Source: a virus. Taken from it: a stretch of DNA of 64,000 nucleotides. Every line of letters starts with the position of its first letter. Positions within the stretch are counted from its first letter, which is position 1. This document shows, piece by piece, positions 1-64,000 of the stretch. The translations under genes and the position numbers were made by a program. The notes below the pieces were generated by a model. It saw only the letters and a program-made list of their open reading frames with translations, made no database searches and was not told the DNA's origin. Where the stretch lies: the IMG/VR virus record IMGVR_UViG_3300025141_000021; one strand, 5' to 3'.

Positions 1-420
1 TAAACCATTAATGTTCTCGTCATCAAAAACTAATAACTGATTATAGGTCATTTTAGTCAATCTTGAGTTCTTTGTTATTATCTTTAACGTCTTGTTTTCC
101 TCGATTCTTATCGAATAAACTTTATCAGCTAGCGGCAAAAGACCGGCGAGAGATAAAAAAAATAAAATGCATCTCCACGTTTCGAATTTGGCGCCACCAA
201 CCTCTTTTTTGCCGGCCAGTGTTGTTATTTTCTGTTCACTGTTAAGCAAACTTATCTTTTGGAGATCCACATCCTTATCAAAAAAATCAGTGTGGAGGGG
301 CGCCTTATTGACATTTATTATTAATGGTAAATTATTTAAATACGCATAAACTACTGCACTAAGGCTACCGCCAATAACGAGTTTATCAAATTGATAAACA
401 TGGTTACTTAATGATGCCAA
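1..420 (-). CDS. Partial CDS (runs off left edge), Rossmann-like N-terminus, possible FAD/NAD-binding protein
   Basis: Hand-translated and absent from the ORF track. TTG at 420 with GGAG 9 nt upstream; open to position 1: MASLSNHVYQFDKLVIGGSLSAVVYAYLNNLP..., a beta-alpha dinucleotide-binding-like motif. Confidence 0.6.
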   Translation of the reverse strand, partial: MASLSNHVYQFDKLVIGGSLSAVVYAYLNNLPLIINVNKAPLHTDFFDKDVDLQKISLLNSEQKITTLAGKKEVGGAKFETWRCILFFLSLAGLLPLADKVYSIRIEENKTLKIITKNSRLTKMTYNQLLVFDDENINGL

Positions 421-682
421 GGACGTAATTCTCCAGAACTAGGTGATATATCACATCTTCATAATCAATTGCCTGCATCATGCTGGTGTTAATAGCTAGA
501 ATATCTCCTTCTTCGTAAAGCTCAGAAGATTTAGCGTCTGGAGCAAAGGCTACCAGTCTCGCAATCGTATGTTCTTTTGGATCTTTATAGTCCTCTGGCA
601 ACAATATACCAGTCTCAATCTTTTCTTCAGCGATAGGTTCAACTAAAAAATGACGATTTCTTGGAATTAAACTCTTTTTCAT
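404..682 (-). CDS. groES: Co-chaperonin GroES/Cpn10 (92 aa; start reassigned to MKKSLIP)
   Basis: MKKSLIPRNRHFLVEPIAEEKIETGILLP matches the Cpn10 N-terminus and mobile loop (GIxLP); also EGD..L and YHLVLENYVLGII C-terminus. Confidence 0.8.
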   Translation of the reverse strand: MKKSLIPRNRHFLVEPIAEEKIETGILLPEDYKDPKEHTIARLVAFAPDAKSSELYEEGDILAINTSMMQAIDYEDVIYHLVLENYVLGIIK

Positions 683-695
683 ATTATCTCTCTTT

Positions 696-3119
696 CTAAC
701 CACATTTCGAATATCCACAGTTTTTACAGGAAACGCATCCTTCAATATAAATTAGGCCGTCGGTCTTACACTCAGAACAAGTTTTTTCAGACGCTTTTGT
801 GCCGTCTTTGATATAGTTCTTCAATACTCTCGACACACATTTGGCAAAACTAAATAAATCTGAATCTCTATCCTTTTGCATCTGTTCAACAACATACTGT
901 ATGCTAGCACCGTGACGAAGCCCCAACGATATCATTCTGGTAAATGCTGAGTGGTCTGGATTATCAAATACTTTCACCAAATCTTTGACAATGATGCTGT
1001 CGCCATTTCGACCAATTTTTAGGTCATATATTGAATTTATCGTCTTTCGTGGATGTTTAACCAGCAAGCCTTCTGTATACTTCTTGGGTAGTTCAATCAA
1101 ATTCGAGGCGCCTCCCATAACCTCATACGGCTTGCCCTCCATTAATCCAACCATAATTATCCATCTTTCTCCCTGAATCGTCGTGTGGTGAATGTTGCAA
1201 GGAAGTTCAATTGGTCGTCGAGGGGCTTTATGCTGTGGAAACACTTCCGTGCCCCTTTTCTTTGTAACCAAAACGCCGCTGCGAGATCCATCAACATAAA
1301 CCGTTAACCCCTTCAGTCCCAGTTTCCAGCCCTGAAAATATAATTCACCAACAACTTCTGGCGTGGTGTCAGAAGGTAGATTAATGGTTGAACTAATCGA
1401 ATGGTCGATGTTTTTCTGAATTACTGCTTGAACTGCAATTCGCCTTGTCCAATCGATACTGTTTGATTCCACAAAAAAATCTGGTGGTTGGTCAGGATCC
1501 TCAAACGGGTGCCAATTTAGCCAATCCTGTACGTTGTGGTGAAAAACCTTATATTCTGACCACTTGTCTCCCAGATCATCGATAAAATCCGCTTCAACGT
1601 CTTGTTCGTCGTGCGAAAGTTTTCTACGTCGAATATACCAGTTTCGAAATACCGGCTCCAAGCCAGAACTGGTCTGAGACATAATTGAAACAGAGCCGGT
1701 TGGCGCATTAGTCAGAATTGAAATGTTTCTTCTCCCATGCTTCGCAATCAAGTTCTTAAGAGGATCTGGCAATCGTTGGATATAATGATTGTTTTTCTCT
1801 AGCTCCCAATCAAATACAGAAAAGGCGCCTCGTTCTTGAGCTAGTCTAACACTTTCATAATATGCGGCATTCCTAGTCGTTTCGTAAATTTTTTCAATAA
1901 CCTTTATCGCTTCGTCGGAATCGTACCGTAGCCCTAGCCTAGCAATTGCATCTGCTAATCCATGGGTACCCAGGCCGGTGCGGCGACCAGAAATACACGC
2001 ATTTAATAAGCTTGTCCACAGCTTTATTTCATCGGGCGTGTCACAGCTTTGAATTAAATGATCTAGTTTTTCAATCTCCAGTTCAACAAGATCGTCGGAT
2101 AGCCGCATCCCCATACGAGCGATTTCTCCTAGTTTAACAAAATTAAATTCTGCATCATTCTCGAACGGGTTGTCAACTAAGTGCTTGAGGTTAATAGATA
2201 TTAATCTGCAGCTATCGTATGCCGATAGTGGTATTTCTCCACATGGGTTTGTGGTTATAGTCTCAAAGCCCTTATCTTTATACGAATGTGCCGGAAGATT
2301 GTTAATTATATTGTCCCACATTAAAAGCCCAGGCTCGGCGGTAGTTGTTGCGGAATTTATAATCGTATTCCAGAGTTCTTCTGCTTCTATCTCTTTTGTG
2401 TGAGTTGGGTTGTCAGAGCCTATTGGAAAATGCAAAGTAAACTTCTCTTTATTTTCGACAGCTGACATGAAAGAATTGTTTATTTTCACTGAAACATTCG
2501 CTCCTGTGACTTTAGTGAGATCTTTCTTCATTACAACAAATTTCTCAATATCGGGATGGCGAATATCCATCGATATCATTAATGCGCCCCTGCGGCCATT
2601 TTGGCCAATCATACGGCAGACATAAGAATAGAAATCAGCGAAAGACCAAGCTCCAGTAGTAGTCCTAGCAGAATTATTAACAATAGCACCTTCAGGCCGA
2701 AGATTAGAAATGTCCAGACCAACTCCACAACGGCGCTTAAAGAGATTAGCGAGATCTTTACCAGCATCCACAATAGAGGAAATGTTATCTTGAGGACTAT
2801 CAACAACAACACAATTAGACAGAGATACATTAACATGATTATTTCCAATTCCCATCATAGGAGACCCTTGAGGGACAATATGCTTAAATTTATGCAAAGC
2901 GTCATATATTTCTTCTGTAGTAAGCGCTTCGCCACCAAACTTTTGTTCTATTCTGGCAAACTCTTTTGTTAAACGTTTGTGCATATCATCTGGCGTTTTC
3001 TCCAAAAATTCGCCATTTGTATCTTTAAGACAATATTTTGTCATAAAAACGTTTGTTGCCAGTTCATCGCCGCCAAAATATTCGAGCGTAGCCTCTCTTA
3101 CCTCTTTGCTATCATACAT
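696..3119 (-). CDS. nrdJ: Class II (adenosylcobalamin-dependent) ribonucleotide reductase
   Basis: PQGSP, SLSNC, RRGALM, catalytic NPCGEIPL and NAPTGS motifs; C-terminal TSCPD-like region and Cys-rich zinc ribbon (CSEC...CVSCKNCGYSKC). Confidence 0.93.
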   Translation of the reverse strand: MYDSKEVREATLEYFGGDELATNVFMTKYCLKDTNGEFLEKTPDDMHKRLTKEFARIEQKFGGEALTTEEIYDALHKFKHIVPQGSPMMGIGNNHVNVSLSNCVVVDSPQDNISSIVDAGKDLANLFKRRCGVGLDISNLRPEGAIVNNSARTTTGAWSFADFYSYVCRMIGQNGRRGALMISMDIRHPDIEKFVVMKKDLTKVTGANVSVKINNSFMSAVENKEKFTLHFPIGSDNPTHTKEIEAEELWNTIINSATTTAEPGLLMWDNIINNLPAHSYKDKGFETITTNPCGEIPLSAYDSCRLISINLKHLVDNPFENDAEFNFVKLGEIARMGMRLSDDLVELEIEKLDHLIQSCDTPDEIKLWTSLLNACISGRRTGLGTHGLADAIARLGLRYDSDEAIKVIEKIYETTRNAAYYESVRLAQERGAFSVFDWELEKNNHYIQRLPDPLKNLIAKHGRRNISILTNAPTGSVSIMSQTSSGLEPVFRNWYIRRRKLSHDEQDVEADFIDDLGDKWSEYKVFHHNVQDWLNWHPFEDPDQPPDFFVESNSIDWTRRIAVQAVIQKNIDHSISSTINLPSDTTPEVVGELYFQGWKLGLKGLTVYVDGSRSGVLVTKKRGTEVFPQHKAPRRPIELPCNIHHTTIQGERWIIMVGLMEGKPYEVMGGASNLIELPKKYTEGLLVKHPRKTINSIYDLKIGRNGDSIIVKDLVKVFDNPDHSAFTRMISLGLRHGASIQYVVEQMQKDRDSDLFSFAKCVSRVLKNYIKDGTKASEKTCSECKTDGLIYIEGCVSCKNCGYSKCG

Positions 3120-4503
3120 CTTTACTATCTCCCTTTTTTTGATTGCGATATTGTTTATACTTTTCTCTTAATGTTTTTGCCTCTTCCTTGGCTGAATTTT
3201 GCGCAATTTCTCCTATTGTTTCTCCAGTTGGGTCCAACACCTCAATTGCAACGTTACTTGGGTCCATAAAAATCGGATATATCAAGCCGTCTGGCCCGTT
3301 TCTATTTTTTGCTATAAAAATCCGGCCGCCTTTGGTATTTTTATCCTCGATGGTGCGAGAAACAGAAAATATGAAATCAGCTACGAAACATTTACTAAAT
3401 GCTTCCGATATCGACTCCATGGTTATGACTTCGGCGTTTAATCCAGAACGATTTGTCTGAGAAGCCGTCCAAATCGGACATTCAAATTCTTGAGCCATGC
3501 CTCGCAGTTCTTCATAAATAGATTCCAGGTCGTGTCTCTTCTCTCTGGTTACAGTAACCGGCTTAAGTAAATCTCCGTAGTCTACGATCACCATATCGAT
3601 ATCCATACCCCGTTGCCTAAGCTTCTCAAGATGGCTTTTAATAGTTCTGGTTGAGGCAGACTTGGTTGGGTATTCTTTTACGACTAGAGTGCCCTTTATA
3701 TCTTTTACCGCTTCAAACACTTTCTCTTTCATTGGGATTAAATCACCAAGATCAATACTGGTAATACAACTATCATATCGCGAAGCAATAGAAACATCTG
3801 CCAATTCTAAAGTATAGTGCACCACCGTTTTTCCTATTTTCAAAGCCTCGGTGCCGAGATGGACGAGAACCATGGATTTTCCAGCACCAGTAGGAGAGAT
3901 AACAACGCCAAGTTCGCCTTTTCCCAGCCCATTTCTAGATATGAGATCGATCTGGTCCCAGCCAGTCGTGATTGGACTTCGCGATTTAATTTGAAATCTC
4001 TCTTCAAAGTCTTTAACGTAGTCATACCCATAATCGTTGTTGGCGCCAAGTTTAAGCGCATCATTAATTACCTTCGAAACATCGTCAAAGGAAGACTTTT
4101 GCAAAAGTTTAACAGATTTTACAATCGCCTCTTTCAGCTTTTGTTTTCTACAAAAATCTAGTGACTGCTCTTTGATATAATCGGCATCGTGTATCGGCGT
4201 TGTGCACTTGCTGATTCTTACAAAATAATCTCTAATTGCCTTTTTTGTGGTCTCGGATTCATCTTCAAATTCCGTTCGAACTATTGTGTACATTATTTTA
4301 TAAGAAGGGTGTACACCATATCTCTCACGATATGCAAAAATTTTATTTGTAAATGCTTGTAAGTACTTGAGTTCTAAAAAATTTATGTCTAGTACTTCTT
4401 GCATCTGATCGCAAAAAGTCCTCTCTTCCAGAATGAGCTGAGTTAAGTTTTCTTGGAAATGTTTTCCAAACTTTGAAAAGTTATCTGTCTCATATAGATT
4501 CAC
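3112..4503 (-). CDS. dnaB: DnaB/T4 gp41-like replicative helicase
   Basis: Walker A SPTGAGKS, Walker B VIVDYGDL, TASQTNR and KNRNG motifs; GTG start with AAGGAG RBS. Confidence 0.93.
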   Translation of the reverse strand: MNLYETDNFSKFGKHFQENLTQLILEERTFCDQMQEVLDINFLELKYLQAFTNKIFAYRERYGVHPSYKIMYTIVRTEFEDESETTKKAIRDYFVRISKCTTPIHDADYIKEQSLDFCRKQKLKEAIVKSVKLLQKSSFDDVSKVINDALKLGANNDYGYDYVKDFEERFQIKSRSPITTGWDQIDLISRNGLGKGELGVVISPTGAGKSMVLVHLGTEALKIGKTVVHYTLELADVSIASRYDSCITSIDLGDLIPMKEKVFEAVKDIKGTLVVKEYPTKSASTRTIKSHLEKLRQRGMDIDMVIVDYGDLLKPVTVTREKRHDLESIYEELRGMAQEFECPIWTASQTNRSGLNAEVITMESISEAFSKCFVADFIFSVSRTIEDKNTKGGRIFIAKNRNGPDGLIYPIFMDPSNVAIEVLDPTGETIGEIAQNSAKEEAKTLREKYKQYRNQKKGDSKDV

Positions 4504-4529
4504 GAATTCTCCTTAAAACTGTACACTTG

Positions 4530-4558
4530 ATAATACTACAAATTTCGAATTTCGTCAA
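4530..4558 (-). promoter_or_regulatory. Sigma70-type early/middle promoter upstream of the helicase
   Basis: Minus strand TTGACG (4558-4553), 17-nt spacer, TATTAT (4535-4530), in the intergenic gap. Confidence 0.75.
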
Positions 4559-4563
4559 GGCAT

Positions 4564-5340
4564 CTATTGATGAATTGACATTTTTCTATCATATGCGTTT
4601 CGTTTGATATCGTTTAGCTTAGCAAGATAATCTTCGCGGCGCAGAACTTTAAATGCGAGATTTTCAACCGAAAACGCGCCACCGGTTTCTAGCCCGGTTT
4701 TCCTCATTCTTCGAATTTTGTCTTTCAGCCTTTCGACGGAACTTATCGCCAAATCATGTTCTTCTTCATCAAAAAGATCTTCAATTCGATCTATTTCGTC
4801 CATTAGGCCGGCTGCTTTGAGTCTTATTTGAGATTCGTCAAAATCTTCAACACTTCGCGAAGGGCGCAAAATCCACGCATCGCTCATAATTGAATAAAGG
4901 CCCGTGGATGCATGTGGTTCCGTGTTGTCTTGTACATAAAGCTCAACTTCAAAACCGTGAATCTCTATCTGATGTTCTCTGTTCCAAAGGGCGCGCTTAG
5001 CATTTAAGTATTCGCGTACCAAATCCTCATTTTCATCAACTTGGGCGTAATCTACAATAATGTGTAAATCAATGTCCGAAAACCTCGACCAGTTATAATT
5101 TGCCAGCGATCCGGTCAAAACAATATCTAATGTGTCGACCCATGGAATTGCAAGCCATTGCCAAAAATCTTCTACTATTTCAAGTAAATTTTTGACGATT
5201 TCGGGATTCATCTTTTCGTTATTGTCAACCCATACCTTTTGGTTTAAGTCATCCTGAACTTCGAAACTGGAAAGGTCTATAGCATCAGGATCGACATCCT
5301 CCTGTACGTATTTCTGCCAGTTTTCAATTAGGGCCCTCAT
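4564..5340 (-). CDS. Pol-beta-superfamily nucleotidyltransferase (258 aa; start reassigned to MRALIENW)
   Basis: hG[S] and DxD motif IVLTGSLANYNWSRFSDIDLHIIVD, third acidic strand EVELYVQD, helical C-terminus; ATGA overlap with the upstream gene stop. Confidence 0.8.
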   Translation of the reverse strand: MRALIENWQKYVQEDVDPDAIDLSSFEVQDDLNQKVWVDNNEKMNPEIVKNLLEIVEDFWQWLAIPWVDTLDIVLTGSLANYNWSRFSDIDLHIIVDYAQVDENEDLVREYLNAKRALWNREHQIEIHGFEVELYVQDNTEPHASTGLYSIMSDAWILRPSRSVEDFDESQIRLKAAGLMDEIDRIEDLFDEEEHDLAISSVERLKDKIRRMRKTGLETGGAFSVENLAFKVLRREDYLAKLNDIKRNAYDRKMSIHQ

Positions 5341-6506
5341 ACGTTTGGGTTTCCAAGCATTATTTTTAGTTCGTCTTTGCGGCCGGATACGCTTCTGGTA
5401 TACCAGCCATTGTATTCTGAATATTTCTCTTCTGGATGATCGCCAAGCCAATTAATTGGTTTGTTAGACCCAAGGACCTTTTGAACTGTTTCTGGATCAC
5501 CAACAAAAGGAACGCCATATCTCGTAATCATGATGTGTGCAATTGCTTTTGACATTTCTGCGTAATATCCGGGCTCATATAATAATTCTGCAGTTTTTTC
5601 TAGATACGCAGTTTTCGCACTTTTAGAGCCATCATGTCCAGAACCAGTCAATTTGACGCCATGGGGAGTTTTTTTACCAAATCGAACAGCGTCAGGGTCT
5701 GGATCGTCATCAACATCTGTGGCTATCCATTCATCATGATCAGCCGGTACATCTGAAGCTTTTTTGAAATCAAAATGGCCTCCTATTTTTGAATAGGCCG
5801 TATCAATAAGACCATATATTTCATCCGTTAAATCGACATTTTTTGGGTCATATTCAAAATCTCCTGTTGGAATGTCGACCCACTTATTCTTTGGAGCTTC
5901 ATAGTCAGCAAAAACTTTTTCGCTCAAATCGATATTTTCTGATAATTCTTGACCCAAAGATCTCATGGTTGCTTTCTTGACTATTCCTGATTTTCCAATA
6001 GCAGCTGCAGCGGTACCCAAATTTAAATCACCAGCGCTGCGATCAGTTCCAGCAGAGCCGGCAACAGTTCGGTCATTAAAAATTGTTTTTAATTCATTTT
6101 CAAGCCAGTCATTGATATTCCAACCAGCTGGAATTTGTTCATTCGGTGACTGCTTTGATATTAAATCAGACAGGCGATTAAGTAGTGTATTTTCAACTCT
6201 GTCATCAATTAATTTAGAATATTCATCATCAACGTTAAACATATCTAAAAATGGAAATTTATCAGTTTTCTGATCCGGTAATTTGCCAACATTCTTTATA
6301 AGGCCTTTAATACCGCCAGCCGCCCTGATAAAATCTACAATTGCGTTACCACCGAGAAGTCGACTAGCTATCCCCGCAACTTCTGAGCCCTTTTTTGCTA
6401 GCAAAACTGTGTCTAAAACCTTTTTTAGCTCGCCCCAGGTGTCTTCGGTTATAATTTCTTCTTGATAGCCACGCCAATTCTCCATTAACACTTTCATATC
6501 AGACAT
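5337..6506 (-). CDS. Hypothetical 389-aa protein, probably two modules and possibly virion-packaged
   Basis: Long ORF preceded by the late motif; N-terminus MKVLMENWRGYQEEIITE resembles that of the downstream NTase; internal LSENIDLSE linker. Confidence 0.75.
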   Translation of the reverse strand: MSDMKVLMENWRGYQEEIITEDTWGELKKVLDTVLLAKKGSEVAGIASRLLGGNAIVDFIRAAGGIKGLIKNVGKLPDQKTDKFPFLDMFNVDDEYSKLIDDRVENTLLNRLSDLISKQSPNEQIPAGWNINDWLENELKTIFNDRTVAGSAGTDRSAGDLNLGTAAAAIGKSGIVKKATMRSLGQELSENIDLSEKVFADYEAPKNKWVDIPTGDFEYDPKNVDLTDEIYGLIDTAYSKIGGHFDFKKASDVPADHDEWIATDVDDDPDPDAVRFGKKTPHGVKLTGSGHDGSKSAKTAYLEKTAELLYEPGYYAEMSKAIAHIMITRYGVPFVGDPETVQKVLGSNKPINWLGDHPEEKYSEYNGWYTRSVSGRKDELKIMLGNPNV

Positions 6507-6525
6507 ATGTGAAACCCCTATACGT

Positions 6526-6534
6526 ATAATTAGT
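6526..6534 (-). promoter_or_regulatory. Putative late promoter ACTAATTAT
   Basis: Same motif class as found before the capsid, tail and neck genes; 20 nt upstream of the 6506 start. Confidence 0.55.
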
Positions 6535-7501
6535 CTTTATTCTTGCTCTCAACCACAATTCTTTTCATCGTTGAAAACAAATCTTCAAGACCGGTTTCCG
6601 CGAATCCGTCTTCAATTATCATTGTCCGAGTACGAGTTAAATTAAATTCTGGAATAAAATTCTTAATGGTGGACTTTATCTTTCTTTTTCCCTGTACAGA
6701 AATTGATGGAGCGTACAATTGCATCATTTTATAGTTACTCTTGACCACATCTTCATTTTCCAGAATGCTGTCATAAACTTTTAGATTGCTGTCAGCTTTT
6801 TCACACTGATCTAAAATTTCAGTTATTGTATATGACTTTTCCTCCGCTAAAAACGGAAATCTTTTAGCTACAGTTGCAAGGCCAACTCCACCAACCCCTT
6901 GTAGATTATCAGACTTATCGCCAACGATAGCTCTTGCCAGTGCAAAATTGTTTGGATGAATCTTATACTTCTTAACAATGTCATTTGAATTTAATACCTC
7001 TTTTTGAATTGGACGGAATAAAACCGTATTCCCGTCACATAATTGTAAAAAATCTTTATCGCTTGAAACGATAACCCTTTGCCATTCTTCATATCGCGGG
7101 TTTTGTACAACTTGAGCGATAATATCATCGGCCTCGACCGCTGCAAGCATAAGCTGGATAACTGCCAAATTATTCAGATATTCAGCCAGTCTTGTTTGTT
7201 GCCAAACCTTATTTTCAATCTCTTCGTTCTCGGTTAGGTTTCGAATATCTCTATTCAGTCTGATCGGGTTTCTTCCAGCTTTGTAATTCTTATTTACCAA
7301 CTTTCTCTTGCGAGAGCCGCCTTCCCCGTCCCAACATACAATAATTTCATCCGGATGAGTCTCTCGACAAAGTTTTTGAAGAATCTTTAAAAACCCGACC
7401 ATGCCACCAATTGGCTGACCATTAGTCGATAAAGTTGGGTTGACGATATATGCTCTGTAATACATATTCAAAGCATCGATTACTAGTAGTCTTTTAGCCA
7501 T
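6530..7501 (-). CDS. 5'-3' exonuclease / flap endonuclease (T4 RNase H or PolI N-terminal domain family)
   Basis: LLVIDALN, CWDGEGG, EADDII, VSSDKDFLQL and H3TH motif GDKSDNLQGVGGVG. Confidence 0.92.
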   Translation of the reverse strand: MAKRLLVIDALNMYYRAYIVNPTLSTNGQPIGGMVGFLKILQKLCRETHPDEIIVCWDGEGGSRKRKLVNKNYKAGRNPIRLNRDIRNLTENEEIENKVWQQTRLAEYLNNLAVIQLMLAAVEADDIIAQVVQNPRYEEWQRVIVSSDKDFLQLCDGNTVLFRPIQKEVLNSNDIVKKYKIHPNNFALARAIVGDKSDNLQGVGGVGLATVAKRFPFLAEEKSYTITEILDQCEKADSNLKVYDSILENEDVVKSNYKMMQLYAPSISVQGKRKIKSTIKNFIPEFNLTRTRTMIIEDGFAETGLEDLFSTMKRIVVESKNKD

Positions 7502-7673
7502 GCAGTAGTCCTAATTCTTTTCCGCGGCATGCAGCAGCAGATTCATTTATATATTTCTTTTTTCGCCACTCAATAATATAAAGCAGCTCATTCTCTATTT
7601 TTAATGTCGAAACGATCTGGCCGGCTCTTCCGGATCGGTGTACTACTTTATCACCGATCCTTAGTTTTGCCAT
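7494..7673 (-). CDS. Small 59-aa SH3/KOW-like protein (below the ORF-track cutoff)
   Basis: MAKLRIGDKVVHRSGRAGQIVSTLKIENELLYIIEWRKK...; AAGGA RBS; overlaps both neighbours and fills the 7501-7651 gap exactly. Confidence 0.65.
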   Translation of the reverse strand: MAKLRIGDKVVHRSGRAGQIVSTLKIENELLYIIEWRKKKYINESAAACRGKELGLLHG

Positions 7674-8118
7674 GTCCTTCTACCGCTGCTAGCATAGCAA
7701 CTAGTGCATCATTGTCATTCATTCGATGATCTTCTCCGGTTTTGATTAGCCTAGCCTTGTTTAGTGTTGATAGTAATACACTGTCATCGTATGGTATAAC
7801 ATCGTCATTTTCTGAGTGTAAAATGGTCGAATTTCTGGCAATTTTAGCGCTGTTGCCATATTTGTTCCATGCGGGAGCTATTAGAACTAGGCGGGCGCCT
7901 CTGGGGTCAATTCCCATCGCCACTGCACCGCCGCGGCTGGATCCAACAATCACATCGGGTATATGGTCGTCAATAGTAGCTTGTGCGACGAATAACGATT
8001 CTTGAAAATCATTATTTGGAAGTTCGGGCTCATAAACTTCATGGCCTGCACTTTGTAAATATTTTGGCTTATCACCACCTGGTTTGGATTCCAATCCATG
8101 TAAAAAAATTATTTTCAT
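7651..8118 (-). CDS. Alpha/beta hydrolase (YqiA/YcfP-like esterase)
   Basis: IFLHGLES oxyanion loop, VGSSRGG nucleophile elbow, LHSENDDVIP acid, EDHRM histidine. Confidence 0.88.
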   Translation of the reverse strand: MKIIFLHGLESKPGGDKPKYLQSAGHEVYEPELPNNDFQESLFVAQATIDDHIPDVIVGSSRGGAVAMGIDPRGARLVLIAPAWNKYGNSAKIARNSTILHSENDDVIPYDDSVLLSTLNKARLIKTGEDHRMNDNDALVAMLAAVEGHGKTKDR

Positions 8119-8519
8119 GCTATCTCTTTCTCAAGTTTAAATGTCTCAATTGTTCCTTTTGAAGTTGTATATGTTACCTTTTTAACACCACAATGTATTA
8201 GTGCAGCTTCACACATAGAACACGGTTTGCTCATACGAGCGTTGCCCTCGTTGTTAATCCTGGCGACATATACAGTTGAGCCTTGCGTCACACTTCTGTC
8301 CAAACCAAGAATTACACCAAGCTCTGCGTGAAGTGTCGGGTTTCCTTGGTCATTCCTTCTAAATCGACAGCCAAAGCCGCAATATCGATCTTTGTTACTT
8401 GAAACGTTTCTTACTGAACTGCCCTTAACCAAAACTGCACCGTGTCTAAATTTTCCATAATTAGATTGCATTGCAATTGTCTTTGCTAGTGAAATGTATT
8501 TGTTTGCTTTTCTAGACAT
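8115..8519 (-). CDS. Zinc-dependent cytidine/dCMP deaminase-family protein
   Basis: HGAVLV, LHAE and KPCSMC zinc motifs. Confidence 0.85.
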   Translation of the reverse strand: MSRKANKYISLAKTIAMQSNYGKFRHGAVLVKGSSVRNVSSNKDRYCGFGCRFRRNDQGNPTLHAELGVILGLDRSVTQGSTVYVARINNEGNARMSKPCSMCEAALIHCGVKKVTYTTSKGTIETFKLEKEIA

Positions 8520-8526
8520 TATAAGT

Positions 8527-8571
8527 GACAGCCCCTATTCTAAGTTTACTAGAATAGGGGCTGTCTGTCAA
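8527..8571 (-). promoter_or_regulatory. Sigma70 promoter embedded in a perfect 16-bp inverted repeat
   Basis: TTGACA (8571-8566), 17 nt, TAAACT (8548-8543). Arms gacagcccctattcta (8527-8542) and tagaataggggctgtc (8550-8565); 7-nt loop holds the -10. Confidence 0.75.
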
Positions 8572-8587
8572 GAAAAAACTGAAACTT

Positions 8588-8845
8588 TTACCTTCTCGGG
8601 GCTCTATGGTTATGTCTAGTGTGGCTCCTATGTCGAGTATTGATATACCTTGTGCGAGGATGAAAATGCACACGATAATATCTCACGTGATTATGACGCT
8701 TGTTGCAATAAGAAAAGTGATAGCAAACGTGATTTTTTAATATTTCAACCGGTAACCGGTTGGCATGCGTTGCACATGCGTTTGCCGCAACAGGAGCTAG
8801 CGTCAAAAACGCCAATATAACACCAAGAGAAGTCAAGTACTTCAT
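8588..8845 (-). CDS. Small exported His/Arg-rich protein
   Basis: Signal-peptide-like N-terminus (MKYLTSLGVILAFLTLAPVAANA) then a His/Arg/Tyr-rich tail; GAGG RBS. Confidence 0.65.
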   Translation of the reverse strand: MKYLTSLGVILAFLTLAPVAANACATHANRLPVEILKNHVCYHFSYCNKRHNHVRYYRVHFHPRTRYINTRHRSHTRHNHRAPRR

Positions 8846-8866
8846 AAAATTTCCTCTCTACACTAA

Positions 8867-10009
8867 TTATAAACTTGATGTAGAATTTTGTAAAGTTTCT
8901 TCTTCATCTAAATTATAAAATTCCGAAGCTTCTCCTTGTCGTTTGTCAAACCTCATAACAATTTCCTGTTCCATCAATTGCAAAACCCTATTTCGAAACT
9001 TTTCATCTTTCAGCATGTTAAGCCACTTGGATGCCTGAAATTTAATTTCTTCACCGTCTTCATGAACCAGCGAAAACCATGCACCAGCTTGCTTAATTTG
9101 GTCAGAAGACTTAATCGCTTCAAACCAGCTTAATTCATCCTGAATGCCAATTTCGTCACCCCACATAATCTTAAAGCTACATTGTCTACCTTCGGTACCA
9201 AATCGACTTTTCTTAAGTGTTGCTTTAACCTCTGATCCGATTCTAAACCCTTGATCGTCCGTGATAAAGCTTGCCTTAGCTTTCCTGCCGGTAAGCCACA
9301 CTCGCAATGAGTAGGCATAGATCATAGCCTTGCCACCAGGGGTCATATAAGGCTCTACAAGCGCCTGTGAGGGACTTCTGGTGATGTTCGTCTTGAGTTG
9401 GTTGAGTACTAGGAAAGTGCTCTTAGAATTGGCTATAGGCACTGTTAGCTTAGACATACCTTTTGCCAAAATTCTTGCCTTGACTGCCATAGATGAGAGG
9501 GGATTGAAATCACCCTCAATATCTGAGACTGCTGGCGTAAGTGCCAGCGAATCCCAAATAAAAAGCATCTGGTTATCGTTGGAACCCAACAGCTCTTCAA
9601 TTGTTTCTAAAACAAACTCAACAGAAGTTGCTTGAATATAAAGCAGACTATTAAGATCGCAGCCTGTGCGTTCTAAAAAAGTTGGGTCAATCGCAGATTC
9701 GGAATCGAAGTAAAATACATCAATTCCCATCTTTTGAGCATTTGCGGCAACCTGTGCAGCCATAAAAGACTTTCCGGAAGATTCCAGACCAGCAATCTCA
9801 ATGATTTTTCCAACAGGTATGCCCGCTCGATAACCACGACAAATAATTGAATCTAGCCAGCGAGAGCCAGTTGGGATCCATTCTTTAACCGCGGTTGGAT
9901 TATCATCTTTTAAACTATGAGCGACAGTCATGCCAGCTTTCTTATTAATAAGCTGACGCATCTGATCAATCGATAGCTTGCCAGCCTTAACTTTCTTTGC
10001 CCGGGCCAT
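8867..10009 (-). CDS. recA: RecA/UvsX recombinase (380 aa; start reassigned to MARAKK)
   Basis: IPTGS..LD, Walker A GLESSGKS, Walker B FIWDSLA, LNQLK, TPGGKA and KKSRFG motifs; GGAG RBS. Confidence 0.95.
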   Translation of the reverse strand: MARAKKVKAGKLSIDQMRQLINKKAGMTVAHSLKDDNPTAVKEWIPTGSRWLDSIICRGYRAGIPVGKIIEIAGLESSGKSFMAAQVAANAQKMGIDVFYFDSESAIDPTFLERTGCDLNSLLYIQATSVEFVLETIEELLGSNDNQMLFIWDSLALTPAVSDIEGDFNPLSSMAVKARILAKGMSKLTVPIANSKSTFLVLNQLKTNITRSPSQALVEPYMTPGGKAMIYAYSLRVWLTGRKAKASFITDDQGFRIGSEVKATLKKSRFGTEGRQCSFKIMWGDEIGIQDELSWFEAIKSSDQIKQAGAWFSLVHEDGEEIKFQASKWLNMLKDEKFRNRVLQLMEQEIVMRFDKRQGEASEFYNLDEEETLQNSTSSL

Positions 10010-10010
10010 C

Positions 10011-10565
10011 TTAGTCTCCCCTCTCTGCGATATCGAGGGCGCGCTGTTCCATGGTATTAAGGGCTTCAAGGGCCCTGCGTTCATCGAGCAGTTCAAATCG
10101 ATACTTCTCACCAAGCCTTATCTTTCTTAAGGCATCCGGATGACGTGCTGCGATACTACGCAGTCGCGACGTTAGAGACCCCTTTTTACGATTCCAGCGA
10201 GCGCAAAGCTCACGAGGGGCAAAAAACCGCTTTCCCAAAAGATCTAGCGGCATATTCTCACCAATATGGGTAGCTAGTTGCGATTCCCTCACAACCAAAT
10301 GACCATTAGAACCTGGAAAGAGATCAATATCGCCATTAACGACCCGGGTGGATCGGGGAGAAATGGAATATCCAAAAACTTCTAGAATTTTTGATACTGA
10401 TATCTCCCTATCTTCGAATACTTCAGGCGTATCTTCCATTTCCATGGTTACCGTAGCAATGTTTTCAATTTCTGGTTCCAAGGGGGTGTCTTTCCCCAGT
10501 GCTAGCAAAAGTATTTCATTCTGCATCTTAATCAGTTCTATAATTTTTTCTTTTTCTATATTCAT
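10011..10565 (-). CDS. Hypothetical protein with a possible C-terminal winged-HTH (excisionase/MerR-like)
   Basis: RFFAPRELCARWNRKKGSLTSRLR...IRLGEKYRF resembles an HTH plus wing; translationally coupled to its neighbours. Confidence 0.5.
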   Translation of the reverse strand: MNIEKEKIIELIKMQNEILLLALGKDTPLEPEIENIATVTMEMEDTPEVFEDREISVSKILEVFGYSISPRSTRVVNGDIDLFPGSNGHLVVRESQLATHIGENMPLDLLGKRFFAPRELCARWNRKKGSLTSRLRSIAARHPDALRKIRLGEKYRFELLDERRALEALNTMEQRALDIAERGD

Positions 10566-10567
10566 TT

Positions 10568-11863
10568 TTATTCGCCTCTCTTTCCTACAGTGTGGTTATC
10601 AATAAACTTGAGTTTTGTTCCAGACGTATAATTCTGTTGCAACAGCTTCAATACACTGTTTGCAAACTTCTCAATTTCAGCTTTAGAGTGCTGACCAGCA
10701 ATAAGCTCCATAATATTATAATAATCAGACCAATCTACTACTTGCGACTTTTCAAAGCCTTCTGCGCTGTTCAGCTTAGTCTTATAATTCTTTGCGGTTT
10801 CGAAAATATCCTTAGTTGAATACACAAAGCTTTCAAGCCCAACATCGTTAATATACTTGGTCAGTTGAGTATCATCCCACTTAAGTGCAACTAGGGCGAG
10901 AAGCATCTTGAAAAAGGTCTTTGAATATCTTTCAGTTTTGCTCAATGTTAGCGTTCCACTATTATTCAGACTATACAAGTCAATAAGCGCATCCTTAAGA
11001 TTTTTAAAAATCTTATTAAAATTCTTATCTTTTGAAATATCGTTTCCATTGTCCATGACGCCGTTAACGATAAAAAGGCCGGCCCTGCCGTAATATACCT
11101 GTAGAGGTCTGCTGTCCAACAAACATTGGATAACGTTTGCGGCGAACAAATTCATGTCACGCTTCATGTTGTTCAACTTCGTAATATTGCTAAGGGGGTC
11201 TTTGCTATTACTAGAAATTGAGAAAAGTGAACAAACCTTCTGTGCAAAGTCGTTCCCACCGCTAGGGTCGCCCAAAGTGTGGATGAAATCACCATATTGA
11301 AGCGGCATGTGGTTTTGAAGTCTCAAAAACCACCTAATCTTTTCTTCAACTGTAAGTACTTGCTCGTGTGTTACAACGGTGTGCCTTTCAAACTGCCTTT
11401 GTGCAGTCTTTGGCAGATCCGAAAAATAAAACATATTCGGAGCCTTTCCAGAATCAAAGGCTTCTACGATTTTTCGCAACTTCTTGCTACGTTCACTCGA
11501 TGTGTTGGTATTGTTGATTTCTTCTAAGTAATCCTTGCGATACATATCATATATCATCTTGGAATACTTCTTCGAAACATGCACCTGATCCACGATAAAC
11601 TTATAGCCAGTCAAAAACCTTTGCTGGCCATCCTCTATCTCAGATTCGTGAATTGGTGTCTTTTGGCTGTCGGTTCCCTTAACATCGTTAAGAAACAAGA
11701 TGCCATAGAATTTACCACATAAAATGTCAAAAATTAATTCATCAATGAAATTTTGTTTGGTGCCCCACACATATTCTCTCTGGTGTGGGGGGATGGTTAA
11801 TGCACCATCATTGTATTCGCTAACTAGATCTCTAAAAGATCTATGTGTAAAATTAAAACTCAT
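10568..11863 (-). CDS. DUF262 (ParB/Srx-like, GmrS-type) domain protein
   Basis: IPPHQREYVW, LIFDILCG..GILFL and EDGQQRFLT match the DUF262 signatures; strong AAGGAGG RBS. Confidence 0.8.
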   Translation of the reverse strand: MSFNFTHRSFRDLVSEYNDGALTIPPHQREYVWGTKQNFIDELIFDILCGKFYGILFLNDVKGTDSQKTPIHESEIEDGQQRFLTGYKFIVDQVHVSKKYSKMIYDMYRKDYLEEINNTNTSSERSKKLRKIVEAFDSGKAPNMFYFSDLPKTAQRQFERHTVVTHEQVLTVEEKIRWFLRLQNHMPLQYGDFIHTLGDPSGGNDFAQKVCSLFSISSNSKDPLSNITKLNNMKRDMNLFAANVIQCLLDSRPLQVYYGRAGLFIVNGVMDNGNDISKDKNFNKIFKNLKDALIDLYSLNNSGTLTLSKTERYSKTFFKMLLALVALKWDDTQLTKYINDVGLESFVYSTKDIFETAKNYKTKLNSAEGFEKSQVVDWSDYYNIMELIAGQHSKAEIEKFANSVLKLLQQNYTSGTKLKFIDNHTVGKRGE

Positions 11864-11935
11864 TTTGTACCTCCTTAAATTAATGGTGGCCTTACACGCG
11901 CCTAATTTGCTAACGTGTCTTGCCTAATAAGTTTA

Positions 11936-11962
11936 GTGAGACACCTGATAACCCTGTGCCTC
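11936..11962 (-). repeat. 27-bp direct repeat / hairpin, copy 1 (downstream of the FKBP gene)
   Basis: gtgagacacctgataaccctgtgcctc; 26/27 identical to 12454-12480. Confidence 0.9.
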
Positions 11963-11980
11963 TCCCGTGGATAATAATAT

Positions 11981-12430
11981 TTATTTGAAGCTTATAAGCT
12001 CAATTTCAAAATTTAAATTCTTCCCCGCCATTGGGTGGTTAAAATCCAGTACAACAGTGTCTTCGCCTACTGAATCAATTCTCGCGACGGCTTGCTCTCC
12101 CACGGCGCTTTGTCCCTGCACCATGGCTCCTACCTCAAAATCAAAATCTGGAGGGAAGGCTGTTTGCGGAATAGGGTGAAAAAGTTCTGCGTCGGGTTCT
12201 CCATAAGCCTCTTCGGGGGTCAACTTAATTGTCTTCGTTTCTCCGACAGCCATTCCCTTCAAGGCCGAATCAAATCCGGCAATTAGCTCTCCAGAACCAA
12301 CCTTGAAGGATAGCTCTTCTCCGCGGATACGGGAACTATCAAATTCGGTACCATCATCAAATGTTCCGACGTAGTGAATATTCACTCTCGTTCCCTTTCT
12401 CGCTTTTCTTACTTTACTAGTATTACTCAT
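11981..12430 (-). CDS. slyD: FKBP-type peptidyl-prolyl isomerase (SlyD/FkpB-like with IF domain)
   Basis: VNIHYVGTFDDGTEFDSS, LIAGFDSALKGM, PEEAYG and DFNHPMAGKNLNFEIEL; no His-rich SlyD tail. Confidence 0.93.
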   Translation of the reverse strand: MSNTSKVRKARKGTRVNIHYVGTFDDGTEFDSSRIRGEELSFKVGSGELIAGFDSALKGMAVGETKTIKLTPEEAYGEPDAELFHPIPQTAFPPDFDFEVGAMVQGQSAVGEQAVARIDSVGEDTVVLDFNHPMAGKNLNFEIELISFK

Positions 12431-12453
12431 GTATTAATTCCATTCTTGTTAAT

Positions 12454-12480
12454 GTGAGGCACCTGATAACCCTGTGCCTC
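12454..12480 (-). repeat. 27-bp direct repeat / hairpin, copy 2 (downstream of gp32)
   Basis: gtgaggcacctgataaccctgtgcctc; stem GAGGCAC/GTGCCTC with an 11-nt loop. Confidence 0.9.
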
Positions 12481-12497
12481 CCTGTGGGAGCGGAAAT

Positions 12498-13247
12498 TTA
12501 GCTCATTAGCTGATCGAACGCTTCATCAACCGAAGTGGCAGCCTTGTCTGTATTATACTGAGTAGTCTCAGACGAAGTGCCCTCTGCTGTATCATCGCTA
12601 GCAAGATATTCATCAAGCAGCGTTTCAACATCAGCAGTGGTCTTTCTCTCAAAGAGAGAATCAAAATCTGGAATTGAATCCAGAAGTTCGCTACACTGTT
12701 CTTCAGTGATATTGTCGCAAAGCTCAGAGGGATTGCGACGAGGCTGCAACTTAGTCTGCGGGAACTGAGCGCCTGCAGGCTTTCCATAGTTGAGTATCAA
12801 ATCGGTACCAGCCTCGGTATCGGTGATATCGCCATATTCTGGGTTCAATACAAGATTTAGCAAACTTTCATATGCCATCTTGCCATATCCCCAGACCCGA
12901 ACTCCGGATTCCTCTTCTCCGCGAACAAGAACGGGAGAAAAGAAGCGTTGGCGAGCAAAGAAACTCTTAGCCAGCTTGACGCTCTCGGGAGTGCCCTCTT
13001 GATAAAGCTTGTAAGCAAAATCACAGACTGCACATCGATCTCCAAAATTCTTCTTAGGACATAAAAATCCCGGGTTGTTGCCAACGTTATAATGGAAATA
13101 CTGTTCCTTAAAGGGATCTCCATCTTCTGTGGGAACAATCCTAATTGTCTGTTCACCGTCCTGTGGTCGCCAAAAGGCAGAAGTGCTGCCTCCGCGATTC
13201 TGTGTTGCGGCCAACTTGGCGCGCATCTTCTTCAAATTAATAGCCAT
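12498..13247 (-). CDS. gp32: T4 gp32-like single-stranded DNA-binding protein
   Basis: FWRPQDG..IRIVP, zinc ligands HYN..FLCP....DRCAVC, VWGYGK, DITD....DL and an acidic C-terminal tail. Confidence 0.88.
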   Translation of the reverse strand: MAINLKKMRAKLAATQNRGGSTSAFWRPQDGEQTIRIVPTEDGDPFKEQYFHYNVGNNPGFLCPKKNFGDRCAVCDFAYKLYQEGTPESVKLAKSFFARQRFFSPVLVRGEEESGVRVWGYGKMAYESLLNLVLNPEYGDITDTEAGTDLILNYGKPAGAQFPQTKLQPRRNPSELCDNITEEQCSELLDSIPDFDSLFERKTTADVETLLDEYLASDDTAEGTSSETTQYNTDKAATSVDEAFDQLMS

Positions 13248-13334
13248 AATATATTTCCTCCTATATTGTGGGTGGCTACCCTATAGTACATCCAGCAAAT
13301 CTTCCGAATGTCTAGTATCTATTATAATCCTTTT

Positions 13335-14192
13335 TCATAAATTGTAAAGCTGTATTTTGTTAGTATGACATAAAATATATCCCAGGTCGTGTTCATATTC
13401 TGTGGGGTATAGGCCATATAAAACTTTCATATTTTTCTTTAGATTCTCTTCCAGGTTCTTCTTGGCTCTGGCCTTAATTTCTGTAAAAAATTTCCCGTCT
13501 GTTTCAAGCTTCGTTTTGTTTATACCATAATAATACCTCTTTTCGCGAACTAAGTCAAGGTCAAAAAATATTTTTTCTTCACCAGTTTCAACATCAATGA
13601 TTCCTATCGTCGAAATTCGTACTGAGGGGATTGGTTCCGAAAATGTGTCAATAACCGAAGTAGAGTGATTAAAAACATTTATCATGTGAAGCGTCGGTAC
13701 TATCGCATCGTTTATTTTGTCATAATAACCAATTGCGGGCACGTTTTCTAATATTTGTTCAATTTTTGAATTTGACACAAGATAGATTCTGTTAATCATG
13801 GCGGATCTTGCAAATTCTTGTAAAATTCCGCAAGTTACACGTTCTTGCTTCTTTCTAAGATCGCTCAATAATTCATATTCTGGCTGAATGTATAAAACGC
13901 TAATTCTACAATGCCTAATCTGCTCTAATATTCTCAATGATGAGCCGGCGATAGCCCCAGAGCCGCCAACAATAAAAAGAACCTCTTCGTTGATGTCTCC
14001 GAAAAACTCTTTCATGTCTGGGCAGCTTTCTTCATAGGCTTCGTGACTACCTTTTTTTGGAAAGTCGAATGTTTTACTTTTTTCACCAAGTTCTAGACCA
14101 ACATCGATTTTAAAAATCTTATATTGAGAATATTGTGCAAACTTATCGGCAATATTACATCCTGCAGCACCTAGGCCGATTATTGTTCTCAC
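13335..14192 (-). CDS. Divergent tubulin/FtsZ (PhuZ-like) GTPase
   Basis: T1 loop IIGLGAAGCNIAD, degenerate signature VGGSGAIAGSS, IQP (T5), VSNSKI (T6) and YDKINDAI (helix 7 Asn). Confidence 0.75.
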   Translation of the reverse strand: MRTIIGLGAAGCNIADKFAQYSQYKIFKIDVGLELGEKSKTFDFPKKGSHEAYEESCPDMKEFFGDINEEVLFIVGGSGAIAGSSLRILEQIRHCRISVLYIQPEYELLSDLRKKQERVTCGILQEFARSAMINRIYLVSNSKIEQILENVPAIGYYDKINDAIVPTLHMINVFNHSTSVIDTFSEPIPSVRISTIGIIDVETGEEKIFFDLDLVREKRYYYGINKTKLETDGKFFTEIKARAKKNLEENLKKNMKVLYGLYPTEYEHDLGYILCHTNKIQLYNL

Positions 14193-14491
14193 TCGTTCTC
14201 CAAAACTTTCTCTAGGATGATCCTCTTATCAAATCTTCCATTAACATATGCTTTCATACCCATTTTATGGCCCGAAAGCCTCATATGTCCCTTAATAGCG
14301 TCTAACACTTCTAGAACATCCGCAAATTCTTCTTCGCTTGGATTATCTAGAAATTCTTGAGCTTCTTCAACCAGCTTCTCTCTGAGCTTTAGATTATACT
14401 CTCTATCATCTGCAATATGATAAGTGCACTTCTTCCCTCTCTCAGTTATAAGCTTGGGGATATTGTCTCTTACAAGTTTGTTGTATTCCAT
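14189..14491 (-). CDS. MazG-like / phosphoribosyl-ATP pyrophosphohydrolase-family NTP pyrophosphatase
   Basis: YNKLVRDNIP, KLVEEAQEF and EEFADVLEV (ExxE...ExxD). Confidence 0.85.
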   Translation of the reverse strand: MEYNKLVRDNIPKLITERGKKCTYHIADDREYNLKLREKLVEEAQEFLDNPSEEEFADVLEVLDAIKGHMRLSGHKMGMKAYVNGRFDKRIILEKVLENE

Positions 14492-15669
14492 TTTAGTTCC
14501 CTCATCTCGCCAAAGTTTTTTCCAACTTTTATGTTAACTCGAAAATCTCCAAAATTTGTCCGAGAAAAAATTTTGACAAATTCCGATATTGAAAGTGAAT
14601 CTGTTTTTGAGAAGTCAATTACAAGACTATCATGAATCAAAAAAGATATAAAGCTATTTTTTCCGTCTAACAGATCATGTATCTTGATTGCCTGTCTTAA
14701 GAAAATATCTGACGCCGTTGACTGCACCAAATAGTTAACCGCATGAAATTCATCCGATTCAATCAGTCTTCCATATGGATTAATAACGTGTGATCCGTTC
14801 CAATATTTATCTTTAATATATCCTCGATCATATGTTCTGTTTGCTAGGTGATCTTGAGATTCTGAATTATAAAGCCAAGCAAATATTCTTTTCTTTGCTT
14901 CTTCTCTAGAGCCAATACCTCGATAAACATTCTTTAAATTCCACTCATGTATATCTTCTAGTGGCTGTTGTTTATCAGAAAGAGCCAACAACGTCCGAAG
15001 CTCTGCAGCATTAAAATCTAGCTCAATAAAACAGTCATTAGTCGGCTTAAGTACTTTTCTATGTTCTTTGTTCATTGTCAATATTGGAAAGCTGCTTTTT
15101 TGAGTTGTAAGTCGGCCAGTCTTGGTGCCAAACGTCTTGTATATACAATTTGGTGAAATTCTATTTAGCTTCTGTACGAATTTTCGTGTGCTTAATTCCG
15201 GCATGCTATTGCGAAGCACAGAGGTATCAATGTTTAGCTTTTTAGTTTTAACCTCTTCTAAAACTTTTGTGAGAGAAACGAGAAACTCGTAGTTCTCTGG
15301 TTTATTGTAAGTTTCAAGCACGTGCTTTGTAATCTGATTTTTTATGTCACAAAATTCTAGCAAGAACTGTTCAGGCACTAAATCGAAAAAGCAGTTGTCA
15401 TCTAAAGATATTTTTGCTTCTCTAAAAGAGGTAAAAAATGCTTTTAGCTTTTGACTGATCGTCGTCCACCTTTCTTTGAGGTGTTCTGGACACACTTCTT
15501 CCAAAGACTTCCCTCCACAATATAAAAAGGCATAGTTTACATCTAAATTTTTAAGGAAGGGTGCGTATTTCCAAGTTGCTGTTAGATCGGTTGATAACGC
15601 TTCTGTTATTTTACCATCGACATAATATTTTGCGCACTCGTTTTTATCGTCGAGCATTTGAAATAACAT
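14470..15669 (-). CDS. polA: Compact family-A DNA polymerase (399 aa)
   Basis: TKTGRL, motif A LDFNAAELR, motif B REEAKKRIFAWLY, NYLVQSTASD and motif C IHDSL. Confidence 0.82.
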   Translation of the reverse strand: MLFQMLDDKNECAKYYVDGKITEALSTDLTATWKYAPFLKNLDVNYAFLYCGGKSLEEVCPEHLKERWTTISQKLKAFFTSFREAKISLDDNCFFDLVPEQFLLEFCDIKNQITKHVLETYNKPENYEFLVSLTKVLEEVKTKKLNIDTSVLRNSMPELSTRKFVQKLNRISPNCIYKTFGTKTGRLTTQKSSFPILTMNKEHRKVLKPTNDCFIELDFNAAELRTLLALSDKQQPLEDIHEWNLKNVYRGIGSREEAKKRIFAWLYNSESQDHLANRTYDRGYIKDKYWNGSHVINPYGRLIESDEFHAVNYLVQSTASDIFLRQAIKIHDLLDGKNSFISFLIHDSLVIDFSKTDSLSISEFVKIFSRTNFGDFRVNIKVGKNFGEMRELKWNTTNL

Positions 15670-15682
15670 TGATTATCCGTTG

Positions 15683-16912
15683 TCAGTAACTAGGATTGGG
15701 CGCTGGTGCCTTGGGGATGAAAGGCTTGTCTTTTGCCGCGTCCATTTTGTTGGCAGCAACAGGTGTCTTTGTCTTGTTAGTCATATCATTAATATAACTG
15801 ATTGCTTTGCTTTTGTCAAGGTGTTTTAGTCGAGCATTTATGTGTCGTAAAAAATTTTTCTGCTGATGTGAATCTAAATTTCTTCTCGTCTCGCCAAGTC
15901 TGAGGCGCGCATAGACTTCTAATACAAACATATCTCCATATTTATTATCAAATTGGCTTGAGAGCAGTTGTGTACGATTTCCAATAAGGCTGATTGTGTG
16001 ATTTTTGTTAATTACGTAGGGCACCGCAGTGAGTGGATTGGTTGCAACAAACGCATTATAAAATTGTAGCATATAAAACTTAACGATATCAAAATCTAAT
16101 CTGTGTGCAACATAAAAATAGTTTTTGAACAAGTTCTCTTCATTAATCCCATACGCATGCATATAAAGCTGCATTTGTGGAGAGGTTATGTCAGCCACAA
16201 GGCGCCATGGCGCATTTTTATCAATTTTGAAACCAAATCCAGTGGCTGCGTCGACATAACATCGAAAGTTCGGATCGCTAATAAATTTTGCAAGCTTGTC
16301 CGGATCATCCGAATGGGAGAGGTCGGCAATTTCAATGCACAGACCACTAATCATCGGTGAACAGTACGAAGACTTAATAAATCCTGTTTTCGTAAATGGT
16401 ATTTTTCCAACAATTGAATTGGAGAAGTCCATGAAGACATCGCTAAACGTTTTAAAATTCCTAATCGATCTTTCTTTGGGAGTTACAAAATTTTGGCCAA
16501 ATCCCGCGTACATTTGCTCAACATGTTTGTGGTATAAGTTATTAACACTAACCCATCCTTTCTTTGCCTCAAACCTTTTTAAAAATCCAGAATCCGAAGC
16601 AACATTATTAAGTTTTAATTTTTGTATGTGAAGTGCCATGGCCTTGAATGCGGTGGCAACAAAGTTGATCGCTCGTGGGGAGCCTGCTGTAGAGGGTATA
16701 TTTTTGAGTATTGATTCTGAAGGATATACCGCATCTCCTCTGTGGTTTAGTCTGCCATAAAGTCTTTTATTTTTAAGCGGTATGCTTTGGTCGTACCAGA
16801 GATCGATAGGTGTCGCAAGATCTCTTGGATACACTGCTCTTTTATAATATTTTCTTTCTTCGAAAATATCTCTGGCGCCTAAGTCATTATTTCCTAGTGG
16901 TGTTCTTGGCAT
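15683..16912 (-). CDS. Hypothetical 409-aa protein at the end of the tail/baseplate operon
   Basis: Long ORF coupled to the hub gene (2-nt gap); no motif recognised. Confidence 0.7.
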   Translation of the reverse strand: MPRTPLGNNDLGARDIFEERKYYKRAVYPRDLATPIDLWYDQSIPLKNKRLYGRLNHRGDAVYPSESILKNIPSTAGSPRAINFVATAFKAMALHIQKLKLNNVASDSGFLKRFEAKKGWVSVNNLYHKHVEQMYAGFGQNFVTPKERSIRNFKTFSDVFMDFSNSIVGKIPFTKTGFIKSSYCSPMISGLCIEIADLSHSDDPDKLAKFISDPNFRCYVDAATGFGFKIDKNAPWRLVADITSPQMQLYMHAYGINEENLFKNYFYVAHRLDFDIVKFYMLQFYNAFVATNPLTAVPYVINKNHTISLIGNRTQLLSSQFDNKYGDMFVLEVYARLRLGETRRNLDSHQQKNFLRHINARLKHLDKSKAISYINDMTNKTKTPVAANKMDAAKDKPFIPKAPAPNPSY

Positions 16913-16914
16913 GG

Positions 16915-19851
16915 CTACTCGTACTGCTCCCGGAAGCGCCGCGAAGTCAGCAGCTCGGCGTGGGCTGTGGGTCTGCCGCGTCGTTCGGCACGTTCGCGAC
17001 GGTTGGCCGCTCTCTGTTCAGGGGTAAATGTGTGCATGTCCCGCTCATATTCTTCCTGAGATATCTCGCCGGCTTCGAGGCGCTGATTCTGCACACGCGA
17101 ATGCGCATATGCTTCATCGGATGTTGGAACATAGCCATCAGGAATTGGCCCCTCTGGCATCTCGCCACCAGCAACCGCATCCTGCCAAGCTTTAACTGCG
17201 GCATCCCTTTCTGAGACAAACGTGCCCATCGGGGGTTCGCTGTTTGTTCTATCGCTGCGCCCCATAACCCACTTGGGGGAAGGTGCTGTCTTCTCCATGG
17301 TGGAGGGGGATTGCCATATGCCTTCCATTTCCGTTGTGTACTCTCCGCTCTCAATTGTAGAGCCAACCTTAATTATCATATAATAGCCCCCGAGGCCAAG
17401 CTGTGCCGCTAGTGAATTTGTTCCCTTGCCTAGGCCTACAATTGACGGTGTAACAAAAACTTTCTGGCCTGGTATAAAAAGTGTATTGCCCATCATTTCA
17501 ATAGTTACGTTGTACGGCTCCCTTATCGGTATGAGTGATTTTTCATCAGTCTGTTTAATAATGTTTGAGGCTCTCAAATTTGGATCATCTAGTCTTGAAA
17601 ATGACATATTCTTTACAATACCCCTATCTCTACCTATGAACAAGTGAAATATTCCTCGGCTTTTATTAAAACTTTCTATGTCGCCAGCTGTCTCTGGCCC
17701 CCATTTAATATCTTCATTCAGTGCGTAAATTAATACATAATTGTCTAGTTTGTCAGCAGTTTTATGAGCTGGAGCAAGAGCTTTGGCCAAATCTTTTGCA
17801 TCCAATTGAAATCCAGGGTTTAGTTTTTTATTTCCTTCGGCATCACGGGAAGTTGAAATGTATGCCATAGCAGGGTGTACTCTTGGGGCGACTTCCTTTC
17901 CTTTGCAGACATCTACTTCTTTATCTTCTCTCTTCTTTTCTTCTCCGCAGGAGTTTCGCAGCACATCAATAACCAGCATGTTGATTATATCCTTTAGAAA
18001 TCTATCTAGAGTATACGAAGTTTCTTTATTTTTAACGACGGCTGAAAGCCAAAAATTTGAAAATGCTTTAACCGATATCGGAATCCAGGCTAAATTTACG
18101 ATCATCGGTTCTCCACCATGTTTAATATCACGAAAAACCGCTGGACCGACTAATAAATTTGTTTTAGTTCCTCCTCTCTTTTCTGCTCTGCCATATAATA
18201 CTTCGCCAACTGCATCCAGTATGTCGCCCAAAAACGTAAACTGAATAGCTACGTCTTTCTTAGACTCCCCGGGTGTTAATCTATTATTGAGGTTCTCAAG
18301 AATATCCTCAAATTTTTTCGCACCCTTTGCGCCGTTGACGTAGTCAGTTATTTGGGAAGTTATCGCCGTGTCGTTGTCCCTCACCGTCTCGCGGCGCGTG
18401 ATTACCTGCTTCTTGCGGATGTCGGAGGCGAGGGTCGCTACGTTCTTTAGGGTAGCCAAGCCTACACCAGCTATTGTTTTGTTGGGGTCGTTTTCACTAA
18501 GTTCCGACGCGGCAATCGAAAAATTCCAAATATCAATATTTGGTTTGTTTAAGAATGTTGTTAAAACACTGTTATAACGCAGGGCATTATCTCCAAACTT
18601 TCGTTCTTTTAAAACACTTAACCTGCCATTTGCTGTCGCCTCCTCCATGCGAAGATCCTGCTGGAGTGCCCGGGCGCGACGTAGAGTCTCACGCTGTTCT
18701 TGTTCGGGTGTTTCCCATAGGGTCTCGCCGGTGGCTGGGTCGATGCGCAGGACTTCCGCATCGCCCAGTTGCGCGCCTTCGATCTCCATCTCGCCAAATT
18801 CCCGATCTGATACAGACAGTTCCACTATCTCACCGGTGTTGGGCGCCAATATTTGTCGTACCCCTGCAGGAAGAGCATCCCACCTAGCCTGTATCTGGCC
18901 TAAGAGTAATTGTGTATCGGTAATTTCCGCTAATGTATCCTCTCTTGAGGCCTCGTCGGTGCTAGTAAATTTCAATATATCTGCGTCCCTTGTACTTGTG
19001 GCCGCGGCGCCCTCTGCAATATATTCAATTGCTAGTCCGACCGTGCCGTCTTGATTGAAAGTGAACTCGTGCGCCACAAAGCCTAGATAATAGCTTTTTT
19101 GCATATTTCCTAGAGCTTCCATGAGTTCTGTGTTTCCAAAAATAGCACGTTCAGATGGAGGCACTGCATACCCAACAACCAGTCTGAGCCGGCTATAGTC
19201 GCTGCCCCATTGTACTGATGGATGCAGTTCCATTTTGCAGCCTTTCTTTTCGGCGCCGTTTTCGGGAGAAGATGCTGCTGCACTCGGCGGCCCTTCCGGC
19301 TTGGCAGCGCCCCTAGCTCTTGCATTAATTAATTCGGAAAATGCAATACCGGACTCGTTGGGATTCGTTAAATCTTCAATTGTTTGAAAGTGCAGATGTA
19401 ATTTAATTTTAAAATAGTTTCCCGTTTCTGCCGGCTGAGTTGACAAATCTTCAATCTCAAGCTTTTTTAATCCAACTGCGGATGGTCGACCATGAGTCTG
19501 TCGAGTTATACCTTCAATATCTTCCTTGCTTAATTTGGTATCAAATAAAAATTCTTTTTCACCACCCTCTATTGGTGCGCCATTCTCAAATGCGACATTA
19601 AATATACGAATTTGTGGAATAATGGCGGCTGCTTCTTGCGATGAAATCTCCATAAAGGAATCTCGTCCTGGTGTATTATTAACTAAATTCATAAAAAATG
19701 ACGGCTCACCGTTAACCAAATTTATGTGCGTAAATTTCTTACCAGCCGGCGAGCCTTTGAAGTGATAATTCGTAAGCTGCAACAGTTTGCGCCACTGTGT
19801 TAATAAAAGACACTGTTCATTATATATTTCAGAGTGTAATTCTAAAGCCAT
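16915..19851 (-). CDS. Baseplate hub protein (gp27/GpD/VgrG-like fold), 978 aa
   Basis: Follows tape measure, tube initiator and LysM genes; C-terminal PYNVTIEMMGN..PGQKV...GGYYMIIKVGSTI..GEYTTEM is typical of hub barrels. Confidence 0.65.
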   Translation of the reverse strand: MALELHSEIYNEQCLLLTQWRKLLQLTNYHFKGSPAGKKFTHINLVNGEPSFFMNLVNNTPGRDSFMEISSQEAAAIIPQIRIFNVAFENGAPIEGGEKEFLFDTKLSKEDIEGITRQTHGRPSAVGLKKLEIEDLSTQPAETGNYFKIKLHLHFQTIEDLTNPNESGIAFSELINARARGAAKPEGPPSAAASSPENGAEKKGCKMELHPSVQWGSDYSRLRLVVGYAVPPSERAIFGNTELMEALGNMQKSYYLGFVAHEFTFNQDGTVGLAIEYIAEGAAATSTRDADILKFTSTDEASREDTLAEITDTQLLLGQIQARWDALPAGVRQILAPNTGEIVELSVSDREFGEMEIEGAQLGDAEVLRIDPATGETLWETPEQEQRETLRRARALQQDLRMEEATANGRLSVLKERKFGDNALRYNSVLTTFLNKPNIDIWNFSIAASELSENDPNKTIAGVGLATLKNVATLASDIRKKQVITRRETVRDNDTAITSQITDYVNGAKGAKKFEDILENLNNRLTPGESKKDVAIQFTFLGDILDAVGEVLYGRAEKRGGTKTNLLVGPAVFRDIKHGGEPMIVNLAWIPISVKAFSNFWLSAVVKNKETSYTLDRFLKDIINMLVIDVLRNSCGEEKKREDKEVDVCKGKEVAPRVHPAMAYISTSRDAEGNKKLNPGFQLDAKDLAKALAPAHKTADKLDNYVLIYALNEDIKWGPETAGDIESFNKSRGIFHLFIGRDRGIVKNMSFSRLDDPNLRASNIIKQTDEKSLIPIREPYNVTIEMMGNTLFIPGQKVFVTPSIVGLGKGTNSLAAQLGLGGYYMIIKVGSTIESGEYTTEMEGIWQSPSTMEKTAPSPKWVMGRSDRTNSEPPMGTFVSERDAAVKAWQDAVAGGEMPEGPIPDGYVPTSDEAYAHSRVQNQRLEAGEISQEEYERDMHTFTPEQRAANRRERAERRGRPTAHAELLTSRRFREQYE

Positions 19852-19857
19852 AATATT

Positions 19858-20196
19858 TTAAACATCAAGATAGTTTAATATCTTATCTATTGGAAGTGGA
19901 ATAAATATAATATCGCCAACTTTTACATGAGATTCTGTCGGTTTTTGATTATACCATGCAATAACCCACCAAAGCTTAGAGTCTCCATAATATCTATGCG
20001 CCAATTTAAAGTATCGGTCACCGATGGCCCACATATGCCCAACGGTTCTAAGTTTGCCTATTTGCGCAGCTGTAGGGTGTTTAAGTTTTGCCGTATTGTA
20101 GTGGCGAATATATTTTAGGCCGCGGTCTTCAAAATATTTTTCATATATTTCTTCAATATTTCGAAAAATTGTTCTATCGTCGTATCTACTAACCAT
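19858..20196 (-). CDS. LysM-like baseplate wedge protein (gp53/gpX-like)
   Basis: GDRYFKLAHRYYGDSKLWWVIAWYN......VGDIIFIP. Confidence 0.85.
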   Translation of the reverse strand: MVSRYDDRTIFRNIEEIYEKYFEDRGLKYIRHYNTAKLKHPTAAQIGKLRTVGHMWAIGDRYFKLAHRYYGDSKLWWVIAWYNQKPTESHVKVGDIIFIPLPIDKILNYLDV

Positions 20197-20199
20197 AAT

Positions 20200-21264
20200 T
20201 TACTCCTCCGAAAAGAGATCCTCGGAGTCGGTGAGGAGCCCCGCATCCCCAGCCCAGTCGGCATCAGCGCGCTGGCGCGGCCTTGGCAGACGAGGGGGGC
20301 GAGGAGGTGGCGGCGGTGCTCGATGTCGTTGCCGAGCAACGATAGGGGGCCCCATGGGTAGGTCACCCATGTTTGTAGGCGTCGGATTATCGCCCTCTGC
20401 CGTTGTTTGTCTGCCCGCGGCTGACCTTTGTCCTGCATTCTCAGATAATTCTGCAGCTGCAGCTTCTTGTTGATTATCTACACCAGAGCCAGCGGTGTCG
20501 CCGGCACCCTTTGTATCTTTGCCCGAAAGCTTAACTCCGATTTGGTCCGCAAATTTGGCCGACTTGCTCTTCATAGTCGAACTTTGACCATAAAAACCAT
20601 GGCCAAGACTTCGGGCGCTGCTCCAATGATTGTTTTCTCCATTCCACCCCAAAGTATCAGTATGAAGTATCGTCATGGTGCAGGTGATGCCAATTTTTTT
20701 AGGATATATACTACTGCCTTCGCTTCCAAAAAACCCGCCCTCAATATCTGGACTAACATTGAAGCCACCAATTGCAGCAACAAGGCCACCTGTATCAACA
20801 GAGCCATCGCCAGAGGCGATCAAGTTCATAAACTTTACTTTAAACAAAGGTGGAGAATTAATTGATGTTGCACTTTCAACCTTTTTATATGAGGGATACA
20901 ACATTGACATTAACAATTCAACTTTTGCCAAATTTTCTATAGCCTCGTCCTCAGATGTAGCAAGAGTATCAAAGCCTAATGATATAGTTCTTTTTGTACC
21001 CTGAAAAGTCATTATTGGATCCATTCGGCCATAAACACTTTCAGGGTTCCATTCAGATTCAAAGTTATCTTCTAGTCCTGTTAGCCAAGATTTAAAGCCC
21101 ACCGCTCGTCCAGTTGGCACATGATAAAATTCAATTCGATATCCTCGATTAAAAAATCCTTCTATGGCGCTCTCGGCGCGGGGTCCAAATAGTGCTTCTT
21201 TAATATCTCCAGCAATTTGTCCTCCCAACCGAGCGGCTCCCGGGGGAACATCAAAAAATGCCAT
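20200..21264 (-). CDS. Tube initiator / CIS-tube-like baseplate protein with low-complexity C-terminal extension
   Basis: WNPESVYGRMDPIMTFQGTKRTISLGF pattern; lies directly after the tape measure gene. Confidence 0.65.
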   Translation of the reverse strand: MAFFDVPPGAARLGGQIAGDIKEALFGPRAESAIEGFFNRGYRIEFYHVPTGRAVGFKSWLTGLEDNFESEWNPESVYGRMDPIMTFQGTKRTISLGFDTLATSEDEAIENLAKVELLMSMLYPSYKKVESATSINSPPLFKVKFMNLIASGDGSVDTGGLVAAIGGFNVSPDIEGGFFGSEGSSIYPKKIGITCTMTILHTDTLGWNGENNHWSSARSLGHGFYGQSSTMKSKSAKFADQIGVKLSGKDTKGAGDTAGSGVDNQQEAAAAELSENAGQRSAAGRQTTAEGDNPTPTNMGDLPMGPPIVARQRHRAPPPPPRPPRLPRPRQRADADWAGDAGLLTDSEDLFSEE

Positions 21265-21276
21265 GTTTTTTTCCTC

Positions 21277-23577
21277 CTATCTGTGATATCGTCCTGGCAG
21301 CATACGCGCTTGACTATCTTTAATAGACTTCGCAATTGCTTTACCAAGTGCCGATGTATCTTTAACTACTATCTCAACAGAAATATTACCTCCGGGGGCC
21401 GCAGCTGCTGCAGCTACACCACCAATTCCTGCTGTTCGGCGGGCTGCTGCCGCCCCGCCGGCTGCACGTGCTGAGTGAGATGCTGCTGTTTGAATTAGTT
21501 GCTTAATCTTAACGACCTTTTCTATATTAAGATCGTCAACACTGTTAATCATTTCTTTAACCGATTTGGTGAAAGCTGTTGTATCAACCGCTGCCGTAAG
21601 TTTAATCGCATTAAATGTGTCTGCTAGTGACTTAATCTTTTCCAAATCTACTTTAGACAAAGCATATGCTATACTAAGAATGCCAAGTGCCATGGCTGCA
21701 AATCCGGTAACCGCTGCAAGGCCAGCATGCGATAATATCCAACTAGCTGCAGCTAGGGCTAGCAAGCCGAGAGCAAACTCCAGCATTACACCAGCCTTGG
21801 CAACCTCAAAAAGAACATTGAAAAAGGGCAATAACGCTTCCATAGCCATTTTGAATGCAAATGCCATGCCCAGCGCCGCCAATGTTACTACGATTGCGCC
21901 AATTATAACTTTGGGGTGAGACAGGGATCGAAGACCCCCAGCTATTATCGTCATTGCTCTAGCAATTCGCGGGGCTCCTTCCTCGGCAGCTTCGGGAGCA
22001 TCCCCAAATATTTTTTCTATAAGTATGTCGGCCAATTTTGGCAATAAAACGGCCTTAAGAAGAAAAGCTCCCATGGCACCAGTAAGGGCAATAAACCCGA
22101 CTGTAATTAGCTTAAAACCAGATGGAAGTTTATTAATCATATCTAGCATGCTGCCCAAGCCCTCCATCATAGGAAGTATCATGCCTGTAACTATTGGTTC
22201 AACTGCCCCTTTCCAAACGGCTGACCACTTTTCGCCCAATGATGTACTAGTTTCAAGCATTTTGTTCCACTGTTTAGTAGAGGTTGCACCTCCACCCATT
22301 TGTTGCTGTAGTTCTTCACTTGTTTTGCCGAAGAATTTTGCAGCATCATTAACGTTTTGAAATCCTGCTGCCTCTGCAATTAGTTTCTTTTCAAATCGGT
22401 CCATCGTAGCAAAGCTCTTACCAGACATTTCCATCATTTTGCTAACCTGGATGATCCGTTCGTCATCTTCCATTCTAAGCAAGCTTATTGCGTCGACTTG
22501 ATGGCCAAGGACCATTGATAGTCGTCCAACAGATGTTGCAGCTTGTTCATATGTATCGTATTGAGCCGCTACGCCTAGTAATGAATTAACTTCGATGCCG
22601 GCGGTCTTTGCTGCTGCAGCAACATTTGCAAAAATCCTTGGGGCGTTCTTTCCAAACATTGCTAATCTTGGCATTGCTGCATTAAAGCCTTGAAGCATTG
22701 CCGAAAATGGCATGTCAATGGCATCAGCAGTGCCGGATAATTCCATTGCAATACCCCTGAGTTCACCTTGGCTATAGCCTAAAGCGTTTGTCATTGAATT
22801 AATAAATTCTGCAGATTCGCCAGCGCCGATGCCAAGTTTGCCCATTTCGGCAGAAAGAGCTATCATTTCAAGCCTAGCACCATCTGTTACATTTGCAAAA
22901 TTACCAACTTGCATTGCTAGCGCCTGGGTAACGCCGCCAATATCTTCGAAGCTTAGGCCTAAATGGCGAGCGTCTGCTGTTGCTTGAGTTAGAACATCAT
23001 CCATTTCACCAGCAAAGCCAGTGGCGGCATTAAATGCTGGATATGCGTTGTGAACTTCCATCGTAACTGCAGCAAATGTTTCCTGCAACTTCATGGCTGT
23101 TGAGCCGAGAATGTTCATCGGCGTTACTGTTTCGGCTATGGCCTCTTGTACTTTTTCAAAGCCACCTTCGGTGTCAAAGAGCCCACCAATAAAAGTGTTT
23201 TTCCAGGAATCACTTACGCCAGTGAAGGCCTTAATGGTCTCCTTTGTGTTCTCACGAATTTGTTTTAATTTATCGAGAGCCTCGCGCATGAGCGCAAGAC
23301 GAACTTTTTGAGCAGCCTCTGATTCAATATCAAGGCCAAGTATTTCTTCTTTTACGCGCTGTTCAGTTGTGAGAGAATCTGCATATGCAAGTTGAGTTTC
23401 TTTAAGTCTCTCGCGAGCGTCGTTAATTGCGCCCTGTGCGGCGCCGGCATCTTGTAAAGCTTTAACAAATTCTCTTTGTTTAGTTACCGCTACTTCAAGT
23501 TGCTCAACAGTTTTGTCAGCGTGAACAGCTTTCAGCAATTCTTCAAGTTGTTTTTTAGGGTCTTTTTCTTCAGCCAT
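21277..23577 (-). CDS. Tape measure protein (766 aa)
   Basis: Ala-rich helical and coiled-coil sequence with a hydrophobic membrane-like block in the C-terminal third; follows the tail chaperones. Confidence 0.8.
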   Translation of the reverse strand: MAEEKDPKKQLEELLKAVHADKTVEQLEVAVTKQREFVKALQDAGAAQGAINDARERLKETQLAYADSLTTEQRVKEEILGLDIESEAAQKVRLALMREALDKLKQIRENTKETIKAFTGVSDSWKNTFIGGLFDTEGGFEKVQEAIAETVTPMNILGSTAMKLQETFAAVTMEVHNAYPAFNAATGFAGEMDDVLTQATADARHLGLSFEDIGGVTQALAMQVGNFANVTDGARLEMIALSAEMGKLGIGAGESAEFINSMTNALGYSQGELRGIAMELSGTADAIDMPFSAMLQGFNAAMPRLAMFGKNAPRIFANVAAAAKTAGIEVNSLLGVAAQYDTYEQAATSVGRLSMVLGHQVDAISLLRMEDDERIIQVSKMMEMSGKSFATMDRFEKKLIAEAAGFQNVNDAAKFFGKTSEELQQQMGGGATSTKQWNKMLETSTSLGEKWSAVWKGAVEPIVTGMILPMMEGLGSMLDMINKLPSGFKLITVGFIALTGAMGAFLLKAVLLPKLADILIEKIFGDAPEAAEEGAPRIARAMTIIAGGLRSLSHPKVIIGAIVVTLAALGMAFAFKMAMEALLPFFNVLFEVAKAGVMLEFALGLLALAAASWILSHAGLAAVTGFAAMALGILSIAYALSKVDLEKIKSLADTFNAIKLTAAVDTTAFTKSVKEMINSVDDLNIEKVVKIKQLIQTAASHSARAAGGAAAARRTAGIGGVAAAAAAPGGNISVEIVVKDTSALGKAIAKSIKDSQARMLPGRYHR

Positions 23578-23593
23578 CTATAGTGGTTCCTTA

Positions 23594-23983
23594 TTATTTA
23601 AGCGGCCACTTTAGACCTGTCTTTTTTTCAAATCGATGAACTGCTCGATCAAGTTTATATTTGCTATCGTATGTCTTTGGGTCCATTAGGCCATATTCTT
23701 TAAAGGCGCTCATATAATCTTTTTCGCCACTCAAGACATTTGCAAATGAATTAATTTCTGATTTGGTTCCTCGGATTTTAATTGGAGACTGGTACGAGCC
23801 ACCGAAGCTTGGATCGACATATTGCATGAAGCCTTTCTTCTCTGAGCCAAACATTCTTTTCATGATCATTTTGATCATCGATCCAAACTGCACAAGAAAA
23901 CTTTCATCAATTTCTCCGCGACGGGCGGTGCCTAAATCGATAACTGTATCTGTTAATACTTCTTCTTGTATTTCTTGTTTCAT
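23594..23983 (-). CDS. Hypothetical 129-aa late protein
   Basis: Own tandem late motifs and AAGGGA RBS. Confidence 0.7.
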   Translation of the reverse strand: MKQEIQEEVLTDTVIDLGTARRGEIDESFLVQFGSMIKMIMKRMFGSEKKGFMQYVDPSFGGSYQSPIKIRGTKSEINSFANVLSGEKDYMSAFKEYGLMDPKTYDSKYKLDRAVHRFEKKTGLKWPLK

Positions 23984-24001
23984 ACGTAGATGTCCCTTGA
24001 T

Positions 24002-24024
24002 ATAATTAGCTATTAATAAATAGT
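24002..24024 (-). promoter_or_regulatory. Two tandem putative late promoters (ACTATTTAT 24024-24016; GCTAATTAT 24010-24002)
   Basis: Motif copies immediately after a terminator. Confidence 0.6.
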
Positions 24025-24033
24025 TATCATATC

Positions 24034-24060
24034 AAATAAAAAGCCAGGAGAACCCTGGCT
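24034..24060 (-). terminator. Rho-independent terminator after the tail chaperone genes
   Basis: Minus strand AGCCAGG-gttct-CCTGGCT followed by TTTTATTT. Confidence 0.8.
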
Positions 24061-24062
24061 AT

Positions 24063-24245
24063 TTACTTCTTTTGATGTTTTTTAATTTCGTCTGCCTCTT
24101 TTTGCATCTGATCGGTCAAACGCCTTAAGAACCAAGTCCTTATTTTAACTGGTAAATTATAGGCTTCTATAAAGCTCCAACTTCCATAATACTTTAGCAG
24201 AAAAAATTGTTCGTATACACTAGCAATGTATCTATCGCCTAGGCC
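24063..24245 (-). CDS. C-terminal ('T') segment of the tail assembly chaperone, probably reached by +1 frameshift
   Basis: 60 codons (GLGDRYIASVYEQFFLLKYYGSWSFIEAYNLP...) in the +1 frame after a T7 run; no in-frame ATG/GTG/TTG until near the end. Confidence 0.6.
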   Translation of the reverse strand, partial: GLGDRYIASVYEQFFLLKYYGSWSFIEAYNLPVKIRTWFLRRLTDQMQKEADEIKKHQKK

Positions 24246-25089
24246 AAAAAAAGTCCGCTGTAAACGGAACCTCCATCTCCATCTCATAGCTACAAGCTTC
24301 GCAAGCAAATTCTTGTGTGAGATCGACATTTGGAACAATTTTCTGATAGGCTCCTCTTAAATAACGAGCGTCTGTTGCCGGCATATTTTCAACAAAGCTA
24401 GTAATTGTAACAAGCTCAGTATGGCCATTGACAGAAACGGTAAATAATTTAAATTGCTCTGTCATAAAAGATTCGGGAAGCTTGTGCTTCTTTCTTTTTT
24501 CCATGATAGTCAAAAGTTTCTTTTCATCCGCTCCAGTTAATAGGCGGACCTCAATATCAACTCCCGTTGTTGGCATTTTTATAACACAAGTTTGGCTATC
24601 GGTTCTTCTGATATCAAAATCGCCAAAATCTTCGCCATAATTACACGTACTCTCTTCTAGATTAAAGGAAAAATCAGAAGTTTTGCTGCAGGCAGGACAC
24701 GTAACACGGGTTTCATACTCTGGCCCATATCCAGTAATTCTAGAAGCAACAATTAGAGCGTTTTTATCACCAACAAGGAGATCTCCAACGTTAATTCGTT
24801 TATCAACAATAACATTTTGAAGCAGCCGATCAATCGCCACTCCCTTTTTCAATAAAGTTTTAGATGAAAGAATATCTTCGTCCTTTGCTGTCATAAAACG
24901 AATTTCTATTTCTTCTACATTGTGAAGAAGGTGGTCCTCTGGATAAAACCTTCCCCTGGTAGGAAGTTCAACAAACTCTGTTGGAGTTGTAAATGTTAAT
25001 GGGCTTTTTTCGTTTATAAGATCTGGGGTAGGGGCAGCTGTATCAGAGCCAGCTGCTCCGACACGATCTTCATTATTTCTGGGGGGCAT
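24232..25089 (-). CDS. Tail/baseplate assembly chaperone (T4 gp26-like, lambda G-equivalent)
   Basis: VELPTRG, IRFMTAKDEDIL, DLLVGDKNALIVASRITGYG, CPAC...CEAC; ends ...PFTADFFWPRR; lies between tube and tape measure. Confidence 0.8.
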   Translation of the reverse strand: MPPRNNEDRVGAAGSDTAAPTPDLINEKSPLTFTTPTEFVELPTRGRFYPEDHLLHNVEEIEIRFMTAKDEDILSSKTLLKKGVAIDRLLQNVIVDKRINVGDLLVGDKNALIVASRITGYGPEYETRVTCPACSKTSDFSFNLEESTCNYGEDFGDFDIRRTDSQTCVIKMPTTGVDIEVRLLTGADEKKLLTIMEKRKKHKLPESFMTEQFKLFTVSVNGHTELVTITSFVENMPATDARYLRGAYQKIVPNVDLTQEFACEACSYEMEMEVPFTADFFWPRR

Positions 25090-25158
25090 TAATTACCTCT
25101 TTCTTTGGTAGCTTGTTTAGTTTAACAAAAAATAAAGATTAATTTAAGTTAAATTTAG

Positions 25159-25689
25159 CTAACCAATAAGACTTGGAGCAGCTGCATCACCAAGCTTGGC
25201 CCAATCGTAACGAATGCTAAGAGTAACCTCGGTCAGTCCATCTTCACTATAAGTTAGATCGCCAAATTTTGCAGACTTAACCCAAGCATTGCCTAAACTC
25301 CACTGGTTCACGACCGCTCCATCGATGCCTAGCTCTTGAATTGTAATATTTCCAAGTGCAGAAGTCGCGGAAACTTTTGAGATAAGTCCTCTACCGGCTT
25401 CGCCATCGGCAGTTGGGATATCATATCCAGCATTAAACAACATCTCCATAACTTTCTTGGTACTATCTTCTTCTCCAATAGGATCAACTAAAGTAACTTC
25501 AAGTTCCTGCCAAGCCAAAATACCTGGAAAGTAAAAGGTGTGATTTAGATATTTGTGTTCCGATTCGCCAACTTCGTAACTTGGCTTTCCAGCGGCTTTA
25601 ATAACCCAAGAACCAATATTGTTACTAATCAACACAAATCTATTTGATCTCTTTGGTTCTACATTGACATCGCTCCAAAATCCAGGCAT
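25159..25689 (-). CDS. gp19: Tail tube protein (gp19-like)
   Basis: EPKRSNRF, YFPG...W..LEVTLVDP and W.LGNAWVKSAKFGDLTYS...EVTLSIRYDWA. Confidence 0.88.
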   Translation of the reverse strand: MPGFWSDVNVEPKRSNRFVLISNNIGSWVIKAAGKPSYEVGESEHKYLNHTFYFPGILAWQELEVTLVDPIGEEDSTKKVMEMLFNAGYDIPTADGEAGRGLISKVSATSALGNITIQELGIDGAVVNQWSLGNAWVKSAKFGDLTYSEDGLTEVTLSIRYDWAKLGDAAAPSLIG

Positions 25690-25714
25690 TATCTTAAATC
25701 TCCTTGTTCATCTT

Positions 25715-25722
25715 TAAATAGT
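25715..25722 (-). promoter_or_regulatory. Putative late promoter ACTATTTA (tail tube)
   Basis: Motif upstream of the AAGGAG RBS and the 25689 start. Confidence 0.6.
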
Positions 25723-25756
25723 AAATTGCGGGTAAAAAACTCGTTATCCATTTATT

Positions 25757-28700
25757 TTAATCCTCGAATGCTGCGCCGGTCGACGTAATCACAAAATCAA
25801 GAGCAATAAATTCAATCGCCCTAGCCGGCTTCAAGAAAATCTTTGCATACAAGATGTTTCTATCAATCAAATCTGGAGTTGTGGTAGTTTCATCAAGCAC
25901 CACTCTAAAGTCCGACAATCCAAGTCGAGCTTTGACACTATCAAGGAATGGCACAACTTGGCTCAAGAACCGGTTCCATGTCTGTTGTACATTCTGGTCG
26001 AATAGAATTGTTGCAGCCATTCTTGAAACTTCTTTCTTCAAGAAGATTAAGAGTCGTCGAACATTAATTCTATCGAGTGCCGAGGGGGTTACCTGAAGCG
26101 TCTTCTGACCGAAGATCACGATGCCTTCAGCCGGGAAAGTCGCAATCGGATTAATATTTGCGCCATATAGTTTGTCGCGATCCTTGGACGTTAATCTTTC
26201 TCGAACATCCAGTACTGGAATTCCAGCAGATCCCTCTGTTAGGCCGCCCCTGGTGAAACCAGCGGGTGCAAACCAAAGTTCGCTTCTAGATTCCGCACTA
26301 GCTAGCGTTCCTAGAGCAACAATCGAAGGTGGCGCCCACAGGGTCTGTGCACTAATACTGTCACGAATTCTAACCCATGGGTAATATGCGCAGCCGTAAC
26401 TTGAATTAAGGCTTCTAGTTCGCATATTATCAACAGTGGTCTTTACATCACCTGCTCTGGATGCTTCATTGTCCGTGCTCTCGTAACGAGCTTCATAATC
26501 GCCATCCAAATCAATAATCGCAAGAGCATCGCCGCGATCTTCGCAGACCTTAATTAGATGCTCAGTAAGCGTATCTTTCTTGATGCCAGGCATCGTCATC
26601 AAGTTAGCCTCAACAACTTCTGGATCTGCAACAGAATCAATTGCCCGTTTCACAGAGTTAAAAGTATAACTCGTAGTTTCCTTCGGGTTATTAATTCCGC
26701 CTCCGCCAGAAGACCATAGGGTATTTCTGAACGGCTCTAATTCTCTAATATCGAGGCCATCGTAGCCTCCGAAGAATGGTGCAGTAAATCTATCGAATCC
26801 TCGATCTAAGACCTCTTTGTATGTACCACTGACCGCGGTCATTGACCGGGCCCCGGAACGCTCTCCTGCGCCCGCACGGGAGCCAGATGAGTAGTATGCA
26901 TCACTACCATTCGGAGTGCCCCCAGATGGAGCAGAACCCGTCGCGACAACGTCGTCCAGTGAGAAGATCCAAGAAATCTTTGTAAAGTCTCCAGCAGTGA
27001 ACGAATCAATGTCATTAGGCTTGTCTCTTAAAAGATCCGGATTGCTTTCATCATATCGAATAACGGAGACACCGGTTCTCGATGTATCCCAGCCAAAGAA
27101 CGCATTCTTTGGATTGTCCATAACGCCGTGTGACGCTGAAATTCTGAGTGGCAGTGTGGGCATCCTGAAACAGATAGATGAGCCAGAAGTCATTCCGGCA
27201 GCTTCTACGAATGGGGCGACACCACGAACAGAGCTATTCCCAGCGACCGAACCGAGGCTTGCCGGCGCGTTGGGGATTTGATTCCCGCCCGGGCCTCTGG
27301 CTTCGACGAGAACCGTTCCAGCGGTTGCCCCGGCCTGTGCTAATGGGACGGGACTGCTAACGTTCTCAGGGCGAACTTCAGCAGCGCCACTTAGGATTGT
27401 AAACCCGTTGTACTGAATTGGGCCGTATACACCGAATGGCAAATATTCGGGATCGGCGGCGCCGTTGTCAACGTCTGAATTCATCTCGACACGAATAAAC
27501 CTAGATCGATTTGGAAATTCTCCAAATTCGTCGTACTTGCGGTTGTCCTCACTCCAGGTTCGATTCTTGGTACCAATTTTCTTTCCAATGTAGTTGGCCG
27601 CATATGGGTTCAAAGTACAGTTGTCAAACCTTTCTACAACTCTTATTGATTTGTCAGTATCATTAATTTTGCGAATGATAACATTAAATACTCCATATAG
27701 ATCGTTGTCGTTCGTAGAATATTCAATTTTTTCAATTGATACTTTTAAGTTACTCTGAAGCCACTCGCCCTCACTTAGTGCAATAAACCTGAATAGTTTC
27801 TGCATTTTCCCTGGTCCATAACTACCAGAGTTTTGAGTGATGTCTTGGGAAATAAACCAGCCAGTCTTCGAGGCTTGCATTCCATGGCGCATATCCTGGT
27901 GTCCGAGGGTGCCAGAGCCGAGACCAAGAATAACAGCCTGTGTATTCGATGAAGTAACAACATCGGCCAAGTGACGATCAAACGTCTCTCCTAGCCAATA
28001 AGTCTGTGTGCTTGAGGCAATGTTACTGTTCGTAAGAGTTGGGTTGGTGTTAAACACTTTCCGAATATATTTCGACGACGCTCTATTAAAATTAAATACA
28101 GTAGTTACCTTGTTGGCATTGCTGCTATTTTTGATGAGCACCTTGTATTCATTATTGGATGCCATACTGTTGATAAACCGTGCGGTGCCAGTCAGAACAT
28201 TTTCTGTGGTGGTTTCGCTCGTCGAGCCGGATTGATAACCCGTACCAGAAAGCTCAATCGAGCCCTCGGTTAAGTAAAAGACTGCCGCTAGCGCGCCAGT
28301 AATTTTGGTCATGTGCGCGCTGCCAGAGTTCGCAATAAAGAGGCCGAAAGCTCCACCATTGCTGGCGACAGCAATATTGTGTGCAGCGGTATCCCAGCCT
28401 GCCTTACCACCGTGGTCACCTTGGCTGATGGCTCCTGCGGCGCTATTTTGAGTGCCCAGTAATCTAACGAACGTTAGTGGGCTATTGTTTCGAAGCCAGG
28501 CTTGTGCGGCATATGCGGCGTAGGTTGGCGCCATTGTGTTGCCATCTCTCCAGACATCTTCTCCTTGACCGCCTGGAATTGGGTTGCCGAAAACGTCGAT
28601 AAATTCTGAGAAAGAATTAACCTTTACCGGCACCATCGCAGGCCCTCGACGGGCCCTACCTATAACAACCGGCCCGATCTGTTCGGGAACACGGGGCAAT

Positions 28701-28765
28701 TGCGAATTATCAATTTCGTTAATAAATATACCCGGTGATACAAACTTAAACTTCTTTACTGACAT
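25757..28765 (-). CDS. gp18: Contractile tail sheath protein (gp18-like, 1002 aa with insertions)
   Basis: FVSPGIFINEID, YYPWV, WFAPAGFTRG, LYGANINPI, GQKTLQ..SALDRINVRRL and IFLKPARAIEFI. Confidence 0.95.
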   Translation of the reverse strand: MSVKKFKFVSPGIFINEIDNSQLPRVPEQIGPVVIGRARRGPAMVPVKVNSFSEFIDVFGNPIPGGQGEDVWRDGNTMAPTYAAYAAQAWLRNNSPLTFVRLLGTQNSAAGAISQGDHGGKAGWDTAAHNIAVASNGGAFGLFIANSGSAHMTKITGALAAVFYLTEGSIELSGTGYQSGSTSETTTENVLTGTARFINSMASNNEYKVLIKNSSNANKVTTVFNFNRASSKYIRKVFNTNPTLTNSNIASSTQTYWLGETFDRHLADVVTSSNTQAVILGLGSGTLGHQDMRHGMQASKTGWFISQDITQNSGSYGPGKMQKLFRFIALSEGEWLQSNLKVSIEKIEYSTNDNDLYGVFNVIIRKINDTDKSIRVVERFDNCTLNPYAANYIGKKIGTKNRTWSEDNRKYDEFGEFPNRSRFIRVEMNSDVDNGAADPEYLPFGVYGPIQYNGFTILSGAAEVRPENVSSPVPLAQAGATAGTVLVEARGPGGNQIPNAPASLGSVAGNSSVRGVAPFVEAAGMTSGSSICFRMPTLPLRISASHGVMDNPKNAFFGWDTSRTGVSVIRYDESNPDLLRDKPNDIDSFTAGDFTKISWIFSLDDVVATGSAPSGGTPNGSDAYYSSGSRAGAGERSGARSMTAVSGTYKEVLDRGFDRFTAPFFGGYDGLDIRELEPFRNTLWSSGGGGINNPKETTSYTFNSVKRAIDSVADPEVVEANLMTMPGIKKDTLTEHLIKVCEDRGDALAIIDLDGDYEARYESTDNEASRAGDVKTTVDNMRTRSLNSSYGCAYYPWVRIRDSISAQTLWAPPSIVALGTLASAESRSELWFAPAGFTRGGLTEGSAGIPVLDVRERLTSKDRDKLYGANINPIATFPAEGIVIFGQKTLQVTPSALDRINVRRLLIFLKKEVSRMAATILFDQNVQQTWNRFLSQVVPFLDSVKARLGLSDFRVVLDETTTTPDLIDRNILYAKIFLKPARAIEFIALDFVITSTGAAFED

Positions 28766-28833
28766 TCTTTGTTTCTCCTATGGTCTTCAAATTTAATTCG
28801 GAGGCGCTTTATAGCCCAACACTATTTCTCTAG

Positions 28834-28841
28834 TAAGTAGT
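28834..28841 (-). promoter_or_regulatory. Putative late promoter ACTACTTA (sheath)
   Basis: Motif variant in the intergenic gap upstream of the sheath gene. Confidence 0.5.
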
Positions 28842-28864
28842 TTAGAAAAATCCTAAACTCCAAA

Positions 28865-29758
28865 CTATTCTCTATATTTCGCCCTCTTGACATCGATGTG
28901 CTCTGGCATATCTCCGACCATTGTGCGCTCCCTTTTGAACTTTAAATCAACAGCGTTTTCACGAATAACAATTTTTGGCCTTTCTTCGTTCTTGTCGCCG
29001 CCAATTATATAACCAAGAACATTTATATCAATTTTCATATTATAGGTGCGCTCATTTTCTTCCATGTTCGTAACATTGTTTTCTTGGGCAAATTCTTGCT
29101 GTATAAATGCTTCATATTTATGTCCATCTCTTGAAATTCCGAAATAGTTTAGGCCGCCAGTGCGAGTCGCGAATGGCGTCATTATGTCATTCATCTGTTG
29201 TAAATATTCTGTCCTGATGTTCAAACTATATGTGATGTCCAAATAAACTGGTATGGGTATGGATATTGTTTCATATACAACTCTACTATTATTTTTTCTT
29301 GTTCGAAAGTTAATCTGTCCATGGCCAACACTCATCTTCCGACTGCGCTTGCGAGCAGACGCTGCATTTGCAAACGCTGCAGTCTTATCTTGTTGAATCC
29401 TTTTAGCTATTATAATTGATCCGCCTTTCTCATCATCGATAGGTGGAATGCCTGCCTGAATGACCCCTTTCCTCTCTGGATTTTTTACAATATTGCTTCT
29501 TTCAATGGTAATCAAGGGCAATTTAAGTAAGCCCTTTGAATCGCGGAGGTCCTTGTTATCTTTAATTTGAAATGCCCTTTCTGCGGAAACCCAAATAATT
29601 GGTACTTTCTTCCATCCCTTGTTTGAGTTTGAGTGTATATTTAATTTTTCGTCCAGCCAATCGTGTAAAGCATAATCGATTGTTTCAATAGTCGAGGGCA
29701 TCAATATTTCTTCTTTTATAATGCTCGGATCTGATACTTTTGTATATTTAGGTGGCAT
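28865..29758 (-). CDS. Tail terminator / sheath stabiliser (gp15-like; 297 aa, start reassigned to MPPKYT)
   Basis: KVPIIW..E, LPLITIERS and PVYLDITYSLNI..EYLQQMNDI resemble gp15; follows the neck genes. Confidence 0.65.
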   Translation of the reverse strand: MPPKYTKVSDPSIIKEEILMPSTIETIDYALHDWLDEKLNIHSNSNKGWKKVPIIWVSAERAFQIKDNKDLRDSKGLLKLPLITIERSNIVKNPERKGVIQAGIPPIDDEKGGSIIIAKRIQQDKTAAFANAASARKRSRKMSVGHGQINFRTRKNNSRVVYETISIPIPVYLDITYSLNIRTEYLQQMNDIMTPFATRTGGLNYFGISRDGHKYEAFIQQEFAQENNVTNMEENERTYNMKIDINVLGYIIGGDKNEERPKIVIRENAVDLKFKRERTMVGDMPEHIDVKRAKYRE

Positions 29759-30236
29759 CGAATAATCCCTCGCGTGCTCTAATGCACTTAGCTGATACTT
29801 CCATCTTGTGATCGGCTTGTCCAAATATTTGTTTGGGCTCATCAAGCGCCACAATTTCATAATAATTGCTACCATATAGAACGAAATCGCCCTCTCTAAC
29901 ATATAAGTTTTGATCTTCTGTTAAGCGCCTCTTGTGAAAGTGCACAACTATTGAAGTATCTTTATCCATACCAATATTTTGGCTATATGCAGTTTTCAAA
30001 CCTTCCCATTCTACCAACGCGTAAACACGAACTGGAGGTAAAAACGTTTTTTCAATCGCCTCGCCATAGATTGGATGAAAGTTTGTTCGGTCTATATCTA
30101 TTGGATAGTAAACAACTTGTTGGCCCACAACTCTTTCAATAAGCTCATCGTTAACTTGTTTAACTAAATTACGCTCTTTCTCTCCAAAGAACATCGGAGG
30201 TGGCGGATTATCGGGTTGGTTCCATTCATCGGACAT
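29748..30236 (-). CDS. Neck/head-closure protein (gp14-like)
   Basis: ELIERVVGQQVVYYP...YGE and VREGDFV pattern; position between gp13-like and gp15-like genes. Confidence 0.7.
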   Translation of the reverse strand: MSDEWNQPDNPPPPMFFGEKERNLVKQVNDELIERVVGQQVVYYPIDIDRTNFHPIYGEAIEKTFLPPVRVYALVEWEGLKTAYSQNIGMDKDTSIVVHFHKRRLTEDQNLYVREGDFVLYGSNYYEIVALDEPKQIFGQADHKMEVSAKCIRAREGLFDAT

Positions 30237-30242
30237 TTCCTA

Positions 30243-31523
30243 TCACCCCACAAAGATGCCCATTGGCACCTTGTTAAGAACTGTATCAGTATTATCAACT
30301 ATCTTCGCAGTATCTTCTGCCAGGGCACTATATCTCATTTCATCTAGAACCGTCTTAAGCTCCTCTCTTAAGGCGTCTTGTTCGGCCTTTGCTTGGCCTA
30401 ACAACTGTTCTGAATTTAACGTTACCGATTCTCCTGGAATGGGAATTGCGCCAAACTTGCCTCTAATTTGTCCAAGCGTTTCTTTTATTAAAGCAAGGGA
30501 AAATCTTCTAATCCACTGCTTACCTATGCTATTGATATTCTCATACGGAACATTTTCAAACGGCAGGGTATTCATATTATTAACACCGTTAACCCCAGTC
30601 TGCCTGTCGCTCGTATCATCCCAAGCATCTTCTTTAACAGTAAACCGAACCCAGAATTTACTTGGCGAAGCTCCTCTCGGAACTGGATAAATCCTTAATT
30701 TATTGTTCATAATTTCATATGAAAAGTGAGAGTTCCTAGTATAAATTGAATCTTCAAAAGCTGATGCTTGAAGTTTGTTTTGCCAAGCTGGAATTACTTC
30801 CCATGTTGAATCATCGGCCCACTGTCCATAATTTGATAAGTTGCCAATAACGTTTAAGCCGCCATAATATCCATAAAACCTCCATACGGCATTTGGTGTT
30901 TTATAAAAAACGTTTCTGATTGTGACCTTCTTGTCTCCAATCTTTTTACTTCCCAAATTAGAGTCTGAATAAGGATAGCTTGAAGTTTGCGCAGCTGATG
31001 AAGAGATTATTGTTTGTAAATCGTAATCTTGTACATCTGTGGTCGTTTCAAAAGATGCTGAATATATTTGTGAAGTTCCGCCTAGGCCGGCCTCAGTGGA
31101 TAATGCTTCCGCGACTCTGTGCCCATACTCAAAATTAAATTTCGGATATTTAAGAGCAATGTTAGATCCAGATAAACCATCGCCAGATTTGAGGGAGCCA
31201 TCATGATCAAATGTGCCCGTTGTGTTTCCAAGAACATTGGCTAAAACATTTTTAGATTGATGTACATTAACAATATATGAATATTCCAAAACTGCCTCTT
31301 CATACGCAGCATAAACATTGTCGGATTTAAGCTCAATATCCAGTACATCTCCCCCAAGTTTTTTATATGCATATGCAACTTGGTCTACTGCACCTGAAAG
31401 AAAATCTGTATTGCTTGAATAAATTCCAAAAGGTAACGCGGATGAAACATCACCATATGTGCCAGTAGCGGGTAATGCAATTACGCTAGTCTTTGATGAA
31501 GGTGTTAGTTTTGGAACAGCCAT
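30243..31523 (-). CDS. Neck/head-tail adaptor protein (gp13-like)
   Basis: LGGDVLDIEL, WIRRFSLALIKETLGQIRGKF..IPIPGESVTLN...L...A..E...L.EEL. Confidence 0.85.
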   Translation of the reverse strand: MAVPKLTPSSKTSVIALPATGTYGDVSSALPFGIYSSNTDFLSGAVDQVAYAYKKLGGDVLDIELKSDNVYAAYEEAVLEYSYIVNVHQSKNVLANVLGNTTGTFDHDGSLKSGDGLSGSNIALKYPKFNFEYGHRVAEALSTEAGLGGTSQIYSASFETTTDVQDYDLQTIISSSAAQTSSYPYSDSNLGSKKIGDKKVTIRNVFYKTPNAVWRFYGYYGGLNVIGNLSNYGQWADDSTWEVIPAWQNKLQASAFEDSIYTRNSHFSYEIMNNKLRIYPVPRGASPSKFWVRFTVKEDAWDDTSDRQTGVNGVNNMNTLPFENVPYENINSIGKQWIRRFSLALIKETLGQIRGKFGAIPIPGESVTLNSEQLLGQAKAEQDALREELKTVLDEMRYSALAEDTAKIVDNTDTVLNKVPMGIFVG

Positions 31524-31539
31524 TTAATGTCCTCCATCT

Positions 31540-31547
31540 TAAATAGT
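31540..31547 (-). promoter_or_regulatory. Putative late promoter ACTATTTA (neck operon)
   Basis: Motif followed by the GGAGG RBS and the 31523 start; lies just past the MCP terminator. Confidence 0.6.
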
Positions 31548-31579
31548 TCTTTTCCCTCTTAAACGCTCTCAAAGTATAT

Positions 31580-31615
31580 AAAAGAAAAGGCCCCACCTCG
31601 TAATAAGGTGGAGCC
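31580..31615 (-). terminator. Rho-independent terminator after the major capsid gene
   Basis: GGCTCCACCTT-attac-GAGGTGGGGCC followed by TTTTCTTTT. Confidence 0.85.
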
Positions 31616-31643
31616 CCTCTTATTTAATCTTCAGTTGAAGATT

Positions 31644-33482
31644 TTACACCAAATCGGTAACAATAACCAATCCGTACATATCAGGACGGACCATCTTCTT
31701 GGCGTATCTAGTCATCACGCCCTTGCGGGGCACGAAGTCTTCAACACCGAAAATGGTGGGAGTGACCTGTAGTGGCACATATGGTGAGTACACGTAACCG
31801 CTCTCTAAGAAGCTGTTACCTCTACGTCCAACCAAAACCACATTACGCGGGAAGTAGGGGTTAACCCAGACATCCCACTTCTTACTCAGACTACCCACAT
31901 TGACCGCTCCAACGGTACCCTTGTTGTCATCACCGGTTATGTTTGCACGGAAACCCGCGGTGAACTCAAGAATATTAGCGACTTCAGGTCCCATGACCAG
32001 GAAGTTCGCGCCGCCTCGCAGCGTCTTGCGGTGGATCTGGGCAGAAATGTCGTTGATGGTTTCAACGAGAGTTTCATACCACTCACTAACCGTACCAGTG
32101 AAGTCGGGAGTTGCCGTAGCCGCTCCAACCTCTCTACCAGTCTTCCGATAAACGAATTTACCAGCATGACGGCTCCAGTAGTACGTACCAGCACTTGCCA
32201 GCTTGACGAGATCCTCTAGGATCTCTTGGTCAATCTCTAGAGCAATCTGCTCAGAAAGAATACTAGTAAGCTCAACCTCTGCATCGAGATTGTGATAAGC
32301 ATTCAAGTCTTGACCAAGCTCTGGGCTCCACTTAGCCTTAAGCTTCTTCGTCATCGCAGTGACAGACACGCTGTCAACCTTGATGTCGATCTCGGGAATC
32401 TGTTGATTAGTCTCAAGACCCCAAGTATCCTCGCCAACAACCGCTCCTAGAGCAGCATTCGAGCCGGCAGCAGGAGTTCCACTAAAGGGATCCATAACCG
32501 GGAACGAAGCCCCTGAAAGGTTGTTACCGGCAGCGGCCGGAGTGCAAAGCGAAGACGAAAGCTGCGCTAGCGTCTCACTACCACTAGCGGCAAGAACGAA
32601 TAACAGCCGGGTGCTATCGTTAGGATCGCGACGAGTTAGCCGTCGAACCTGAACACCAACACCTGTGCCTAGGCCTTTGTGGACCGAGCCAACAGCGTGG
32701 GCGCGACCTATGTCATCACCCGTAGTGCCTAGCTTGATGCCAACGAGGTTCTCAACGTTCAGCGGCTTGCCGCTGACCCCCTCGAAATCGCTAGCAACAG
32801 TCGAAATGACAGCACAGTTAGTACCGGAAAGATCCGGGTCATACTGAATAAGTCTATCCCCCAAGCTTGCGAGCGTTGCGTGGGCTGCACCAAGGTACGC
32901 ACCAGCGTGACCCCAAGCGGTGCCACCACCAGCATCTGCGCCACCAGAACCAGTGACCACATATACATCAGTCTCGTTGTTCCAGTCAATGGTTACACTA
33001 GCAGTTGCATGTGAATAACCATTATTTAGGTTGTAGAAGCTCTTTTCGGCACCAAGGCCGGTGAGAGAGACACCACCTGTAATTTCCTGACCAACCCGGT
33101 TACCACCAAAGAGCGAATCTTGCTTATCAGCGCCCAATCGGCTATTGGTATGTTGGAAGTCCAGGAAGAAAATGAGACCACTAGGTAGACTCATGGGCTG
33201 AACGGATACAATCTCGTTAGCCACTAGCCCGCCGAATACACGACGAACAATGGGAAAAGCGACAGAAGCGAAACCTTCAACGTCGCCTGCGGCCATAGTA
33301 GAAGCCTCACGGAGAAGCTCTTTGGCCTGGTTTTCCAGAAGACGCGCCATGCTCTCGCGAGCCTGGTCATCACCGATACCTTCCAAAAGTCCAGTCTTTT
33401 CCCACTTGCTTAGTAGGGCGTTACCTTCTTTTGATAGATCACGATTAATGATGCCTTCTGTTAATTTTTCTAATACAGACAT
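31644..33482 (-). CDS. gp23: Major capsid protein (T4 gp23-like, 612 aa)
   Basis: FPIVRRVF, VSVQPMSLPSGLIFFL, KLKAKWSPELGQDLNAYHNLDAEVEL..ILSEQIALEIDQEI, YSPYVPL and GVMTRYA. Confidence 0.96.
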   Translation of the reverse strand: MSVLEKLTEGIINRDLSKEGNALLSKWEKTGLLEGIGDDQARESMARLLENQAKELLREASTMAAGDVEGFASVAFPIVRRVFGGLVANEIVSVQPMSLPSGLIFFLDFQHTNSRLGADKQDSLFGGNRVGQEITGGVSLTGLGAEKSFYNLNNGYSHATASVTIDWNNETDVYVVTGSGGADAGGGTAWGHAGAYLGAAHATLASLGDRLIQYDPDLSGTNCAVISTVASDFEGVSGKPLNVENLVGIKLGTTGDDIGRAHAVGSVHKGLGTGVGVQVRRLTRRDPNDSTRLLFVLAASGSETLAQLSSSLCTPAAAGNNLSGASFPVMDPFSGTPAAGSNAALGAVVGEDTWGLETNQQIPEIDIKVDSVSVTAMTKKLKAKWSPELGQDLNAYHNLDAEVELTSILSEQIALEIDQEILEDLVKLASAGTYYWSRHAGKFVYRKTGREVGAATATPDFTGTVSEWYETLVETINDISAQIHRKTLRGGANFLVMGPEVANILEFTAGFRANITGDDNKGTVGAVNVGSLSKKWDVWVNPYFPRNVVLVGRRGNSFLESGYVYSPYVPLQVTPTIFGVEDFVPRKGVMTRYAKKMVRPDMYGLVIVTDLV

Positions 33483-33510
33483 TTTTGTTTTTACCTCCTT
33501 TTAAGTTTTA

Positions 33511-34629
33511 TTATTTAACAAGTCCCGCCAAAACCTTCATTCGGTTATAAGCAGGGTCTGCCTTGCCGGTATCAGAATTTCTACGGCCTGATACCATTAG
33601 TGAGGAACTCTTAGTTACAGCTTCGCTCAGTGATTTTGGTCTTCTTCTGGAAGAAGTAGATCCCACCGTGCTTTGAAGCGTTTCATAAATAACTTTCGCT
33701 TCCTCAATTGTTCCGGCCTTTGTAATAGCTTCGACAAGTCTATCCTTTTGTCGCTCATTCAAGGAGGTATTGGTCAAAATCCGGTTTGTATAAAGTAACC
33801 TCGCGTTAGAAAGGTTAACTTTATCTAGATGTTCTTTAAGTGACACAATTGTGTCTTTGTATTTTTTGTTATTCTCGGAAACCTTTTGTAAATCAGTCTC
33901 CAATTTTGCAATTTGCTCAGCCAATTCATTATCTTCTGCTTCCTTTTCCTCAGCAGCGTCTTCTGCAATTGCTGCAACATCGCGTTGATAATTCAATTCA
34001 GTTTCAGATTTCTCAAGCCAACCAGACGAAGCTGGCTCCATGTCAATAGAAAGATCCTCGGCTAATTTATTTAAAAGCTCTGCCAACTCATCTTTCTCTA
34101 ATTCAGCCTCTTCATCTTCTTGTACGATCTCGGCGTCCTCAGAGGAGTTTTCTTCCGCATCTTCGTCTTCGCGAATACGATCAGCGTGCATGCGATTCTT
34201 TCCGACATCTCGATCTTCGTTGCCAGATCTCGCAGCTGCGCCGCCTTCCTGCAGGGCCATTTCCCCCGCAATTGCTTCTCTGTCCATCATATCGCTTGGC
34301 ATAGCTTCTCCTTTTTCTGCATCGATTTGTGCAGCTAGTGCATCAAAATCAATTTCAATTTCTTCGTCTTCATCCGGACAGGGGCAAAGATCTTCGCCTT
34401 CCATGGCCGCATCTGGTAACTGGTCGACAAACTCGCTTGGGGGCTCCACTTCTTCGCCGCCAACATCAGCAAATCCTTCTAATTCATCTTCTGGCTGCTC
34501 TAAAAGTGATTGAACTACTTCTTTGATTTCATTGGAGTATTTTTCAATAACCAAATTTTCCGCATTCTTTAATGCGGCTTCTTTAAGAGCGGTAGCATCA
34601 ATAATGGCTTGCTCAAGCATATGCGACAT
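33511..34629 (-). CDS. Prohead scaffolding/core protein (gp22-like)
   Basis: Very acidic N-terminal half, C-terminal coiled coil (NARLLYTNRIL...), RMKVLAGL end; directly upstream of the MCP gene. Confidence 0.8.
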   Translation of the reverse strand: MSHMLEQAIIDATALKEAALKNAENLVIEKYSNEIKEVVQSLLEQPEDELEGFADVGGEEVEPPSEFVDQLPDAAMEGEDLCPCPDEDEEIEIDFDALAAQIDAEKGEAMPSDMMDREAIAGEMALQEGGAAARSGNEDRDVGKNRMHADRIREDEDAEENSSEDAEIVQEDEEAELEKDELAELLNKLAEDLSIDMEPASSGWLEKSETELNYQRDVAAIAEDAAEEKEAEDNELAEQIAKLETDLQKVSENNKKYKDTIVSLKEHLDKVNLSNARLLYTNRILTNTSLNERQKDRLVEAITKAGTIEEAKVIYETLQSTVGSTSSRRRPKSLSEAVTKSSSLMVSGRRNSDTGKADPAYNRMKVLAGLVK

Positions 34630-34665
34630 AATTTTCTCCTAATTGTAAAATCTTATACGTCAAGA

Positions 34666-34674
34666 ATAAATAGT
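34666..34674 (-). promoter_or_regulatory. Putative late promoter ACTATTTAT (scaffold-MCP operon)
   Basis: Intergenic motif upstream of the AGGAG RBS. Confidence 0.6.
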
Positions 34675-34722
34675 ATCGAAAACATTGAAAAGACTGCTTA
34701 ATATCCATAAAGTTAGTTCGCA

Positions 34723-37700
34723 TTATTCTTCCTGCGCCTCGTATGCGGTAAACAGGACCCATTGGGCGCCGTCGCATATTAAGCCAACTGTTGCACCGCC
34801 ATGCGTCATCGTATAACCTAAGCCATGATTGACCAGTTCGTCATTATCACCATCAATAACAAGGTGGCTATCATTATTAGACATATTCGCAAAATGATAC
34901 ATCCTACCAGTCTTCCCAGAAACCGCAGGAAGTGATGCCGTGGCTGCGCTGGTGCCTTCAAATATGATGAAGAAGTGGTTATCGCCCACATCGATATCCA
35001 CGCTTGTTGCGGTAACTGCAGCTGACTGGGCTTTTTGAGCGTTAAACGTTCCGTGTACAAGGGAGGAGCCAGTAACAGTCATTCCAGCTTGAATTGCTAG
35101 AGTTTGAGCCTGAACGGCGGCGGATCCTGTAACATTTTGTTGCACTGTTAAACTTTGAGCAGAAAGTCCTCCAGCACCAGACATAGCAGTTGAAATGCTG
35201 AATGAGTCCGCGGTAATAGTGCCAGAAACGTTTAGCGCACCAGATACAAAAGCTGCTTTTTGAACTAGTAGGGTTCCGGTCAAATCTATACTGCTGTCGC
35301 AAACTATGCCGCCAACAACAGATAAACCGGCTGCGCCGCTGATTTGGCCATCTGTTGTTAAAGTTTGAGCAGAAAGTCCTCCAGCACCAGACATAGCAGT
35401 TAGAGATAATAATGATGTGGCTGTAGCAGCACCGGAAACATTTAGAGCACCAGATACAAAAGCTGCCTTTTGAACCAACAAGGTACCCGTCATATCTATA
35501 TTGTTTGAAATAATCAATCCACCAACGAAAATGCCCCCGACCGAAGAAGACAGGGTGCTGCCGTCAAATAGAAGATTTGCTTCACCATTAATGGTGTCGC
35601 TATCAACTGATGTTAAGATCCTATTATTTCCGTTATTATTATAATTTGCTACCGCTCCGCCGCCTCCTCCTCCAGCAAGCAAGTTTGTTGCTGAGCCGCC
35701 ATCGGTCTTGAAATACAGGACATCGCTAGTAACATATATAGCGCCATAGCCACTAGCCGGCGTTGCTGCTGCGCCTCCATCTGCTAACAATATCCCTTTA
35801 GAAGTAAGAGCGCCGGATACATTTAATGCTCCAGATACAAAGCCCGCCTTTTGGACCAATAAAGTTCCTGACATATCAATGTTACTGTCGCCAACTATGC
35901 CACCAACAACAGATAAACCGGCTGAGCCACTGATTTGTCCATCTGTTGTTAAAGTTTGAGCAGAAGCTCCTCCAGCGCCAGACATAGCAGTTAAAGAGAT
36001 TAATGATGTGACTGTGGCAGCACCGGTAACGTTTAGAGCGCCAGAAACAAAAGCTGCGCCTGAAAGTTCAAGATCGCCACTGAAACTAGCTGGGCCGGCA
36101 ATCATTAAACCAGCAGAGCTAGAAATAGTGCCAACAACAGATAATGGAGCGGTGGGTGTGTTCGTGCGGATCCCGACACGACCAGAGCCCGTTGCAAAAA
36201 GAACTGAGCCAAGGGCTTTTCCGTCGACTTCAAATAACTTTTCGCCGGCTAGTGATTCAGTTGAAGATGAAACGTGGAGGAGAGACTGAGGGGAGGCGGT
36301 GCCAATGCCGACGTAGCCGGAATCTAAAATGGTTAAATCTGTCGAGCCGTCGTCATTCTTAAAAGTGTATCCAGTATAGCCGGCCTGATTTCCTTGAAAA
36401 TCTAAAAATCCAGTGCTACTATTTCGTCCAATTTTGTAGTAGTTGATGGAGTTGCCGAGGCGCAGTTGATCGGAGGAAGCACCGCCGACAATGTCTAGGG
36501 TGGTGGCCGGGGTGTCGGTGCCTATACCGACACGGCCGGAACCGGTTACAAAGAGAACCGTTCCGTTCGTCGCGCCGTCGACCGACAGAAGCGCTTCATC
36601 CCCGGAAGAGGAAACGTGCAAGCTTGCGCTTGGGAACTGAGTACCAATGCCGACATTTCCGCCGGGTTGATCAAAGTAGTAGCCAATACCCCCCATGGTG
36701 CCAGAAATCTGGAAGTCCGTGTAGCCGTGTTGAAGGCTAATCTGATTATAACCACCGAAAGCCCCGACCGACATGTAGTAATCCGTATCGGCAACAGTAG
36801 TACCGAACCTGATCGACGGGCCATTGGCGGGCAGAAGCTCTATGACTTTTGAATCTGATTCTACAAGAAGACTGGCATCACTTATCGACCCAGAAACATG
36901 GAACTTTCTCGCAGGACTCTCGGTACCGATGCCAACTTTATCATTGCCGGCATCAACAAAAAGCATATTAGGGTTGCCGTCTGATTCTACACGGAAATCG
37001 CAGTCAACACTATCATCATTGACTACAACTTCACATGCCGTGCTATTTGCCACATCCTCGCCACCAACTGAAAGAAGGTTCTTTAGCCCCGCAGTACCAG
37101 CGGTTCCTCCCGCTAGCGCCTTAATGGTGAGTTTTCCGCCCTCATCATTATTTGTGATATCAGATGCAATTGCCTCTATTTTCACATAATCTGTTTCAGC
37201 ATCTCCACTGTCTTTACCTCTGAAGGTGACAGTACCAAGAGACATATCGTCTGCTTCGGTGTCGCTATCAGTTCTGTGGAAAGCCAATATTGGGGGTTTG
37301 TCGGTAGCAACATTGGATGTTCGAAGTTCAAGTAACGGATTTGTGTCTGCTGCCGTTGTTTCAATCAAAACAGTTTGGCCAATGCTGCTAGCTATGGCGT
37401 CATTCACAACATAGAGTGCGCGTGTGCCGACGGCTTCGGAAGCATCGTTTGTGATTTGCATCAGTGTTCTGCTGCTAGTATCGTCCGAGTTTGAAGTTAT
37501 ATTAAATGCTTTGCCTGATGTTAGCGAGTCGGCCTGTATACCAGCGATGGTAGAGGCTGCGGCGGCTGTGTTGATAACCAAGCCATTCGAAGTAACATTA
37601 CCTGACACATTTAGAGCACCGGATATAAAACCTGCCTTTTGGACAAGCAAGGTGCCTGATATATCGGCATTCTTTGAAACATTTATCCCAGTCTCGTTAG

Positions 37701-38922
37701 AAGTAAATCCAGAGCCACTAATTTTATTAGTTACTGAGAAAGCTCCGTGGTGAACGCTGGAACCAGTGATGGTCATGCCAGCTTGAATTGCTAAAGTTTG
37801 CGCTTGTACAGCCGCGGCTCCTGTAACATTTTGCTGTACTGTTAGGCTTTGGCCAGATATTCCACCAGCACCAGACATAGCGGTTGTAGATATCAATGCT
37901 GTAGCTGTTGCGGCGCCGGTTACATTTAGTGCACCAGATATAAATAATGATTCACCAATTATAACATCAGCAGCCATGCTTGCGGCGCCGGTTACATTAA
38001 GTGCGCCTGAAAGTAAAAGACTGCCATCAGAAAGGATGGAGCCAGTGCTATTAACTGCTTTGGCTGTTACTGCGCCGGTTACATTTAGAGCACCAGAAAC
38101 AAAAGCTGACTCACCGATTATAACATCAGCAGCCAAGCTTGCGGCGCCGGTTACATTTAGTGCGCCTGAAAGGAGAAGTCCACCATAAATCTGTGCTGAG
38201 CCGCTAGTGTGAACATTACCAGTAACGTTAAGTGCTTTGTTCAAAGACATAGCACTTTCAGCATGGCCCCAAACAAACCGCGCTTCATCACCCGGAGGGC
38301 CAGAGGAAGTTCCGCCAATTTGCATGCCACCACCAGCCGCGTTGGCAGAAGTAGTGCCAGAAGCGACGAGAATCAATTTGTCTACAACCTCTAAAGTTGT
38401 TTCAGTAACTGTTACGCTGTTAATATTGGTAACGTCAAGTTCTGTGAAATATCCATGAGTTGCGGTAATAGTTCCCGTTACATTTAATGCGCCAGAAATG
38501 AAAGCCGATTCATTAACAATGAGATCAGAAGCCAGGGTAGTGGTTCCAGTTACATTTAGCGCACCAGAAACAAGAAGGCTTCCATCGGAACGGAATGCGC
38601 CAGTGGTGGTAACTCCCTTGGAGGTTATGGCGCCAGTTACATTTAGCGCGCCAGAAACAAAGACAGATTTATCAACTTCTAAAGTGCCAGAAGTCGCTAC
38701 ATTAGAACTAAAATCAATGAGACCGCCGACATTTAAGCCATACGAGCCAGACAGTTTGCCTTTAAGCGCAAGTACAGTGCCAGAACCGCCAGAAGAGCCT
38801 GTCGTTAGGGTAAAGTCGGAACTACCTGAAAATACATCGTAAGTTCTATATTGTACTGATTTATGAGGCCCGCCGGCTGAACTGGTTCCGTTCGAATCTA
38901 TGTATGCCCAGCTTAATGTCAT
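34723..38922 (-). CDS. 1399-aa Gly/Ser/Ala-rich fibre protein with internal repeats
   Basis: 12 copies of SGALNV(T/S)G, several VGIGT..P...L(H/D)V fibre repeats and duplicated blocks. Confidence 0.8.
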   Translation of the reverse strand: MTLSWAYIDSNGTSSAGGPHKSVQYRTYDVFSGSSDFTLTTGSSGGSGTVLALKGKLSGSYGLNVGGLIDFSSNVATSGTLEVDKSVFVSGALNVTGAITSKGVTTTGAFRSDGSLLVSGALNVTGTTTLASDLIVNESAFISGALNVTGTITATHGYFTELDVTNINSVTVTETTLEVVDKLILVASGTTSANAAGGGMQIGGTSSGPPGDEARFVWGHAESAMSLNKALNVTGNVHTSGSAQIYGGLLLSGALNVTGAASLAADVIIGESAFVSGALNVTGAVTAKAVNSTGSILSDGSLLLSGALNVTGAASMAADVIIGESLFISGALNVTGAATATALISTTAMSGAGGISGQSLTVQQNVTGAAAVQAQTLAIQAGMTITGSSVHHGAFSVTNKISGSGFTSNETGINVSKNADISGTLLVQKAGFISGALNVSGNVTSNGLVINTAAAASTIAGIQADSLTSGKAFNITSNSDDTSSRTLMQITNDASEAVGTRALYVVNDAIASSIGQTVLIETTAADTNPLLELRTSNVATDKPPILAFHRTDSDTEADDMSLGTVTFRGKDSGDAETDYVKIEAIASDITNNDEGGKLTIKALAGGTAGTAGLKNLLSVGGEDVANSTACEVVVNDDSVDCDFRVESDGNPNMLFVDAGNDKVGIGTESPARKFHVSGSISDASLLVESDSKVIELLPANGPSIRFGTTVADTDYYMSVGAFGGYNQISLQHGYTDFQISGTMGGIGYYFDQPGGNVGIGTQFPSASLHVSSSGDEALLSVDGATNGTVLFVTGSGRVGIGTDTPATTLDIVGGASSDQLRLGNSINYYKIGRNSSTGFLDFQGNQAGYTGYTFKNDDGSTDLTILDSGYVGIGTASPQSLLHVSSSTESLAGEKLFEVDGKALGSVLFATGSGRVGIRTNTPTAPLSVVGTISSSAGLMIAGPASFSGDLELSGAAFVSGALNVTGAATVTSLISLTAMSGAGGASAQTLTTDGQISGSAGLSVVGGIVGDSNIDMSGTLLVQKAGFVSGALNVSGALTSKGILLADGGAAATPASGYGAIYVTSDVLYFKTDGGSATNLLAGGGGGGAVANYNNNGNNRILTSVDSDTINGEANLLFDGSTLSSSVGGIFVGGLIISNNIDMTGTLLVQKAAFVSGALNVSGAATATSLLSLTAMSGAGGLSAQTLTTDGQISGAAGLSVVGGIVCDSSIDLTGTLLVQKAAFVSGALNVSGTITADSFSISTAMSGAGGLSAQSLTVQQNVTGSAAVQAQTLAIQAGMTVTGSSLVHGTFNAQKAQSAAVTATSVDIDVGDNHFFIIFEGTSAATASLPAVSGKTGRMYHFANMSNNDSHLVIDGDNDELVNHGLGYTMTHGGATVGLICDGAQWVLFTAYEAQEE

Positions 38923-38938
38923 ATATCATTCCTCATTC

Positions 38939-39385
38939 CTAGCTCGTCGGCGGCGTTATCTGATAATAGTAATATGCTACCCTCACAACACCGGCGCTCG
39001 GGGTAGCATTGTGTGTTATTACTAGATCTGTAGCCGAATGAAAAGTAATATTGCCGCCGCCGCCGGTGACGGCTGTACTATCTGCTGCTTCAATTTCGCC
39101 ATCTCCGAAATCCTGGTTGCCGTCGGCTGAGCCGGCAAATTGATTTGCATTATTCGTATGGCCAATCTTTTTTATAAATGCATTATTAGTAATTGCAGTA
39201 GTGACCCTGATACTAATTGCAACCGGAACGCTATTAGCAGGAAAAAAGTTGCTATCCTCGGTCGTTGCGTCACTAGTGCTACAGGTAATTTCCTCTTCCT
39301 TGACCCTTAACGCGCAAACAGATCCATTATCTGTAGAAAGATCTCCGCCTGAACCAAATTTATTTCCACCTGAACCAAAAGCCAT
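38939..39385 (-). CDS. Putative capsid decoration / fibre-attachment beta-sandwich protein
   Basis: Beta-rich 148-aa protein ending GVVRVAYYYYQIT; lies in the head module upstream of the fibre gene. Confidence 0.5.
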   Translation of the reverse strand: MAFGSGGNKFGSGGDLSTDNGSVCALRVKEEEITCSTSDATTEDSNFFPANSVPVAISIRVTTAITNNAFIKKIGHTNNANQFAGSADGNQDFGDGEIEAADSTAVTGGGGNITFHSATDLVITHNATPSAGVVRVAYYYYQITPPTS

Positions 39386-39388
39386 ATC

Positions 39389-39832
39389 TTATATCTCCGG
39401 TACCGTTAGGGCACCATCCTGAAGGGGGCCAACCGAAGTTAGTCCGGATCCAGTAAGTCCAAACATTGAGCCGGTATGAATTCTTGTTAATTCAGCCGCG
39501 ATTCTATAACTAGCGTTTCCGCCATTACCCGCGGGTGCAGAAATATAAATCTCAGAACATTTAACATTAAACGTGAAAGAGTCTTCATCACTATCCAGTT
39601 CAACATAGTGTAGGCCGTTGACGACATGTCCAGAGCTGGTTGAATTAAAGTGAACTCTTATATCGTTAGCACTATGATTTATAACCGTTACGGATCTCGC
39701 AACAAATGGGAATCCGTATCTATATTCTTGACCCGCACCAAGCGCTGCGGAACCGGTAATAAACGGTACACCCGATACTTGATAAGATCCTACATTGTTA
39801 AGGCCGACGCCATATGATTTCCATTCCGACAT
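39389..39832 (-). CDS. Putative virion protein (147 aa)
   Basis: Own late motif (39863-39870); beta-rich, GS-containing sequence. Confidence 0.55.
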   Translation of the reverse strand: MSEWKSYGVGLNNVGSYQVSGVPFITGSAALGAGQEYRYGFPFVARSVTVINHSANDIRVHFNSTSSGHVVNGLHYVELDSDEDSFTFNVKCSEIYISAPAGNGGNASYRIAAELTRIHTGSMFGLTGSGLTSVGPLQDGALTVPEI

Positions 39833-39862
39833 TTATAATTCTCCAATAATCTTCATCTATTC

Positions 39863-39870
39863 TAAATAGT
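39863..39870 (-). promoter_or_regulatory. Putative late promoter ACTATTTA
   Basis: Intergenic motif upstream of the GGAG RBS. Confidence 0.55.
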
Positions 39871-39889
39871 TGCTTTTTCTAGAAAGAGC

Positions 39890-40093
39890 CTATTGTTGTT
39901 TCTCCTGATATCGACGAGAATTCTCTTTTCTTCTTTTTCTCATTCTTTTTCTTTTAACAGAAGGCTTTTCATAACGCATATGCTCTTTCGCAGCTTCTAG
40001 TATTCGCTTCTTTTTAACCTTTTTCGTGAATCTCCTGATTAATTTCTCTGGGTGTTCTCCGCGGTGCGCTCGTACAACAATATTAACAGCCAT
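39890..40093 (-). CDS. rpsU: Ribosomal protein bS21 (67 aa; start reassigned to MAVNIVV)
   Basis: VNIVVR...EHPEKLIRRFTKKVKKKRIL.....HMRYEKPSVKRKR matches bS21; ATG 1 nt after the upstream TAG. Confidence 0.88.
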   Translation of the reverse strand: MAVNIVVRAHRGEHPEKLIRRFTKKVKKKRILEAAKEHMRYEKPSVKRKRMRKRRKENSRRYQEKQQ

Positions 40094-40094
40094 T

Positions 40095-40526
40095 CTACGC
40101 CAATTCTTTCCACTTCCCACCAGAAATATTCATAATCCCACTTATGTCTACTCCTGAATCTCCCGGATCAATACCAGTCAATGGGCCGCCAGGGGCTGCA
40201 GCCTGACCAGGCCGGCCGGCGCCGGGTGTAGGAGTTGTGTTTTCAAATAAATCAACTCCATTAAAAGCATCTTTGCCAATTACATCCAGCATCTTTCGCC
40301 TTGTCTCTGTTAACTTTTGTTTTATTTCTCTCTTTTCTTTCGTTCTTTCAACTGGTTTGTTTGTAGCTACAGTAGGGGCCGCAACTTGTTCAACAAGTGG
40401 AGCCGCTCCTATTCCTTTAACCACTTCTGCAATAATTCCAGACAATGCACCTTCTTCGAAAATTACTTCTTTGATGCATTCTTTAATCAGTGGTTTTAAA
40501 ACTTTCTTAAGTTCTTCACGCTTCAT
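40095..40526 (-). CDS. Hypothetical 143-aa protein with leader-like N-terminus
   Basis: MKREELKKVLKPLIKECIKEVIFEE; coupled between the protease and bS21 genes. Confidence 0.75.
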   Translation of the reverse strand: MKREELKKVLKPLIKECIKEVIFEEGALSGIIAEVVKGIGAAPLVEQVAAPTVATNKPVERTKEKREIKQKLTETRRKMLDVIGKDAFNGVDLFENTTPTPGAGRPGQAAAPGGPLTGIDPGDSGVDISGIMNISGGKWKELA

Positions 40527-40528
40527 AA

Positions 40529-41134
40529 TTACCTTTCAGTATTTCTCAAAATATCATTTAACGCACGGTTAATACGATCTGCCTTTGTAAAAATATTTGG
40601 CTCTTTGCTTTCTTTCATCATAAACGCACCAGTCGTTGAAGGCTCAGAAACAAAGTCGAAACATATTAATTGAAAATCATCTTCAACTATTGTTTGCCCA
40701 TTACTTTCTTGTACAGAACCCATCCCGCGAGAGGAGATACCCAACTTAACGCCGGAACTAACAAGCTCTTTTAAAACTTTTCCAGAAGGCGTATTAAGAA
40801 CCTGAACTTTTCCCATTACATCTTTGCCGTCCCACCAAACTTCAGTAACAAGGTGTGACGCATTCTTAAGATTGATGACAGAGTCTTCGGGATGGTCTAA
40901 CTCTCCCAAAGCTCTGCGTTCTTTAACAAGTTTATCATAATTTTGCATTTCCCTCATAAGAATTTTATGAGGATATATCCGACCATTTCCATTTTGCACA
41001 TCAGATCGTTGCATAATTCCGGAAAGAATCGTACCACCATTAGCGACAAATGCCTTCTCGTGCTCGGTTAGCAAGTCTTGACATACTCCACCTTCACAAA
41101 GTTCATAATATTCAGTTAATAATAACTTGGGCAT
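40529..41134 (-). CDS. gp21: Prohead protease (T4 gp21-like)
   Basis: NGNGRIYP, LGELDHP, SHLVT, TPSGK, LGISSRGMGS and FDFVSEPST.GA. Confidence 0.95.
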   Translation of the reverse strand: MPKLLLTEYYELCEGGVCQDLLTEHEKAFVANGGTILSGIMQRSDVQNGNGRIYPHKILMREMQNYDKLVKERRALGELDHPEDSVINLKNASHLVTEVWWDGKDVMGKVQVLNTPSGKVLKELVSSGVKLGISSRGMGSVQESNGQTIVEDDFQLICFDFVSEPSTTGAFMMKESKEPNIFTKADRINRALNDILRNTER

Positions 41135-41136
41135 AG

Positions 41137-41187
41137 TCAAGAACCTTTACAACAATGCCGTACTGGCTGTAACATCCATTTTTTCAT
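41137..41187 (-). CDS. 16-aa micro-ORF MKKWMLQPVRHCCKGS
   Basis: Late motif, then GGAGG RBS, then ATG; its TGA is 2 nt before the protease ATG. Confidence 0.5.
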   Translation of the reverse strand: MKKWMLQPVRHCCKGS

Positions 41188-41205
41188 AGCAACACACCTC
41201 CAAAC

Positions 41206-41214
41206 ATAAATAGT
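41206..41214 (-). promoter_or_regulatory. Putative late promoter ACTATTTAT (micro-ORF/protease/bS21 unit)
   Basis: Intergenic motif. Confidence 0.6.
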
Positions 41215-41222
41215 TTTTGATA

Positions 41223-41528
41223 TCAAGAATCTCCATTTAATTTCAAATTAAAACCATCATCTGTGAAAAGCATGCACAACGCGTAAGAAGTACCAGAACT
41301 TAGACATGACATAATAAAATAATCTGTAATTTCGGGATCTAAGTACAGAAATGATGAATACTTAAATAACATTAAAATAACCCACCCCACGTGAAAACCA
41401 ATACACATTGGGCAGTGAAAAAAGCCACCAAAATATTTCTTGGGCGGCCTTATTGCGTTAAAGATTGAGCCATACACTAGAATTTGTGTAAGGCCATAAC
41501 AACAAAGTACGAAAGATATTAGCCACAC
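41223..41528 (-). CDS. Small membrane protein with CxxC (DUF1360-like); 101 aa, GTG start
   Basis: Hydrophobic helices and FFHCPMCIGFHVGW; GTG 1 nt after the upstream TAA. Confidence 0.7.
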   Translation of the reverse strand: MWLISFVLCCYGLTQILVYGSIFNAIRPPKKYFGGFFHCPMCIGFHVGWVILMLFKYSSFLYLDPEITDYFIMSCLSSGTSYALCMLFTDDGFNLKLNGDS

Positions 41529-41529
41529 A

Positions 41530-42099
41530 TTATGCTCTGTACATTCTGGTGTGCGCGTATGGGGTGCGGATCCACCCGGGGCGCAAAGAGCCCTTTGTTT
41601 CACCGTGTGGTACTTCGCCTAGCTCTGTTGATTCTTCTTCTTCCGGATCGGTCAAATAATCTTTAAAGTCATCCAGATGATCCTCAACTTCTCCAAAATA
41701 TGGACGCTCAAGATCAAGAAATTTTGATATTGTTAAAAGAACAACCTGTACTGGATCAACCCCTTCCGAAGCAGCATCTGGATATTCTGCCTCTATCGAT
41801 CCATATATATTCCCGCCTTGAATTGAGCCTAGCTTAATAGCTCCTCTTTTGTTCATAAAATCAAAAAGGCGATCTTGTGCGTTATAAACATGATCTCCCA
41901 TAACGGTTTTAGGAAAAGCCAAGATCTTATTCTTGTTTGGTATGATTACAATATCCAGCATATCGTGATCAAAAATGACTACGTTTCCTTCAAGCGTCTT
42001 GCGCGCATTTAATACAATTGAAGTTTGTACTTTTTTTTCGGCGGCTTCGGCTTCAGCTGCTTCAGCAGCAGCACCAATTTTGATTGTGATATCCGGCAT
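41530..42099 (-). CDS. Hypothetical 189-aa protein (possible prohead core component)
   Basis: Acidic; located between portal and protease. Confidence 0.65.
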   Translation of the reverse strand: MPDITIKIGAAAEAAEAEAAEKKVQTSIVLNARKTLEGNVVIFDHDMLDIVIIPNKNKILAFPKTVMGDHVYNAQDRLFDFMNKRGAIKLGSIQGGNIYGSIEAEYPDAASEGVDPVQVVLLTISKFLDLERPYFGEVEDHLDDFKDYLTDPEEEESTELGEVPHGETKGSLRPGWIRTPYAHTRMYRA

Positions 42100-42923
42100 T
42101 AGTTTTTGATCTCATTGGCTAAACTTTGAATTTTTAGCACCTTTTTAATTATATCGCGAGAAACTATTTGGCTCTTAAAGCCTTCTAGAAGATCGATTAC
42201 GCTTTTGGTTTTTTTAATCATCTCGGGATCATCTTTAATTTCTTCGTTTTTAATTGACTCGGAGATACAATCTTTTAATCGGCCAATCTCCTCATTTAGA
42301 TAAACTTTAAGGCCAATGCCGTTATCATTAAACGACATAATATACTCTTTGAGTAGTTTGTTTTGCTCGCTAAGTAAGCCCTTATAGGCCTGATTAAACT
42401 TATCTACAAACGTGTTATAAACGATGTTGTCAACTGGCTCAAGACCTTCTCCACCGGGCGCCTTTTTCGCTATCATTTTTTTAATCATAGATTCTTCTAA
42501 AACAACACGTTTCCTAACCGTGGTTCTGTTGCTAAAAATCTGCGATATCGTTGCTAAATTTTTATAGTTCGGGATGAAATTGGAGAACACTGATGGGGAT
42601 AGCTTTTTATTGATATCGTTTATAATTGCAGTCTGCTCATCAAATAAGCCTTCTTCTGAAAAACCCTCGCCAAAGCGAGCACATTTAACTTCATGTAAAA
42701 GTTTTTCCGCAATATATTGATTCACCTCCCTTGTCTCATGCAGAATATTATATAACTCCATTTCTCGCGCAAGCATGCTGCCTTTCTTAAAATGAGTTCT
42801 AACCATTTCTAGTATGCTGTCTTTTCGTTTGCTGTTCTTTTCAACTACAGCTTTCGTCAATTCCCTGATTAACGTTTCATATAAAAACAGACTATTTCTC
42901 TTCTTATTATGTTTCATCTTCAT
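42099..42923 (-). CDS. Hypothetical 274-aa helical protein (possible prohead core component)
   Basis: Overlaps the portal stop; many L/I-x-E sites. Confidence 0.7.
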   Translation of the reverse strand: MKMKHNKKRNSLFLYETLIRELTKAVVEKNSKRKDSILEMVRTHFKKGSMLAREMELYNILHETREVNQYIAEKLLHEVKCARFGEGFSEEGLFDEQTAIINDINKKLSPSVFSNFIPNYKNLATISQIFSNRTTVRKRVVLEESMIKKMIAKKAPGGEGLEPVDNIVYNTFVDKFNQAYKGLLSEQNKLLKEYIMSFNDNGIGLKVYLNEEIGRLKDCISESIKNEEIKDDPEMIKKTKSVIDLLEGFKSQIVSRDIIKKVLKIQSLANEIKN

Positions 42924-44838
42924 TCTCGCGTGACTCCAAACCTGAAATTAATTGTTTAACCTCGCGCTTAACTTCAAACAAATTTTTCTCTTCAGTATAA
43001 GTAGGCTCCAAGTTCTCATTTATCCCATACATTGCACTTCTTAAGCCCATCAAATCTGAAAAGCCTTTAAAAGTATTTCTTCTTGTTGCTCTAGCCGTTT
43101 CATCCGAATATTGGCCTCTAGAGCTTCGCGTTCTAGCTCCTTGGTCTCTCTTATCGCTTTTGACGGGATGATATATCTTACCTTTTGCGCCGGGAGTTAA
43201 ATATCCATCTTCGCGTTTTCCTGGTGCAGCTAGAAGAGTTTCTTCTTCGCCGGTGTCGGCGGCCTCAAGTTCACCACCTTCTTCGCCACCTAAGCCTTCA
43301 AGGCCCTCTTCGCCACCCAAACCTTCAAGGCCCTCTTCGTCGCCTAAGCCTTCAAGACCCCCAAGGCCACCTGCTGCTTCTGCAGCGGCGGCTTCGGCAA
43401 TTGCCTCAAGCGAAGCTTCAAACTTCTTGTCATAGAACATTTCTCGTTGATTACGAAGGAACTCTTCATCAGACATATTAAACATCTTGTTGGCAATCCA
43501 GCGCTTAGAAAAGAAGCCTTCCGTTGCCGAAGCTGCAGTATCAAACTTGGTTTTCCAATGTTCAAGTTCTTGAAGTTCTGCAATCTTAGACGGGTTATTT
43601 AACGATAATTTAAAGTTTACTAAATCGTCCCCCTTAAACCCTAGAGTGTATAGATGAACAATACCAATCTTCTCAAGCTCTGTTAACATTGCTCTTTGTA
43701 ATCTTTGAATTGTCCTAGCAAAACGGATATCTTTTTGAGCTAAAGTTGTTTTGTCCTCGTCACTGTCTTCACCTCTAGAAAGATAAGCCTGTGGAACCTT
43801 AAGCGCTGAAAACAGTTTGTCTCTCAGATATTTAACATCATCAATGTCGCCAGTGTATGAGCCGCCAGTCAGGTTTTCGATCTTTGTATTTGAAGTGCCG
43901 CGGACAGGCAAAAAATAATCTTCTTCAATTGATAAAGGATTATAACGAAGATCTACGCGGCCAGTTGATGTATCAACAATTTGATGTCGCTTCATTGATG
44001 AAATAACTTTTTGTATATATTGTTCAACATCTTGTGGAGCGATGTTGCCAACATCAATATAAAATACTCTTCTATCCGGGGCACGGACAATTCTATAGGC
44101 CATCATCGCGTCTTCTAGAAGTACAAGTTGTCTCCAAATACGACGAGCAGCATCAAGGGTCGACGTTCCATATGGTGCGAACTTATCATTGCCAAGAATT
44201 CTAAAATGTGCAACTTGCCAATTCTCAAATGTCATCCCAGCCGAGTTCCACTGAAACTGAACATAATTTGGATTTGTCTTGTCTTCGCCTTCAAGCCTCT
44301 CAAGCTCATTCGTTGGCAGGCCCAGTACGTTGGTTACACCAAGTTCTTCATCCAAATCCATATAAAGGAAGAAGTCGCCAAATTTGCACATTGTTCGACA
44401 CCAACCAAACAGGTTGAACTCAATGTTCATGATGTTATAATAGAGTGACTGAAGTACTGCTTTAATTTCTTCGTTCGGGCATGCGATTGTTAGTAGGGGC
44501 TGCAGTTGACTTGAGGTTGTCATTTCATCGGCATATATATCAAGTGCCGATGCAATTTCTGGCATGTATTCCATCTGATCAAAGTCCACGTATCTTTCGA
44601 TACGGCTTTGATTCATCATTACTGGATGGCTTAAATTACCAAATGGATCGTAAGCTGCTCGTTTAAACTGTTGACCGCTCGCAGATCTAAACCTGCTAGA
44701 GTGTTTGTCCATCTGCCATCGTTTTTCGCGACGGGCTTGCTCTGCTCGATAATTAACCAGGGGTCCAGAAAATAATCTGGTTAGTGATTTGAATAATGTG
44801 CTTCCTTGATTTCTTGGATTTCTTTTTTGATCAGCCAT
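42907..44838 (-). CDS. gp20: Portal protein (T4 gp20-like)
   Basis: EIASALDIYADE, LLEDAMMAYRIVRAP.RRVFYIDVGN, EEDYFLP and DVKYLRDKLFSALKVP. Confidence 0.95.
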   Translation of the reverse strand: MADQKRNPRNQGSTLFKSLTRLFSGPLVNYRAEQARREKRWQMDKHSSRFRSASGQQFKRAAYDPFGNLSHPVMMNQSRIERYVDFDQMEYMPEIASALDIYADEMTTSSQLQPLLTIACPNEEIKAVLQSLYYNIMNIEFNLFGWCRTMCKFGDFFLYMDLDEELGVTNVLGLPTNELERLEGEDKTNPNYVQFQWNSAGMTFENWQVAHFRILGNDKFAPYGTSTLDAARRIWRQLVLLEDAMMAYRIVRAPDRRVFYIDVGNIAPQDVEQYIQKVISSMKRHQIVDTSTGRVDLRYNPLSIEEDYFLPVRGTSNTKIENLTGGSYTGDIDDVKYLRDKLFSALKVPQAYLSRGEDSDEDKTTLAQKDIRFARTIQRLQRAMLTELEKIGIVHLYTLGFKGDDLVNFKLSLNNPSKIAELQELEHWKTKFDTAASATEGFFSKRWIANKMFNMSDEEFLRNQREMFYDKKFEASLEAIAEAAAAEAAGGLGGLEGLGDEEGLEGLGGEEGLEGLGGEEGGELEAADTGEEETLLAAPGKREDGYLTPGAKGKIYHPVKSDKRDQGARTRSSRGQYSDETARATRRNTFKGFSDLMGLRSAMYGINENLEPTYTEEKNLFEVKREVKQLISGLESRENEDET

Positions 44839-44840
44839 TT

Positions 44841-46427
44841 TTAACCTTTATAAAGCCATGAGTGTTGTTTGGCTTCTTCCGTTTCTTCGTTTATTCTATC
44901 ATTATCTAATGATTTTTTATAGCCATGCATGCCAGGAATAATAGTTTGTATTCTTGTATCCGTTTTTACCATACAATTTAAAAACGCCTTGTTGTATTCT
45001 AAATCTCGTTGATTCGTTGTTAATGCTGTGTCTTTAACCCAACAGCTTATTGCAAAAGCCATGACGAGATCGTCATTATATCCTCGCATTGCCTGGGGTT
45101 TGCTGTTATTCCATATAAATGTTTTCAATTCATTTGCCATCCTTGAAGAAGGTGTTTTAATTAGTTTATTTCTTATAAACTCTTCCATTTTTGCGATTAT
45201 CAGCGGGCGCGTTTTAAGCGAAGTTGTAAAGCCGGCTATCGATCCCTTTCTAGTCTCAGCCTCAAGTTGATCAACATACTCATGTGTCGATTTAACTGAA
45301 TGATAAACATTTGGATATTCAGCGCCAATAATCTTTTCCAAGACCGCATAACCAATATTGTTATTTTCAATAACAATCATACAATTTCCATATTCTTTTC
45401 CGACCTCTTGCAAAAAATTGGCAAAAATATCTGTATTTGGTTTTCCTTGATATTCTGCAACAACATTCAAATCTTCTAACTTTATCACATGAAAAACAGA
45501 ATAGTCTTGTCCATCTCCCCTGGCCACATCCGCAGTTAATAAATAAGAATTCTCTGGCCTAAATTCTTCCCAAATCCAAAAGTTTCTATCAAAGCCGGTT
45601 CTATATTTTGGTTCTTTAATGTTGGACATCATCCACTCTAAATCATCAGGATGGACCACTGTCTCGCCAGAAGTGTTAAAGTTACATTCAAGTTCTTGCG
45701 CAATTTCTCTGCGTGACATATTGCGCGTCTCTTTAGCGAACCAAGGTTGGTCGCGATCTGGGTGTACTTGCCATGGCAATATTGTAGGATAAAAGTCATT
45801 CTTTTGCTCTTCAGAATCAATATATGTTTGATGAAACCAATTGCCAACACCGTTTGGGGTTGATAGTGCAATGCATCGACCACCTGTAGAAAGCGTAGGA
45901 TAAAGACCGGTCCATAGTTCTTCTAGGCCCTCAACGTGAGCAGCCTCATCAATCACTAATAAAGATAGTGCCTCTGAACGACCAGCATCCCCGGAAGTTG
46001 ATGATGCCTTAATCTGTGAGCCGTTAGCTAGTTCGAATGATGTTCTATTATCAATTGTAATATCTGCTATTTTTATCCACGGCGGAAGGTTTTTAATTAT
46101 GGATTTAACTTTCTTAACTAAGTTTGCCGCTGTGCTGAATTTTGTAGCAATAACAAGGACGTTCTTATCGCGATGAAACAATAGCATCCAAACGATATAT
46201 GCGGCAACAGTGGTTGATATTCCCAGCTGTCGAGCTTTTAATATAACGTTAAACCGATGATCGTTAAAATCGTTTATAAGTTGTTCTTGAAAATCATATG
46301 TTTTGAAAGGTATCAAGCCACGCATTGGGTGGGAAATTTTAGCATAATTGTTTATAAAGTAGGACGGGTCTTTGCCTGCTTTTATAACCTCTCTAACAAT
46401 TTCTTTTTTGGTGAGTTGATACGACAT
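44841..46427 (-). CDS. gp17: Terminase large subunit (gp17-like)
   Basis: ILKARQLGIST (Walker A), LVIDEAAH (Walker B), LSTPNG, TADVARGDG.DYS, IENNNIG and NDDLVMA. Confidence 0.96.
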   Translation of the reverse strand: MSYQLTKKEIVREVIKAGKDPSYFINNYAKISHPMRGLIPFKTYDFQEQLINDFNDHRFNVILKARQLGISTTVAAYIVWMLLFHRDKNVLVIATKFSTAANLVKKVKSIIKNLPPWIKIADITIDNRTSFELANGSQIKASSTSGDAGRSEALSLLVIDEAAHVEGLEELWTGLYPTLSTGGRCIALSTPNGVGNWFHQTYIDSEEQKNDFYPTILPWQVHPDRDQPWFAKETRNMSRREIAQELECNFNTSGETVVHPDDLEWMMSNIKEPKYRTGFDRNFWIWEEFRPENSYLLTADVARGDGQDYSVFHVIKLEDLNVVAEYQGKPNTDIFANFLQEVGKEYGNCMIVIENNNIGYAVLEKIIGAEYPNVYHSVKSTHEYVDQLEAETRKGSIAGFTTSLKTRPLIIAKMEEFIRNKLIKTPSSRMANELKTFIWNNSKPQAMRGYNDDLVMAFAISCWVKDTALTTNQRDLEYNKAFLNCMVKTDTRIQTIIPGMHGYKKSLDNDRINEETEEAKQHSWLYKG

Positions 46428-46435
46428 ACATGGCC

Positions 46436-46726
46436 TTAGACGCTTTCTTCTCCTGGCGGAATCTCATCTGCATCTTCGTGACCATGTATAGCAGCAGTTT
46501 CCTCCTCTTTCATACGAGAGATAAGGCCTAGGGCAAATTCACGAAGATAGTCTTCAAGCCACATTGGCGGTGCCTCGCCGGCAACTGAAGCCTGTGCGCG
46601 GGCCAGCCCGGGGTCACCTGGTGGTCCTCCACCTTGTTCGCCCCCAATATCAAATTCTTCTAGCTTGGAGTGCTCTTTCACCTCTTCTTTAATAATTTCT
46701 TTTAGTCTTTGTCGGGTAAGTTTCAT
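46436..46726 (-). CDS. Small leader-bearing protein (MKLTRQRLKEIIKEE...)
   Basis: Shared N-terminal motif; coupled ORF. Confidence 0.75.
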   Translation of the reverse strand: MKLTRQRLKEIIKEEVKEHSKLEEFDIGGEQGGGPPGDPGLARAQASVAGEAPPMWLEDYLREFALGLISRMKEEETAAIHGHEDADEIPPGEESV

Positions 46727-46727
46727 T

Positions 46728-47288
46728 TTATTGCTTCCCCTTGCGTGTCACATTTTTTGATTTCATGGCGCCAGGATATGTGTCTTTGCCAATTGCTAAC
46801 CACTTTTTGATTGCATCATCAACGTTATCTTCTGAGCCGGGAGCAATTTCTTCAACGTTAGACATGCCGCCAACGTTGTACCACTGAATTGCTCTTACGT
46901 CGGTTCTGCGACGAGATATTGGCTCGACACGAATATCGGGTTCTCCATCGGCAGTTATACTTAAAGCATTGCCAGTAACATTTTTATATTCTTTTCTCAT
47001 ATATTTGGCAATATCTTTTAATCTTCCAATAATCTCGTTTTCAAATCCATTTTCATGAACCTCTTTTAAGTTGGCCTGAGAATGATAAAGTATACGAAGA
47101 CGAGGACCAGCCATGCTGACCGTAAATCCGTCCATTGTTCTAGAATCTAAAATTGGATCGCCCTGTTCTCTCTTAAGGCCGGCCTTTCGGGCTTTGCCAT
47201 CAGCCATATATCGTTCATCATGTGATCCATCATAGGCGTTGGCTGCAGCCTGTGATATTCCTTTTAGTATTTCGTCTGGTGTCGGCAT
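46728..47288 (-). CDS. Hypothetical 186-aa protein
   Basis: Tightly packed minus-strand ORF. Confidence 0.7.
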   Translation of the reverse strand: MPTPDEILKGISQAAANAYDGSHDERYMADGKARKAGLKREQGDPILDSRTMDGFTVSMAGPRLRILYHSQANLKEVHENGFENEIIGRLKDIAKYMRKEYKNVTGNALSITADGEPDIRVEPISRRRTDVRAIQWYNVGGMSNVEEIAPGSEDNVDDAIKKWLAIGKDTYPGAMKSKNVTRKGKQ

Positions 47289-47614
47289 TATCGGTTAACT
47301 CCTAATTCAATATCCATGGCTTCTTCTGCAGCGCGGCGTACCTCGGCTGGATCCATCCCTTCTTTTTCTACATAGTCTTGCATAAGATCGCCCAACACAT
47401 AAACCAGATTTTCGTAGGTGCTGTAGTGGTCTTCGGGCATGCTCATTTCTCCGGTCTGGGCGTCGACCCATGGACCCGGGTGCGGCGTAGGTCCGGGTCT
47501 GGTTCCTTTTTCTTCTTCAAGCCCTCCGCCGCGAGGCGCGGTCTCTTCCAAGAAATATCTCGGATCAATCCGTCGTTTGCGTTTTGTTGGTTTTGACCAT
47601 CTGTGAGCTGCCAT
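47288..47614 (-). CDS. Hypothetical 108-aa protein
   Basis: Basic N-terminus, DPRYFLEE, then acidic body. Confidence 0.65.
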   Translation of the reverse strand: MAAHRWSKPTKRKRRIDPRYFLEETAPRGGGLEEEKGTRPGPTPHPGPWVDAQTGEMSMPEDHYSTYENLVYVLGDLMQDYVEKEGMDPAEVRRAAEEAMDIELGVNR

Positions 47615-47617
47615 AAT

Positions 47618-47998
47618 TTATTCTCCTTGTGGGCGCCATCCGGTTGTCCATCGTTCTTCCCGAAACTCAACCCACTGAACGTAACATTTATGACAACAAT
47701 CGTATCTGTTCATATAAATGTCGTCTTGTGAGTTAAAAGAATAAACTTTGCACACAGGACAAGTACGGTTTGACTCTTTATTAAGTAGCTTTTTAGAAAC
47801 TAAAAATCCGTTTATTTCTACTTTTTCCTTTTTCTCGCTTAGCTTCTGTTCTTTTAATGAAGCGCGCTTTAATTGTTCATTATATTGTTTCTCTTTTTCT
47901 TCGCTCCAGCCGGCTTTTGGATTTTGTACAGCTTCTTTCCCATATTTCTGTGCAATTGCTTTTTCAAGATTTGCAATGTAGTTTTGATCTTTTTTCAT
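47618..47998 (-). CDS. Hypothetical zinc-finger protein (126 aa)
   Basis: CPVC...DCCHKC cysteine cluster. Confidence 0.7.
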   Translation of the reverse strand: MKKDQNYIANLEKAIAQKYGKEAVQNPKAGWSEEKEKQYNEQLKRASLKEQKLSEKKEKVEINGFLVSKKLLNKESNRTCPVCKVYSFNSQDDIYMNRYDCCHKCYVQWVEFREERWTTGWRPQGE

Positions 47999-48012
47999 TT
48001 TTCATTTTAAAG

Positions 48013-48486
48013 TTACTTGCCTACTTGTACGGCCGCGGCAAAAGTCCCAAGAGCCAAGGCCATTCCCAAAGCCATGCCTCCTGCAAAAATCCATGGAGCG
48101 GCTGCCCTTTGTTTGCTTGTTTTCATTACAAGATCGTGAAGCCTCTGATTCTCTGCTGCTTTAAGTGCCATCATTGATTCGTGTCGTTCTTTCCAGCTTT
48201 CAATCGTAATATCTTTTGTATCTAATTCTAACTTAAAACGAGTTTGCTGTAATTCAAGCTCATAATTCACACGAAGATCACATTCAAGATCTTCAAATTT
48301 TTTATCGGTAATTATTTTGGCAGCCGCATTCGGAGAAAGAAGTACTCCTGCAAATGGGGCAATATCCCCTAGTTCAAGATTTATTATATCTATATTTGCC
48401 GCTTCTTCTGTTTCTTCTTCAGCAAAGGCGGCGAGGGGAAAAGCTAAATTAAAGATTAATATCAGTGATAAAAATTTTTTAACCAT
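48013..48486 (-). CDS. Exported coiled-coil protein with C-terminal membrane anchor (spanin-like partner; start MVKKFL)
   Basis: Signal peptide (..FPLAAFA-EE), coiled coil and C-terminal hydrophobic helix; overlaps the upstream TM gene. Confidence 0.55.
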   Translation of the reverse strand: MVKKFLSLILIFNLAFPLAAFAEEETEEAANIDIINLELGDIAPFAGVLLSPNAAAKIITDKKFEDLECDLRVNYELELQQTRFKLELDTKDITIESWKERHESMMALKAAENQRLHDLVMKTSKQRAAAPWIFAGGMALGMALALGTFAAAVQVGK

Positions 48487-48901
48487 GTTCGAAACCATAC
48501 AATCTGGCTAGCTCTCTAGAAAGCCTCTCTGGGTCATTATAACCTTGCTCGACCAATTTTTTAAGCTCTCTCTTTTTCGCTGAACTTAATTTCTTTTCTT
48601 CTTCTGCCAGCTTGCCTTCAACCTTTTCAAGGTTTTTATTGTATTCTTTTAAAATGGTATCCCTTTTTTCAATCTCATTTTGATGAATTTTATCAACTAT
48701 CTCTATTTGATTTTCATAATCTTTTTTAGAATTTTCTATATAATCTAATAATGCGGTAAGAAATACTTGTTTTCTCGTTAAAGCCCACAATAAAAGCCCA
48801 ACAGCTATTAATAGTGTTACAAATGGTATCTGCCAATGTGATTTAAGCCAGAGCCATGTTTTCTTTAATTTATTTTTTAATACCAAAAAACCGATAGTCA
48901 T
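48479..48901 (-). CDS. N-terminal TM + coiled-coil protein (i-spanin/Rz-like)
   Basis: Single TM segment (IPFVTLLIAVGLLLWAL) followed by a long charged helix. Confidence 0.55.
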   Translation of the reverse strand: MTIGFLVLKNKLKKTWLWLKSHWQIPFVTLLIAVGLLLWALTRKQVFLTALLDYIENSKKDYENQIEIVDKIHQNEIEKRDTILKEYNKNLEKVEGKLAEEEKKLSSAKKRELKKLVEQGYNDPERLSRELARLYGFEHG

Positions 48902-48903
48902 TA

Positions 48904-49737
48904 CTAATCTGCTTTCTTTTCAGGAGCAGCGGGCCTCTCAATATTAAATGGCGATTCTTTTGTTTTGCCCGGGCGCGCCATTCGTCCCATAAATCTTTGA
49001 GCGATATCAATACTTGTGGGGTCAACCCCTGTAACTGCGGAAGCTAAAAAGTCCAAACTTCTATCTAGATTATCAATACCTACCAACAATTTGCTAAGCA
49101 CTTTTTCAAGATTTTGAAATTGGTTTTGTGATGCCTGGGACATGCCGTGATCATCTCCATTGAATTCGGCTAAAGTATTTTCAAGCTCTTCTCTGATGAT
49201 TTCTTCTAATCCTAAATCAGTGTTACCCCGAGGCGCTGCGGCGGGTTCGCCCTCATCTTCTATCTGAAATTCAACGCCAAATTTATCTTTAAGGCCTTTT
49301 TTAATGATATCGAGCGCTTCACCTTGTTGAATTGATGCTAATAGTTCGTGGGCTGTTTTAAAATCTCCGGTGCCGGCCGCATATATTATAGCCTGCAATA
49401 AGCCAGTCCTAGTTTCTTCAACCAATGGCCCAAGCTCTTCTTTTATTAAACCAAAAAGATTTTCTAAACGGGTCCGAGCTTCTTGTAATCCATGCATAGA
49501 TCTGTCTCGCCCGCCCGGGCGCAGCTGACTAAACATGGCAACCAACTCGTTAGCCTGTTGATTAATCATTTGAATTCCAACAAAAAGCTGATTTAACATT
49601 TCAGCAGCCCCTTTTGGATCTATCTGAATTTTTTGAAAAGCAAGAGTGCCTGCCCCCTGAGACTCGGGATCGGCTTCATCTAGCTTTTCTAGTTCTTCTT
49701 TAACGATTTCTTTTAGTCTAGATCTGGCAATTTTCAT
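48904..49737 (-). CDS. 277-aa protein with three leader-like motifs
   Basis: MKIARSRLKEIVKEEL; RLENLFGLIKEEL; LEEIIREEL. Confidence 0.75.
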   Translation of the reverse strand: MKIARSRLKEIVKEELEKLDEADPESQGAGTLAFQKIQIDPKGAAEMLNQLFVGIQMINQQANELVAMFSQLRPGGRDRSMHGLQEARTRLENLFGLIKEELGPLVEETRTGLLQAIIYAAGTGDFKTAHELLASIQQGEALDIIKKGLKDKFGVEFQIEDEGEPAAAPRGNTDLGLEEIIREELENTLAEFNGDDHGMSQASQNQFQNLEKVLSKLLVGIDNLDRSLDFLASAVTGVDPTSIDIAQRFMGRMARPGKTKESPFNIERPAAPEKKAD

Positions 49738-50018
49738 TATTTTTCCGCCAATGAAGCATCAGCCTTTTCCAGCAACCCACCTAGATCATTTTTATATGCA
49801 ATACCTTCTTCAGTCACCGGATTCCAAGTATCATATAAAGTTTGCAATTCGTGAAATGATACCGATAAATCTCTAACTTTCTCCAAGCCAACTGAAGGAG
49901 CTTCCCTTTCCCAGCCCGGGCCTGTCGGATCTGGAAGATTTTCTAGTTCCCCGCGGGGAAGCCATTCTCTTAGCTCTTTCCTTACTAATTCTTTTAGTGT
50001 TTCTTTCGTAAGCTTCAT
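49737..50018 (-). CDS. Small leader-bearing protein (MKLTKETLKELVRKEL)
   Basis: Shared N-terminal motif. Confidence 0.75.
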   Translation of the reverse strand: MKLTKETLKELVRKELREWLPRGELENLPDPTGPGWEREAPSVGLEKVRDLSVSFHELQTLYDTWNPVTEEGIAYKNDLGGLLEKADASLAEK

Positions 50019-50242
50019 CGTCTGCCTTCTCTACCAAAATGCGTCTGCAGTATTGTCATTAATTTGCCTAGTTTACCCTCAAGATCTGTTATGCGAAGAC
50101 TGAGTTTATCATATAGTTCCATAACAAGCGGATCTGGCGACTGGAAGGTTCCTCTCTGACTGGGATCATAATGCCCAGCCAGGCCTCCTTCTTTAATTTC
50201 TTCTCTGATAATACCTTCTAATTCTGATTTAGTAATTTTCAC
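50015..50242 (-). CDS. Small leader-bearing protein (MKITKSELEGIIREEI)
   Basis: Shared N-terminal motif. Confidence 0.75.
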   Translation of the reverse strand: MKITKSELEGIIREEIKEGGLAGHYDPSQRGTFQSPDPLVMELYDKLSLRITDLEGKLGKLMTILQTHFGREGRR

Positions 50243-50517
50243 TGGTCTAGTCCCTCCCGACTATAAATTATAACATCTCGTTCCGACCCATCTACGTATT
50301 CAGCCGCCTGTCTTAAAACATCTGAAATTTTCATATCTTGAAATATTGGCGGATGTTCTGGGAGAAGGTCTCTTTCTATAAATCTGACAATTCCACTATA
50401 GAACATATCCGCAACAGACCGAACATGTCTCGACAATGCATCCGGCGCAACTTCTGGGGCCTCTTCCTCCATTACTTCTTTAATAACTTTCTTTAAGTCC
50501 ACTCTTGTAAGCTTCAT
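50239..50517 (-). CDS. Small leader-bearing protein (MKLTRVDLKKVIKEVMEE)
   Basis: Shared N-terminal motif. Confidence 0.75.
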   Translation of the reverse strand: MKLTRVDLKKVIKEVMEEEAPEVAPDALSRHVRSVADMFYSGIVRFIERDLLPEHPPIFQDMKISDVLRQAAEYVDGSERDVIIYSREGLDQ

Positions 50518-50933
50518 CTTTTAGGGCCTCCGTATTTTTTTTTATCTTGGTTCAATAAACCAATCATATATCTAGCAACGTCTTTAGCAATGAAGACAAC
50601 GGCTTCAGGAACATAACCCTCATCCTCAACTATTGGCTCGGTTACTCTAGATATTGCCTTTGCCAATTTATATTCTAATGTAGCATATGGCTTAGTAGGA
50701 AATTTCTCATATTCTTTTTTATATATCTCCGCCTCTTGAAGGATTATTTCCTTTAATTCAAATTTTGTAATTTTGTTTGTTTTGTCGATAGATTCATTTG
50801 CATGAGTATGCAAAGCTGCAAGATAATCTTTAACTGGACCATCCGTGCATCCTACTTTTTTATCGTTTTCTTTTTTATACACGCAAGTTTTTCCCTTATC
50901 TTTGCCGGCGCCTTTTCTTGAATAATAGGGCAT
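50514..50933 (-). CDS. 139-aa protein with internal leader-like motif (KITKFELKEIILQE)
   Basis: Basic/Cys-containing N-terminal module followed by the motif. Confidence 0.7.
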   Translation of the reverse strand: MPYYSRKGAGKDKGKTCVYKKENDKKVGCTDGPVKDYLAALHTHANESIDKTNKITKFELKEIILQEAEIYKKEYEKFPTKPYATLEYKLAKAISRVTEPIVEDEGYVPEAVVFIAKDVARYMIGLLNQDKKKYGGPKR

Positions 50934-50934
50934 T

Positions 50935-51117
50935 TTACGCGCCTCTTAGTTTCGCAACTGTATCAACAACGGTTTGGCCTCCGATATAAACACAGGTGAT
51001 TATAACCCAATCACCGGATGTTAGATCTGCAAAAGCCAGCAAACCAGTTGCTGTCACCCAGGCTAATAGCTTTCTGGATATGAGCTTGTTTAAGCCCTTG
51101 TCGAGTACATGTCGCAT
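50935..51117 (-). CDS. Putative holin (60 aa, 2 TM)
   Basis: SRKLLAWVTATGLL...DWVIITCVYIGGQ: two short hydrophobic helices with basic termini; own late motif. Confidence 0.55.
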   Translation of the reverse strand: MRHVLDKGLNKLISRKLLAWVTATGLLAFADLTSGDWVIITCVYIGGQTVVDTVAKLRGA

Positions 51118-51133
51118 AATAAACCTCTACTAT

Positions 51134-51142
51134 ATAAGTAGT
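51134..51142 (-). promoter_or_regulatory. Putative late promoter ACTACTTAT
   Basis: Intergenic motif upstream of the GAGG RBS; heads the holin/leader-protein/terminase run. Confidence 0.55.
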
Positions 51143-51145
51143 TGC

Positions 51146-54100
51146 TTATTGCTGAACTTGCGCTAATCCTCGCTTTTTATCTATGACGATCTGCATATCA
51201 ACACAGTCTTTCAGATTATCCAAATGGGATATTAAAAGCACTGTTTTGAAGTGTCCCTTAATCATGTCTAAAATTCTAACAAACCCTTCCATATTTTCTT
51301 CATCTAGCGCTGTTCCAGGCTCGTCTAGAATAAATATGTTTGGTTTTGGCAGGTTTGACACATTAAGAAGGGCAAGTCGAATAGCCATTGCGGCAATCGT
51401 CTTTTCTGCTCCCGAGCCCATTTCAAGTGGGCGTGCGCCATACTTTGGATGCTTAATAAAGATATTAAGCTTTCTACTGTCGTTCTCAAAAAAGACTTCG
51501 AAATTGACCACATTGGTTAATACCTTTGCGATCTCTTCATTAATCACGGGAAGCTGCATTTTAATAATATCATATGATATACCGCTTGTATGCATTGCGC
51601 GCATATATAAATCATATGCGGAAAACTCTTCTCGCAATGACTTAAGCTCTTCTTTTTGGCTTTCTAAATTATTGACCCTTTGTTCGAGCGAGCCGTGATT
51701 TTTATATAAATCAAGAAGCTCGGCTTCACATTGTTCTAAAGACTTAGTATTCGCCGTAATTGTATTTTTAAGTTCTTCTTTTTCCAACAGCAACGCTTCT
51801 AAATTTTCAATTGCCTCTTTGTTTTCTTCATATTTCTTGGCTTTGTCTTCCATATTCTCAATAAAAAGTTCAAGCCTGGCAATTTGAGAATCGTTCTTTT
51901 CGATCTCCAATTTTGTTGATGTTAACTCACGAGTAGTTTCTTGCCTTTTGTCAACAATCTTGTTATATTTTGCTAATTGACTATCGACCTTTTCTGGATC
52001 TAATTCTGCAAGGTCTTTGTTAATTACGCTTCGGCGGCTGCAAAAATTTATTAATACCTGTTGAGTTGAGCCTAGTTGTTTTCGCGCTGCAATAGCGTCA
52101 TGTAAAAATTTACATGTAGGAAACTGGTCTCCGCAAGGCACCTCTTTTAAAAGCTCAGTCTTTTTTTCTTCTCGCTCAAGTTTTTCTTCTGTTCTACAGA
52201 CTTCGTTATATAACTTATCGGAAGTTTCCTGTTTTTCTTTAATTAATTCACTATCTTTTATCAGTTGTTTTGAATTATAAGCCGCCAAGAATTCACTAAT
52301 TTTGTCAAAAAACCTTTCACGCGTATTTAGCTTTGTGTGCAGTCTTTCATTTTCATTTCTAAACTGATCTAGTTCTTCTCTATTAATAATTAGCTCATTA
52401 TTAAGCTCTATGATATCGATAACCTCTGCAGGAATTGCTGCAATGGATGCCGTAATTGTATCAATTCCTTTTTTGGTTTTTTCTATTGTCTTCTTAACTT
52501 TTCCACATTCTTTCTTCTTGTCCTCGGTTGTGTTCTCGTTGACAAAAAGCTCTTTGGTTACAGCCAAAATTTCATCATCAAACTCGCGCCCTTCGAGCCG
52601 TTTGAGCGCACCTTTAAGATCTGCAGCATCCTCCTTTGCAATCTTAAACTTCTTTTCAAAAACTTCTAAATCGAGGAATTTAGCTAAAATTTCTTTTCTT
52701 CTTGTTGATCCCTCGCTAATAAACAATAGAGAACCAAGCTGAGAAGACATCGATGTAAGCAGAAAATCGTCTAATGATCCAAACATACGACGAATGTTCT
52801 TATCTGTATCGTTTCTTGTCATTCCGTTCAGACTGACAATTTCATCAATAACAGGATCATAAGAAGAAAAGTTTACATCAGTCTTTGCTTCTGTCGTTTC
52901 TTCACCGTGTAATCGTTTTTGATATTTTTCAGAAATACGCTCAATTGATATCAACTTATTGCCAACAAGAATTTCAGCCTTTCCAGAACCAACATTTTTG
53001 GTTTGATTAATGACATTCAAATTTTTGCGGACGTTCTTTGACGTTGAGTTATACATTGTATATAAGAGGCTGTCAATGATACTTGATTTGCCAGAATAAT
53101 TCTTTCCAAATATTCCAACAGTTCCGTTTAAGCTATCAAAATCAATATAGTTATTCCCGCCATAATTAAATAAATTGTCCCACTCCAGGCGCTTCAGTCT
53201 CCACTTAACGTTGCGGGAAACTTCTTCGCTCTCTTCCGCCAACGCATTGTATTTATTATTAAGTTCAAAGACTTTTTGAAGCACCTCTTCCTCAATTTCA
53301 TAGTCCTTCAAATATTCGCCAATTAGTTTCTCTTGCACCGCAAGATCGCGCAAATCTTCAATTCGAATATTATTAGTTAAGTCTTCAACGTTTGCTTCGT
53401 TTCTCGCTCGATTTAAATAAGTAATTGCTTCAGGTCTAAACCTGCGCTTGGCTATATCAATAGCTTTTCGTAGGGCGTCGACAGATACCTTATTGCTACT
53501 TACGAGGCGCAGGCGGGCGCCTTCTGGTATTGTGAGGGCCCGGGGCAGGCGACCTTTGGGAGTTAGTTCAATGGTAATAAACGGCTTAGGATTCTTAAGC
53601 AGGCGATGTTCAACATTGAAGGTGTCCTTGTCTTTAATGTCCCAAATCAAAATCCCCTTATCATTGGTCTCGCCATGGTTTTGTTGGATTGTTGAACCGA
53701 CATATCTTACTCTGCCTTCGTGATCCAATATCTGATTTGTCTTATGAATATCTCCTAAAAATGCAAAATCATGTCCTTCAAAAATTGAAACATCATGATC
53801 GCCATGTTCCATCACCCAGCCAACATCTGTCGTGACTCCTGCGATTGAACCGTGATAAAGCGCAATATTAATCTTATCGACGTTGGTTGGTTCGACCCAC
53901 GCGTCTTCATCAAAAATAGACAGGACGTTCAAACAATAATTATTATCTAAATGAACCTCGCCAGACTGTTTTAACAGATGTAGATCATCTAATTCTAGTG
54001 CTTCAACAATTGGTGTAATTGCGTCTTGTCGACTGCTATTTTTTAGGTTGCCATCGTGATTACCAAGAATAACATACGTTGGTGCGATCTCGGCTAAGTT

Positions 54101-54295
54101 GCGGAAAAAATTGGAACACATGTCGACAAACTCTGGTGAAAGCTGTGTCTTCGTATGAGCGATATCTCCGCAATGGACAATATAGTCCACCTTTTCTTTT
54201 CGTAATATTTCATAAAGCTGGTCAAAAACTTTACGGTATTCATAATGATATTTTAGATTTTTAATATGTGTATCAGCTAAATGTGCAAATTTCAT
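51146..54295 (-). CDS. Fused Mre11/SbcD nuclease + Rad50/SbcC ATPase (gp47-gp46), 1049 aa
   Basis: N-terminal DTH, GDIAH, GNHD, YHG and GDIH metallophosphoesterase motifs; then Walker A GKNYSGKSS, coiled coils, Cys hook CGDQFPTC, MGSGAE signature, LDEP and ISH. Confidence 0.92.
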   Translation of the reverse strand: MKFAHLADTHIKNLKYHYEYRKVFDQLYEILRKEKVDYIVHCGDIAHTKTQLSPEFVDMCSNFFRNLAEIAPTYVILGNHDGNLKNSSRQDAITPIVEALELDDLHLLKQSGEVHLDNNYCLNVLSIFDEDAWVEPTNVDKINIALYHGSIAGVTTDVGWVMEHGDHDVSIFEGHDFAFLGDIHKTNQILDHEGRVRYVGSTIQQNHGETNDKGILIWDIKDKDTFNVEHRLLKNPKPFITIELTPKGRLPRALTIPEGARLRLVSSNKVSVDALRKAIDIAKRRFRPEAITYLNRARNEANVEDLTNNIRIEDLRDLAVQEKLIGEYLKDYEIEEEVLQKVFELNNKYNALAEESEEVSRNVKWRLKRLEWDNLFNYGGNNYIDFDSLNGTVGIFGKNYSGKSSIIDSLLYTMYNSTSKNVRKNLNVINQTKNVGSGKAEILVGNKLISIERISEKYQKRLHGEETTEAKTDVNFSSYDPVIDEIVSLNGMTRNDTDKNIRRMFGSLDDFLLTSMSSQLGSLLFISEGSTRRKEILAKFLDLEVFEKKFKIAKEDAADLKGALKRLEGREFDDEILAVTKELFVNENTTEDKKKECGKVKKTIEKTKKGIDTITASIAAIPAEVIDIIELNNELIINREELDQFRNENERLHTKLNTRERFFDKISEFLAAYNSKQLIKDSELIKEKQETSDKLYNEVCRTEEKLEREEKKTELLKEVPCGDQFPTCKFLHDAIAARKQLGSTQQVLINFCSRRSVINKDLAELDPEKVDSQLAKYNKIVDKRQETTRELTSTKLEIEKNDSQIARLELFIENMEDKAKKYEENKEAIENLEALLLEKEELKNTITANTKSLEQCEAELLDLYKNHGSLEQRVNNLESQKEELKSLREEFSAYDLYMRAMHTSGISYDIIKMQLPVINEEIAKVLTNVVNFEVFFENDSRKLNIFIKHPKYGARPLEMGSGAEKTIAAMAIRLALLNVSNLPKPNIFILDEPGTALDEENMEGFVRILDMIKGHFKTVLLISHLDNLKDCVDMQIVIDKKRGLAQVQQ

Positions 54296-55221
54296 AAATT
54301 CATAATTTGATAAAGAAGATAATTTTCTTCCGTCATCGGAAGAGCGTCGGCTTTTCTAATGTTATATTCTTCTTTTGTCATTTCTCCAACGTCTGAGTAT
54401 GGTCCCAAGTCTACTTTATACAATTCAACTCCATACGCCAGAAGATTTTTTATAAGCCTCATTGCCTTTTTTTCAACATCAGAATCAAGCGCAATGTATA
54501 TTGGTGTGTCGTGTCTCACAATTTCTTTGAATAATTTGGAATTTTCATGTAGGGAAGATCCCAATATTGGCACTGCATTCGGGCCAGCAACAATCGCATC
54601 GAATATCCCTTCAACAATCGACAAGTTTGTCGTCCAGTCAAGATATAAACCATTAAACACAATATTTTTGCCAACCGGGGGATTCATATACTTCTGCCAG
54701 TTACCATTATAGCTCCTCCCGACAAAATAGTCAACTAATCCTTTATCATTAAACGACGGAACAACTACCCGACCTTCATATTTACCGCTTACGCAATATC
54801 CAATCTTCCAACGAATAATGTCTTTTTTCGTTATTCCTCGATTTTGTAAATATTTTTTTGCTGGTAAAGATGAGAGTGATAAATTTTTATTCGCTAATGA
54901 AATGAATTCATCTGGCAATCTAGCTATTTGTTCTTCTTCCTCGTCATCCTCAAATAATTTGTCAAACTCGCTTAAGTCTAGATGCTCATCAAATTCTCCC
55001 CAACCTTTTCGGTCATTAAACGTACCATATCTTCGAACCAAGCGGCGTAACGAAGAACCGGAATAATCACAAATCCAACATTTAAATTTATCAATATCAA
55101 TGTTGACACTTAATTTACGTTTGTGGTGATCGCATCGAGGGCAAAAGAAAAGAATTTGTTCACCTTCTCGGTGATAGCCTCCCAATATTTCTTTTAAGAT
55201 TTTGAGTTTGTCTGTATCCAT
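54292..55221 (-). CDS. dnaG: DNA primase (zinc finger + TOPRIM)
   Basis: CPRCDHH....CWIC, YFVGR, VEGIFD, ALDSD and DVGEM. Confidence 0.9.
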   Translation of the reverse strand: MDTDKLKILKEILGGYHREGEQILFFCPRCDHHKRKLSVNIDIDKFKCWICDYSGSSLRRLVRRYGTFNDRKGWGEFDEHLDLSEFDKLFEDDEEEEQIARLPDEFISLANKNLSLSSLPAKKYLQNRGITKKDIIRWKIGYCVSGKYEGRVVVPSFNDKGLVDYFVGRSYNGNWQKYMNPPVGKNIVFNGLYLDWTTNLSIVEGIFDAIVAGPNAVPILGSSLHENSKLFKEIVRHDTPIYIALDSDVEKKAMRLIKNLLAYGVELYKVDLGPYSDVGEMTKEEYNIRKADALPMTEENYLLYQIMNL

Positions 55222-55706
55222 CCAGCTCTCGCGATTATCAATGAATCCGCCCTGTCAAACATTCCTGGCTTAGGGTTTTCGTATATAGTATATTCTATAT
55301 CAAAATCGGGTTCATTGTCAAGCAAAAACTTTAGTACTACTTCTTTGGCTTTCTCCCCTCGTGGCACTTTAATTCCGCACTGCTTTCTTGCAGAAGATGC
55401 AGAAAGATATTTTGGTTCAATTTTTAATAAATCATAACACATCCATGATATTATACCATTAAATCTAGATAATGTTGATAGTGTATTTGCTGAAGAAAAT
55501 CCTGAACGAAAAGCTTGCAAAGACTGCTCTATGTAGATTTCATCAATATCTTGTAATTTTGTCAATTCATTTTTTACTTTTTCTGCTTTGCTAAAAATGT
55601 TTTTAATTTTACGAAGATCCCATGCTTCACAACGCACAATTTTATTTTTATTATTTAATACGGTGAAGCCAACAAAGCTGGTGCTCACATCAAGTCCAAG
55701 AATCAT
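55194..55706 (-). CDS. RuvC-like Holliday junction resolvase
   Basis: ILGLDVST, IYIEQ and DRADSLIIA acidic motifs. Confidence 0.8.
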   Translation of the reverse strand: MILGLDVSTSFVGFTVLNNKNKIVRCEAWDLRKIKNIFSKAEKVKNELTKLQDIDEIYIEQSLQAFRSGFSSANTLSTLSRFNGIISWMCYDLLKIEPKYLSASSARKQCGIKVPRGEKAKEVVLKFLLDNEPDFDIEYTIYENPKPGMFDRADSLIIARAGWIQTNSKS

Positions 55707-55707
55707 T

Positions 55708-57159
55708 TTAAAAATCTAACTTAAGTTTAAACGTGAGATCTCTATCTTCGGTCTTCTTTACTGGTCTGGCTACCTTTGCGATTGCAATTAAGTTTTTATC
55801 TTTATCATATATGCCAATCTTTGAAATATATGTAATTTTCTCAAAGCTACCAGTTGGATCTGCATAATCAGTTTTTACAATATTTTTAATTTGAATTTCT
55901 TTATTTTCAATAAATTGGAAGTCATTTGTCGATGCACTTAAGGCATTCCACGCATTTCGGCCGTATTTGATATACGTTGGATTATTCGAATGATTAACCT
56001 CGCCCTTTGGTGCGTGAACCAACATTGTTGCTGTTGGAGTATAATTTGTTCCTTTAAACGAAAAACGATATGCAGTAGTGGCTGCCGATCCGGTCGCCCC
56101 AAAATATAGCCATTTTGGAGATTCTGCTCCAGAAGTCTCTGGATCATAGTTTGCATCAGTGTGGCTGCCGCCCTCCGCCTCAATCATATTCCAACTGCCT
56201 GTTAATAATACAAACCCTTCATTATACAATACAACGCCGGCAACACTTCCAGACCCCGTACTGCCAGTTGGCTCTGTTTGTATCAACTCTCCGTTTTCAT
56301 TTTGATCTTGAAGTCTTCCAATTAGCGTTCCGGTTACATAGAATTTAAGATCGACGGTTCCTTTTTTAATCGAGGAACCATAGAAAATTGAAGGAATGTT
56401 AATAAGATTAATGGCTTGAGTTTCTTTATTACAACCGGGCACTAAAGAAGAAGTGAAAGAATAATGTGGACTAAGATATCTGTAATAATCTAGTGTATTT
56501 TTTAGCGCTATAATTCGTTGTCTACGATCTATTGTAAAGTCCTCGCCCAACGCTGTTCCGGCATCGTCGACCGCTAAAATTTTATGGTGGTCACCGTTGA
56601 ACACGCCTAGGTATTTGGCGCGGTGAACATTGTCATCCGCATTGCCGGGATATGTCTGGGCGTATTCAATGGTGCCACAGCGAGTAGCGGGATCATGTAA
56701 GCTCATCGATCTGTTGGTTAGTATGCCGCCAACAATATATATTCTACTTATTGAAGCGGATAGGGGGTACGAGCCAGATATCGCCTCGCCTTGCGCAAAA
56801 TCATGATCGATAATCGCAGCAGAACCAGATGTTGAAAGGGTTCTCATTCCCACCCTTGTGCCGTCTTTTGTTATAAATGGATAAATAAGAGGAGCGCCGC
56901 CGCGATAGCCGGTGCCCGAATCATAAGCCGGGGATGTCGATGCCTGCCATGGATCTCGGCTAGCCTCTCTGTCTATATTAAGTTCATATAAGCTTACATA
57001 TCCGAGAGGAACATGGCCTACGTTGCTAACCCTTGATCCGCTTATTGCTGCCCTATTGTTGTAATAAGTGTTTCCATCGTGTATTAAAAAATCACACTGA
57101 GGGTGTGTTTTTACCCGATTATAAAAAATATCACTTTGTTCGAATTTGTAAAGGCCCAT
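55708..57159 (-). CDS. Virion baseplate/fibre-collar protein, paralogue A (483 aa)
   Basis: C-terminus YISKIGIYDKDKNLIAIAKVARPVKKT resembles the C-terminal half of tail-collar fibre domains; paralogous to 57182-58267. Confidence 0.6.
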   Translation of the reverse strand: MGLYKFEQSDIFYNRVKTHPQCDFLIHDGNTYYNNRAAISGSRVSNVGHVPLGYVSLYELNIDREASRDPWQASTSPAYDSGTGYRGGAPLIYPFITKDGTRVGMRTLSTSGSAAIIDHDFAQGEAISGSYPLSASISRIYIVGGILTNRSMSLHDPATRCGTIEYAQTYPGNADDNVHRAKYLGVFNGDHHKILAVDDAGTALGEDFTIDRRQRIIALKNTLDYYRYLSPHYSFTSSLVPGCNKETQAINLINIPSIFYGSSIKKGTVDLKFYVTGTLIGRLQDQNENGELIQTEPTGSTGSGSVAGVVLYNEGFVLLTGSWNMIEAEGGSHTDANYDPETSGAESPKWLYFGATGSAATTAYRFSFKGTNYTPTATMLVHAPKGEVNHSNNPTYIKYGRNAWNALSASTNDFQFIENKEIQIKNIVKTDYADPTGSFEKITYISKIGIYDKDKNLIAIAKVARPVKKTEDRDLTFKLKLDF

Positions 57160-57166
57160 GCTATTA

Positions 57167-57175
57167 ATAAATAGC
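57167..57175 (-). promoter_or_regulatory. Putative late promoter GCTATTTAT
   Basis: Intergenic; shares 15 nt with the copy at 24009-24023; only 7 nt before the ATG. Confidence 0.55.
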
Positions 57176-57181
57176 TATTAA

Positions 57182-58267
57182 CTAATAATCTAGTCGAACT
57201 CTGAGCGTCAATTCTTGCTCCGGAGTTTTCTTTAACGGCTCTGATAATTTAGCAACAGCCAATAATTCATTATCTGCAGAATAAAGACCAATCGTTGTGA
57301 TATAAGAAACCGGAGAATCTATTCTAGTATTCTTACATCGAAGTTTGCTAGCAGATAAGTATGTTGGATTTGCACTATAGTTGAAATCATTGTGATTAAT
57401 ACGGCAGAAATATATTGTTGAATTCAATTCTGTGGTGTTATTAAACGATAGTGACTGCAATCGATTTCTTACTGTATCACAACTTGAAGTGATTGCTGAA
57501 CCTGAAAACACCATTGCGTAAGACGACGTGGCGCCCTGTCGGGCGTTTGCTGCTGTTCCACCTTGTGCTGGAGTTCCGAAATGACATTCTGGGCCAACAT
57601 ATCCAGTACCAACCAATGGAGGACCAAAAACTGATCCTGTTATAACTGCAATACCTGCTTGATAATAAATTAAGCCAACGCCTGTATTGGTTTGCGCGGC
57701 GGAAGCTGTATAGAGAATTGCATATTCACCGGCTGGTGAGTTAACTCTAAAGTCGTTAGCAGCACCATGGTCTTGAAGTGTGAGAACTCCAGTTGGCAAC
57801 TCTGGTACGCCGCCCGTTAGAAACGTAACAGAGAACGTTCCCTTCTTAATTTCATCTTTAGTTAATAGTCTTGAAAAATTGAGAAAAACAACTTCTCTCA
57901 GTTTGGTGCCTGCCGTGAGATCTCCGTCTCTATCAAAATCCATGATGGCACCAGTAATATCGTGTCCAACTAGCACCTGAGCCATCTGATTGTAAATGTT
58001 AACTTTTTTGGAATTTTGTACATTGCTGGCGCCAGAAAGATAAGAATTTGAAGAATAGCCCATAGTAATATCAAAGATATGATTTGCCGAAGAGCTTAAA
58101 TAAGGATAATCATATACAGCTTGAAACATTCCGTGTGAAAAGTTTTTAATATTGTTATCTGAGTATGTACCTGAAACGATTGTTCCTGTAACCGGTAATG
58201 ATTCGTGAAGTAGTGTCCTAGACGAAACGGTGTCGTCATTCAAAAACGTTTTAAATACTGTTGCCAT
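57182..58267 (-). CDS. Virion baseplate/fibre-collar protein, paralogue B (361 aa)
   Basis: IKKGT, GLIYYQAG and YITTIGLYSADNELLAVAKLSEPLKKT shared with paralogue A. Confidence 0.6.
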   Translation of the reverse strand: MATVFKTFLNDDTVSSRTLLHESLPVTGTIVSGTYSDNNIKNFSHGMFQAVYDYPYLSSSANHIFDITMGYSSNSYLSGASNVQNSKKVNIYNQMAQVLVGHDITGAIMDFDRDGDLTAGTKLREVVFLNFSRLLTKDEIKKGTFSVTFLTGGVPELPTGVLTLQDHGAANDFRVNSPAGEYAILYTASAAQTNTGVGLIYYQAGIAVITGSVFGPPLVGTGYVGPECHFGTPAQGGTAANARQGATSSYAMVFSGSAITSSCDTVRNRLQSLSFNNTTELNSTIYFCRINHNDFNYSANPTYLSASKLRCKNTRIDSPVSYITTIGLYSADNELLAVAKLSEPLKKTPEQELTLRVRLDY

Positions 58268-58286
58268 TGTTTATCCTATCCTTAAA

Positions 58287-59222
58287 TTAGCAAGTTGAGT
58301 CTGCAGTTTTGAGCTTAACAAAGCGCACAGGCACATCAAGTCTATATCCGGTCGTTGCCCCCGTAACTCTTACCATGGTATCGATGTAATAAAAACAACT
58401 ATTGCCACTATCCGCACTAGTCATTGTAACAGTACTGCCAAGTTTTGTAAACAAATAGGTGCTGCTATTTAATTCGGTCGATGCCCCAATCTTAAATTCT
58501 ATAATTGTGCCCCTAGGGCCAGCAATAGTTTGATTAGTGTCTGTTGATAAGTTCTTGGGGTTTCTTCGAACATATTGAGAATCTGTGCCGACTGATAAAA
58601 AGTAACTTGCAATGTTATCATCATCAACAAAAGAAACATTTGCCGCTGTAGCCGAGGCGCCAATTGACATAACCCTTCCAAATCGATTATCCATTTCAAT
58701 AATATATTGAGTTTCTACAAGATCTGCCGAAAGTGGAATCTGGGGAGTTTGTTCTGTTGTGTCTAGTCCTTGATCCAGCCTGATGAATCCACCCGCATCA
58801 GAAGTTGTTTCTCCATTAAGCAATCCAGTCGCAGTGCCGAGATCGTTTTCAGTATTTTTATCAACCATCACGACAAAGGCGCCAACTGAGTGCATAGCAT
58901 GTTTGCCGGTGCTCGGAAGCTGATTGAGCTTTAAAACTGGCAAATATAATAAATCTGTCCTAGGAACAGAAAGTAGTTTTGATTTCATTAAAGAGGTGTT
59001 GTTTGTAAACGCTTCAAGAACCGGAGTTTGAAGAATTTCTAAATCGAAATATGCGCTGCCGCTAGCGTGATCTTTATTATAAGTTGTATAATCAATTTCA
59101 TCGTCAGCTAAAGCAAATTTTACAATTCTAAATGATCCATCGCCCTTTGCTAATCTAAACCTGCCAGTGTCGGTTAACACTGCATCTAAAATAATATCTC
59201 CGCTATTGTCAAGAAATCCCAT
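58287..59222 (-). CDS. Virion baseplate/fibre-collar protein (311 aa)
   Basis: DAVLTDTGRFRLAKG...IVKFALADDEIDY resembles the N-terminus of tail-collar fibre (P2 gpH/DUF3751-like) domains. Confidence 0.6.
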   Translation of the reverse strand: MGFLDNSGDIILDAVLTDTGRFRLAKGDGSFRIVKFALADDEIDYTTYNKDHASGSAYFDLEILQTPVLEAFTNNTSLMKSKLLSVPRTDLLYLPVLKLNQLPSTGKHAMHSVGAFVVMVDKNTENDLGTATGLLNGETTSDAGGFIRLDQGLDTTEQTPQIPLSADLVETQYIIEMDNRFGRVMSIGASATAANVSFVDDDNIASYFLSVGTDSQYVRRNPKNLSTDTNQTIAGPRGTIIEFKIGASTELNSSTYLFTKLGSTVTMTSADSGNSCFYYIDTMVRVTGATTGYRLDVPVRFVKLKTADSTC

Positions 59223-59238
59223 ATTTTTTCCTCTCTAA

Positions 59239-59275
59239 ATAATTAGTGCTTAATTTAAGATACACTATAAATAGT
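59239..59275 (-). promoter_or_regulatory. Two putative late promoters (ACTATTTAT 59275-59267; ACTAATTAT 59247-59239)
   Basis: Tandem motifs upstream of the GAGG RBS. Confidence 0.6.
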
Positions 59276-59299
59276 CATTAATTCAGCTAAATTTCCTTT

Positions 59300-62200
59300 C
59301 TAAGTGATTGGATTTTTATATTTTATTTTGAATGCCAAATTTAAATCGAATTTTCTGCCTGTTGCCCTGGACGTAAACCTAACTTTAAAACGTTTTCCGT
59401 TTCTTCCGGCCGGTTGATTAATATTTTCATCGGAGTTTGTCCATATCGCATCATCATCTGGGCCCAGCTGTATGTCTGTGAGATCTACATTCGTACCAAC
59501 AACCACCGATTGAGGATCTCCAGCAGTTGGGGCGCCTTGGAGTTCTTCTGCCAGCCATGGCTCAGAAGCAAAAATCGCATCATTTCCTGATGTATCTATG
59601 TTGGATGCATCAAAATTAACCAATATCTGTTCAAGAGCCGGTTTAATTTCAACATACCTTCTGATAGAACGTGATGGTTTGGTACCTTCTTCTGTGGCCA
59701 TATTGTATTCTTTGATTGTTTGAAACACTGTTCCGCCGTCATCAACCATCTCCACTTCAAAAACCATAGTTGGGTTTGAGGTATGTCCATGATTGTCTAT
59801 GCACCTAAACATATAATAATACTTTTTATTTGGGCGTACTGTATCAAGAAAACTAGCCGATGTTGCTTCTCCATTTGTGTTGTGTCTGGCCCATAGTTTA
59901 TCAGCAAAATCGTCATACGATGATGGCTTTGTATCCATTCTAAATATTTCAAATATTGTCGGAAAATCATCTGATTTATAAACCAGTCGGCCACCTGATT
60001 CTCTATAGGGCGGGCTGTTGGGGATGTCAGCAAGAAACGAGGCCTCGTCTGGCAATATTGGAATGGGGACTGCTGCATATTTCCCAACGTTGCCATTTAA
60101 GTGGAATAAGATTCTATCGCTCTTTCCTCTATGTTGAAGTATATTAACATCTGGAAAAATGGGAGGATGATCGATAACTTTTGTAGGTTGGTTGTGCACA
60201 GCGTAAAAGGGAACCTCATATACTCTTAATACTGGCTTCCAAACCGCATCGAATTCCACGCCGGTGCGGATCGAGTTGGTCGCGCTGTTAAAATCCCGAA
60301 ACCAGTCAATAGAGTTGGATACATATTTATATTGCGTACCAATTACAAGTCGATGATTCCAAATTTTATACTTATATTTTTTGTTGTATTTCACTTGTGT
60401 GTCGACAAATTTCTTGACGCCGCGGCCACCGCCTAGGCCGGCTTCGTCATAAACTTCTGGTAAATAAAAATTTTGTATTGTATTCCAGTTTCCAAATTCA
60501 TCTTCTTCCATCTTTTCAATTCTGTAAGAAAGAGAGTAATTTGAGCACAGCGCGCCAGGTACAGATTGCCGATTCGGGCCGCCGGCGGGCGAAGTCATAA
60601 ATGGATTCATCTCGTCCATAACAAAATTTTTAAAATCTTGCGCAAACTTCATTAAACCCATTACTCTGTCTATTGCTTCAAGTTCTTCCTCGCCGGTCAG
60701 GGCGGCCACATCCACATCTTGGCCCGTGCCGCCTCCATATGCCGAAAGTACCCTAACTCTCCCTTCTCCATCTACGTGATTTGGCAAAACCGTCACATAT
60801 GGCTCAAAATTTGTTCCAAGCTTTGAAAATATTCCTGCAGCGGCTTCCATAAAATCTTCTAAATTGTTTAGAGCAACATCTTCTGCTTCCGCGTCTGCTA
60901 CAGCAGTGATTCCGGCTAATCTGGACCATTCGTCAAACCAACTGGTCATATCTAGATATCTCATGGTACCTTTGGCGCCTTGGCCGTTGGATAATACTCC
61001 CCCTTCGAAGGCGATATCCGGGTCTGGTCGTTCGCCTAGGTAGGCAGCGGTCCCAACTCCGTGCCCCGGGCCCTGAGAGCCTACCAAGGTCTGCCGGATC
61101 TTGAAGAAGCTGGCCGCCCAGTGGGCCTGGTCCGCGTCGAGTTGGATGGTTGGCATGCCGGTGCGATATGCGGACGCCCAACCTCCGCTTGTATAACGCA
61201 TCTGATACTGGGCGCTGGGTTCTTCTCCCAGAGTGTGGTCGATATTATTGTTCGTCTGCGCCTGGCGGATGTCGGCAGGAATCGTGGGATATGATTTTAC
61301 CCATTGTGTTAAAATTTCGTCTAACAATCCTGTTTCTTTCAGTTTGTTAACAATATTAAAGCCGCTATTGCCGGATGATTGATCGACCCCTCCGCCGAAT
61401 TCTATATCAACATACATGGGATATAATTTTTTCGTGGACTGATCGGAAGTAAACTCATCAAAACTTTCAGCCGGTATCATTACATTTTTCCACTTATTCG
61501 ACAATGCGTCTAGAGTGATCGCGTTGGGCGCGCCGGTATATATATCAGGGCCTGCGCGCACTGGAACTTGCGCAGAAGGCGCTTGCCCTGCTGAAAATAC
61601 ATCAATCGCAGAAGACCATTTATCATAATATTCACCATGTTGTGATTCCGCAACTTTCTCGCCGACGGCGGATTGAATATCTGTAAAGCTATTTCGAATG
61701 CTTCCGCCAAGAGATATTAAATTATAATATTCTGTAAAAGTACCATTTTGCTCAAATATGGGAGTATCAATCGCAGGATCGTATACTCCATTGCCGTCCT
61801 CATCTGTAAATCCGATTTGGGTTGTATTAACCGATGCACCATCTGCTCCTTTTGTAAACGTATCTGCCATAAACGCGTATAAGCATGGCAAAACTGTTTC
61901 TGGAATCGATGGTGAAGCTATTTTTGTTTCATATGTGGGTATATAAAAATTATATCGAGGAACAATATTAATATAAGGCGTGCCCGGGGCGGTGGTGGTG
62001 GCATTGACACCTGCAGGTATCTCACATCTAAAAGTGTCGCATTTATACCAGGTATCAAATTTAATGCTAGGTATGGCTCCTTCAGTCTTGTCAAGAAATG
62101 ATGTTATATTGCCGGCTAATGAAACACCGCCAGGAACGGCGCTTCCAATAATCGCTGCATATGCTTGTTTGGCCGCCCACCATGTGTCTGGTCCCACCCA

Positions 62201-63658
62201 GCCCATCGCATGTAATAGTTGACTATTGGTGATCCCCCCGAGCGGGAGACCCAGGTGGACGACGGCCACTGGCTGACCCGACCAATTGCTATCCGCTGAG
62301 ACGTTGTCGATATCACTATTTTTGAACTTTGGCGAGCCATCCGAATTAACGGCCACGTCGCCGTAGCCAGGATCGGCAAGTGCGGCAGGGTGTCGACCCA
62401 GCCCCTCGGCAGCCAGGTAAACAGCATCGGACTTACTTCTAAGATAATTATAACAACCGTTGACGGCGGGCGGCGTGTTTGGCAGATAATCACCAGGAAA
62501 AATCCATCCTTGCTTCCGAGCATGGGTCAAAAATGTTTCGAGGGAGGTCTTGAGGGCGGATGGCGCGCCACCGATGCGGAGATCGTTATACCAGTCGCAG
62601 TGCCAGTATGGCCCGTTGGCGATCTGGTATTGACTGGTACTGGTGTTGTCGGTAAGCTCACCGAAAGACAAGGGGCCCAGGCCAGGGGCTGAAACCAATT
62701 CAATTAACGTTTTTGTAAAACCAGTTTCGCCGCCGGTGTAGGCTGCAAGGGCGCCATCGGTACCAGAGCCGGCACCTGAATGTGATTGAGAAACAAGGCC
62801 GGCAGCATATTGTTCAGCTAGAGAATCACCTAAGAAGCTGCGAACCATGATTTCATCAAAATTTGCAGCGCCGACGGCTATGGTCGTTCCGGGTTGAGTC
62901 GCCGCGTAAGATATACTATCCGGCATGCCAATTTCAACAGCGCTGGGCATGCCAACCTTCAGTCTATATTTTCTGGATGTTCCAGTGAGGGTTAGCTTGT
63001 GAATTGCTATAAGTTCATTTTTCACGATCCCTACGGCACCAATCAACATGTCGGCCAGGTTGTCGAACTGGGCCAGGGAGGCGTTGCCGAAGAAGTCCGA
63101 GATCACAGTCTGATCCCAGACTTGGAAAGCCATTTGTGCCATGTCCGTCAGCTCCTTCTCGAGGTAGAAGCCCGACGATGCAACTTCGGCCAAGTTTGAA
63201 GCCTCAGGCGTACTATTATATTTTTGAACAAAATCTGCGGCCAAATCGAGAGCTTCTGGGCTGACCGGTGCCGGCCAGACGGGGCCCCAGGCAATCTTTA
63301 AAAGCAAAGACGGTGGAAAAAGGCTAACATTCTTCTGTTCGTCGACGTGCAAAGAATCCATGCTTGGTGGCAGGATCCGAGAAACCCACTCGTTGCCGCC
63401 CGGAGTCGGCCACGTGGCGGGATTAAAATTATACGCTCTGCGAATGAAATTAGTCCGATTCTCATGTCTTATCCAATAGCGGCCAAGAGTGAGCATGAAA
63501 TGATCTAATTCGCGACAATTCGGGCAATGACCGCGGTGGGGGGGGGCCACGGTCCAGTGCCTCCTTTTATTGTTATCTAGGTGGAAACATTTATCTTTCT
63601 CGGCGCGGCCGTCGATATATTCCTGTATGGCATAAAATATAAACCACTTTTTAGCCAT
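59300..63658 (-). CDS. Large 1452-aa probable virion protein with FN3/Ig-like C-terminal domains
   Basis: FVDTQVKYNKKYKYKI and FLDTVRPNKKYYYMFRCID..GH.SNP are FN3-like strands. Confidence 0.6.
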   Translation of the reverse strand: MAKKWFIFYAIQEYIDGRAEKDKCFHLDNNKRRHWTVAPPHRGHCPNCRELDHFMLTLGRYWIRHENRTNFIRRAYNFNPATWPTPGGNEWVSRILPPSMDSLHVDEQKNVSLFPPSLLLKIAWGPVWPAPVSPEALDLAADFVQKYNSTPEASNLAEVASSGFYLEKELTDMAQMAFQVWDQTVISDFFGNASLAQFDNLADMLIGAVGIVKNELIAIHKLTLTGTSRKYRLKVGMPSAVEIGMPDSISYAATQPGTTIAVGAANFDEIMVRSFLGDSLAEQYAAGLVSQSHSGAGSGTDGALAAYTGGETGFTKTLIELVSAPGLGPLSFGELTDNTSTSQYQIANGPYWHCDWYNDLRIGGAPSALKTSLETFLTHARKQGWIFPGDYLPNTPPAVNGCYNYLRSKSDAVYLAAEGLGRHPAALADPGYGDVAVNSDGSPKFKNSDIDNVSADSNWSGQPVAVVHLGLPLGGITNSQLLHAMGWVGPDTWWAAKQAYAAIIGSAVPGGVSLAGNITSFLDKTEGAIPSIKFDTWYKCDTFRCEIPAGVNATTTAPGTPYINIVPRYNFYIPTYETKIASPSIPETVLPCLYAFMADTFTKGADGASVNTTQIGFTDEDGNGVYDPAIDTPIFEQNGTFTEYYNLISLGGSIRNSFTDIQSAVGEKVAESQHGEYYDKWSSAIDVFSAGQAPSAQVPVRAGPDIYTGAPNAITLDALSNKWKNVMIPAESFDEFTSDQSTKKLYPMYVDIEFGGGVDQSSGNSGFNIVNKLKETGLLDEILTQWVKSYPTIPADIRQAQTNNNIDHTLGEEPSAQYQMRYTSGGWASAYRTGMPTIQLDADQAHWAASFFKIRQTLVGSQGPGHGVGTAAYLGERPDPDIAFEGGVLSNGQGAKGTMRYLDMTSWFDEWSRLAGITAVADAEAEDVALNNLEDFMEAAAGIFSKLGTNFEPYVTVLPNHVDGEGRVRVLSAYGGGTGQDVDVAALTGEEELEAIDRVMGLMKFAQDFKNFVMDEMNPFMTSPAGGPNRQSVPGALCSNYSLSYRIEKMEEDEFGNWNTIQNFYLPEVYDEAGLGGGRGVKKFVDTQVKYNKKYKYKIWNHRLVIGTQYKYVSNSIDWFRDFNSATNSIRTGVEFDAVWKPVLRVYEVPFYAVHNQPTKVIDHPPIFPDVNILQHRGKSDRILFHLNGNVGKYAAVPIPILPDEASFLADIPNSPPYRESGGRLVYKSDDFPTIFEIFRMDTKPSSYDDFADKLWARHNTNGEATSASFLDTVRPNKKYYYMFRCIDNHGHTSNPTMVFEVEMVDDGGTVFQTIKEYNMATEEGTKPSRSIRRYVEIKPALEQILVNFDASNIDTSGNDAIFASEPWLAEELQGAPTAGDPQSVVVGTNVDLTDIQLGPDDDAIWTNSDENINQPAGRNGKRFKVRFTSRATGRKFDLNLAFKIKYKNPIT

Positions 63659-64000
63659 CTAGTATTTTCCTCCGCCGCCGCGGCCTGAGCCAGATTTACC
63701 ACGCATAGTGCCGCGGCCTGTCCTAGCTTTTCTAGCCGATTTTTGGCGCGGCGGGGCCTTTATGCTAACTTTAGCTTTTTGTTGTGATGGACGCCGCCGG
63801 GGAGCTTTTGCTTTTTTTGTATCTGGGCTGCTCTTCGGCTTTTTTCGGGCGCCCTTCGGGGGTGACATGATAAAATGTTTATTATAAACGGGCATTTTTA
63901 ATCCGTGTCGAGGTGGACAAGTTTTAGGGGATTCCGCTGGGCCCGGGTCTTTATTAGCTAGTCGACAAATTTTATCCTCATCGCCCTCTTCTAAATCTGT
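63659..64000 (-). CDS. Partial CDS (C-terminal end of a gene beyond the right edge) with a Lys/Arg-rich tail
   Basis: The frame of the 78-aa track ORF stays open to 64000 (TDLEEGDEDKICRLANKDPGPAESPKTCPPRHGLK-MPVY...); TAG abuts the next ATG. Confidence 0.7.
   Translation of the reverse strand, partial: TDLEEGDEDKICRLANKDPGPAESPKTCPPRHGLKMPVYNKHFIMSPPKGARKKPKSSPDTKKAKAPRRRPSQQKAKVSIKAPPRQKSARKARTGRGTMRGKSGSGRGGGGKY

What the first reader, a model, noticed from the sequence alone, without database searches (positions are those of the whole stretch)
46436..50933. Cluster of unrelated small proteins sharing an N-terminal MK(L/I)T-x2-L-x2-(I/V)(I/V)-(K/R)EE leader: candidate capsid-targeting payload system
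Seen: five ORFs begin with near-identical amphipathic leaders (MKLTRQRLKEIIKEEV, MKIARSRLKEIVKEEL, MKLTKETLKELVRKEL, MKITKSELEGIIREEI, MKLTRVDLKKVIKEVM). A sixth has it internally (KITKFELKEIILQE), and 40095-40526 has a variant. After the leader the sequences share nothing, and the cluster lies downstream of a late motif (51134-51142). Established: T4 internal proteins carry a short capsid-targeting sequence (MKTYQEFIAE) that the gp21 protease removes after (I/L)-x-E; IPI* is injected and blocks the GmrSD restriction enzyme. Inference: this is a distinct, longer capsid-targeting or scaffold-docking signal that packages a swappable set of small effectors (anti-defence or host takeover) for injection.
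Basis: partly seen in the sequence, partly recalled or inferred. Interest (0 to 1): 0.85.

Follow-up and report, generated by a model that had tools for sequence, protein, structure and literature searches.

The report
Shared head-loading tag on marine phage proteins
An uncultured marine T4-like phage and its many relatives put the same 15-residue N-terminal tag (consensus MKITKSQLKQIIKEE) on thousands of unrelated small proteins. The tag has the same key-residue layout as the phage T4 signal that loads proteins into the capsid and is then cut off, so it is probably a second, undescribed version of that signal.

Summary
Five minus-strand ORFs in 46436-50933 start with the leader, a sixth has it internally, and the conserved gene after the prohead protease (40095-40526) has a variant.

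- **Not chance:** in the window plus 80 related loci, a leader profile gave 87 hits on the coding strand and 0 on the other. 85 of the 87 begin at a start codon.
- **Payloads unrelated:** 78 leader proteins fall into 46 BLAST clusters. Profile-profile probability between clusters is at most 0.6%, and none has a Pfam hit.
- **Breadth:** an exhaustive search found 10,270 cluster representatives. The consensus is absent from 185,579 prokaryote genomes.
- **Layout:** the near-invariant residues L8, I11, I12 and E14 have the spacing of T4 capsid-targeting residues Y4, F7, I8 and E10.
- **Position:** in relatives, leader proteins fill the variable slots beside the gp21-type protease, where T4 has core genes 67, 68 and 22.
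- **Polyproteins:** many metagenomic proteins carry 2-4 leader copies.

Best reading (about 0.58): a T4-type prohead-core targeting and cleavage signal of a new sequence class. Injection and anti-defence roles are unsupported, because the payloads are mostly acidic and of unknown fold. The "late motif" claim is weak. This scan found T4-type tags on other phages, but not this motif.

The parts
46436..46726 (-). Leader ORF, 96 aa, acidic Gly/Pro-rich payload, inserted between the conserved 186-aa gene and TerL
   Evidence: (31.7 bits). Its payload matched no other leader protein; as whole proteins it groups only with L076. Payload pI 4.3.
48904..49737 (-). Leader ORF, 277 aa. It has an N-terminal leader plus two degenerate internal copies. 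Its C-terminal domain is shared with a family of 11.
   Evidence: Atlas model pLDDT 0.45.
49737..50018 (-). Leader ORF, 93 aa
   Evidence: 26.0 bits; singleton.
50015..50242 (-). Leader ORF, 75 aa, GTG start overlapping the upstream stop
   Evidence: (30.6 bits).
50239..50517 (-). Leader ORF, 92 aa
   Evidence: 29.2 bits. Atlas model pLDDT 0.57, nearest clusters are viral hypotheticals.
50514..50933 (-). 139-aa ORF with the leader from residue 54, after an N-terminal extension. The relatives aligned with it carry the leader behind a shorter N-terminal extension, with Met or Val (GTG) at the leader's first residue.
   Evidence: (10.8 bits).
40095..40526 (-). Conserved 143-aa protein directly after the protease, with a leader-like N-terminus (LKKVLKPLIKECIKEV). 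A probable prohead core protein.
   Evidence: Present next to the protease in nearly all of the 36 loci that reach it.
40529..41140 (-). gp21-type prohead serine protease (Peptidase_S77), the proposed enzyme that removes the leader
   Evidence: PF03420 E = 8.7e-32; phrog_207 E = 2.1e-53.
33511..34629 (-). Acidic 372-aa scaffold-like protein directly upstream of the major capsid gene. Candidate docking partner, untested.
   Evidence: conserved N- and C-terminal regions in 9 relatives. No family hit.
31644..33482 (-). gp23-type major capsid protein. Its L-R-E|A aligns with the T4 gp23 L-T-E|A maturation site.
   Evidence: PF07068 E = 4.5e-69; alignment.
51135..51142 (-). ACTACTTA, a one-mismatch copy of the clade's strand-biased ACTATTTA motif, in the 28-nt gap at the head of the cluster. 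A possible promoter, with weak support.

Best explanation
The MKITKSQLKQIIKEE leader is most likely a T4-type capsid-targeting propeptide of a new sequence class.

Proposed mechanism:
1. As an amphipathic helix, it gives the precursor affinity for the assembling prohead core. L8 and I11 would be the targeting positions.
2. Once the shell has closed, the phage's gp21-type S77 protease cuts after Glu14, at the I12-x-E14 site.
3. The cut frees the payload inside the head.
4. Internal and C-terminal copies in fused multi-module proteins would be cut in the same way.

Shown here: the tag, its peptide-level conservation, the unrelated payloads, the presence of the protease, the residue spacing, and the placement beside the protease. 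Inferred: packaging, cleavage, and what becomes of the payload.
For: 1. The tag is N-terminal and real. There were 87 coding-strand hits against 0 on the other strand, and 85 of 87 sit at a start codon.
2. Selection acts on the peptide. K2, L8, I12, E14 and E15 are at least 90% conserved while synonymous codons vary freely.
3. Payloads are unrelated. There are 46 clusters among 78 proteins, hhalign probability between clusters is at most 0.6%, and 10,270 representatives of 50%-identity clusters reach E <= 0.001.
4. The residue layout matches T4. The review PMC9026906 places targeting at CTS residues 4 and 7 and processing at residues 8 and 10, with gp21 cutting after L/I-x-E. T4 Y4, F7, I8 and E10 have the same spacing as L8, I11, I12 and E14 here. 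T4 holds two exact copies of the CTS MKTYQEFIAE.
5. An S77 protease is present. The capsid protein's L-R-E|A aligns with the T4 gp23 cleavage site.
6. Synteny supports a head role. In relatives, nearly all the variable genes flanking the protease carry this leader or the ENW leader. One example is a 64-68-aa acidic leader protein in the slot where T4 has genes 67 and 68. The conserved post-protease protein has a related N-terminus.
7. Of the top 120 homologs, 74 hold 2-4 copies. 29 of 85 internal copies lack Met, so they cannot be start sites. C-terminal copies also exist. T4 Alt likewise has a C-terminal propeptide.
8. The consensus is absent from 185,579 prokaryote genomes and present in at least 120 IMG/VR stretches.
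Against: - There are no virion proteomics data and no cleavage data for any member.
- Sequence identity to the T4 CTS is nil. Only the spacing of four residues matches.
- P1' is Glu here, whereas the known T4 gp22 and gp23 sites have Ala.
- Payloads are mostly acidic (median pI 5.4), unlike basic T4 internal proteins, and the two Atlas models seen are of low confidence.
- In two complete relatives the leader genes lie in accessory regions far from the head genes: G002 at 120 kb from TerL, and L094 beside Acb5 and SAM-lyase genes.
- Leader ORFs are not enriched for the putative late promoter motif.
- A second leader class (ENW) in the same genomes looks closer to the T4 CTS (aromatic residues) and sits on enzymes. 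The two tags could therefore serve different ends.
Confidence: 0.58

Rival explanations
1. The leader is a shared docking or oligomerisation helix for a hub that is not the capsid. Candidates are a host target, a phage chaperone or an early-infection complex. The helix is not removed by the head protease.
For: - Leader genes lie in accessory, early-looking regions in some relatives.
- They are not enriched for the ACTATTTA motif.
- Payloads are acidic and of unknown fold.
- The ENW leader sits on enzymes within the replication module of the window. This shows that N-terminal tags in this phage need not mark structural genes.
Against: - Nearly all the variable genes in the two slots beside the prohead protease carry a leader.
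- The conserved I-x-E end matches the protease's motif.
- A conserved head-module protein has a related N-terminus.
- Internal copies without Met in polyproteins fit a processing site better than an N-terminal dock.
Confidence: 0.2
2. All leader proteins are one old paralogous family. Its N-terminus is conserved by descent or gene conversion, and the rest has diverged beyond recognition.
For: - The genes are clustered and tandem.
- Some payloads do form families, one of 11 members and one of 5.
- Fusions keep the in-frame ribosome-site codons (ENK-M), which points to duplication and recombination at cassette borders.
Against: - Lengths run from 46 to 448 aa, with no profile-profile similarity between clusters (at most 0.6%).
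- There are 10,270 clusters at 50% identity.
- The leader DNA differs at synonymous sites, so there has been no recent conversion.
- The sharp drop of conservation after residue 16 is the mark of a portable tag.
Confidence: 0.1
3. The conserved element works at the nucleic-acid level, either as an A-rich translation-initiation enhancer or as a recombination site for cassette exchange. The peptide would be a by-product.
For: - The coding sequence is A-rich and follows a Shine-Dalgarno site.
- Another note of this scan reports near-identical leader DNA for the ENW class elsewhere in this genome (e1-5809386; not tested here).
Against: - Thr4 uses all four ACN codons, Leu8 uses five codons, and Ile11 and Ile12 use ATT, ATC and ATA, while the residues stay fixed.
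- Internal and C-terminal copies are conserved where no initiation occurs.
Confidence: 0.05

Closest known systems
Capsid targeting sequence (CTS) of phage T4 internal proteins IPII and IPIII, MKTYQEFIAE (Mullaney and Black 1996, as reviewed in PMC9026906 and PMC3012670)
   Same: - It is an N-terminal tag starting with MK and sits on unrelated proteins.
- The residue spacing is the same: hydrophobic, x, x, hydrophobic, hydrophobic, x, Glu.
- The phage encodes a gp21-type protease that cuts after L/I-x-E.
- The carrier genes are variable accessory genes.
   Different: - It is 14 residues to the cut, not 10.
- There is no sequence identity, and the key residues are aliphatic (L, I, I) rather than aromatic.
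- Payloads are mostly acidic.
- It occurs on over 10,000 protein clusters and as repeated units in polyproteins.
- Packaging and cleavage are unproven.
T4 prohead core proteins gp67, gp68 and gp22, encoded beside gene 21 and cut into fragments by gp21
   Same: - In relatives, small acidic leader proteins occupy the same gene slots beside the protease.
- T4 gp67 contains DLIKEEK, which resembles the leader's QIIKEE.
- Multiple I-x-E sites within one protein occur in both.
   Different: No detectable homology: there are no Pfam or PHROG hits. The window itself has no leader gene upstream of its protease.
N-terminal propeptides of ejection proteins in giant phages SPN3US and phiKZ, removed by their prohead protease (PMC5694885, PMC7411985)
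   Same: Many head-internal proteins are processed by a prohead protease after Glu.
   Different: By my own recollection, the cleavage motif differs, those propeptides are long and not a shared short tag, and the phage lineage is different.
'ENW' leader (MKLLxENWxKFLxE) in the same genome and relatives (scan note e1-5809385)
   Same: - It has the same length and the same 8, 11, 12, 14 spacing.
- It is found in the same accessory clusters and the same protease-flanking slots.
   Different: It has an aromatic core like the T4 CTS. It is carried by larger proteins, some enzyme-like. In the window it lies in the replication module.

Membership tests
T4-type capsid targeting sequence | Located at the N-terminus of the precursor | tested here: met
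   85 of 87 profile hits begin at ATG or GTG.
T4-type capsid targeting sequence | Targeting residues at i and i+3, processing residues at i+4 and i+6 (Glu), as in T4 Y4, F7, I8, E10 | tested here: met
   L8 77/78, I11 69/78, I12 74/78 and E14 76/78. T4 residue roles are from PMC9026906. That the positions are equivalent is my inference.
T4-type capsid targeting sequence | Sequence similarity to MKTYQEFIAE | tested here: not met
   Only M1 and K2 and the spacing are shared. The T4 pattern occurs twice in T4, and the leader consensus shares no other residue with it.
T4-type capsid targeting sequence | Genome encodes a gp21-type prohead protease that cuts after L/I-x-E | tested here: met
   PF03420 E = 8.7e-32. 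Specificity is inferred from the capsid protein's L-R-E|A aligning with the T4 site. No enzyme assay has been done.
T4-type capsid targeting sequence | Carried by otherwise unrelated proteins | tested here: met
   46 clusters among 78 proteins, and hhalign probability at most 0.6%.
T4-type capsid targeting sequence | Tagged proteins enter the prohead and lose the tag | not testable with these tools
   Needs virion mass spectrometry or reporter fusions.
T4 internal proteins (injected, basic, DNA-associated) | Basic mature protein ejected with the DNA | tested here: not met
   Median payload pI is 5.4, with 49 of 77 acidic. Ejection is not testable here.
T4 prohead core proteins gp67/gp68 | Small proteins encoded between portal and protease genes | tested here: inconclusive
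   Met in relatives L017, L044, L046, L029, L033 and L050. Not met in the window, and there is no sequence homology.

The most novel reading that the evidence does not exclude
A large clade of uncultured marine T4-like phages, along with a 484-kb huge phage and Flavobacterium phage immuto in diverged form, uses a previously undescribed capsid-loading code. The code is 14 residues ending in I-x-E. It is used side by side with a second (ENW) code and also serves as a cleavable linker in polyproteins. If so, the packaged protein cargo of these abundant viruses, more than 10,000 dark-matter protein clusters, can be read from sequence alone.
Probability: 0.45. Interest if true: 0.78.

Novelty: new variant of a known kind. 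Interest (0 to 1): 0.66.

Why it matters
If the tag is a capsid-loading signal, it gives a first functional assignment ("packed into the head, then trimmed") to more than 10,000 clusters of marine viral proteins that have no annotation at all.

It would also show three things:
- The T4 CTS principle is older and more flexible than the ten T4 residues suggest.
- One phage can run two tag classes.
- Cargo can be delivered as cleavable polyproteins.

In practice it offers a sequence rule for predicting virion-internal proteins in metagenomes, and a new portable tag for loading foreign proteins into phage heads.

Tried and rejected
- **Family searches:** Pfam and PHROGs on the ten cluster ORFs gave nothing except a weak Rz-like spanin hit for 48479-48901. 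Pfam on 76 leader proteins gave no hit, and PHROGs gave only a few families of unknown function.
- **Phage records:** a DNA search of the stretch found no match. tblastn of the consensus found one weak hit, in LR756508.
- **Literature:** a search for the motif strings found 0 papers.
- **Promoters and terminators:** the T4 late promoter TATAAATA is not enriched. Sigma-70 and terminator scans were at chance level.
- **Whole genome:** none is held for this window.
- **Complex prediction:** scaffold (A7) with the first 40 residues of the leader proteins (A6) returned 'no answer', which is not evidence either way.
- **ESM Atlas:** for the 92-aa and 277-aa proteins, the models are of low confidence and the nearest clusters are only viral hypotheticals.
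- **The 186-aa gene upstream of TerL:** I first took it for the small terminase by position. Its AF2 model (pLDDT 73) is alpha/beta and gives only weak matches to tail-terminator proteins, so I dropped that label.
- **Single diverged family:** rejected on the hhalign result.
Full report
**Setting**

The window is part of an uncultured T4-superfamily myovirus, and every gene lies on the minus strand. The head module reads as follows:
- TerL, 44841-46427.
- gp20-type portal, 42907-44838.
- Two conserved unknown genes and a membrane protein.
- gp21-type S77 protease, 40529-41140.
- A conserved 143-aa protein, 40095-40526.
- A likely ribosomal protein S21 gene.
- A 1399-aa repeat protein.
- An acidic scaffold-like protein, 33511-34629.
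- gp23-type capsid protein, 31644-33482.

The best TerL match among cultured phages is only 44% (Flavobacterium phage immuto, Microcystis phage Mel-JY01). IMG/VR, however, holds hundreds of marine relatives at about 70% identity.

**The observation**

A profile built from the five leaders was run on six-frame translations of the window plus 80 related loci. It gave 87 hits of at least 12 bits on the coding strand and none on the other, and 85 of them start at ATG or GTG.

The consensus is MKITKSQLKQIIKEE followed by L or I. K2, L8, I12, E14 and E15 are at least 90% conserved, and conservation ends at about residue 16. Synonymous codons vary freely at the conserved residues, so selection acts on the peptide.

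**Payloads**

- The 78 distinct leader proteins fall into 46 BLASTP clusters, and four of the five window proteins are singletons.
- After removal of the first 20 residues, hhalign probability between the seven largest clusters is at most 0.6%.
- None of 76 proteins has a Pfam hit.
- Payloads are short (median 124 aa) and mostly acidic.
- The Atlas models of two window proteins are of low confidence.
- The 277-aa window protein belongs to a family of 11 with a shared C-terminal domain. It carries a window-specific insert with two degenerate internal leader copies.

**Breadth**

An exhaustive profile search of 1.84 billion cluster representatives found 10,270 with E <= 0.001.

Diverged forms head dozens of ORFs in the 484-kb uncultured phage LR756508 (M-K/R-L-T/S-E-R/K-K-L-R-K/R-I-V-K/R-E-E). 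They also head several genes of Flavobacterium phage immuto (MKKSQLRQIIKE). No paper in the held library contains the motif strings.

**Link to the head**

Three lines of evidence connect the leader to head assembly.

1. *Residue layout.* The review PMC9026906 states that in the T4 CTS MKTYQEFIAE, targeting depends mainly on residues 4 and 7 and processing on residues 8 and 10. It also states that gp21 cuts after L/I-x-E. The spacing Y4, F7, I8, E10 is the spacing of the near-invariant L8, I11, I12, E14 here. The capsid protein's L-R-E|A aligns with the T4 gp23 L-T-E|A site, so the protease probably keeps that specificity.

2. *Synteny.* T4 has core genes 67 and 68 before gene 21 and gene 22 after it. 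In the 36 related loci that reach the protease, the variable genes in those two slots nearly all carry a leader:
   - MKITK type: a 64-68-aa acidic protein in L017, L044 and L046, with further proteins of 98 to 762 aa in L019, L025, L029, L033, L050 and L075.
   - A second, 'ENW' type: L016, L034, L051, L057, L066, L076 and L078.

3. *A related core gene.* The conserved 143-aa gene after the protease has a related N-terminus.

**Polyproteins**

Of the best 120 hits of a word-indexed search, 74 hold 2 to 4 leader copies, spaced 50-250 residues apart. 56 of 85 internal copies keep Met, often preceded by ENK, which is the in-frame reading of the ribosome-binding site. The other 29 lack Met and cannot be start sites.

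C-terminal copies also exist just upstream of TerL in some loci. This fits a site that is recognised wherever it lies, as gp21 sites are. T4 Alt likewise has a C-terminal propeptide.

**What weakens the reading**

- There are no proteomic or cleavage data for any member.
- In the complete relative G002 the main leader cluster is 120 kb from TerL, beside small accessory genes. In L094 a leader polyprotein lies near Acb5 and SAM-lyase genes.
- The clade has a strongly strand-biased motif, ACTATTTA: 7 of 7 on the coding strand in the window, all intergenic before head and tail genes, and 121 against 3 in the 80 loci. Leader ORFs are not enriched for it (10 of 80 within 300 nt, against 100 of 1061 controls).
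- The second, ENW leader (MKLLxENWxKFLxE) has the same 8, 11, 12, 14 spacing with aromatic residues, as in T4. Some of its carriers are enzyme-like. In the window it heads two genes between the helicase and an exonuclease. Which tag does what remains open.

**Verdict**

The best explanation is a T4-type prohead-core targeting and cleavage signal of a new sequence class (about 0.58). The claim of injected anti-defence effectors has no support yet. The scan has reported T4-type tags on other phages (notes e1-4335524, e1-5321603, e1-5407700, e1-5668936), but not this motif.

Noticed in passing
window 4564-5340 and 5337-6497 (-); also L012, L016, L033, L034, L048, L051, L055, L057, L066, L076, L078: A second N-terminal leader class, MK(L)(L/I)xENWxK(F/Y)(L/I)xE. 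W8, F/Y11, L/I12 and E14 have the same spacing as the T4 CTS and the MKITK leader. It is interleaved with MKITK genes in accessory clusters and in the protease-flanking slot. Some carriers are enzyme-like (HAD-like, nucleotidyltransferase).
   Followed up: partly
window 24017, 25715, 31540, 34667, 39863, 41207, 59268 (-): ACTATTTA occurs 7 times, always on the coding strand and in intergenic gaps before head, neck and tail genes. In the 80 related loci it occurs 121 times on the coding strand against 3 on the other. It is probably this clade's late promoter core. The T4 motif TATAAATA is not enriched.
   Followed up: partly
window 39890-40120 (-): A basic 76-aa ORF in the head module. It sits at the position where Microcystis phage Mel-JY01 annotates ribosomal protein S21 (RpsU). 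It is conserved after the 143-aa gene in most relatives.
   Followed up: no
window 46728-47288 (-): A conserved 186-aa gene, directly upstream of TerL in 47 of 74 loci. Its AF2 model (pLDDT 73) is alpha/beta and has only weak likeness to tail-terminator proteins. It does not look like a small terminase, so the small terminase of this clade is unidentified.
   Followed up: partly
window 34723-38922 (-): A 1399-aa protein inside the head module, full of SGALNVTG-type repeats. It may be a head fibre or decoration protein. Relatives have proteins of different size in that region.
   Followed up: no
window 48013-48498 and 48479-48901 (-): An overlapping pair within the leader cluster. One protein has a signal peptide and a C-terminal membrane helix. 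The other has an N-terminal membrane helix and a coiled coil, with a weak Rz-like spanin hit. Homologs are found in 38 and 17 of the 80 loci.
   Followed up: no
window 47618-47998 (-): A Cys-rich (CPVC ... CCHKC) 126-aa protein, conserved upstream of TerL in 59 of 80 loci. No family hit.
   Followed up: no
window 51131-51145 (-): A perfect palindrome, CTACTTATATAGTAG, in the 28-nt gap before the 60-aa membrane-protein gene. It overlaps the promoter-like site.
   Followed up: no
P0007, P0008, P0014, P0046, P0127, P0145 (metagenomic proteins): Multi-module proteins of up to 997 aa with several conserved leader units. The in-frame ribosome-site codons (ENK-M) are retained, which suggests adjacent cassettes fused by stop-codon loss.
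   Followed up: partly
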